DNA of 32,000 nucleotides. Origin: Ignicoccus pacificus DSM 13166. GTDB lineage: Archaea; Thermoproteota; Thermoprotei_A; Sulfolobales; Ignicoccaceae. The notes beneath the pieces are model-generated. The model did not search any database. It saw only the letters and a list, made by a program, of their open reading frames with translations, and was not told where the DNA came from. The stretch is from assembly GCA_025340205.1 (NCBI GenBank), contig CP006868.1, positions 1,110,001-1,142,000 on the forward strand. Reading direction: 5' to 3'. The position numbers and the translations under genes were made by a program. Below, piece after piece: positions 1-32,000 of the stretch (position 1 is its first letter; each line of letters starts with the position of its first letter).

Positions 1-699
1 GCAGAACCTCACGTTTATCGGCCTTTTACTCCATAAAGAGCACGAAGGTATTAGGCACACCCTCTTAGCCCTCATCTCCTCGCACTTCTTGACTAACCTA
101 TCAACCTTCTTGAAGAGCACACATTTCCCATCTTGAAACTTGACGCAGGAGTAAGTACTCTCCCAGACACTCTTCCACTTTACGCATTCGAGCTTCCCAT
201 ATCCCCAGAGCTGGCATGAGCTTTGGGCGCAATAGTCCACCCAGAAGGTCTTGCTTTCTTCCTTCAAGCACTTCTCTTTCAGAACCCTTTCAACGGGATA
301 CGCGTTCTGGAAGTGGATCAGTACTGGAACCTTGGAATCCTTGGAGTAAGGTCTAACTAAGAGCTTGTTTCCTTCCACCTTAACCTCGACGAAGGTCCCC
401 GGAAAGGGTACCTTCCCCAAATACCCAATTCCCTCGAACCCATCGTAGAGGTAAGTTATTTTTACCACTTCGCTCTCCGCAACGATTTTCAACTTTATGA
501 CCTTCTCCCCGCTTACGTAGCCCTTCCACGAGAAGGTTTGGGAGCCGTCGGGGAGGTGAGCTCCGGCGAAGCTCATTTGAAAGGCTTGCATCCCGTTACC
601 CTTTATGACTATCAGTAGCTCTATTCCGTTGCCCGGCGAGACCCTTCCGACCGGCACTACCGTTAAAGCGCTGACCAACGGGATAAGCATCAGTACCAT
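1..699 (-). CDS. Hypothetical secreted protein, Cys-rich C-terminal part; 3' end runs off the left edge (partial)
   Basis: Not in the ORF track because it is truncated. My hand translation of the minus strand from ATG at 699 gives MVLMLIPLVSALTVVPVGRVSPGNG... It stays open to base 1 (233 codons). The N-terminus looks like a hydrophobic signal peptide. Later sequence has many Cys (CAQSSCQLWGYGKLEC..C..C..). Confidence 0.5.
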   Translation of the reverse strand, partial: MVLMLIPLVSALTVVPVGRVSPGNGIELLIVIKGNGMQAFQMSFAGAHLPDGSQTFSWKGYVSGEKVIKLKIVAESEVVKITYLYDGFEGIGYLGKVPFPGTFVEVKVEGNKLLVRPYSKDSKVPVLIHFQNAYPVERVLKEKCLKEESKTFWVDYCAQSSCQLWGYGKLECVKWKSVWESTYSCVKFQDGKCVLFKKVDRLVKKCEEMRAKRVCLIPSCSLWSKRPINVRFC

Positions 700-806
700 G
701 AGCCACCTCAAGGAGTACTCCGGGTTAGTTTCTCACCTATGGATCTTATTACTACCGCAGGAACGCTTTATTTACCCTAGCAATCCCTCAAGGAGGGGAA
801 CGATTC

Positions 807-1181
807 ATGGGAAGGGTTAACAAGCCTCTCTCAGCTATTGAGAAGAGGCAAATGAGGCAGTTGCTACAAGATCTGAGGAAGAGGATGATAGAGGAGAGGA
901 AGGCCAAGAGAGGAGTTACCCAGCAAGTGGTCGCCGAGGCTAACGTCGTGGACCAAGCTGCCAAGGTGGTGAGGCACATGAAGTTCGTAACTCCCAGCAT
1001 GCTGGCTGACAAGATGGAGATAAGCATCGGAGTGGCCAAGAGGGTTCTGAGGGACCTAGAGACCAGAGGAGTGCTAAAGCTCTATGCTAAGAACAGGAGG
1101 GTGCAGGTCTACGTTCCTGCCGACAAGTTCGAGAAGCTAGTCAAGCCTGGAGCCTACTCCTACACCGTCGAGGAGATGTAA
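807..1181 (+). CDS. rps25e: 30S ribosomal protein S25e (eS25)
   Basis: 124 aa, basic N-terminus followed by a winged-helix-like block (KFVTPSMLADKMEISIGVAKRVLRDLETRGVLKL) typical of S25e. GGAGG lies about 10 nt upstream of the ATG. A T5 run follows the stop. Confidence 0.85.
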   Translation: MGRVNKPLSAIEKRQMRQLLQDLRKRMIEERKAKRGVTQQVVAEANVVDQAAKVVRHMKFVTPSMLADKMEISIGVAKRVLRDLETRGVLKLYAKNRRVQVYVPADKFEKLVKPGAYSYTVEEM

Positions 1182-1191
1182 GGCCTTTTTG

Positions 1192-1248
1192 CCGATGAAG
1201 GACCTCGATCCCCCTGATCCTTTTATGATGAGGATTGCGCGTACCTGA
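1192..1248 (+). ncRNA. Candidate C/D-box sRNA (2'-O-methylation guide), imperfect C box
   Basis: Box order read directly: C-like cCGATGA (1192-1198), D' CTGA (1214-1217), perfect C' ATGATGA (1225-1231), D CTGA (1245-1248). Spacers are 15, 7 and 13 nt. Total is about 57 nt in the S25e/PAC2 intergenic gap. Confidence 0.3.
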
Positions 1249-1259
1249 GGGGAGAAGGT

Positions 1260-1985
1260 TTGATTCCCGTCGAGTTTTGGGAGAAAGGGGAGAGGCCCCT
1301 CAAGTACTTAGTTGTAGGATTTCATGACGTGGGCTTGGTTGGAATAATTGCTACCAAGCACTTGATAGAGAGCTTGGGTATGGAGGAGGTGGGCGGAATA
1401 GATATTCCATCCGAGCTCCCCATAGCTCCCATAAGGGATGGGTTGGCAAAGTTCCCAATCACTATTTACAAGAAGGATCAATGGGCAGTGTTCTACCCAG
1501 AGGTCCCCTTACCTCCAACGGTTCTCTTCCCAATAGCTCAAGCGATAATGGATTACGCTGCCAGGATGGGTGTGGAGAGGATTATTTCATTAACGGGATT
1601 GGCTAACCCTAATCGTCTAAGGGTGAAGCCGAGCCTTCACTGGATCATAGGGGACGAGGAGATTGAGGAGAAGGAAAAGCTCGAGAGGGAAGGAAAGCCC
1701 TTGAAGGATGGCGTGCTTTACGGACCAACGGCGTTGCTCTTGAAGTTCTCGAAGACTAGGGGAATCCCAGTAGTGGCTCTCTTAGCAGATGCCTTCCCGG
1801 AGTTTCCCGACCCAGGAGCGGCCGCCACCGTCCTAGAGGGTCTGAGCAAGGTTTATGGAATAAGCGTGGATACGAAGAAGCTAATTGAAGACGCTGAGAA
1901 GATAAAGGCAAGGTTGCAAGAGATGGCGAGACAAGCTATGACCGTAATGAAGGAGAGCGGAGCTAGGCCCATGATGTACGCCTAA
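1260..1985 (+). CDS. PAC2-family proteasome assembly chaperone (PbaB-like)
   Basis: 241 aa, TTG start. N-terminal VVGFHDVGLVGIIATKHLI and central GPTALLL...IPVVALLAD...PDPGAAATVLE blocks resemble the archaeal PAC2/DUF75 family. The C-terminus ends MYA, which fits an HbYX motif. Confidence 0.65.
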   Translation: MIPVEFWEKGERPLKYLVVGFHDVGLVGIIATKHLIESLGMEEVGGIDIPSELPIAPIRDGLAKFPITIYKKDQWAVFYPEVPLPPTVLFPIAQAIMDYAARMGVERIISLTGLANPNRLRVKPSLHWIIGDEEIEEKEKLEREGKPLKDGVLYGPTALLLKFSKTRGIPVVALLADAFPEFPDPGAAATVLEGLSKVYGISVDTKKLIEDAEKIKARLQEMARQAMTVMKESGARPMMYA

Positions 1986-1996
1986 GGGGTGAGATC

Positions 1997-2299
1997 ATGA
2001 TATCCCCAAACGGTAAGATGGAACCCCTTCACTACGTGATAGACTATCCCGATCGCTACGAGATACTGATAGACGTTCCCTTAGCGGACGAGAGTACCTT
2101 GACCATAGGTCTCTACAAGAGAGTGTTGAAGGTCAGAGTCAAGCTAAGGGAGAGGTTGGTGATAGAGGAGCACGAGGTAAGGGAGTACGTGAAGAGGATA
2201 ATAGTTCCGGAAGACGCGGAAGAGGAGTACGAGGTAGAGGTAGTTAAGACCGAGGGACCGATAATAGTGGTCACCTTCCCGAAGATAGGGAGGCCATGA
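1997..2299 (+). CDS. Small Hsp20/alpha-crystallin-domain-like protein (tentative)
   Basis: 100 aa. The pattern D.PDRYEILIDVPLADESTLTI...VLKVRV...EYVKRIIVPEDAE...VVTFPKI mirrors the sHSP ACD layout (..Y.v.vDlPG..kedi.v...l.I......f.R...LP..vd....nGvL.i..PK). It sits 11 nt after the PAC2 gene. Confidence 0.35.
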   Translation: MISPNGKMEPLHYVIDYPDRYEILIDVPLADESTLTIGLYKRVLKVRVKLRERLVIEEHEVREYVKRIIVPEDAEEEYEVEVVKTEGPIIVVTFPKIGRP

Positions 2300-2303
2300 C
2301 AGC

Positions 2304-2708
2304 TCAATAATAAATGAATGCTATGCGGAACTCTTGCTTCAGCTGACTTAGTACTTTCTCGATTTCCTTTTCTCTTTTCAAAAACAATGCTTCGGAGTTC
2401 AAGTATTTGGATGTGGACAGAGTAAAGCAGTCTCCTAAGCTTATCGGGTACTTACACTTGCACTCACCCACCTCTTTCCATACCTTCTCTGCTTCTACTA
2501 TCGAAAGCGCCTTTGAAATTAAGGATATCCTCTTCTCGGCCTCTTCTCTTCCAAGACCTCTGCAGATAACGTAGTAGGTCTCAACGAGCGATAGTCTGCT
2601 GGCGTAGAGTAGATCATAATTATTTAGAACGTAATCAATTACATCTGGCTTCCCCAAGGCTATTTCTATGAGAACGCTGGCATCTAAGGTGACTTTAGAA
2701 CCTCTCAT
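2304..2708 (-). CDS. vapC: PIN-domain ribonuclease toxin VapC
   Basis: 134 aa. N-terminal LDASVLIE, a central E in SLVETYYV, and SLGDCFTLSTS give the acidic residues spaced as in PIN domains. Its start overlaps the stop of the upstream small ORF by 14 nt. Confidence 0.75.
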   Translation of the reverse strand: MRGSKVTLDASVLIEIALGKPDVIDYVLNNYDLLYASRLSLVETYYVICRGLGREEAEKRISLISKALSIVEAEKVWKEVGECKCKYPISLGDCFTLSTSKYLNSEALFLKREKEIEKVLSQLKQEFRIAFIYY

Positions 2709-2928
2709 CTTCTTTCCTTCCCTCTTTTAGAAGTCCTTGTAAATCTACGTCGACCCTCATTTCTTTAAGTTTCTCAAGAATCTTTTGTTTGGCTCTCAGC
2801 TTTTCTATTATGAGTTCCTTAATTAGGGAATCGTAGTCCGGCTTTTCTCCTTTTTCTTTCATCTCTTCCCTTAGCAGCTCATCGAGCAGAGCTTTGGTTT
2901 CTTTCCTCAGCTTCACTGTGGTATACAA
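2695..2928 (-). CDS. vapB: VapB-type antitoxin (ribbon-helix-helix-like), start uncertain
   Basis: This is the C-terminal part of the over-extended track ORF 2695..3348. An in-frame TTG at 2928 gives MYTTVKLRKETKALLDELL..., a beta-strand plus helix as in RHH antitoxins. An alternative ATG lies at 2970. The longer ORF would run antisense through the LeuD-like gene. Confidence 0.5.
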   Translation of the reverse strand: MYTTVKLRKETKALLDELLREEMKEKGEKPDYDSLIKELIIEKLRAKQKILEKLKEMRVDVDLQGLLKEGRKEDERF

Positions 2929-3024
2929 GGTATACCCCAGAATAGGAACTTGGTAACCCTTCAAAAGCATTAAGTAATTCCAAAGCGGAACATTCCACAG
3001 CGTTTTTACCGTACTTCTGGGCCC

Positions 3025-3561
3025 TTGAATGGGTGCGAGCGCGTGGTAACCAAGGTGAGAGCTAAGGCGATCAAGGTTGGTGATAACATAGACACCGACG
3101 TAATAATTCCCGGAAGGTACCTCATCTACACCGATCCTGAGACCTTGGGTAGGCACTGCTTCGAGCCGATAATGCCCGACTTCTATGAAAGAAGCAAGAA
3201 GCTGGGAGGAGTGATCGTGGTAGGAGGGAGGAACTTTGGAATGGGAAGCTCCAGGGAGCAAGCGGTGGTGGCGCTCAGGGGAGCGGGAGTTAAGGCGGTC
3301 GTCGCAGAGAGCTTCGCCAGGATATTCTATAGGAACTGCATAAACCAAGGCCTACCTGCCGTTAAGGTTCCCGGAATAAGCAAGGTTGTGGAGGAAGGAG
3401 ATGAGGTTGAGGTAGACCTGGAGGAGGGAGCGGTCAGGGTCTACTCCCCCAGCGGCGAGCTCAAGAAGGAGTTCAAGGTTGCCAAGCTCCCACCCTCTCT
3501 ACTCGAGATCTTGGAGAGCGGCGGTTTGGTGCCTTACCTCAAGAAGAAGATGGTGCAGTAG
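3025..3561 (+). CDS. leuD: 3-isopropylmalate/homoaconitate dehydratase small-subunit-like protein (LeuD family, aconitase swivel domain)
   Basis: KVGDNIDTDVIIPGRYL, GGRNFGMGSSREQA and FARIFYRNCINQGLP are hallmark LeuD motifs. The true start may be GTG at 3043 or 3055 rather than TTG at 3025. Confidence 0.8.
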   Translation: MNGCERVVTKVRAKAIKVGDNIDTDVIIPGRYLIYTDPETLGRHCFEPIMPDFYERSKKLGGVIVVGGRNFGMGSSREQAVVALRGAGVKAVVAESFARIFYRNCINQGLPAVKVPGISKVVEEGDEVEVDLEEGAVRVYSPSGELKKEFKVAKLPPSLLEILESGGLVPYLKKKMVQ

Positions 3562-3563
3562 GG

Positions 3564-4424
3564 ATGAGAGCGGTAGTATTCAAGGGGGACTTAGTAATAG
3601 AGGATAGACCCATACCCCCCGTTCCAGAAGGTCACCTCCTCGTCAAGGTTGAGCGCTCGGTAGTGGGTCCCCTCGAGAGGGGCCTGAAGAGAGGCCTCGT
3701 CTGGGTAGAGCCCGGAAGGGTAGTGGGCATGGAAGGATATGGAAGGGTGGAGGAGACAGGGGCCAACACCAACATAAAGAAAGGAGAGATAGTCTCCTCC
3801 CCCATATTGGTTAACGAGAGCGACATAGTTGGCGTGCACGTGGACGGGTTCTTGGCGGAGTATGCCATCGTTCCCGAAAGCGCTGTAGAGCCCTTGCCCG
3901 AGGGCAGGCCGGAGCACTTGGCCCTAGCCGGAACCGGGGCTCTGGCCTCTTGGCTTAAAGAGAAGCTCGAAGGTTACAGAGCCCTCTTGATAGGAGGGGG
4001 CCTGACAAACGTCCTAACTTCTTTCCTCAGCAATTGGGAAATACCCATACTCTCGTGGGGTCATGAGATAAGCGCTCCGGTGCAGCTGTTCCCGACCATA
4101 GCTTCGGCGTGTACCCAAGAGTGGGATACGGTAGTGGTGTCGGTGTTAGACGCTATGGCTGTAGATACTGCTACCATGTGCGTGAAGGAGGGAGGAACCA
4201 TCATACTCCATCCCTTGGTGGCTTACTCCAAGCACGTCTTCGCCGGCAAGCAAGTGAAGGTGGAGGTGATGCAAAGAAACGAGCTCAGAGAAGGATATGA
4301 GGCAATCTCCAAGCTCCCCTCCCAGCTCTTGAGGGAGTTGGTGGAGTTCAGCGACTCCTTGGATAAGGCCTTGGACTCCAAGGCTTCCAGATCCATTCTG
4401 AAGCCCCCGGTGAGCGGTACTTGA
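3564..4424 (+). CDS. Medium-chain dehydrogenase/reductase (zinc-ADH)-like protein, apparently lacking zinc ligands
   Basis: 286 aa with a GroES-like N-domain (MRAVVFKG...LLVKVE...). The usual GHE motif reads GMEGYG. No catalytic Cys sits at the expected N-terminal position. A Gly-rich LLIGGGLTN stands at the Rossmann site. The ATG is 2 nt after the leuD-like stop. Confidence 0.55.
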   Translation: MRAVVFKGDLVIEDRPIPPVPEGHLLVKVERSVVGPLERGLKRGLVWVEPGRVVGMEGYGRVEETGANTNIKKGEIVSSPILVNESDIVGVHVDGFLAEYAIVPESAVEPLPEGRPEHLALAGTGALASWLKEKLEGYRALLIGGGLTNVLTSFLSNWEIPILSWGHEISAPVQLFPTIASACTQEWDTVVVSVLDAMAVDTATMCVKEGGTIILHPLVAYSKHVFAGKQVKVEVMQRNELREGYEAISKLPSQLLRELVEFSDSLDKALDSKASRSILKPPVSGT

Positions 4425-5614
4425 GAGTTCCAGCCTTCGTGGACACCCACTTCCACCTTTCTTGGACCGCTCGTTCGAACATTGAGCTGAACTTGAAAGA
4501 AGTGAAGACGGTAAAGGAAGTGTTAGAAAAGGTAAAGGAAGAGGATGAGAGAGGAGGAACCTACGGGGGCTGGATAATAGGCTCCCTCCTGTACTTCAAG
4601 ATAGGTAGATCTCTCAACAGGTGGCTCTTGGACGAGGTTACGAGTCTTCCAACCTCAATAGCCACCAGGGACGGACATATGGCCATAGCTAATTCAAAGG
4701 CTATTGAGATAGCTAACGTGAAATGTGGACATCCGGGGGTGGAGTGCGAGGAAGGCGTTCCTACTGGGAGGTTCTTCGACGATGCAATGCTCTTATTGAG
4801 ATCGAAGATGCCGGACCCCCCGGTTAAGAAGCTCTACCAAGCCTATCGAAAGGTATTAGATGAGCTCTATCGGAACGGCTTCCTCCAGATCCACGCTATG
4901 ACGTCTAGGTGGTTCGAATGGGAAATAGTGAAAAAGATGGGTCACAAAGTGGAGGTAATCCCCTACATGAGGTCGGACAGCTTCGTCAGAGGGGCTCCGG
5001 GGGTTAAGCTGTTCGTTGACGGAGTGTTCCTCTATGGTACGGCTATGGTTAATGGGAAGGGTAGGTTAATGACTCCCAAGGAGGAGATCGTCAAGTGGCT
5101 AAAGAGGGCTGAGGAGGAGAACTTCAAGGTGGCGCTCCACGTAATGGGGGACGAAGCCTTGGACTTGGTAATAGAGGCCTACGAGGAGGCGGGCAAGCCT
5201 AAGGGGAGGATGAGGATAGAGCACGCTGCCGTAACTAGGGATGATCAACTCGAGTACTTAGCTGAAGAGGAGATCCCCGTCAGCGTCCAGCCGGGAATAG
5301 TGGACAGCGTGGGACTGGAGGACATGAAGGCGCTGTTAGGCCCTCTATGGAACAGATTCATGAGAGTTAAGGACATGATGGAATACGGCGTCAAGGTTTA
5401 TCATGGAAGCGACAGCCCAGTTGGACCCTGGAGGCTTAAGGACGTACTCAAGTACTACAAGGCGTTAAGCAAGCCGCTTGATCTTGAAGAGGTAGTGAAG
5501 CTGATGAGCACCGGATGGGAGATCCACGGAGGGGAACCAAGAGCTTATGTGGAAGTCCTCGATGATGGAGAGGTAATCGTGGGGGATGAGTTGGCCCGAA
5601 AGGCTGAGCGATGA
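4421..5614 (+). CDS. Metal-dependent amidohydrolase-family protein
   Basis: 397 aa with N-terminal FVDTHFHL (HxH metal motif), then later LHVMGDEA, RIEHA and YHGSDSPV blocks typical of the amidohydrolase superfamily. The TTG start overlaps the upstream TGA. Confidence 0.7.
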   Translation: MRVPAFVDTHFHLSWTARSNIELNLKEVKTVKEVLEKVKEEDERGGTYGGWIIGSLLYFKIGRSLNRWLLDEVTSLPTSIATRDGHMAIANSKAIEIANVKCGHPGVECEEGVPTGRFFDDAMLLLRSKMPDPPVKKLYQAYRKVLDELYRNGFLQIHAMTSRWFEWEIVKKMGHKVEVIPYMRSDSFVRGAPGVKLFVDGVFLYGTAMVNGKGRLMTPKEEIVKWLKRAEEENFKVALHVMGDEALDLVIEAYEEAGKPKGRMRIEHAAVTRDDQLEYLAEEEIPVSVQPGIVDSVGLEDMKALLGPLWNRFMRVKDMMEYGVKVYHGSDSPVGPWRLKDVLKYYKALSKPLDLEEVVKLMSTGWEIHGGEPRAYVEVLDDGEVIVGDELARKAER

Positions 5615-5691
5615 GGAGATTGGCCTTTTACGACCCCGTCGGCGAGAGGAAGATGTCCTCACCCTTCAGCGAAGGGCGTGGTCCTCATCCG

Positions 5692-5865
5692 CTACTTAAC
5701 TATAAACCTGAGGATTATGGCTATAGCTGAGATAGCTACAGCAGCACCTAGGACCGCCTCTGGAGGGACCTTGATCTTGGACTCCGTCTCCTCGTAGAAC
5801 CTCATCAGACCCATGGCGGTTACCAGACCGCTGCTGCTACCCTTCTTCCTCCTCTTCTTAGCCAA
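5692..5865 (-). CDS. secG: Preprotein translocase subunit Sec61beta
   Basis: ..AKKRRKKGSSSGLVTAMGLMRFYEE....PPEAVLGAAVAISAIAIILRFIV is a basic N-terminus, the GL.RFYEE motif and a single C-terminal TM. I prefer the in-frame TTG at 5865 (MAKKRRKK...) over the track start at 5901. Confidence 0.75.
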   Translation of the reverse strand: MAKKRRKKGSSSGLVTAMGLMRFYEETESKIKVPPEAVLGAAVAISAIAIILRFIVK

Positions 5866-5912
5866 AGATCTCTCCCAAAGGCCTTCAATATCTCCCTTCA
5901 AATAAAGCTTTC

Positions 5913-6185
5913 GTGGTGGGAAGGGTGTGCGACTTGAAGGAACTTCAAGGAAGGATAGAGGAACTCTTCTTCAAGAAGGACTGGAACAGGGGAGTAGAGG
6001 GAACCTTCCTTTGGTTCGTCGAGGAGGTAGGAGAGCTTTCCGAGGCTATCTTGAAGGGCGATAGGAGGAAGGTGGAGGAGGAGATGGCCGACGTACTAGC
6101 GTGGCTCCTATCCTTAGCTAACCTACTTAACGTGGACTTGTGCGAGGTCTTCGACAGGAAGTGGGGGATCAAGGGAAGGGAGTGA
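5913..6185 (+). CDS. MazG-like nucleotide pyrophosphohydrolase domain protein
   Basis: 90 aa. EEVGELSEAI ... EEEMADVLAWLLSLAN is the paired EExxE/ExxD helix motif of MazG-type all-alpha NTP pyrophosphatases. Confidence 0.65.
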   Translation: MVGRVCDLKELQGRIEELFFKKDWNRGVEGTFLWFVEEVGELSEAILKGDRRKVEEEMADVLAWLLSLANLLNVDLCEVFDRKWGIKGRE

Positions 6186-6495
6186 GCACTTGCTTGACTA
6201 TGAACCCTCTACACCCCTCGCTCTCGTTGCACTCCATCTCTACGCTGACCTCCTTCAGCACCTCTCCCGGCTCAAGCAGTCCCATTTCATAAGCCAACGC
6301 TCCCAAGGCTTCCTTGAAGTCCTCGAGGAGGCCTAAGGCGGCGGTAGGCTCCAGAGGCCCCCTCCAGAATGCCATTGCGACTACCTTTCTATCGTCAACT
6401 TTCATCATTACCATGTTAGCACCCGATAAGTACTTCAAGGCCCTCGCTACCTTCTCGGCCACCTCCTTCCTGCACATCTCCATCAGCACCGACAT
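6169..6495 (-). CDS. Hypothetical protein (108 aa)
   Basis: Clean ORF with normal composition, immediately downstream of 6519..6926 on the same strand. No motif recognised. A Roadblock/LC7-like size and pattern was considered but is not supportable. Confidence 0.4.
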   Translation of the reverse strand: MSVLMEMCRKEVAEKVARALKYLSGANMVMMKVDDRKVVAMAFWRGPLEPTAALGLLEDFKEALGALAYEMGLLEPGEVLKEVSVEMECNESEGCRGFIVKQVLTPFP

Positions 6496-6518
6496 GTCTG
6501 TAGACGGCGGAACGGCTA

Positions 6519-6926
6519 TTAAGTGGGATACTGTACCTTCTTGGCGTACATTCTAAGAAGGTCCTCTAACTCTTTCAAGTCGCTCCGGTTAACTCCCAAC
6601 AAAAACGGCAAGAGGTCCAAGACCTTAAAAGCCATTTCCAATCTGTACCTTATCCACTCCACATCTCCCTTCTGAAAGGCCAGCTCCAGCTCCGCTCTCA
6701 ACGCTTCAGTCTTCGCTTTTAATAGAAGTTTCTTCCTCTCTATCAGGTCAGAGGAGTCAAGTCTTATCCCTAACCTTTTCAAGAAGCAGATCTGGTAAAC
6801 CTCATTTATTAAGATGTACTCGTTCTCCAAGTCCTCTAGCTCCAGCTCCTCTCCGGAGAGCCTTTCCAGCTCCAAGAACCTCTTGAGTTCCTCCTCCGAG
6901 ACCTCACAAGGAAAGCTCAAGCTCAT
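6519..6926 (-). CDS. Hypothetical protein, helical/coiled-coil-rich (135 aa)
   Basis: ORF with Glu/Leu/Lys-rich heptad-like stretches (EELELEDLENE, KAKTEALRAELELAFQK). No catalytic motif recognised. Confidence 0.4.
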   Translation of the reverse strand: MSLSFPCEVSEEELKRFLELERLSGEELELEDLENEYILINEVYQICFLKRLGIRLDSSDLIERKKLLLKAKTEALRAELELAFQKGDVEWIRYRLEMAFKVLDLLPFLLGVNRSDLKELEDLLRMYAKKVQYPT

Positions 6927-6993
6927 CCCAAGCTCTTGAGACTCCTCAGCTTAAAGGAGCGGAGGAAGTTCCCAAAGCGCTAGGGAAGGACGA

Positions 6994-8250
6994 ATGAGGG
7001 TACGCTACGAGATCTATGGATGCGCAGTAATGAAGGGAGAGGCCCTCAACGCCTTGGAGGAGCTGAGGAGGAAAGGGGTCGAGGTAAGCGAGGAAGGAGG
7101 AGACGTAGCGATAATCTTCACTTGTACGGTCAGGAGCGAGACAGAACAGAGAATGCTATCAAGAATAGAAAGGCTTAGGGAGGAGCATCAAAGGGTAATA
7201 GTGACCGGGTGCTTGGCCTCAGCTCAGCCGGGACTGATCAAGAAGATGTTCCCCGACGTCTCGATAGTTTCAAACGGCCAAATGCACAAGCTCTACGATG
7301 CTGTAATCGGGAAGGAGATGTACTTGCTTGGCTACGAGAGGCCTAGGGATTGGCTAAGGGAACCTCCCAAGGGAGAGATCTTAGTGGTTCCAGTTGCTGA
7401 TGGATGCTTGGGAAATTGCACCTTCTGCATAACTAAGGCGGCGAGGCCTATCCTCAGGAGTCAGAGCCCTAGCTCGATAATCGATTATATCAAGAAGGGA
7501 ATAGAGAAAGGAGCCAAGGAGATATGGCTTACCGCTCCAGATCTAGCGGCTTATGGAAGAGACATTGGAATCACCTTGGTTGACTTGCTTGATAAGGTAC
7601 TGAGGACGATACCGGAAGACGTTAAGATAAGGATAGGGATGATGAATCCTGATACCTTTGAGGAGATTATGGATGAGTTAATGGAATTGATGAGCGATAA
7701 GAGGGTTTACAAGTTCTTTCACTTGCCCTTGCAGAGCGGAAGTAATAGAATGCTTAAGTTAATGGGAAGGAAGTACACGTATGAGCAATATAGGGAGATA
7801 GTGGAGAAGGTCAGGAGGAAGTTCGTGGATCCTACCATAGCTACGGATATACTGATAGGATTTCCCGGAGAAGAAGAGGAGGACTTCCAGTTAACCCTCA
7901 AGGCGATAAGGGAGATGGCTTTTGAGAGGGTTCACATGGCCGCCTATACTCCAAGACCTCTAACCATAGGGGCAAGGATGAGGCAAGTGAGGGAGGACGT
8001 GAAATCCAAGAGAGTAAAGATAGCGTATAGCCTAATGATGAAGGTAGGAGAAGAGGTACACAAGAGATACTTGGGAGGAATCTTCAAGGCAAGGGTGAGC
8101 GAGTTCGATGAGAAGTATAGTACCTTTGTGGCCAGACTACACAACTACGTGCCGGTGGTGTTGAAAGGTAACCTAAAGATCGGAGAGGAAGCAAGGGTAA
8201 AGATAACGGATTACACCTTCTATGATTTGAGAGGAGAGGTCATTCGTTAA
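6994..8250 (+). CDS. Radical-SAM methylthiotransferase, archaeal MiaB-like/MtaB (CDKAL1-type) tRNA modification enzyme
   Basis: N-terminal UPF0004 Cys triad context (YGCAVM.., FTCTVR.., TGCLA). Radical SAM CxxxCxxC is ADGCLGNCTFC. A C-terminal TRAM-like segment is present (ARVKITDYTFYDLRGEV). Confidence 0.8.
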   Translation: MRVRYEIYGCAVMKGEALNALEELRRKGVEVSEEGGDVAIIFTCTVRSETEQRMLSRIERLREEHQRVIVTGCLASAQPGLIKKMFPDVSIVSNGQMHKLYDAVIGKEMYLLGYERPRDWLREPPKGEILVVPVADGCLGNCTFCITKAARPILRSQSPSSIIDYIKKGIEKGAKEIWLTAPDLAAYGRDIGITLVDLLDKVLRTIPEDVKIRIGMMNPDTFEEIMDELMELMSDKRVYKFFHLPLQSGSNRMLKLMGRKYTYEQYREIVEKVRRKFVDPTIATDILIGFPGEEEEDFQLTLKAIREMAFERVHMAAYTPRPLTIGARMRQVREDVKSKRVKIAYSLMMKVGEEVHKRYLGGIFKARVSEFDEKYSTFVARLHNYVPVVLKGNLKIGEEARVKITDYTFYDLRGEVIR

Positions 8251-9349
8251 CCCTTCCCTCCACGTTTAACGGCCTTGCCAGCTCCGGCGGAGACCTCCCG
8301 AACCACTCCTCTATACCGTAGATCACGCTGAAGGCAGTAGTTATTACGTAGAAGAACCACGCTATTACGTAAAGCAGTGAGGCATAGTAGAGGAGCCAGA
8401 CCTCGTTCAAATGGTGTAGGTAGAGGTGAATTGTTGAAATGCTGTAAGCTGCCACGGGAAAGACGAAGGCCCACCAGCTCTCCGCGAATCTGAGCTCTTT
8501 CTTCTTTAGATAGTGTATCGTCACTAGGAGTACTACTGGGAACAGAAGTCCAGCTAGTCCCCAGAAGGTGTAGTAGAACATGTCGAAGAATGATGTTAAG
8601 TACTTGCTTAAGGTAGCTGCTTCCAAGGCGGCCTTCTTGAGAACTGTGTGATATTCGTGAGGTCCTAGGCCCAGAAGCATTTCATAAGCCATTGGAGCTA
8701 TCGCTGGAGGAGCGAAGTTGATCCAAGTGGCTGGAACCAGCCTAGAAGGCGGAGGGTTGTGAAATATCGACCTGTAGAGCCAGATGGTGAAGAGTGCCAA
8801 CCACATTATAACTCCTGTTCCCAAATAGATACCTAATAAGCTCTTTATTCCGCTTAACCCCAAGGATGAGCCTATGTAAGGGACTAGGACGTTTCCTACC
8901 GCCGGCATGTACCAGCCGGGGTTCATCAGGTGGACTTCGATGCCTTCGTGAACTATGAAGCTGTAGATTATAACGATGAAGAAGAGCGTGTGGAGAACTG
9001 CTCCGAGCGTTAGGAACGCTAGACCTATAGCTTTGTCTCCAATGACTACCCCCCAGTCGAGGGCTAGCAACATAGTTGCAATGCTTATGGTGGTTATGAA
9101 AGGTCCCTTGATAGGATCCTTCAATGCTTCAAGGAACTCTCTTCTCACTAGGGCTACTTTTATAATAAAGAAAAAAGAGATTATTAGGTATATTATTGTG
9201 TTCAAGTACGCTATAGCGTGAGAGAGGTCTACGAGCGTTCCTAAATGGGAGGCCTTGCCTAGCGCGAAGCTGCTGAGGGCTATGGCAGAGGTCGCTAAGT
9301 TGAAAGAGAACCATGCCACACTCATCTTCTTTATTCTTTCAATTAGCAT
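8240..9349 (-). CDS. TDT/SLAC1-family anion or C4-dicarboxylate transporter (TehA/Mae1-like) membrane protein
   Basis: 369 aa with about 10 hydrophobic segments. N-terminal WFSFNLATSAIALSS and LKDPIKGPFITTISIATMLLA resemble TehA/Mae1-family signatures. The start could instead be the second Met (MSVAWF). Confidence 0.55.
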   Translation of the reverse strand: MLIERIKKMSVAWFSFNLATSAIALSSFALGKASHLGTLVDLSHAIAYLNTIIYLIISFFFIIKVALVRREFLEALKDPIKGPFITTISIATMLLALDWGVVIGDKAIGLAFLTLGAVLHTLFFIVIIYSFIVHEGIEVHLMNPGWYMPAVGNVLVPYIGSSLGLSGIKSLLGIYLGTGVIMWLALFTIWLYRSIFHNPPPSRLVPATWINFAPPAIAPMAYEMLLGLGPHEYHTVLKKAALEAATLSKYLTSFFDMFYYTFWGLAGLLFPVVLLVTIHYLKKKELRFAESWWAFVFPVAAYSISTIHLYLHHLNEVWLLYYASLLYVIAWFFYVITTAFSVIYGIEEWFGRSPPELARPLNVEGRVNE

Positions 9350-9794
9350 ATCCTAACTCCCGAGTTAGGGTGACCTAACTCTTTATGAATCTTTCTTCTA
9401 AGTTCTTTCCTCTTCCAAGTTAACCATTTCCATAGATCCTCATTGCTACTCTCGTTACTTCTTATTTACACTTCTCCATGAGCACACTTCAGAACATTTA
9501 TGGTCTCCTTTCTTCCCTTCACCTTGAGCTCTATTCGAATAAGCAACTTCAAAGTTCAATTAGCTTTATGATCAAGCAATTCTTTCCATTATCACATACA
9601 TGGGAACGCCGATGATAATGAACTCGTTCGTTTGACCATTAGTTTCAGTTAGATAATTCTAACTATTGGAAGTAGAGCAAAACTGTTCCCACGAAGGCTT
9701 AAGTATTCAGAGTTAATGAAGCAAGTAAATCAAGGCAATGGGAAAGGAATGGCTTATTAGCTAATGGAAGAACTAGTTAAATAGGAGGGTCACG
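9350..9794 (+). promoter_or_regulatory. AT-rich non-coding CRISPR leader, also holding the divergent transporter promoter at its left end
   Basis: About 445 nt without a credible ORF and visibly AT-rich. It abuts the intact-repeat end of the array. TTAAATA (9776-9782) lies just upstream of repeat 1. Confidence 0.6.
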
Positions 9795-11063
9795 GAAGAG
9801 TCACAATAGTGAATAGAAAGTTAGGGTTGAGCTGCACTCCGTTGATCTTGACCTTGGCACCGGAAGAGTCACAATAGTGAATAGAAAGTCAACACCGCCG
9901 CCGCTGACCCGTCGGTCAAAGATACCGAAGAGTCACAATAGTGAATAGAAAGACCTCGCTATGGCCCACCATAGGCATGGTGCTCTCGGCGGTATGAAGA
10001 GTCACAATAGTGAATAGAAAGTCGTTACAAGTACGGATGAATTTGTCGGAACTGTTGTTGTAAGAAGAGTCACAATAGTGAATAGAAAGGCTTTTAGGAA
10101 CTCTAATCCCTTCTTCCTCTTCAAGCTTGTCCCAGGAAGAGTCACAATAGTGAATAGAAAGCAAGGCTCAGCAGGGCGGTGCTGTGGTCGCACCACCCAG
10201 CACGAAGAGTCACAATAGTGAATAGAAAGTTTTCAGAAATTTTTGCGTTTTTGTGAGCGGTATGGAGCGAATTGAAGAGTCACAATAGTGAATAGAAAGA
10301 CGATAATTGTGAATGGAAATTCCTGGTCGAACGAGCGATGAAGAGTCACAATAGTGAATAGAAAGCTTCTTCACGTTCTTTATTCCGGCCGGCGGCCCTA
10401 TCGCGAAGAGTCACAATAGTGAATAGAAAGGCTCTGCACTCGCTTACCATTCTCATTACCATAGCGAGGACGTGAAGAGTCACAATAGTGAATAGAAAGG
10501 GACGATTCGCTTCGAAACTGCCCGGGCCCAGCTTTCCAATGAAGGAAGAGTCACAATAGTGAATAGAAAGCTAACCGCCTCCCAGCCGTGCCACGGGACG
10601 ACGTCGGGAAGGGCGTGAAGAGCCACAATAGTGAATAGAAAGCTATCGGCGAGTTCGTGAAGTACGTCAACGACATGATAGGAGAAGAGTCACAATAGTG
10701 AATAGAAAGGCTTAGATATAGGGTAGCGCAGATAGTGAGATTCGCATATGGGAAGAGTCACAATAGTGAATAGAAAGAAGCCGAGAATTTGTATCAGTCA
10801 AATGAATTATCCAAACATCAGGAAGAGTCACAATAGTGAATAGAAAGCACCTATCTATTTTATTATTTAGGTATTTAGGTTATGAAGGTGAGAAGAGTTA
10901 CAATAGTGAATAGAAAGAAGAGAACTATCAGTACGTGGACAAGCTTTACGACTTGAGCGGGAAGAGTTACAATAGTGAATAGAAAGTCCCGGCATTCTCA
11001 CGACGTCCTCGTAGATCGTTATCGCCCTTGGAGAGTTACAATAGTGAATAGAGTGAATAGAAT
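9795..11063 (+). CRISPR. CRISPR array: 19 repeats (26 nt, GAAGAGTCACAATAGTGAATAGAAAG) and 18 spacers of 38-46 nt
   Basis: Hand-mapped repeat starts: 9795, 9863, 9927, 9996, 10064, 10136, 10204, 10274, 10340, 10405, 10474, 10545, 10617, 10684, 10752, 10822, 10892, 10961, 11030. Repeat 13 has T7C, repeats 17-19 have C8T, and repeat 19 is degenerate. The + strand is assigned because the repeat ends in ATAGAAAG (8-nt handle type) and decay is at the right end. Confidence 0.97.
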
Positions 11064-11159
11064 ATCTTTCATTATTTAATGAGAATGATCCTAAATCGAT
11101 AGATTTATCACGTTTTATCTATAAGGATTAGAACCCTTGACGCTTCGAGCTAGACAGAG

Positions 11160-11684
11160 GTGACAGCAACTACGCTTTGCCCTGAACTCTCATTCAAAGA
11201 ATTCGACGCCTTGGAGGATTTACAAAGCGTAGCTAGGTCTTACTTGTACGTGGTCTTCAAAATTGAAGACATGGAGATTAAATTTGATTTGTTGAGATCA
11301 ATGAGACTAGCCTTTGAGAGGGTGCTCCAAGAATTCGGACTTAGAGAGAAACCCATTCTAGATAGTATAGAAGCCGGCGTTGTCGGAGCCTTAAGGGCCT
11401 TGTATCATGAGATATCTAAGAAGCTCTTTGGAATATATTCGGTAAAGGTAATAAATAGCAAGAAGAAGGGCAGGAGATTACAAATATCTTCCAAGGAAGG
11501 GACGGAGGAAGTAAAGCTAACCAAGGAAGAGCTCGAGGAACTGCTCAAAGTAATTGAAAACTATGACAAGTACTCATATAGGATAAACGAGAGCACAACT
11601 TCAGTAACCTATGAGCTACTCAATCCAAAGTTGATATATGAAGTCATAAAGTTAATATGTGAGAGAAGGGCAGGGGAGCTTTAA
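11160..11684 (+). CDS. Hypothetical protein (174 aa), low-GC, next to the CRISPR trailer
   Basis: GTG-start ORF with a Lys/Glu/Ile-rich product and no recognised motif. Codon usage is visibly more AT-rich than the neighbouring rpl10e. Confidence 0.45.
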   Translation: MTATTLCPELSFKEFDALEDLQSVARSYLYVVFKIEDMEIKFDLLRSMRLAFERVLQEFGLREKPILDSIEAGVVGALRALYHEISKKLFGIYSVKVINSKKKGRRLQISSKEGTEEVKLTKEELEELLKVIENYDKYSYRINESTTSVTYELLNPKLIYEVIKLICERRAGEL

Positions 11685-11722
11685 TTAAAACCTCCTAGTC
11701 CCAACCTCAAGGGGATCGGACT

Positions 11723-12241
11723 ATGGCGAAGCCTGCTAGGTGCTTCACGAAGAGGCATGCTAAGGCCTTCAGCGGCCCGCCCTACACCAGGAAGGAGTAC
11801 ATACACGGAGCTCCCATGCCCAAGGTAGTGAAGTGGGTAATGGGTAACCCTAAGGTTGAGGCCGACGTGGAGCTAAGGCTGGTCGCCTTAGAGAGGGCTC
11901 AGATAAGGCACAACGCCTTGGAAGCGGCGAGAGTTATGGTTCACAAGAACCTCTCCAGCGCTATAGGTGAGAGCAACTACGTCTTCATAATCAAGAGGTA
12001 TCCCCACCACGTGCTAAGGGAGCACAAGTTCATGGCCTTCGCCGGAGCGGACAGATTGCAAGAGGGTATGAGGCACGCCTTCGGAAAGCCCGTGGGACTG
12101 GCCGCTAGGGTCTACCCTGGCTATGACATCTTGGTGGTAAGGACCAAGAAGCAGTACGTCGACAAGGTCAAGGAGGTCTTGAAGATAGCTGCCTCCAAGA
12201 TGCCCATACCCTGTACCATCGAGATAAAGGAACTTAAGTAG
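11723..12241 (+). CDS. rpl10e: 50S ribosomal protein L10e (uL16)
   Basis: MAKPARCFTKRHAKAFSGPPYTRKEYIHG.P..K... and RYPHHVLREHKFMAFAGADRLQEGMR are characteristic L10e blocks. A T5 run follows directly after the stop. Confidence 0.9.
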   Translation: MAKPARCFTKRHAKAFSGPPYTRKEYIHGAPMPKVVKWVMGNPKVEADVELRLVALERAQIRHNALEAARVMVHKNLSSAIGESNYVFIIKRYPHHVLREHKFMAFAGADRLQEGMRHAFGKPVGLAARVYPGYDILVVRTKKQYVDKVKEVLKIAASKMPIPCTIEIKELK

Positions 12242-12380
12242 CTACTTTTTAATACCTAATTCTCTTAGCTCTGTTAGAGGGAATGAAAGATGGAGAGAAC
12301 GGAAGTTCAAGAAGAAAAGAAGGAGTTCATAGAGGTGAAGTATCCAAACAATCCCTACTGGGCAGCATCTTTGTAACGAC

Positions 12381-12388
12381 TTTTAACA
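12381..12388 (+). promoter_or_regulatory. TATA-like box for the ATPase gene (a leaderless transcript is implied)
   Basis: TTTTAACA is centred about 26-27 nt upstream of the ATG at 12411. That is the usual archaeal TATA-to-TSS spacing. Confidence 0.35.
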
Positions 12389-12410
12389 CAATCCTTTACG
12401 GGTCAAGGGC

Positions 12411-13493
12411 ATGTATTTCACTGTCCTGGAAGCGGAGTTTAGAAACTTCAGGGGCCTTCAAGGGACAGTAAGGTTTGGAAAGGGGCTGAATTTAATCTTA
12501 GGTCCCAATAGTGCGGGAAAGACCACCCTCTTGGAAGCTGTGGCGTTTTCTCTCATACCTCATCTCTCCGAGGTAGCTGAGTTCGCAGACTTCCTAATGA
12601 TGATGGAGGCTTCAAGGGGTAGTGTAAGACATTCTTTCTCTTCAATGATTTCGGGAGAGGATGCCGAAGCGTGTTTGAAGATGAACACGCTAAGTGATGC
12701 CAAAAAGATTTGCATAAATTTAACAAAAAAGGAATATCTAATTAGTATACCAGGAGAATATGAAGGTGTAATGAAAAGGGTTGAGGTCATTGTAGAAAGT
12801 AGCAATGGAAATAGTATCCAATTCATCTTCGATAAAAGAGGATATGGATTTAGGGTAAAACACTCAAAAAGAGGACTTAGTGGAGGAATTGCAGTAATAC
12901 CAAGCGGGGTTCTTCCGTATAATAGGACTGAAGCCAGAATAGGTACATTAAAGAGGAAAAACCCAGATATCTTACAAAAATTTATCATTTCAATAGGAGA
13001 CAAGAAGTATTCTATAGACTTGGCAACTGATGAATGGGATGAAGCGTTAGTTATGGTTGTCGAGAAAGATAAACTTTATCCTTTCTATTCTATAGGAAAG
13101 GGGCTGCAAAGAGCTTTTCAAATCATGATCTTTGGTGCATTATATGATTTACTATTGATTGATGAGATAGAAAGCTCAATGCATCCAGAGCTCTTAGCCC
13201 ACATATCACTATACATCACCGAGCTTGCAAAAGAAAGACAAATTATAGTGACAACTCAGAGTTTAGAAGCATCTATGTTCTTGGCCTCGGCGGCTTTGGG
13301 CTTAAAACCGACTACGGATAGAGAACATATTTTAGAAAAGTTAGAAGAAACGGCCGAGGAACCCTTGTTCAACTTGATAATAATTGATACTTACGATGGA
13401 CGCATGAAATCGGCAACTCTTTCCGGTAAGAGTGCCATACGTAAACTTGTAGGTATGGATGACGTGAGATTGAGTTACAAGTTCTTGAGGTGA
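12411..13493 (+). CDS. ABC/AAA_21-type (OLD/AriA/RloA-like) ATPase
   Basis: Walker A is GPNSAGKTTLLEA (K37). A signature-like YSIGKGLQRAF is present. Walker B/D-loop is LLLIDEIESSMHPELL, followed by IIVTTQS. A long variable insert lies between Walker A and the signature, as in SMC/ABC-like AAA_15/AAA_21 proteins. The sequence is low-GC. Confidence 0.75.
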   Translation: MYFTVLEAEFRNFRGLQGTVRFGKGLNLILGPNSAGKTTLLEAVAFSLIPHLSEVAEFADFLMMMEASRGSVRHSFSSMISGEDAEACLKMNTLSDAKKICINLTKKEYLISIPGEYEGVMKRVEVIVESSNGNSIQFIFDKRGYGFRVKHSKRGLSGGIAVIPSGVLPYNRTEARIGTLKRKNPDILQKFIISIGDKKYSIDLATDEWDEALVMVVEKDKLYPFYSIGKGLQRAFQIMIFGALYDLLLIDEIESSMHPELLAHISLYITELAKERQIIVTTQSLEASMFLASAALGLKPTTDREHILEKLEETAEEPLFNLIIIDTYDGRMKSATLSGKSAIRKLVGMDDVRLSYKFLR

Positions 13494-13501
13494 ACTGATG
13501 A

Positions 13502-13957
13502 ATGAAAGTTATGGCTTACGTAGAAGGATGTCTAGATAAAGTGCTCTTAGAGCAATTACTTCGCAAATCTTGTAGAACGGATCAATACTATGTGGAGATT
13601 CAGATTACTGGTGGAGGAGAAGCTCCAATGAGACAAGCCCTCGACGAAATCTCAAATAATATAGGAAAATATGTTATCATAGCTATTGATTCTGATGACA
13701 TGCCTCGAGAAAAAGTGAAAACGTTCGAAAATATGCTTAGTGAAGCTGGCATTGAAATAATTAAAAAAGAGGAAATAGATAAAACAAACAAAACTATAAC
13801 GCTGTATAGAGTTAACGTCACGAAGGATTCGTCAGTAAATGTTATCCTCCTTCAATGGCATCCAACTGCGGAAGGAATACTGTGGAGAGCCTTGTACGAA
13901 TCGAAGGGATGCGAAGAAGTGTTACCTCCTAGATGTTGCGTAAACGAGATGTTCTAA
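13502..13957 (+). CDS. Small Toprim-like protein (DUF4435/DUF4276-type), putative nuclease partner of the ATPase
   Basis: 151 aa starting 8 nt after the ATPase stop. N-terminal AYVEGCLDKVLLEQLL (E8) plus YVIIAIDSDD (D63/D65) matches the Toprim Glu ... DxD arrangement seen in OLD/DUF4435-type partners of AAA_21 ATPases. Confidence 0.5.
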   Translation: MKVMAYVEGCLDKVLLEQLLRKSCRTDQYYVEIQITGGGEAPMRQALDEISNNIGKYVIIAIDSDDMPREKVKTFENMLSEAGIEIIKKEEIDKTNKTITLYRVNVTKDSSVNVILLQWHPTAEGILWRALYESKGCEEVLPPRCCVNEMF

Positions 13958-13970
13958 AAAGTGTCCGAAA

Positions 13971-14177
13971 GTGTATGTGAAGATGGAAGTCATAGCGTTA
14001 ATGACTAGCTGCAGGGGAAAAGACACTTTAGTTCTTGCCAGTGGGGAGGGAAAGTGTGGTGTGGACTTAAGAGGAACACTTGAAGCGTTGGGTTCCTTTA
14101 AGACTAAGAGTCTAAGTACTTATGTCGACAATCTTAAAACTGCATGTAAGAAGCTTAAGCACAACTCCTCACTTTAA
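13971..14177 (+). CDS. Small ORF (68 aa) of unknown function; could be a third island gene or a frameshifted tail of the Toprim-like gene
   Basis: ORF in a different frame, 13 nt after the 13957 stop, within the same low-GC stretch. No motif recognised. Confidence 0.2.
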   Translation: MYVKMEVIALMTSCRGKDTLVLASGEGKCGVDLRGTLEALGSFKTKSLSTYVDNLKTACKKLKHNSSL

Positions 14178-14212
14178 ATCATCCCTATCCTTCGGACCTC
14201 GGGTAGGAAGAG

Positions 14213-14737
14213 TTGAGCGACTTCAACGTTACGGTAGCCTGTTGGAGGGGTAAGGAGATAAAGGCAGAGGCGGAGTTGAGGAGCTACTGGGACAAGGAGT
14301 TCTACGTGGTCAGGAGGCAACCGAGCCTACTCATAATAAAGCACAAGGGAGATCCCTTTGAAGCCGTGAAGAAGCTAAAGGAGATGGTTGATCCTAGGTA
14401 TACCACCCTCCTCAAAGCCATACCTTACGACTACAGCGTTCCCGCAGACATCAATGAGGTGGTTAAGGCTGTTGAGAAGGCGGCCAAGAAGATCCCAGAG
14501 GGAGAGACCTTCAGGATAACCCTCCAAGGTCCCATATTCGAGCTGAGGGGAGACGACTGGGTGGAGTTGGATAGGGAGGAAGTGATTAGAAGAGTGGCTG
14601 AGGTCGTCAAGAGACCCGTTAACTTGACCCAACCCCAGTGGGTAGTTTACATCAAGAGCCTTCCTCTTAGAGGAATCCAACAAGCCGGAATAAGCGTTCA
14701 CAGACCGGAATGGATATTTACCGTCAAGCCCTATTGA
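14213..14737 (+). CDS. THUMP-domain protein (putative RNA-binding/modification factor)
   Basis: 174 aa, TTG start. ETFRITLQG......EEVIRRVAEVVKRPVNLTQPQWVVYIKSL....AGISV follows the THUMP pattern (f.v...r.g....s.e....g..i....V.L..Pd..i.v). Confidence 0.5.
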   Translation: MSDFNVTVACWRGKEIKAEAELRSYWDKEFYVVRRQPSLLIIKHKGDPFEAVKKLKEMVDPRYTTLLKAIPYDYSVPADINEVVKAVEKAAKKIPEGETFRITLQGPIFELRGDDWVELDREEVIRRVAEVVKRPVNLTQPQWVVYIKSLPLRGIQQAGISVHRPEWIFTVKPY

Positions 14738-14738
14738 G

Positions 14739-15425
14739 GTGATTAAAATTTACTACGCCTTAAAGCCCCCAAACGGTACAAAGGCCTATGACTTCTGGTT
14801 GCTCAAGCAAGCTTCGAAGGCAAGGAAGTTCTATATGGGAACGTACTATATTCCATCAAAGAAGCTCTACGTTCCGGTGTTCAAGAGGATAGGAGGGGCC
14901 GATCCCAGAGCGTTCCTAGAGGTCAAGCCCTCTGAGCTGAGGAGCGCCTTCAAGATGGTGTGCATAGAGGGATGCGGCCAATGCTGTGAAAGGAACTCTA
15001 ATGCTAGGATAATGGAGTCCGAGGTCGAGCAGTTAGGGATAGAGCTTAGGAACAAGCCAAGTTACACCTTGAAGCTAATTGATGGTACAGAGGAGAAGAT
15101 ATACAGGTTGGATACTAGGAAGGGAGGTCAATGCGCCTTCTACAATCCTTCTAGGAAGAGATGCGTGTTGGGGAAGAAGAAGCCGATACTTTGCCTAATT
15201 CATTACTGCACAGCCTTTGCTGAAAGGGTAGAAGGGGGAAGGAAGAGGAAGTACGTGAAGGTCTCGAGCAAGTTCTTGCCAGAAGGAAGGGTCGAGATGG
15301 TCTTCGAGCCTGTTAGCGAGGAGGAGTGGGAGGAGATCAAAAAGATGGTAAGGAGAGGAACCAATGTTTGGAGGGCAGTAGCGGAGATCCTTAGGAGAAG
15401 GAACTTGCCGAAGGCAGAGTCTTAA
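14739..15425 (+). CDS. YkgJ/UPF0153-family cysteine-cluster (putative Fe-S/Zn) protein
   Basis: CIEGCGQCCE (CxxCxxCC) followed by GGQCAFYNPSRKRCVLGKKKPILC. This is the typical two-block Cys pattern of the family. Confidence 0.6.
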   Translation: MIKIYYALKPPNGTKAYDFWLLKQASKARKFYMGTYYIPSKKLYVPVFKRIGGADPRAFLEVKPSELRSAFKMVCIEGCGQCCERNSNARIMESEVEQLGIELRNKPSYTLKLIDGTEEKIYRLDTRKGGQCAFYNPSRKRCVLGKKKPILCLIHYCTAFAERVEGGRKRKYVKVSSKFLPEGRVEMVFEPVSEEEWEEIKKMVRRGTNVWRAVAEILRRRNLPKAES

Positions 15426-15807
15426 CTCCCAAATTTTGTGTTATTTTCCTCTGCTTCTCGTCTAAGGTAACTAACGTAAAGCCGTGAGCCTCCGCTGTAG
15501 CTATGTAAAGCGAGTCGTAAACTGTTACCTTAAAGCTATCAGCAATACTGAACGCTCTATCCAAGTACTTTAATGAGGATAGCGTTTCCAGAAGGTCCCT
15601 CGCTTCTCTAAGTACAACTAAAGCGTATTCCTTTTCCTCGGAGTTTAAGTCTTTTAATATAGCTACGTGATTCCAAATGGTGTTGATCGTTTCAACGAAG
15701 GCTAGGTCTAAAGTGGAAGAAGGCAAGATCTGCAAAAGGTCCTTCCATCCCTTTTCCTTAAGACACAAGGCTGCTAGGGCCAAGGCGTCAAAGAGAGTCC
15801 CTTTCAT
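15391..15807 (-). CDS. vapC: PIN-domain protein (VapC-like toxin)
   Basis: 138 aa. TVYDSLYIATAEAHGFTLVTLDEKQ is the conserved C-terminal PIN block. Upstream acidic residues are plausible (D7, E in FVET). The 3' end overlaps the convergent YkgJ-type gene by 35 nt. Confidence 0.65.
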   Translation of the reverse strand: MKGTLFDALALAALCLKEKGWKDLLQILPSSTLDLAFVETINTIWNHVAILKDLNSEEKEYALVVLREARDLLETLSSLKYLDRAFSIADSFKVTVYDSLYIATAEAHGFTLVTLDEKQRKITQNLGVKTLPSASSFS

Positions 15808-15810
15808 CTC

Positions 15811-16071
15811 TTATCTCCGAGCTCGCGAAGCCCTTTCCTTTTCCCTAACGTTCTCCAACAATTTTTCTATTCTTGATTTTTCATTTTCTCCTTCAATTCC
15901 TTCTTTATCCTTATTGAGAGGACGGCGCTCAAAAAGAAGCCTCCCTGTATGTAGGTGTATACGGTAGCATATAAAGAAGGGTTTGGGGATCCTGGCGAGT
16001 TTGCGAATGGTTAATTGACTTACCGATAAGTTTGACTGTCCTAAATAGTAGCCTATATTAATTTGGAGCAT
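15811..16071 (-). CDS. Possible cognate antitoxin ORF, start very uncertain
   Basis: The ORF stop (TAA) lies 3 nt before the PIN gene ATG, which is classic TA coupling. Only the C-terminal, charged portion (..EKSRIEKLLENVREKERA..) looks protein-like. The full 86-aa ORF would overlap the cytochrome gene's promoter and start region. Confidence 0.3.
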   Translation of the reverse strand: MLQINIGYYLGQSNLSVSQLTIRKLARIPKPFFICYRIHLHTGRLLFERRPLNKDKEGIEGENEKSRIEKLLENVREKERASRARR

Positions 16072-16092
16072 GAGTGTGTTCCGGGCGATCTA

Positions 16093-16725
16093 ATGAGGAA
16101 GCTGGCATTCCTAGTGATACTTGCCCTTTCTACCTTTGTCATGGCCCAAGCGTACACTCCAGCGTATCCATGTACCCTGTGCCACGCCGACATGAAAAAC
16201 CTAAACGGTAACGTTAAGATAGTGGACATACACAAGGTTGACTTGCTCAAGGGAGCTCACCAAGGCCTCTACTGTTCCAACTGTCACGATGTGAACAATC
16301 CCATGAAGCTAAAGAACGGTGCTATTGTAGTTCCCAAGAAGCTAGCGACCAAGCAGGATCTAATGAGCTACAACACCCTCTGTGCCCAGTGTCACCCCAG
16401 GACCTATGACGACTACATTCACCTAGCCCACGGCAACAAGACCTTCGTGTGTCCTCAGGGCAAGACCATACTGATAATAGGCTACAAGGGCTCTCCCTAC
16501 TGGTTCCACCAGTGTCCCGATTACAACGGCCACTTCGAGAGGAAGCCGGCTAGGGCTTGTGTGGAGTGCCACGATCCTCACGACCCCGTCAAGCTTCCGA
16601 ACAGCATAATGCCTCCGCCCTCCGACAGGCCCAAGCCCTATCCGCAGCCCATGATAGAGAAGACCACCATAATTTTGATGGCCTTAGCTGCCGCAGTTTC
16701 CATATTCGCCTATTTCAAGCCTTAA
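16093..16725 (+). CDS. Membrane-anchored tetraheme c-type cytochrome
   Basis: Four CxxCH motifs: CTLCH, CSNCH, CAQCH, CVECH. The Sec signal is MRKLAFLVILALSTFVMAQA. A Pro-rich linker and C-terminal TM helix follow (TTIILMALAAAVSIFAYF). I prefer ATG at 16093 to the track TTG at 16063. Confidence 0.85.
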   Translation: MRKLAFLVILALSTFVMAQAYTPAYPCTLCHADMKNLNGNVKIVDIHKVDLLKGAHQGLYCSNCHDVNNPMKLKNGAIVVPKKLATKQDLMSYNTLCAQCHPRTYDDYIHLAHGNKTFVCPQGKTILIIGYKGSPYWFHQCPDYNGHFERKPARACVECHDPHDPVKLPNSIMPPPSDRPKPYPQPMIEKTTIILMALAAAVSIFAYFKP

Positions 16726-16739
16726 GGGGGTGGTGAGTC

Positions 16740-17891
16740 GTGAGTGAGAAGAAGGTAAGTAAGACTAGGAGGAATCTCCTGAAGGGAGTTGCCGCTGCCG
16801 GACTGGTATCTGTAATTACTGCTAAGAGAGAGGACCTGATGAAGATACTGGAGCCCTATCCCAAAGAGGGAGAAGAGGGAGCCTTCGGCGGCGTCGAGTA
16901 CCTAGAGATCAACGGAGAGGAGTATGCAATCGCCAAGTGGAACCCTTACAGAGTTCCCGGTAACCCCGAGCAGAGCGTCGAGAATCTCAAGGAACTAGCT
17001 AAGAAGAAGGAGGAGGACGCTAAGAGGAGGTGTAAGCAGAGCGCCGAGGAGATATGCAAGAGGCTCGGAGAGGACAGGCCGGAGTGCAAGCTAGCTAGGA
17101 AGCACTGTGAGGAAATCGTCGTAAAGTGGACCTTAGCGAAGAAGGGCATAAGGTGGGCTATGGCCCTAGACCTCAACAAGTGTATAGGATGTAGGAGATG
17201 TGCCTATGCTTGTGTACAAGAGAACAACGTCGACCGCACCCAAGGAATAGAGTGGATCAAGGTGGTCAATCTAACCAGAGACGAGCTGGAGCTCCTCAAC
17301 AGCGACATTGAGTACACCAGCGGACCCTACAAGGACAGAGTCTACATACCGGTCGCTTGCAACCAGTGTGAGTATCCTCCGTGTATCATGGTCTGTCCGG
17401 TGAGGGCCACTTGGCAGGAGCCGGACGGAATAGTGATCGTCGACTCCTACAGATGCATCGGATGCAGGTACTGTATCACCGCCTGTCCTTACGGAGCGAG
17501 GCACCTCAACTGGAAGCCCGTCAGCGTCGATGCCCTAACGCTCAACCCCAACATGCATGAGTTCGGAAACGTTCCCAGAGAGGTTCACACTGTCGAGAAG
17601 TGTACTTGGTGTATCCAGAGGACTAGGAACGGAGGAACTACAGCTTGTGTGGAGATATGCCCGGTGGGAGCGAGAGTGTTCGGCAACTTCTGGGACGAGG
17701 AGGGACCAATACAGAGGATCATCAAGGAGTACGGAGCTTTCGTGCTCAAGCCCTCAGCTGGAACCAAGCCAAGGTTCTTCTATTACTTCGGTCCGGCTAG
17801 GACCCCACCTCTTGACGCAGAAAACCCCCACTCATCTGATTGGTTAGGTGGGGGTAAGAAGGAAGAAGGTAAGAAGGGAGGTGAGGCATAA
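16740..17891 (+). CDS. Tat-exported 4x[4Fe-4S] ferredoxin-type subunit (NrfC/PsrB/DsrO-like)
   Basis: Twin-arginine motif is TRRNLLKG. The four cluster motifs are CIGCRRCAYAC, CNQCEYPPCIMVCP, CIGCRYCITACP and CTWC...CVEICP. About 100 aa of extra charged, Cys-containing sequence sits between the signal and the ferredoxin core. Confidence 0.85.
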   Translation: MSEKKVSKTRRNLLKGVAAAGLVSVITAKREDLMKILEPYPKEGEEGAFGGVEYLEINGEEYAIAKWNPYRVPGNPEQSVENLKELAKKKEEDAKRRCKQSAEEICKRLGEDRPECKLARKHCEEIVVKWTLAKKGIRWAMALDLNKCIGCRRCAYACVQENNVDRTQGIEWIKVVNLTRDELELLNSDIEYTSGPYKDRVYIPVACNQCEYPPCIMVCPVRATWQEPDGIVIVDSYRCIGCRYCITACPYGARHLNWKPVSVDALTLNPNMHEFGNVPREVHTVEKCTWCIQRTRNGGTTACVEICPVGARVFGNFWDEEGPIQRIIKEYGAFVLKPSAGTKPRFFYYFGPARTPPLDAENPHSSDWLGGGKKEEGKKGGEA

Positions 17892-19297
17892 TGGTGATTG
17901 AGATACTCAAGACCATTTGGTACTTCATTAAGTATGCCTTCAACGGAGGATGGAGGCACTGGGCCTTCATCCTAGCAATGGCCCTGGTGAGCGCTTGGGG
18001 AATAGCGCTGTGGGCCGGCGTACAAGCGGCTCCAGCCATCTACGTTCAGCTAGTCAACCACTTGGGCTTCAACGGCAAGACCCTCATCGACCTAGGAATA
18101 AGGCCCAACGAGGGAGGTATGGTATACACTGACATGAGCGACTCAGTAGCATGGGGTATGTACATCTCATTCTTCGTGTTCTGGGTCGGAGTTGCAGCAG
18201 CGGGAGTGCTGTTCGGAGTAGCGGCTTACGGCTTCAGGGACAAGGGCTTCATGAGGCTGGCTCCCCTGGCTGAGGCACAAGCGATTGCAGCGGTGCTAGT
18301 AGCCCTAGCCCTAGTGTTCTTCGACGTAGGAAGGCCAATAAGGACCTTCCTACTAATGGCGCTACCAATAATGGCCGGTAAGCCGCCGAACCCCAAGAGC
18401 ATATTCACCTACGACTTCCTAGTGCTGAACAGCTACTTGATAGTTAACATCATAGGAGTGTTCCTAGCGGTGCACTGGTACAGAAGGGGACCAAAGTATG
18501 AGCCGCCGAAGTACCTAATGTACGCCTTCATGGTGATCGCAGCACCTCTAGCGATAGGTATACACACCGTAACCGGATTCATCAGCCAAGCGCTGACCGC
18601 CAGGCCCCTATGGCTAGGACCACTGCTCGCGCCCAGATACGTCGCTACCGCGCTGGCAGCGGGACCCGCGTTCTTGCTGATAGTCAGCATCATAGCCGAG
18701 AAGTTCTACAAGAAGTACAAGGTCCCGATGTACGTATATGAGAAGACTCTGCTAGCCGCTATAGCCGCCCTGATAGTGGGACTGTACTTCACCCTCTCAG
18801 AGACCCAAGAGCTGTTCTGGTACACCACCGAGCCCGCTAAGAGGGCCCAGGCGATAGGACTGTATCTAGCACCATTCGTCTGCGGAATAATGAAGCCGCT
18901 TGTGAAGGACTACATGTTCTACTTCGCCGGCCACAACGTCTGCAGGTGGGGCTACCCCGGCATGGAGTACATAGCAATACTGTTCTGGGCATGGGTCATC
19001 CTAGGCGTCCTAGCGACTCTGCTGACCATATTCGTACCGAAGCTGAGGAAGAGCTACAAGGGTATAGTCTTCCTGAGCACTCTAATAATATTAGCAGTAG
19101 TAGCAGAGAAGACCTTCACCATAGTGATACCAGCCTACGTACCCGATGCACTAGGAGTGCTACATCCCTACTTCCCAACGCCGCTGGAGGTAGCAATCAC
19201 CGCCGGAGCGCACGCGGTAGGCCTACTGGTCTACATCCTCGTAGCGAGGCCGGTACTGAAGGCGGTAGAGGCACACTACGGAGAAGGTCACCACTAA
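17891..19297 (+). CDS. NrfD/PsrC-family polytopic membrane subunit
   Basis: 468 aa and highly hydrophobic with many TM segments. Its ATG overlaps the upstream TAA (ATAATG). The position after an NrfC-like gene is the canonical NrfCD/PsrBC order. Confidence 0.75.
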   Translation: MVIEILKTIWYFIKYAFNGGWRHWAFILAMALVSAWGIALWAGVQAAPAIYVQLVNHLGFNGKTLIDLGIRPNEGGMVYTDMSDSVAWGMYISFFVFWVGVAAAGVLFGVAAYGFRDKGFMRLAPLAEAQAIAAVLVALALVFFDVGRPIRTFLLMALPIMAGKPPNPKSIFTYDFLVLNSYLIVNIIGVFLAVHWYRRGPKYEPPKYLMYAFMVIAAPLAIGIHTVTGFISQALTARPLWLGPLLAPRYVATALAAGPAFLLIVSIIAEKFYKKYKVPMYVYEKTLLAAIAALIVGLYFTLSETQELFWYTTEPAKRAQAIGLYLAPFVCGIMKPLVKDYMFYFAGHNVCRWGYPGMEYIAILFWAWVILGVLATLLTIFVPKLRKSYKGIVFLSTLIILAVVAEKTFTIVIPAYVPDALGVLHPYFPTPLEVAITAGAHAVGLLVYILVARPVLKAVEAHYGEGHH

Positions 19298-19314
19298 CTC
19301 CCCAAATAAATAGC

Positions 19315-19324
19315 TTTTTATTTT
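19315..19324 (+). terminator. Oligo-T archaeal terminator after the cytochrome/NrfCD operon
   Basis: TTTTTATTTT lies 18 nt downstream of the stop at 19297. Confidence 0.4.
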
Positions 19325-19357
19325 AAGTCAGTCCTCCCCTTTCTCCCGGGATAACTA

Positions 19358-20290
19358 TTGAACCCGTTCGGATTGCCCTCCAACCCGTTCCAAGCCCAAC
19401 CCCAAGATCCTGTCCAGAACTTCCACAAGGCCTTCATGGAATATGAGAAGAAGATCAAGGAAAGGGACCCAAACGGATGCCTCCTCTTCTACTCTTCCAA
19501 AATAGCTGGAGGTCAGCCCTTGGATTCCGTCGTATTCCTTACCTTAACCTCAAAGATGATGGGTCAGCTGAGGAGGAGCGGTTGCAAGAACCTATGGTTC
19601 CACATAACTGCCTTCGGAGGAGACATAAGGACTGTTGACATGATGAAGAAGGTTGTCGAGGACTTGGGATTTGAGGAGGTTAACGTGATAGCACCATTGA
19701 GGCTCGGCTCGACTGCTTCCTTAACTTCCTTCGTAATATATGATAAGCTCTATGTTAACACTAACACAATAATAGATCCCTTCAACATAACCATTCAGAT
19801 AGGGATGCCCAATGCGTTTGAGCTAAACACGTTCCTCGAAGTAATGGATTTCCTAATGAAGTCACCCGGAAAGGGTAAGGAAATGGAGGACGCGATAAGG
19901 ACCCAAGCCTACAGCCTAATGCTCTCCAGCGGCGCCCTCTTCGGCTACGTGGAGGCCACTAAGGAGCAGAAGTTCATCAGAGACATCCTCGAGAGCTACA
20001 TCCAGGGTAAGCTTCTGGTACATGAAGAAGAGTTCGAGGAGGTGTTCTTGGGGGCCGGAGATAGGATAAGCACTGGCCTTACTGGCAGAAGACTAAAGGA
20101 GTACTTGAGGAACGTTATAGTTATGGACGAGGAGGATCCAGAACTTTCCCAGCTATCCCTAGAAAAGGAGGAGGTCGCTCAGCAGATGTTCGAGCAGAGC
20201 GGCTTGGGAGGAGTCCTTGCAATAAGCGGTCAGATAAGCACCTTCGGGGTGGTCCAAGCCCCCGTCCTCCCGGCCCTCCCTCTGAGGTGA
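19358..20290 (+). CDS. Hypothetical protein with a possible ClpP/SDH-type serine-protease fold (tentative)
   Basis: 310 aa, TTG start. WFHITAFGGDIRTV...VNVIAPLRLGSTASLTSF...IIDPFN loosely follows the SDH/ClpP pattern (i.i.tpGGd......v..vP..A.SaGT......DP). Confidence 0.35.
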   Translation: MNPFGLPSNPFQAQPQDPVQNFHKAFMEYEKKIKERDPNGCLLFYSSKIAGGQPLDSVVFLTLTSKMMGQLRRSGCKNLWFHITAFGGDIRTVDMMKKVVEDLGFEEVNVIAPLRLGSTASLTSFVIYDKLYVNTNTIIDPFNITIQIGMPNAFELNTFLEVMDFLMKSPGKGKEMEDAIRTQAYSLMLSSGALFGYVEATKEQKFIRDILESYIQGKLLVHEEEFEEVFLGAGDRISTGLTGRRLKEYLRNVIVMDEEDPELSQLSLEKEEVAQQMFEQSGLGGVLAISGQISTFGVVQAPVLPALPLR

Positions 20291-20294
20291 TACC

Positions 20295-21302
20295 TTGAAG
20301 GTAGTGTGGAGCGACCTCTTCACTAAAACTTTCTTCTCCCCTCCGTCGCTCGTAGAAGCTTGGACCTCCAGGATGGAGGAGTTCAAGAGAAGAGCATCGA
20401 AGTACTTCCAGTTCGAGGAGCCCTTGGAAGCCAGCTTGGAGGACTTCAAGCTGGTTCACTGTGAAGAACTCGTAGAAGAAGTGAGGAAGCTAAACGATGT
20501 TGGAGGAGTTTTAGATTATGGAGATACCTACATCTACCCCGGCTCTCTAGAGGTCCTCCTAGCTGACTTGGGAGGGGTTTATAGAGCTTATGAAATAGCG
20601 AAGCACCAAGGTTTTGGCTATACTCCTTACGGAGGCCTCCATCATGCCCATAGGTGCTCGGCAGCGGGCTTCTGTCCCTTGAACGACCTAGCCGTGTTAA
20701 TAGAGAAGCTCACTAAGGAAGGAAAGAGGATCGCTTACTTGGACTTCGACGTCCATCACGGAGACGGAACTCAAGAGATATTCTATGAAAGGGACGACGT
20801 GCTTACCTTAAGTCTCCACATGTATCATCCGGGCTTCTATCCCGGAACGGGCCACTATTCGGAGCTGGGAAGGGGGAGAGGGCTGGGCTACTCCCTAAAC
20901 GTCCCCTTGCCCCCGGGAACGGGCGACGAGGCCTACCAGCTGGCGCTCAAGATAATAGTGAAGAGGGCCATCGAGAGCTTTGAGCCAGATGTAATAGTTA
21001 CCCAGATGGGGGTTGATGGACACAAAGACGATCCCCTTGGAGGAGCCTTGAACTTGAGCACCAACACCTTCAAGGCAATAGGAGAGCTGTTGGCATCCTT
21101 CAACGTTCCGGTTGTGGGAGCCGGCGGAGGAGGATACGGAAGGAGGTCTGTTAAGGCAATGCTCGCGGAACTATCGGGGGCCTTTGGAATAGGAGAGCTC
21201 TGGGAGGAGGTAAGGGAAGAGAAAACGGAATCTAACCCAGAGGCGATCTCCAGAGTAATGTACGTGAAAAAGTTCTTCGAGGATCAACTGGATTGGTTTT
21301 AG
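20295..21302 (+). CDS. Histone deacetylase-family (HDAC/AcuC/acetylpolyamine amidohydrolase) enzyme
   Basis: GGLHHAHRCSAAGFCPLND, DFDVHHGDGTQEIFY and VTQMGVDGHKDDPLG are the catalytic His pair, the Zn-binding Asp/His and the family signature. The TTG start is 4 nt after the previous stop. Confidence 0.85.
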   Translation: MKVVWSDLFTKTFFSPPSLVEAWTSRMEEFKRRASKYFQFEEPLEASLEDFKLVHCEELVEEVRKLNDVGGVLDYGDTYIYPGSLEVLLADLGGVYRAYEIAKHQGFGYTPYGGLHHAHRCSAAGFCPLNDLAVLIEKLTKEGKRIAYLDFDVHHGDGTQEIFYERDDVLTLSLHMYHPGFYPGTGHYSELGRGRGLGYSLNVPLPPGTGDEAYQLALKIIVKRAIESFEPDVIVTQMGVDGHKDDPLGGALNLSTNTFKAIGELLASFNVPVVGAGGGGYGRRSVKAMLAELSGAFGIGELWEEVREEKTESNPEAISRVMYVKKFFEDQLDWF

Positions 21303-21769
21303 CCGTTCCACCTTCCGTGGGGTCCTTGACCCCTACCTTGTCCCATGCCTCCCATCGGGGTTCCGGTAGCGGTGGCCATGGGCCTCTGCATTGGTGGTTG
21401 GACGGTCTGAGTGTTGGTCACGTTGCCCATTGCCATGGGACCTCCCCTACCATTGGCCATTCCGAGGCCGGTAGAGTTCTGATAGAGCCTCTGGGGAGTT
21501 ATGGTGACGTTTCCGACCTCTATCTTGGAAGCCCTAACGACGCCCATGGGAGTCACGTAGCCCTCTATGGTCACGTAGGTCCCAGGAGTTAGGTACTGGG
21601 TAGCGTTGGGCATGTTCTTCGGTATGGCGACGGTAACTACCTTTCCGCTGACGTTCAGCATTACATAGTTTCCGTTCACTCCTATCACCGTTCCGCTTAC
21701 GGTCGTGGGAGTGAGCTGGGGAGCGGCTAGAGCGAGGGGAACTAGGAAGAGTAGAGCTAGATACCTCAT
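21299..21769 (-). CDS. Secreted protein with an N-glycosylation-sequon-rich beta domain and a Met/Gly-rich C-terminal tail
   Basis: I prefer the internal ATG at 21769 (MRYLALLFLVPLALAAPQ..., a clear signal peptide) to the 199-aa track ORF. The tail reads GLGMANGRGGPMAMG...PPMQRPMATATGTPMGGMGQGRGQG. A TATA box (TTTATA, minus strand) lies about 35 nt upstream. Confidence 0.6.
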   Translation of the reverse strand: MRYLALLFLVPLALAAPQLTPTTVSGTVIGVNGNYVMLNVSGKVVTVAIPKNMPNATQYLTPGTYVTIEGYVTPMGVVRASKIEVGNVTITPQRLYQNSTGLGMANGRGGPMAMGNVTNTQTVQPPMQRPMATATGTPMGGMGQGRGQGPHGRWNG

Positions 21770-21843
21770 CTTCTCACCGTGAATGTAGTGGATCGAGGTA
21801 TAAAGGATCGAGCTCAAGAATCGAGAGTAACAAAACGTGAGTC

Positions 21844-23412
21844 TCAGCAAGGAACTAGATAGCCCTTGATGCCCGGAATCGCTTCGTAAACGAAGCACTT
21901 GATCCCCTTGATGAGGGGTTTCTTAATAGAAGTCTTGTTCGTTATTAGAATTCCCTTTCCCCTATTCCTCTCAAAGGCTTTTACGAAGGATCTTATAATG
22001 GGATCTATCTTATACTTTTTGAAGAAGAGGTCGCCGTCGGCCACTATGAGCAGATTGAGACCACTCTCAATCAATTTCAACGCCTCTTTCCAAGCTTCCT
22101 TATCATCATACAATGAGACGGCATAAGCAGTCCTGAGATCCTCATCTACGAGGTTGTAGAACTCCTCTCCGACTTGACTCATGAACGAGTAGAAGAAGCC
22201 TGACCCCTCATCTTCCTCTGGAGGAATATCCGTTACCAAGACGATCCACCTTTCTCCTCTTAATATGTTCCCATATAGGTAAACGTCGCCGGCGCTACTT
22301 CTAATTGCATAGAGCCTTCTAGACGGCCTAAAGGGATAGCTTACGAAGTCGATACTCTTAAGGTACTTCAAGGCTCTATTCAAGTCGAATCTAGGTTTGT
22401 TCAAGTAAGCTTTCATTATGCTATATGACCTCAACGCCCCTTCCATAGTTCCATGTTCCTTAACGAATTTTGTTATGATCGATCGAACGCTATCGGAGGA
22501 GGGAGGGTAATCTCTTACTTCACATATGTTACATGGATCTCTTCCAAAGGCTTTAACTATCTCGACCATGACTTTATTCATGCCTTCAAAGAGATCACCC
22601 TTCCATAAGGCAGTTATCAGATCTTCAGGATCGATAATTCCTCGTGAAATCCACTTGTTAACACAATAGAGATATCTATTGCGTTCTTCGTGTAACTTAT
22701 CAGATTGTCCAAGTGCGTTTACTACTTCCTCAAACTTATTCTTTTTCAGGATAGCAAGGGTTACGAGATTTCCCTCAACGAAATCCCGCAAGAACCTCGT
22801 GACAAGCTCCGTCTGTTCATAGTTTAACTCCTTGGCTATTAGGGATAGTATGTAAGTATCGTAAAGCGCTGCTGCGTTCGAGAGGGTATCATGGAAGAAG
22901 TTCACTATATTTCGCGAGAACGCCCTGACCTCTTCTTCACATTCAAATCCAACCTCATCTAGTAGAAACTTCACCAGAACCTCCTCGTACCCGAACGCGT
23001 TAAAGCGAAAGTGATAGAGCTCGTGAGAGAAGAAGAAGTAAGCGAATATGCCCAGAAAGGCCTTCCAAGAGGAGAGGGTCCGCAGAGCCTTCAAGAGTAA
23101 TTTAAAATTCCTTCCAAGGTAAGTTTCGTCATTTTCTATTAAATAGAGTAGTCGTTGTGCTATGAAGGAGGTATTAATATTTATTAATTCCAACCTACCC
23201 GCTTCGTCTAACGTTACGTAAGCATACGCCTTGTCGTAATCTTTGAACGTTGTTTTGTTTTTGATAACGCTTATCATCCACTCTTTGGAGAGGCCGCTCA
23301 GCAGCTCCCATATTATGTCTGCCCTTCTGAACGTCTCCCCTTCGATAAGCCCCTTGAATGACTCCTCGATAGCTCTAGGCCCGAGGGGCAAGCCCTCAGA
23401 GTTGCTAGACAA
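21844..23412 (-). CDS. HExxH putative metallopeptidase domain + VWA-like C-terminal domain protein (DUF2201/COG3864-like), partner of the MoxR-like ATPase
   Basis: 522 aa. FFFSHELYHFRF contains HExxH. The C-terminal alpha/beta region has VWA-like strands (RWIVLVTD.., LNLLIVADGD) but no DxSxS MIDAS. It is divergent from the AAA+ gene. The start is uncertain (TTG 23412 or TTG 23391). Confidence 0.55.
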   Translation of the reverse strand: MSSNSEGLPLGPRAIEESFKGLIEGETFRRADIIWELLSGLSKEWMISVIKNKTTFKDYDKAYAYVTLDEAGRLELININTSFIAQRLLYLIENDETYLGRNFKLLLKALRTLSSWKAFLGIFAYFFFSHELYHFRFNAFGYEEVLVKFLLDEVGFECEEEVRAFSRNIVNFFHDTLSNAAALYDTYILSLIAKELNYEQTELVTRFLRDFVEGNLVTLAILKKNKFEEVVNALGQSDKLHEERNRYLYCVNKWISRGIIDPEDLITALWKGDLFEGMNKVMVEIVKAFGRDPCNICEVRDYPPSSDSVRSIITKFVKEHGTMEGALRSYSIMKAYLNKPRFDLNRALKYLKSIDFVSYPFRPSRRLYAIRSSAGDVYLYGNILRGERWIVLVTDIPPEEDEGSGFFYSFMSQVGEEFYNLVDEDLRTAYAVSLYDDKEAWKEALKLIESGLNLLIVADGDLFFKKYKIDPIIRSFVKAFERNRGKGILITNKTSIKKPLIKGIKCFVYEAIPGIKGYLVPC

Positions 23413-23427
23413 CGTTATACCCTATGC

Positions 23428-25047
23428 TTGTACAATGCTGAGAAGGGGAAAAGTGTGGTCGAGTACAGGCCCAGCCAGCTTTACCCCCTCCTAACGGAGT
23501 ACTACTTACTCCAAGGAAGGCTTAGGTCAGCGGTACCGCTGCTCTTAGGCCCTCCGGGCGTCGGCAAGAGCACCGTTTCCGAGGACTCCTTCGTTCAGCT
23601 GAGCAACGCCCTAGTAAGGCTAGCTGTCGAGAGAGGGGTTTCCTTTGACACTCTAGAGAGAAGGGCGAGGGAGATAGCGGAAAAGTGCTCAAGGGACGAC
23701 ATCTGCTCTTCCGTATATCAAGAGATCTTAAGAATTTATGATACCGAGGAAGGGAAGAGAGCAATAGAACCGATCCTCAAGAAGGTGCCAAAGGCACTGA
23801 AAACCGCCGAAGCTGTAAAGGAGATATACGGCAAGGATCTAGTAAGGGGTGCGAGCGTATTTTACGACAACTCGATTGAAAAGAAGCTCTATGAAGACTC
23901 CTTTGTCATCGTTAACCTCACCGTCTCTATACACGAGCCTCCCGACCTTCTGGGCGTGCCGGTGATCAACGACGGAGTTATGGACTACGCCTCCCCAGGA
24001 TGGGCGAAGGCCTTAAGGGACTCGCTCCTCGGCGTCTTGATATTGGATGAGTTTACCAACGTTATGAACGACATGCTGAAAAACGCTATGTACAGCTTGG
24101 TCTTAGAGAGGAGAAGCGGCTTCATAAGGTTCAACAAACCCATAGTTGCTACCGGAAACATGTCACAACACTCCGAACTGGTCGACACCTTGCCAGCTCC
24201 CTTGATAATGGGCAGAATGGCCTTGATAGAGGTGGCATCGCCAACTCTCAAGGAATGGACGGAGTACATGAATAGAAAGTACGGCGAAAGGTGGTACAAG
24301 CCTCTGGCACCGATCTTGGACATGTTTCACAGCATTACGGGAGATGTCTTCATAGCGAAAGAGGAGAGGATGAGAAACGCCTACTCGGTAGTGCCCGGAG
24401 AGACGAAGCCTTACCCCACTCCTAGGGCCTGGGAGTGCGTAGCTACCCACCTCTACGTGCTCTCGAAGATGAAACTGGATCCGGAGGAGAAAAGGGAAAG
24501 GGCGAAGAACTTGGTGATATCGCTAGTAGGCGATGAGAACTACATGATCGAAGAGGTAATAGCGGAGGCGTTAGTGCCTACCGGTATTTCCGAAGAGGAG
24601 ATAGAGAGGCTTCAAGAGGCTATAGAGAGGTGGGACTTAGAGGTTCTTAAAGAGACCATTCATGAATCAAGAGAAGCCTTGTCCCCAAGCAGGATAGAGG
24701 AGATAATAAGAAAGCTCAACGAAGTATTCACCCAAGAGAGGAAGCCGGGAGAGGAGCTGCTAAGAAGCGCGAAGAAGGCGTTCAGCGATCTCTACACAAG
24801 CGTGGTCAAGTTATCTTACATCATTTCACGGGTAAAGGAGAGATGGGATGGAACGTGCGACGAGAGGGCGAGGCTACTAAGGGAATGTATGGAGGTCATA
24901 CCCATCCCGGACGAAGATATCGTGCAAGATGATGACGACTATAAGAAGGTAATAGTGAATGCATTGGTTAATACGTTCAACATAATGGTAGGGGACGAGG
25001 TAAGGGAGCTGAAGGAGAAGTTGGATGAGAAGTGTGGAACGGAATAA
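23428..25047 (+). CDS. MoxR-like (AAA_5-type) AAA+ ATPase with a long insert and an extended helical C-terminal region
   Basis: Walker A is LLLGPPGVGKST. Walker B is GVLILDEFTNV. A sensor-1-like VATGN is present. About 150 aa separate Walker A and B. The C-terminal ~200 aa are Glu/Lys/Arg-rich. The start is uncertain (TTG 23428 or in-frame GTG 23455). Confidence 0.7.
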   Translation: MYNAEKGKSVVEYRPSQLYPLLTEYYLLQGRLRSAVPLLLGPPGVGKSTVSEDSFVQLSNALVRLAVERGVSFDTLERRAREIAEKCSRDDICSSVYQEILRIYDTEEGKRAIEPILKKVPKALKTAEAVKEIYGKDLVRGASVFYDNSIEKKLYEDSFVIVNLTVSIHEPPDLLGVPVINDGVMDYASPGWAKALRDSLLGVLILDEFTNVMNDMLKNAMYSLVLERRSGFIRFNKPIVATGNMSQHSELVDTLPAPLIMGRMALIEVASPTLKEWTEYMNRKYGERWYKPLAPILDMFHSITGDVFIAKEERMRNAYSVVPGETKPYPTPRAWECVATHLYVLSKMKLDPEEKRERAKNLVISLVGDENYMIEEVIAEALVPTGISEEEIERLQEAIERWDLEVLKETIHESREALSPSRIEEIIRKLNEVFTQERKPGEELLRSAKKAFSDLYTSVVKLSYIISRVKERWDGTCDERARLLRECMEVIPIPDEDIVQDDDDYKKVIVNALVNTFNIMVGDEVRELKEKLDEKCGTE

Positions 25048-25056
25048 AAAGGGGTT

Positions 25057-25746
25057 TTAGCAGTCCCTGCAGAGGAACTTGGCGGCCTCCTCCACGTCCT
25101 CCTTGGGAGCCTCCTCGTGGCAGAACCACCAGTCGAAGCACTCGTACTTCTGTAGCCTCTCCTTGGCCTCCTCCTCGGTGGCGGCTGGGGGCACTATTAC
25201 GTGGTCGCCGATGAGCTCGTTCTTGGGCCACTTAGCCGGCAGAGCCCTTCCTAGCTTGTCGGTCACTTGCAGTCCCTTCAGTAGCCTCAGTATCTCGTCG
25301 ATGTTCCTGCCGACGTTGAGCGGGTAGTAGAGTATAGCCCTGACCTTGCCCTCGGGGTCCACTATGAACACGGCCCTTACGGTTACCACTCCTCCCTCGG
25401 GGTGGAGCATTCCTAGCTTCTTGGCGACCTCTCCCAGGGGGTCAGCGATTATGGGGAAGGGTATCTCTACATTGAACTTCTCCTTGATCCACTCCTTCCA
25501 CTTGATGTGGCTGAACACGTTGTCCACGCTGAGACCTAGTAGCTCAGCGTTTAGCTTCTTGAAGTCCTCATACCTCTTGGCGAAGGCCACGAACTCGGTG
25601 GTACAGACGGGGGTGAAGTCGGCAGGGTGGCTGAAGATCACCAACCACTTGCCCTTGTAGTCGTCGGGTAGCTTCTTAGGACCGTGGTCAGTGCTAACGG
25701 TCATCTCGGGTAGCTTCTCACCTATGAGCGGGATGTTTCCGGGCAT
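25057..25746 (-). CDS. Peroxiredoxin (archaeal Prx6-type thioredoxin peroxidase)
   Basis: [15 protein letters not shown]..., [14 protein letters not shown] (peroxidatic Cys) and C-terminal CFDWWFC match the Aeropyrum-type Prx as I recall it. The internal ATG at 25746 is preferred to the track start at 25797. Confidence 0.9.
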
Positions 25747-25974
25747 CTCTCTCACTCCGCTACACACTACCGTGAACGGCGTTAAAAGTGAGGACATTCG
25801 ATAGTCTCATCGGACTACTATTGATTAGAGCTCCAAACATAAGCTCCGAATATATATATTCGAAGAGCGAACCCAGTAGGGGGCCTCTGTGTTAGATGAG
25901 TCAACCATCAGTTACCTATAGAAGGCTTTGATGGGAGGTAAAGAATCGAACCCCTTAAACCTCTTTGAACCCCC

Positions 25975-26802
25975 TTAAAGTGGAGCCATCTTGGTCGTAG
26001 CGTCTAGGGGCTTGGACCAGTATGGGGCGGAGGTCAATATAGCGTCTACGAAGGCGTACTCCTTAACGTTCTCCAGCTTAATCCCTCCAGCAGCTATTAC
26101 CTTAGCTCTGTCATTGATCGACTTCACCCTTTCGTAAAGCGTCCTAAGCTCATCCGGCTTTAGATGGTCCGCCTGTATCCACTCGAATCCCTCCTTTACA
26201 GCGATAACTGCCTTCTCGACGCTATCTACCTCTATTACTATCTTCTTATCCCAGACCAAGTCGCTGTTCTTCAGCCTTCTCAGAGCCTCTTCAAAGGAGA
26301 TGAATACCGTGTGGTTGTCGAACAGGATAACCGTGTCACTCAGAGACGTTCGATGGAGAGAAGCTCCTCCGCAGATAACTCCCTTGTAATAGAGGTGCCT
26401 GCAAGGAGGAGCCTTCCTCGCTACAATAACCTTAACGTTAGGATTAATGCTCTTAGCTGCCTCGACCATCTTCCTAGTATAGGTGGCAACTCCAGAGGCT
26501 AGGGCAACGACGTTTTGAGCCACCCTCCAAGCTTTGTGAAGGGCTTCGGCCCTTCCCACCGCCCTCAAGACAACCCCTTCTTCCTCAACCCCTTCTTCAG
26601 CAACCTCAACTTCATCTGCTCCGGCCTTGAGGTAGATCCTAGCAGCCTCCCTAGCTCCGCACAGGACCCCCTTCTCCCTCAACATGATCTCAGCCATTCC
26701 TTCCTTGTCGCCTATGCCCAGAGCTTGAGTGGTCAAGTCGAAGAGACCTACGTCTTCTCTTAGCCACTCATCAATGATCATTTCTGGAATTAAGAGATCC
26801 AA
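25975..26802 (-). CDS. nadC: Nicotinate-nucleotide pyrophosphorylase family protein (NadC/ModD-like type II PRTase)
   Basis: REDVGLFDLTT, NVVALASGVATYT, ARKAPPCRHL..KGVICGGASLHRTSLSDTVILFDNH and AAGGIKLENV follow the QPRTase motif order. ARKAPP deviates from the usual TRKT.PG. Confidence 0.6.
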   Translation of the reverse strand: MDLLIPEMIIDEWLREDVGLFDLTTQALGIGDKEGMAEIMLREKGVLCGAREAARIYLKAGADEVEVAEEGVEEEGVVLRAVGRAEALHKAWRVAQNVVALASGVATYTRKMVEAAKSINPNVKVIVARKAPPCRHLYYKGVICGGASLHRTSLSDTVILFDNHTVFISFEEALRRLKNSDLVWDKKIVIEVDSVEKAVIAVKEGFEWIQADHLKPDELRTLYERVKSINDRAKVIAAGGIKLENVKEYAFVDAILTSAPYWSKPLDATTKMAPL

Positions 26803-26822
26803 GGGATTCCCCTATTGACTGC

Positions 26823-27683
26823 TCAGAAAGCGCTTTTACACCTCACGAAGCGCCTTCCCTTGTATACGACGACGTAACAGTTGCTGGGGATCTCGCGGAA
26901 CCTCTCGAAGGGTACCGGGTGGACCTTCGCTATCTTCACAAGCTCTCCTTCGTCTTCAGGATAGAACTTAAAGGGATCATCGGTTAGGGGAACTACGTTG
27001 TCCCCTATCACCTCCTTGAATATCTCGTAAGCCAGCTCTATGTTTCCCGCCTTCACCGGGAGCGCTGGCGGTCTGGTGGGTATCGCTATGAATGCAGTTT
27101 GAGGTTTGAGCTGAGCTATTATGTTAGCTATCTCCCTAAGTTGCTCCTCGTCGTCATTCATGCCTGCAATTATCATGGTTTCAGTGACCAACTTGCCCTT
27201 GTACGATCTGGCGAACCTGAGCATGCCCCCTATTACTTCCTCGAACTTGAGGGAAGGGTGAGGAGCGTTGATCCTCCTCCAGACCCCCTCATCGCCGGCG
27301 TCTATCTTAACGGAGACCACGTCGAACATCCTGGCATCTTCCCTAGCCTCTTCGTCGTAAAGCAAGCTCCCGTTCGTGAGCAGAACAACCTCCTTGCCGC
27401 TCAGCGCCCTTGCTAGAAGAGCGCACTCCCAAGCCTTCGAGTCCAGGAGGGGCTCTCCGCTGGGAACGAAGGTAACCACGTCGAAGTCTGCCTTTACCCT
27501 CCTTAATTCCAACGCGAAGTCCTTAGGTCTGCAGAAGGGAGCCCTTTCGGTCGTGACCTCTCCTAGGCCTAGCTGACAATATGGGCAAGAGTAGGTGCAT
27601 ATCTTAGATGGGAAGGGGTCCACTCCTAAGCTCCAGCCGAAGCGCCTAGACCAAACGGGTCCGAATAACACACTTCTTACCAT
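26823..27683 (-). CDS. Radical SAM domain protein (function unknown)
   Basis: GPVWSRRFGWSLGVDPFPSKICTYSCPYCQLG contains the CxxxCxxC cluster motif near the N-terminus. 286 aa. It lies 20 nt upstream of the NadC/ModD-like gene on the same strand. Confidence 0.7.
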   Translation of the reverse strand: MVRSVLFGPVWSRRFGWSLGVDPFPSKICTYSCPYCQLGLGEVTTERAPFCRPKDFALELRRVKADFDVVTFVPSGEPLLDSKAWECALLARALSGKEVVLLTNGSLLYDEEAREDARMFDVVSVKIDAGDEGVWRRINAPHPSLKFEEVIGGMLRFARSYKGKLVTETMIIAGMNDDEEQLREIANIIAQLKPQTAFIAIPTRPPALPVKAGNIELAYEIFKEVIGDNVVPLTDDPFKFYPEDEGELVKIAKVHPVPFERFREIPSNCYVVVYKGRRFVRCKSAF

Positions 27684-27764
27684 AGTTACATAGGTTGGTG
27701 TGAATATGAGCCTTCTTATTCAAGCAATAGCGTTTAAGATAATGGGTCGCTTAGCCCACCTCGG

Positions 27765-28700
27765 TTGTCGAGGATGTATAGGGTTCTCGTAACCGATAAG
27801 GTGCAGCCGGAAGGCCTCGAAATGCTCAAGGAGAAGGGATTTGAGGTAGTTGTAGATCTAGACGCATACAAGCCCGAGGTTCTAAAAGAGAGAATAAAGG
27901 GTTTCGACGTTCTCATAGTTAGGAGCAGAACCAAGGTGACTAGGGAAGTTATAGAGAGCGCCGACAAGCTCAAGGTAATAGCTAGGGCCGGCAGCGGCCT
28001 CGACAACATAGACTTGGAGGCAGCCAAGGAGAAGGGAATAAAGGTAGTCAACGCTCCGGACGCTCTAAAGAATGCTGTTGCAGAACTAGTAATTGCCATG
28101 ATGATTACCGTTGCTAGGAGAGCCCACTACAGCTACAGAGCTATGCTTGATGGTAAGTGGGAGAAGGTCATGGGCTTTGAGATAGCTGGGAAGAGGTTGG
28201 CGATAATAGGGTTCGGAAGGATAGGAAGGGAGGTCGCTAAAAAGGCGAAGGCCCTAGGAATGAGCGTAATAGGCTACGACGTCTTCGATTTAAGCGACCT
28301 AGCCAAGGAGATAGGAGTTGAATTCACCCAGAACTTGGAGGAAGTCATTAAGGATGCAGACTTCATAACCCTCCACGTTCCCTTGACCCCTCAGACTAGG
28401 AACATGATAAATGAGGAGCTGATAAACAAGATGAAGGATGGTGTAATAATAATAAACGCAGCCAGGGGAGAGGTTATGGACTACAAGGCCCTCCTAGAGG
28501 CGCTGAAGAGCGGTAAGGTAGGGGGAGCTGCCTTGGACGTCTACCCCGAGGAGCCTCCCAAGAGCGAATGGCTGAGGGAGCTGGTAGCCCATCCCAACGT
28601 CTTCGCTACCGCCCACATAGGAGCTCAGACTAAGGAGGCGCAGAAGAGGACCTCCATAGAGATCGCTAAGAGGATAATGGAGGCCCTCGGAGTCCAGTAA
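27765..28700 (+). CDS. serA: D-isomer-specific 2-hydroxyacid dehydrogenase (D-3-phosphoglycerate dehydrogenase-like)
   Basis: [20 protein letters not shown] is the NAD-binding GxGxxG. LHVPLT..T, NAARGE and AALDVY..EP plus a final HIGAQT give the catalytic Arg/Glu/His layout. ATG at 27774 (MYRVLVTD) is an alternative start. Confidence 0.8.
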
Positions 28701-28701
28701 G

Positions 28702-29277
28702 GTGGACCTTTTGGAGTGCCCAGCTTCCGATGTTATAGAAGTGATGAGGATTTTATACCAGAAGGGATTGATAACGGTACTTAGTGGAAACGCTAGCGTT
28801 AGGTGCGGAAATCACTTTCTCATAACTCCTTCCGGGACCCCCAAGCACAAGATCTCCGAGCTGGCGTTGGTGAACTTGAATACGTTGGAATGGGTAGGAC
28901 CTAAGCCTTCGATAGAGTATCGAATGCATGCCCAGTTCTATTTAAAGAGCAACTTCAAGGCTGTGGTCCATGCCCACAACCCCATGACGGTGCTCTTGGC
29001 CGACGTGAAGCCGGAGCTGCTCGACCCCTCTCCTTACGTGGAATCGAGGTATGCGATAAAGAGAATTGGAGTTGTGGAGAGGCTCGAGGCGGGGAGCGAG
29101 GAGCTGGCCCTAGCGGTGGGAAGGGAGGTGGAGAAGGGAGCGGACGTGGTCGTGATGAAGGGGCATGGAGCTATAGCGGGTGGAAAGGATCCTTACGATG
29201 CCCTTAACAAGATAGAGGCCTTGGAATATCTGAGCGCTCTGGCTATTGAGAAGCTCAAGCTTAGGTCCCAGACCTAA
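28702..29277 (+). CDS. Class II aldolase/adducin-family protein (FucA/MtnB-like)
   Basis: SGNASVR....FLITPSG, SIEYRMH, VVHAHNP and KGHGAIAGG are the family's Glu plus three His metal-site blocks. The GTG start is 1 nt after the upstream stop. Confidence 0.8.
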   Translation: MDLLECPASDVIEVMRILYQKGLITVLSGNASVRCGNHFLITPSGTPKHKISELALVNLNTLEWVGPKPSIEYRMHAQFYLKSNFKAVVHAHNPMTVLLADVKPELLDPSPYVESRYAIKRIGVVERLEAGSEELALAVGREVEKGADVVVMKGHGAIAGGKDPYDALNKIEALEYLSALAIEKLKLRSQT

Positions 29278-29317
29278 CCCCTTTAGTCCCTTACCAAGCT
29301 ATGGAACTGGTGATAAC

Positions 29318-30229
29318 GTGCTGACGCTCAAGGAGCTCGTAAAGGGTGAGCTGCCGCAAGTAAGGCCCGAGGACACGCTGAAGGAAGCGGCGAAGGTGAT
29401 ATACGAGGGAGGCCTTGGAGCGGCGTTATCCCTAGACAGACAAGGAAGGGTAACTTACATGATAACGAAGATGGATATAGCAAAGGCACTGGCAAGAGGA
29501 GATGACTTGGAGATAGCGACCGTGGAGGACTACGGGACTCCCTCCCCCCTCCAGGCTCAAGCGAACACTGACTTGATAACAGCGCTAAAGCTAATGAAGG
29601 AGTACAAGGTATCTCACTTGCCAGTAATAGAGAACGAGAGGGTAATAGGACTGGTCTACATAAGGGACGTGGTCTTCTCCTTGATCGACCACCTTCCAAG
29701 AGGAAAGGCCTCGGTGAGTCAAGTAGCTAAGAGAGCTCCCAGAGTTCCTCCGGATTCTACCGTCGCTGAGGCGGCATCTGAGATGGTGATGGCTGACTGC
29801 GAAGCAGTCTTCGTGGACGGAACCCTCCTTACTGATACGGACGTGGTGAGGGCCTCCGCTTACGGAGATCCCTACGCTGAAAAGGCCTCCAAGTACTCGA
29901 CTAAGAGGATTATTACGACTGACGCCAAGAGCGACCTGGAGTGTGCAGTGAGGCTGATGAAGGCCAACGGAGTAGGAAAGCTCGTGGTGTGGAAGGAGAA
30001 GATAGTGAGTGTTAGAGACATAGGCTATCTAATACCTGATATAGTCAAGAGGCTAACGAAGTACATAGTGCTAATCAAAGGGGAACTCCCCCAGATCAAG
30101 GGAACCGAGCTCATCAGAACGGTAGGCGACTTCGACGCCATAGCGATTGTGGAGGGAGACGAGGAGCTGTTCAAGTTAGTCGATAAGTTGAAGGATAACG
30201 AGATAAAGATCTTGGTGGAGAGGCCTTGA
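29318..30229 (+). CDS. CBS-domain repeat protein
   Basis: Repeated CBS-like units are present (V.PEDTLKEAAKVIYEGGLGAA.., L..ALKLMKEYKVSHLPVIENERVIGLVYIRDV, V.EAASEMVMADCEAVFV, AVRLMKANGVGKLVV). I use the in-frame GTG at 29318. The track start at 29246 would overlap the aldolase gene with a Pro/Ser-rich non-protein-like leader. Confidence 0.7.
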   Translation: MLTLKELVKGELPQVRPEDTLKEAAKVIYEGGLGAALSLDRQGRVTYMITKMDIAKALARGDDLEIATVEDYGTPSPLQAQANTDLITALKLMKEYKVSHLPVIENERVIGLVYIRDVVFSLIDHLPRGKASVSQVAKRAPRVPPDSTVAEAASEMVMADCEAVFVDGTLLTDTDVVRASAYGDPYAEKASKYSTKRIITTDAKSDLECAVRLMKANGVGKLVVWKEKIVSVRDIGYLIPDIVKRLTKYIVLIKGELPQIKGTELIRTVGDFDAIAIVEGDEELFKLVDKLKDNEIKILVERP

Positions 30230-30822
30230 GTAAGCTGGTCCCTTGGATAGCGAGCCCGGTTAAGGTGGTCGAGGAGGTAACCAAGCTGGCCCGGATAGGG
30301 CCGGGGGACGTGGTTTACGACCTGGGCTCCGGGGATGGGAGGGTAATAGTGCTCACCTCCAAGCTAACCGGAGCTAGGGGAGTCGGAGTTGAGATAGATC
30401 CAGCCTTGATAGTGATTTCTGAGGAAAAGGCGAAGGAATACGGGGTTCAAGACAAGGTCAAATTCCTGCAAAAAGACTTCAGAGAGGTAGACTTGAGCGA
30501 GGCAACTGTTGTTTACTTGTACATATACTACAATGTAATAAAGGAATATCTATTGGAAAAGCTCGAGAACGAGCTCAAGCCGGGTACTAGAGTGGTCACG
30601 CTGGAGATACCGGTGCCCGGCTGGATGCCGGTAGTGAAGAGGGGGGTGCAAGACGAAGCTGGAGTGGTGAGGACCTTGTACTTGTACATCAAGGGAATCT
30701 CGGAGCCCAGCGCTTGGAAGAACGATGAAGCCAGCGACGAATGGATGGAGGAGTTCAGGAGAAGGCTCTGGGGGAATGTCAAGAAACCGTCACTGAAGGT
30801 TGCAGATGACACAAGTGGTTGA
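30226..30822 (+). CDS. Class I SAM-dependent methyltransferase
   Basis: VYDLGSGDGRVIV (motif I, GxGxG), GVEID (motif II acidic residue) and VVYLY are present. The TTG start overlaps the upstream TGA. Confidence 0.75.
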   Translation: MSKLVPWIASPVKVVEEVTKLARIGPGDVVYDLGSGDGRVIVLTSKLTGARGVGVEIDPALIVISEEKAKEYGVQDKVKFLQKDFREVDLSEATVVYLYIYYNVIKEYLLEKLENELKPGTRVVTLEIPVPGWMPVVKRGVQDEAGVVRTLYLYIKGISEPSAWKNDEASDEWMEEFRRRLWGNVKKPSLKVADDTSG

Positions 30823-31266
30823 GGCTCCCACGAACTTTATCTTAGCTCCGCTATAGGGCTTGTCCGCAAATAAGCAGACCGCTTCCCTACCCCTTAGCAA
30901 GTTCTGTTGTCCGGTGTAGACCTTTATTATCGTGTTGGTGGTAGGGGAGAGGATCTGTACCCCTCCTACCGTTCCCCCGGTCGGAGTGTATATTATCACG
31001 TAGATTAGGTAAGGTAAGCTAGTATTCCCGTATATTACCGGCTTGTCCGTGCTGAGGGCGCCGTCCTCATAGAGGGCCTTCGTCATGTTTATGCACGCTT
31101 GATAAGCTAAGGTGTCGTTCTTCAGGAGCTTTACGTCGTAGATGACCACCAGAGGCTGGGGACCCCCCTCTTGGGGAGGCCTCATGGCGGTCATGAGTAC
31201 AGCTATGGCAGCTGCTACTATTCCCATAAGAACCGCTACTTCGAGAGCAGCTAGGCCCCTGTGCAT
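30790..31266 (-). CDS. Type IV pilin-like protein (archaeal class III signal peptide)
   Basis: The internal ATG at 31266 gives MHRGLAALEVAVLMGIVAAAIAVLM, which is basic residues, Gly, a hydrophobic helix and Glu at +5 after the putative RG|L cleavage. N-glycosylation sequons are NDT, NMT and NTS. The longer track ORF has a non-protein-like, Arg-rich N-terminus. Confidence 0.6.
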   Translation of the reverse strand: MHRGLAALEVAVLMGIVAAAIAVLMTAMRPPQEGGPQPLVVIYDVKLLKNDTLAYQACINMTKALYEDGALSTDKPVIYGNTSLPYLIYVIIYTPTGGTVGGVQILSPTTNTIIKVYTGQQNLLRGREAVCLFADKPYSGAKIKFVGASTTCVICNLQ

Positions 31267-31856
31267 GATCTCACCGCCCAAACCGTCTCGGGTTGATTCG
31301 TCGTGGTGTTTATGTATGATACTTGACCTACGTAACAGAAAGCTATCTTCTCCGCCCCGTTCGGATAGACCACGTGGAGCTCGGCGAAGCCGTTGAAGGT
31401 TGGGTTGGGGCACGGGAGCGCGGGCTGTAAGTTATTCGGTTTGAAGATGTAGACGGTTACGTTGCCTTGTATTGTAGTGGTCAGGTATTGAGGTACGAAC
31501 TTACCTGTTATGACATAGAATATGGGGGCGCCGGAGCATACCATAGGTATTACTACATATGCGCTGTAAGTAGATGTCGGTAAGGTGGAGTAGCAGTACG
31601 TCGCGTTTGAGATCGACGAGTTTACGGTCAGGTCTATGTAAGTGGGGGTATTAGGATCCAAGCCGACTAAGTAATTGTCCATGCAATTAAGCATGGCCAT
31701 TGTGGCTTGGCTGACCGTGCCCATAGCTTCTATCCTCTTCTGGGCACTCACGCTGCTCCTCTGCCATTGGACGGCCATCCACGACAGAGCACCTAGCACC
31801 ACCAAGGCGAGAAGCATGGCGGCGTAGAGCTCGGCGGATCCCCTCAGTTTCTTCAA
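31251..31856 (-). CDS. Type IV pilin-like protein (archaeal class III signal peptide)
   Basis: MKKLRGSAELYAAMLLALVVLGALSW is KK..RG followed by a hydrophobic helix. It has many sequons (NSS, NAT, NVT, NTT). The TTG start is used. The 3' end overlaps the next pilin-like gene by 16 nt. Confidence 0.6.
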   Translation of the reverse strand: MKKLRGSAELYAAMLLALVVLGALSWMAVQWQRSSVSAQKRIEAMGTVSQATMAMLNCMDNYLVGLDPNTPTYIDLTVNSSISNATYCYSTLPTSTYSAYVVIPMVCSGAPIFYVITGKFVPQYLTTTIQGNVTVYIFKPNNLQPALPCPNPTFNGFAELHVVYPNGAEKIAFCYVGQVSYINTTTNQPETVWAVRSCTGA

Positions 31857-31859
31857 GTC

Positions 31860-32000
31860 TCAGAGCCCTTTCGCGTGGGGCTCAAAGGGGTTAAATTGTT
31901 GGGAAGAGGACTCCACGTCCTCAGGCTTTAAACATTTTTCATTATTCAAACAAGCTATCATCACCTCTACCTCGTACTTCCTCGGAACGATTAGGGCCGC
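31860..32000 (-). CDS. 3' end of an unidentified gene (partial), apparently co-oriented with the pilin-like genes
   Basis: Hand translation of the minus strand stays open from the right edge: ..AALIVPRKYEVEVMIACLNNEKCLKPEDVESSSQQFNPFEPHAKGL. The TGA stop is at 31860-31862, 3 nt before the pilin-like TTG start. Confidence 0.3.
   Translation of the reverse strand, partial: AALIVPRKYEVEVMIACLNNEKCLKPEDVESSSQQFNPFEPHAKGL

Follow-up and report, generated by a model that had tools for sequence, protein, structure and literature searches.

The hyperthermophilic archaeon Ignicoccus pacificus DSM 13166, a relative of the Desulfurococcales, carries two divergent genes, one encoding an AAA+ ATPase of 539 aa and the other a protein of 522 aa with an HExxH motif, which together are an unusual variant of a known two-gene module and not a new system. 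On balance, we read the pair as a lineage-specific and strongly diverged chromosomal version of the widespread, uncharacterised module that consists of an N4 gp24-like ATPase and a gp25-like DUF2201 protein (HExxH followed by a VWA-like domain), of which genes 24 and 25 of phage N4 are the best-known case. Pairs of a MoxR-like ATPase and a DUF2201 protein are found in bacteria, in archaea and on hundreds of phage contigs, and have no assigned function. That the 522-aa partner is itself DUF2201-like is supported only indirectly: this link is drawn from the homology of its HExxH block to the partner protein of a related locus, from weak hhalign matches and from gene context.

Organization of the Gene Pair

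The window, i.e., the whole stretch of 32,000 nucleotides that was analysed, contains the pair in the following layout:

21844-23412, minus strand: partner ORF, 522 aa, HExxH protein (ORF call)
23413-23427, no strand: minimal spacer between the divergent genes, CGTTATACCCTATGC, with an AT-rich TTATA element (read from the sequence)
23428-25047, plus strand: ATPase ORF, 539 aa, MoxR/AAA_5 clade, N4 gp24-like 'long type' (ORF call)

Both ORFs were found in the divergent orientation given in the original prediction, with 15 bp between their TTG starts, and every motif that it had quoted (GPPGVGKS, VLILDEF, HELYH, IVLVTD, and LLIVADGD) is present in the sequence. Both are maximal ORFs. The true start of the ATPase may be the GTG at 23455 instead of the TTG, and that of the partner may be an internal TTG at codon 8; because the real starts may thus be internal, the lengths of 539 and 522 aa are maximum values. 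The spacer probably serves as a shared or bidirectional promoter region, which would be larger if the two genes use the internal start codons.

The ATPase

Judged by its sequence and predicted structure, the 539-aa protein is an AAA+ ATPase of the MoxR/AAA_5 clade with a MoxR-clade fold. Its features are:

23548-23571, plus strand: Walker A GPPGVGKS, residues 41-48, near-invariant in 14 homologues
23614-23877, plus strand: lineage-specific helical insert between alpha1 and beta2, residues ~63-150 (alignment and model)
23686-23706, plus strand: CX5C within the insert, C87 and C93, both Cys invariant in alignment A5
23935-23961, plus strand: helix-2 insert signature EPPDLLGVP, residues 170-178, followed by a beta-hairpin; conserved columns EPxDLxGxP
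24034-24054, plus strand: Walker B VLILDEF, residues 203-209 (14-homologue alignment)
24157-24435, plus strand: sensor 1 N244, arginine finger R263, and sensor 2 PTPRAWE R333, invariant in 14 homologues
24535-25044, plus strand: acidic, all-helical C-terminal tail, residues 370-539 (composition and AF2 model)

Residues 160-370 match phrog_1297 (E = 5e-23, 82.7 bits), and 'N4 gp24-like' genes are matched in tblastn at ~30% identity. Against Pfam AAA_5 (PF07728) the protein scores 13.2 bits, below the gathering cut-off of 22; its homologue P0004 clears it with 31.4 bits, and the ATPase family therefore qualifies, though the 539-aa sequence alone fails. The best PDB sequence match of the family profile is the AAA domain of Midasin (5e-13), with the match spanning the whole AAA domain. 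The AF2 model (pLDDT 81) gave NorQ or CbbQ2 for all of the top 16 Foldseek matches in the PDB (E = 3e-4, TM-score 0.57-0.59 on the target, identity 11-18%), and in BFVD it matched phage Gp24-like and MoxR-like ATPases with values to 4e-10, the best being 'Gp24-like.'

The MoxR clade is defined by the helix-2 insert (PMC7159879). In the model, the strands 177-181 and 184-188 that go with EPPDLLGVP are predicted to form the helix-2-insert hairpin, and short strands at ~229-234, ahead of the sensor-1 strand, the pre-sensor-1 beta-hairpin. Together with the catalytic motifs and with NorQ, CbbQ, and Midasin as best matches, these elements uphold the earlier description of the protein as MoxR-like. 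Across the 14 homologues the G/P/G/G/K residues of Walker A are invariant (the lysine is K47; position 48 is S or T), as is D207 of Walker B, while E208 is near-invariant, being replaced by D in P0011 (DD). By its motifs, the ATPase is catalytically intact.

Two regions set the long type apart. The distance from the Walker A lysine to the Walker B aspartate is 160 residues, compared to 150-159 in two close homologues; relatives of the short type have 85 residues there, and those of canonical length 60-64. The unusually long insert that had been noted between the two motifs is therefore real and comprises about 75-100 residues. It was seen only in the 539-aa ATPase, P0003, and P0004, has no Pfam match, and is modelled as three helices (H74-89, H91-104, and H107-134; pLDDT 93-98). 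The tail was likewise described correctly as long, charged and helical: residues 370-539 are 39% charged (42 D/E, 25 K/R) and are predicted to be helical as far as residue 536. Short-type relatives have ~60-70 fewer residues after sensor 2, and the tail has no significant Pfam match.

Homologous Loci

Only two close relatives of the pair were found, at loci L001 and L003, and both show the same divergent pairing of an ATPase with an HExxH protein, the partners lying in the same position. No genes other than these two are common to the window and the loci L001 and L003. All 14 ATPase loci with readable context have a partner of the DUF2201 type or with HExxH, and an ATPase of the MoxR-like clade lies nearby in 72 of the 80 viral DUF2201 loci, in line with the association of MoxR and DUF2201 proteins from which the original prediction had started. 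The family gave 234 matches on viral contigs, and N4 gp25-like proteins are DUF2201_N plus DUF2201 by Pfam.

The L001 partner links the Ignicoccus protein indirectly to this group. Its C-terminal domain matches DUF2201 (E = 6e-13) with DxSxS, GGT, and TDG aligned, and is a genuine VWA domain of the DUF2201 type whose MIDAS (IDFSASIS) is intact; the protein also matches phrog_1314. Its gene is followed on the same strand, 33 bp downstream, by a gene for an SdhB-like Fe-S protein.

The HExxH Block of the Partner Protein

As far as sequence similarity can tell, the 522-aa partner is a near-orphan; its family has three members, each in a divergent pair with a long-type ATPase. A single match, the L003 partner (P0016), was found among 1.84 billion representatives, and a word-indexed search gave none. 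The gene has a GC content of 43.6% and a GC3 of 52%, lower than its neighbours. The conserved part of the protein is the metal-site block:

22858-23028, minus strand: metal-site block S129-D185, SHELYH.R...Y...IVN..HD...N..A..D (invariant columns, alignment A1)
23011-23025, minus strand: HExxH (HELYH, residues 130-134), kept in all three partner homologues

Compared with shuffled sequences, this block reaches z = 11.5 against the L001 partner and z = 18 against the L003 partner, so its conservation at the sequence level is above chance. The HExxH motif that had been reported (SHELYH) therefore stands within a block conserved in the 522-aa, L001, and L003 partners, which also have the invariant residues R136, Y142, H174, and D175 in common. 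Strong similarity to the L001 and L003 proteins is confined to ~60-110 residues around the motif. In zincins, HExxH with an invariant glutamate is the classic mark of the catalytic site. Among the sampled DUF2201 proteins, 36/37 have HExxHx4-5H and 37/37 have DxSxS; the third His is absent from all three partners, and the metal site is atypical because this canonical residue of DUF2201 is missing.

Relationship of the Partner to DUF2201

Outside the HExxH block, two regions bear on the relationship to DUF2201:

22315-22413, minus strand: linker motif KAYLNKPRFDLNRALKYLKS...YPFRPSRR, residues 334-366, resembling the DUF2201 inter-domain motif LLKPKVDWRELL...YTWRRPNRR
21847-22275, minus strand: C-terminal region, residues 380-522, at the position of the VWA-like domain of L001/DUF2201, without MIDAS residues

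By profile searches the relationship is not seen. PF13203, PF09967, and phrog_1314 match neither the whole partner nor its fragments, even at E ≤ 10, a home-made HMM of the 37 DUF2201 sequences gives E = 0.11 at Z = 1, and reciprocal HMM searches are enriched in DUF2201 only when L001 is included. With hhalign, the HExxH block aligns weakly to the HExxH of DUF2201_N (E = 0.006-0.013), and residues 317-396 align to template positions 212-284 (E = 0.001-0.04). About one in 74 decoys reaches the first score and 1/74 real-protein decoys reaches the second, and the two matches are collinear and in the correct order. In a Smith-Waterman comparison of the linker (LNKPRFDL...RPSRR) with its DUF2201 counterpart (LLKPxVDW...RRPNRR), z = 3.0, a value that 5/500 shuffles reach.

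The C-terminal 143 residues show z ~0 in comparisons with the VWA domain of L001, the C-terminus of L003, and the DUF2201 consensus, and no Pfam match even at E ≤ 10. The strings IVLVTD and LLIVADGD, previously interpreted as VWA-like strand motifs, do not exceed chance, as the region shows no detectable VWA similarity. The AF2 model of the partner (pLDDT 33 overall, ~30 in this region) assigns no fold to it, and a recognisable VWA-like C-terminal domain is not supported. No DUF2201 structure was found in the PDB. The accompanying statement that the protein lacks a MIDAS is accurate, as neither DxSxS nor D.[ST].[ST] occurs anywhere in it.

These results can also be read to mean that the partner does not derive from DUF2201, being either an unrelated HExxH protein that was recruited or a protein that has only the HExxH block in common with L001 and a different domain in its C-terminal half. 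The absence of HMMER-level similarity in both directions, the featureless comparison of the C-terminal region, the loss of both MIDAS and third His and the narrow extent of the strong similarity would all agree with this. We nevertheless regard it as unlikely: the L001 partner joins the same HExxH block to a genuine VWA domain of the DUF2201 type and lies beside an orthologous ATPase in matching position and orientation, the two weak hhalign matches are independent and correctly ordered, the linker motif stands above most shuffles, and DUF2201 is paired with this ATPase family in every examined case. The earlier proposal of a DUF2201-like protein is supported only indirectly, with block homology, weak collinear matches, and gene context in its favour and Pfam, PHROG, and HMMER detection against it.

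Genomic Neighbourhood and Alternative Functions

An operon encoding a multihaem cytochrome c, a 4Fe-4S protein, and NrfD lies 2.5 kb from the pair, and at a distance of 10-13 kb there are a CRISPR array and an AAA_21 ATPase gene of low GC. The Met-rich secreted protein just downstream (21299-21769), which had been tentatively linked to the pair, is absent from both L001 and L003, and this link is not borne out. No third component or effector is conserved with the pair across the three loci, and PADLOC gave no match in the window; both results speak against the suggestion that the pair is a vWA-MoxR conflict system.

A broader form of that suggestion, in which the pair is a domesticated or conflict module (a virus-derived antiviral or abortive switch, or the remnant of a mobile element) and the fast evolution of the partner reflects an arms race, appears improbable to us. 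It would fit the abundance of the family on viral contigs and its place as a core pair of N4-like phages, the atypically low GC and GC3 and near-orphan status of the partner, the CRISPR array and the AAA_21 gene at 10-13 kb, and the existence of vWA-MoxR conflict systems of which some lack MIDAS aspartates (PMC7159879). Besides the two negative results just given, it is opposed by the lack of integrase, tRNA, and viral genes near the pair, the housekeeping neighbours at the window, L001, and L003, the native composition of the ATPase gene and the failure to find a long-type pair in IMG/VR.

The second alternative is a non-proteolytic maturation chaperone, comparable to NorQ/NorD, CoxD/CoxE, CbbQ/CbbO, and RavA/ViaA, that remodels or inserts metal into a metallo-enzyme complex and in which HExxH serves in metal binding or delivery. 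We consider this account rather unlikely. The nearest solved folds of the ATPase, NorQ and CbbQ, are those of assembly and remodelling chaperones (PMC13036017), redox genes lie close by (the cytochrome operon in the window and the SdhB-like gene at L001), and the metal site departs from that of DUF2201. On the other hand, no candidate client gene is kept across the three loci, NorD, CbbO, and ViaA rely on a MIDAS-bearing VWA domain that the 522-aa partner does not have, and the HExxH with its invariant glutamate has the appearance of a catalytic site.

Proposed Mode of Action

For the preferred reading, a diverged gp24/gp25-type module, a mode of action modelled on NorQ/NorD and CbbQ/CbbO can be sketched. 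The ATPase would form a hexameric ring on which the partner's C-terminal domain docks, and ATP hydrolysis would twist or pull the partner. This movement might gate the HExxH metal site, most likely that of a zinc-dependent peptidase, on a client. Without a MIDAS, client recognition would fall to the helical N-terminal and middle regions of the partner, and its C-terminal domain would be only a handle for the ATPase. Judged by the same analogy, the protease or remodelling switch under ATPase control that the original prediction had put forward is plausible.

A more far-reaching scenario, which we consider very improbable, is that crenarchaeal hyperthermophiles domesticated an N4 gp24/gp25-type module into a metalloprotease switch gated by ATP and possibly by redox state, shedding MIDAS-dependent client binding, replacing or remodelling the VWA domain, and gaining the helical-bundle insert with its CX5C pair, the acidic tail, and a new coupling between ATPase and adaptor.

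The pair illustrates wide drift of the module, with the ATPase still intact, the two genes still paired and the HExxH block conserved. This pattern of retention suggests that the HExxH site and the ATPase are functionally essential and that this lineage can do without the MIDAS, which makes the pair a natural separation-of-function variant and a source of thermostable proteins for biochemistry, although taken alone it opens no long-standing question.

Comparison With Known Systems

The vWA-MoxR ternary conflict systems resemble the pair in that a MoxR ATPase stands beside a vWA protein; metallopeptidase effectors are occasional among them (Kaur, Burroughs, Iyer and Aravind 2020; PMC7159879). 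They are typical of multicellular bacteria and not of crenarchaea, the window lacks their VMAP, iSTAND, FtsH, or beta-propeller third component, and bpMoxR matches neither of the two proteins. Midasin (Rea1) belongs to the same helix-2-insert clade as the ATPase and works with a MIDAS/VWA domain, but is a eukaryotic giant in which six AAA domains are fused and the MIDAS domain is linked in cis, and has no HExxH partner.

NorQ/NorD and CbbQ/CbbO of the CGN subfamily, the source of the mechanistic analogy (PMC13036017), have in common with the pair the concept of a ring ATPase acting via a dedicated adaptor, and NorQ and CbbQ resemble the modelled ATPase in the fold of the AAA+ core, including the helix-2 insert and the pre-sensor-1 hairpin. 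Unlike the 539-aa ATPase, they have ~255-270 residues and neither insert nor tail, and NorD and CbbO, unlike the 522-aa partner, have no HExxH domain; their MIDAS is intact, and they carry a pore-inserting finger.

The nearest system is N4 gp24 (AAA+ ATPase) and gp25 (vWFA, DUF2201_N plus DUF2201), which correspond to phrog_1297 and phrog_1314 and are core middle genes of the N4-like phages (Schitoviridae). The phage genes are co-directional, whereas those of Ignicoccus are divergent, chromosomal and archaeal; the Ignicoccus ATPase is ~150-190 residues longer than N4 gp24-like proteins because of its helical insert and tail, and the 522-aa partner, unlike gp25, is missed by DUF2201 profiles and has neither MIDAS nor third His. 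Common to both are the ATPase family and its obligatory pairing with a partner that bears HExxH.

The gene pair and its surroundings

The pair consists of two divergent genes:

21844-23412, - strand: partner with an HExxH motif, 522 aa (maximal ORF, TTG start)
23428-25047, + strand: ATPase, 539 aa (maximal ORF, TTG start)

The two TTG starts, 15 bp apart, flank a TTATA element (window 23413-23470). An in-frame GTG at 23455 with AGGGG upstream would give the ATPase an N-terminus that fits its homologues better, residues 1-9 have a pLDDT below 50 in the AF2 model, and the partner has an alternative TTG at 23389-23391. Because the starts may be internal (GTG at 23455 for the ATPase), the lengths of 539 and 522 aa are upper bounds; the alternative starts for both genes would leave about 60 bp and possibly a shared, bidirectional archaeal promoter. 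The promoter and terminator scan relied on bacterial models, which are uninformative for an archaeon. That the pair is archaeal, as the original prediction had it, agrees with the MiaB-like radical-SAM protein of the window, which shares 68% identity with a protein from a Desulfurococcales MAG and 43% with one from a Sulfolobaceae MAG. All motifs quoted in that prediction are present, namely GPPGVGKS (41-48) and VLILDEF (203-209) in the ATPase and HELYH (130-134), IVLVTD and LLIVADGD in the partner.

The neighbours are ordinary chromosomal genes (HDAC, peroxiredoxin, quinolinate phosphoribosyltransferase, ribosomal protein L10e and an NrfD/4Fe-4S/multihaem cytochrome operon), and the locus does not resemble a mobile element. 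The GC content of the partner gene (43.6%; GC3 52%) is below that of the neighbours and the ATPase gene (GC3 58-79%).

Several other features were observed in the window:

9785-11055: CRISPR array, 19 copies of the ~26-nt repeat GAAGAGTCACAATAGTGAATAGAAAG, spacing 64-72 nt, terminal copies degenerate
12411-13493, + strand: low-GC gene (39.7%; GC3 39%) for an AAA_21/AAA_15/SMC_N-type ATPase with an AbiEii/OLD-like P-loop
13502-13957, + strand: 151-aa ORF behind it, without Pfam match
14213-14737, + strand: 174-aa protein without Pfam match
16063-19297, + strand: multihaem cytochrome c (220 aa), 4Fe-4S dicluster protein (383 aa) and NrfD-type membrane subunit (468 aa), an apparent membrane oxidoreductase operon
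19358-20290: 310-aa ORF after this operon, without family match
21299-21769, - strand: Met-rich secreted protein

The array sits in a 1.8-kb, low-GC, ORF-poor stretch; the window showed no recognisable cas genes, and an Rfam search at the gathering threshold had no match. The AAA_21-type gene and the 151-aa ORF, both near the array, may form a small defence islet. The 174-aa protein is 78% identical to the product of 1597-2127 in L001, one of two homologous loci (L001 and L003) with the same divergent layout, and lies 6-9 kb from the pair in both, which points to a fairly close relative as the L001 organism and to loose synteny.

A MoxR-clade ATPase with a long insert

Standard libraries gave only sub-threshold P-loop matches for the 539-aa protein (AAA_5, 13.2 bits; cut-off 22), and a word-indexed search recovered 13 relatives. 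Their alignment shows Walker A, Walker B, sensor 1 (N244), the arginine finger (R263) and sensor 2 (R333, PTPRAWE) to be invariant or nearly so, the exceptions being the last Walker A residue (S or T) and the Walker B of one relative, P0011 (DD, not DE); an EPxDLxGxP block is conserved after strand beta2. The AF2 model built from this alignment (pLDDT 81, pTM 0.77) has an AAA+ core with a beta-hairpin within helix 2 and short strands ahead of sensor 1, both hallmarks of the MoxR/dynein clade (PMC7159879). Foldseek against the PDB, a check proposed with the original prediction, placed NorQ and CbbQ2 in the top 16 positions (E ~3e-4, TM-score 0.57-0.59 on target), and the best viral models were phage "Gp24-like", "dynein-related AAA" and "MoxR-like" ATPases (E down to 4e-10). 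The protein matches the N4 gp24-like family phrog_1297 at 5e-23, "N4 gp24-like" ATPases were matched in phage genomes by tblastn, and the best PDB sequence match of the family profile is the Midasin AAA domain (5e-13). The gene thus encodes an intact MoxR-clade ATPase that has kept its catalytic motifs, as predicted.

The insert between the Walker motifs is indeed unusually long. The Walker A lysine and the Walker B aspartate lie 160 residues apart, compared to 150-159 in the two close homologues, 85 in short archaeal and viral relatives and 60-64 in canonical-length relatives. The AF2 model places helices at 74-89, 91-104 and 107-134 of the insert (~residues 63-150; pLDDT 93-98), packed behind an extended helix alpha1. 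A CX5C motif (C87, C93; window 23686-23706), invariant across the three long-type ATPases, is located at a helix-turn-helix junction within this lineage-specific segment; it could form a disulfide staple or serve in redox chemistry or metal binding. The tail past residue 370 likewise proved to be charged (39%) and helical in the model.

Genes beside the ATPase across its family

The two close long-type homologues, P0003 from an NCBI archaeal MAG (37% identity) and P0004 from a hydrothermal-vent metagenome (34% identity), each adjoin, divergently, a protein of 547 or 575 aa without Pfam match, the layout of the window. The remaining relatives with readable context have, in every case, a same-strand DUF2201_N + DUF2201 gene next to them, as identified by Pfam or an in-house HMM: it lies behind P0005, P0008, P0009, P0010, P0011, P0012 and P0013, behind P0007 as a truncated fragment only, and with the ATPases of four metagenome loci. 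Among 80 viral loci found by a DUF2201 profile, 72 encode an ATPase of the clade no more than 2.5 kb away. The N4-like roseophage DSS3phi2 has both genes, annotated as gp24-like and gp25-like, the latter being DUF2201_N + DUF2201 (3e-20 and 2e-21). Across the family the pairing with DUF2201-type partners is obligatory, and the neighbourhood survey upholds both the predicted MoxR/DUF2201 link at family level and, for the two close homologues, the co-occurrence of the two divergent genes. N4 gp24 and gp25 belong to the core middle genes of N4-like phages and have no assigned function (PMC4193335; PMC7650795), and the mention of DUF2201 in four papers is only a passing one.

Three observations concern individual members. 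The DUF2201 gene beside P0008 (L010 3822-5080) is broken into three overlapping ORFs (DUF2201_N, DUF2201_N, DUF2201), which points to a frameshifted pseudogene or else to an assembly error. In Thermus phage YS40_Isch (L181 4821-6503) the gene after the ATPase encodes a 560-aa "hypothetical protein" just under the DUF2201_N and DUF2201 Pfam thresholds, another enlarged, diverged partner with nothing specific in common with the window family (hhalign E = 0.16). The label "HNH endonuclease" of phrog_1314 looks like a mis-annotation, since bona fide DUF2201_N + DUF2201 proteins (L005 7146-8387; L008 1495-2808) match it along their entire length (E = 1e-35 to 1e-70).

These phage relatives bear on the reading of the pair as a domesticated viral or conflict module, which we regard as very doubtful. 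A GTDB pattern scan confirmed no long-type ATPases, and scans of IMG/VR found neither a long-type ATPase, nor the partner, nor the pair. The suggested kinship with vWA-MoxR conflict systems found no footing: PADLOC was negative for the window pair, and nothing like the third components of these systems (PMC7159879) was found.

The partner and its relation to DUF2201

The partner, whole or in fragments, has no match in Pfam, NCBIfam, PADLOC or PHROGs, and word-indexed searches with the single sequence and a three-member profile returned the query alone. Exhaustive phmmer against 1.84 billion representatives gave a single match, the L003 partner, confined to residues 124-213, the HExxH block. 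Neither the partner nor its family profile nor the DUF2201 profile had a significant match in PDB sequence searches, and no DUF2201 structure is present in the PDB. The AF2 model of the partner, from a two-sequence alignment, has a pLDDT of 33.

The predicted HExxH lies in a block, SHE..H.R...Y...IVN..HD...N..A..D, that is conserved in all three divergent partners; the window partner matches those of L001 and L003 there with BLASTP values of 2e-7 and 2e-11 (z = 11.5 and 18 against shuffles). The L001 partner is placed as in the window, beside an orthologous ATPase. Its residues 328-501 match an HMM made solely from bona fide DUF2201 proteins (6e-13), its IDFSASIS, SGGT and LTDG align with the MIDAS positions, and it also matches phrog_1314, so that one member of the partner family demonstrably combines the HExxH block with a DUF2201-type VWA domain.

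For the window partner itself, hhalign against a 37-sequence DUF2201 profile gave two collinear weak matches, the HExxH region (E = 0.006) and residues 317-396 against the DUF2201 inter-domain motif and first strand (E = 0.001-0.04), each score being reached by about one in 74 real-protein decoys. The linker motif LNKPRFDLNRAL...RPSRR resembles LLKPKVDWRELL...RPNRR of DUF2201 (z = 3.0). HMMER in both directions found nothing unless L001 was included, and reciprocal HMM searches from window family blocks without L001 showed no enrichment of DUF2201. An origin of the 522-aa protein outside DUF2201 is nevertheless improbable.

The last 143 residues score z ~0 whether compared with the VWA domain of L001, the C-terminus of L003 or the DUF2201 consensus. 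A MAFFT/hhalign register equating VLVTDIPPE with VDxSGS and ADGD with GGGT was rejected (pairwise z ~0), and another register puts LLIVADGD on the TDG strand. With z ~0 and registers that depend on the method, the "VWA-like strand motifs" IVLVTD and LLIVADGD are at chance level and cannot serve as VWA evidence. The link to DUF2201 thus stands at family level, through the L001 partner, but not as a recognisable VWA C-domain in the window protein. DxSxS occurs in 37/37 non-redundant DUF2201 proteins and a third His 4-5 residues past HExxH in 36/37; the window partner lacks this His and, as predicted for DxSxS, has neither DxSxS nor D.[ST].[ST] anywhere in its sequence. The MIDAS has been lost, while the HExxH block is conserved. 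Both the missing His and the retained block bear on whether the pair is a non-proteolytic maturation chaperone, which we consider unlikely.

Candidate third components

All-against-all BLAST of the ORFs of the window, L001 and L003 found the ATPase and partner in common, besides antisense shadow ORFs and one unrelated gene, and hence no third conserved gene. The Met-rich secreted protein, proposed as a linked component, has no counterpart beside either homologous pair, and its link is not sustained; downstream of the L003 partner lies a gene for an unrelated, cytoplasmic-looking protein. The Met-rich protein has a signal peptide, a weak DUF5666/OB-like match (E = 0.001) and a C-terminal tail rich in Met, Gly and Pro (PMAMG, PPMQRPM, GTPMGGMG) that recalls Met-rich Cu(I)-binding proteins. 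In L001 an orphan SdhB/FrdB-like Fe-S gene (5250-6209, - strand; Fer2_3 + Fer4) follows the partner by 33 bp on the same strand; it is possibly a client or co-transcribed gene, and is not conserved at the window or L003.

Comparison with known systems

In NorQ/NorD, the NorD VWA domain docks on NorQ with a finger in the pore that touches the helix-2 inserts and a C-terminus that sits on the post-sensor-1 loop, and ATP hydrolysis rotates the adaptor and stretches its linker (PMC13036017). By analogy, the ATPase ring would hold the partner by its C-terminal domain and mechanically gate its HExxH site, most likely that of a zinc peptidase, on a client. As the MIDAS is lost, client recognition would, within this mechanism, have to lie elsewhere in the partner. 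The window pair is probably a strongly diverged version of the known, uncharacterised N4 gp24/gp25-like module of a MoxR-like ATPase and a DUF2201 protein, and has value as a naturally occurring minimal or altered form of this widespread, unstudied module.
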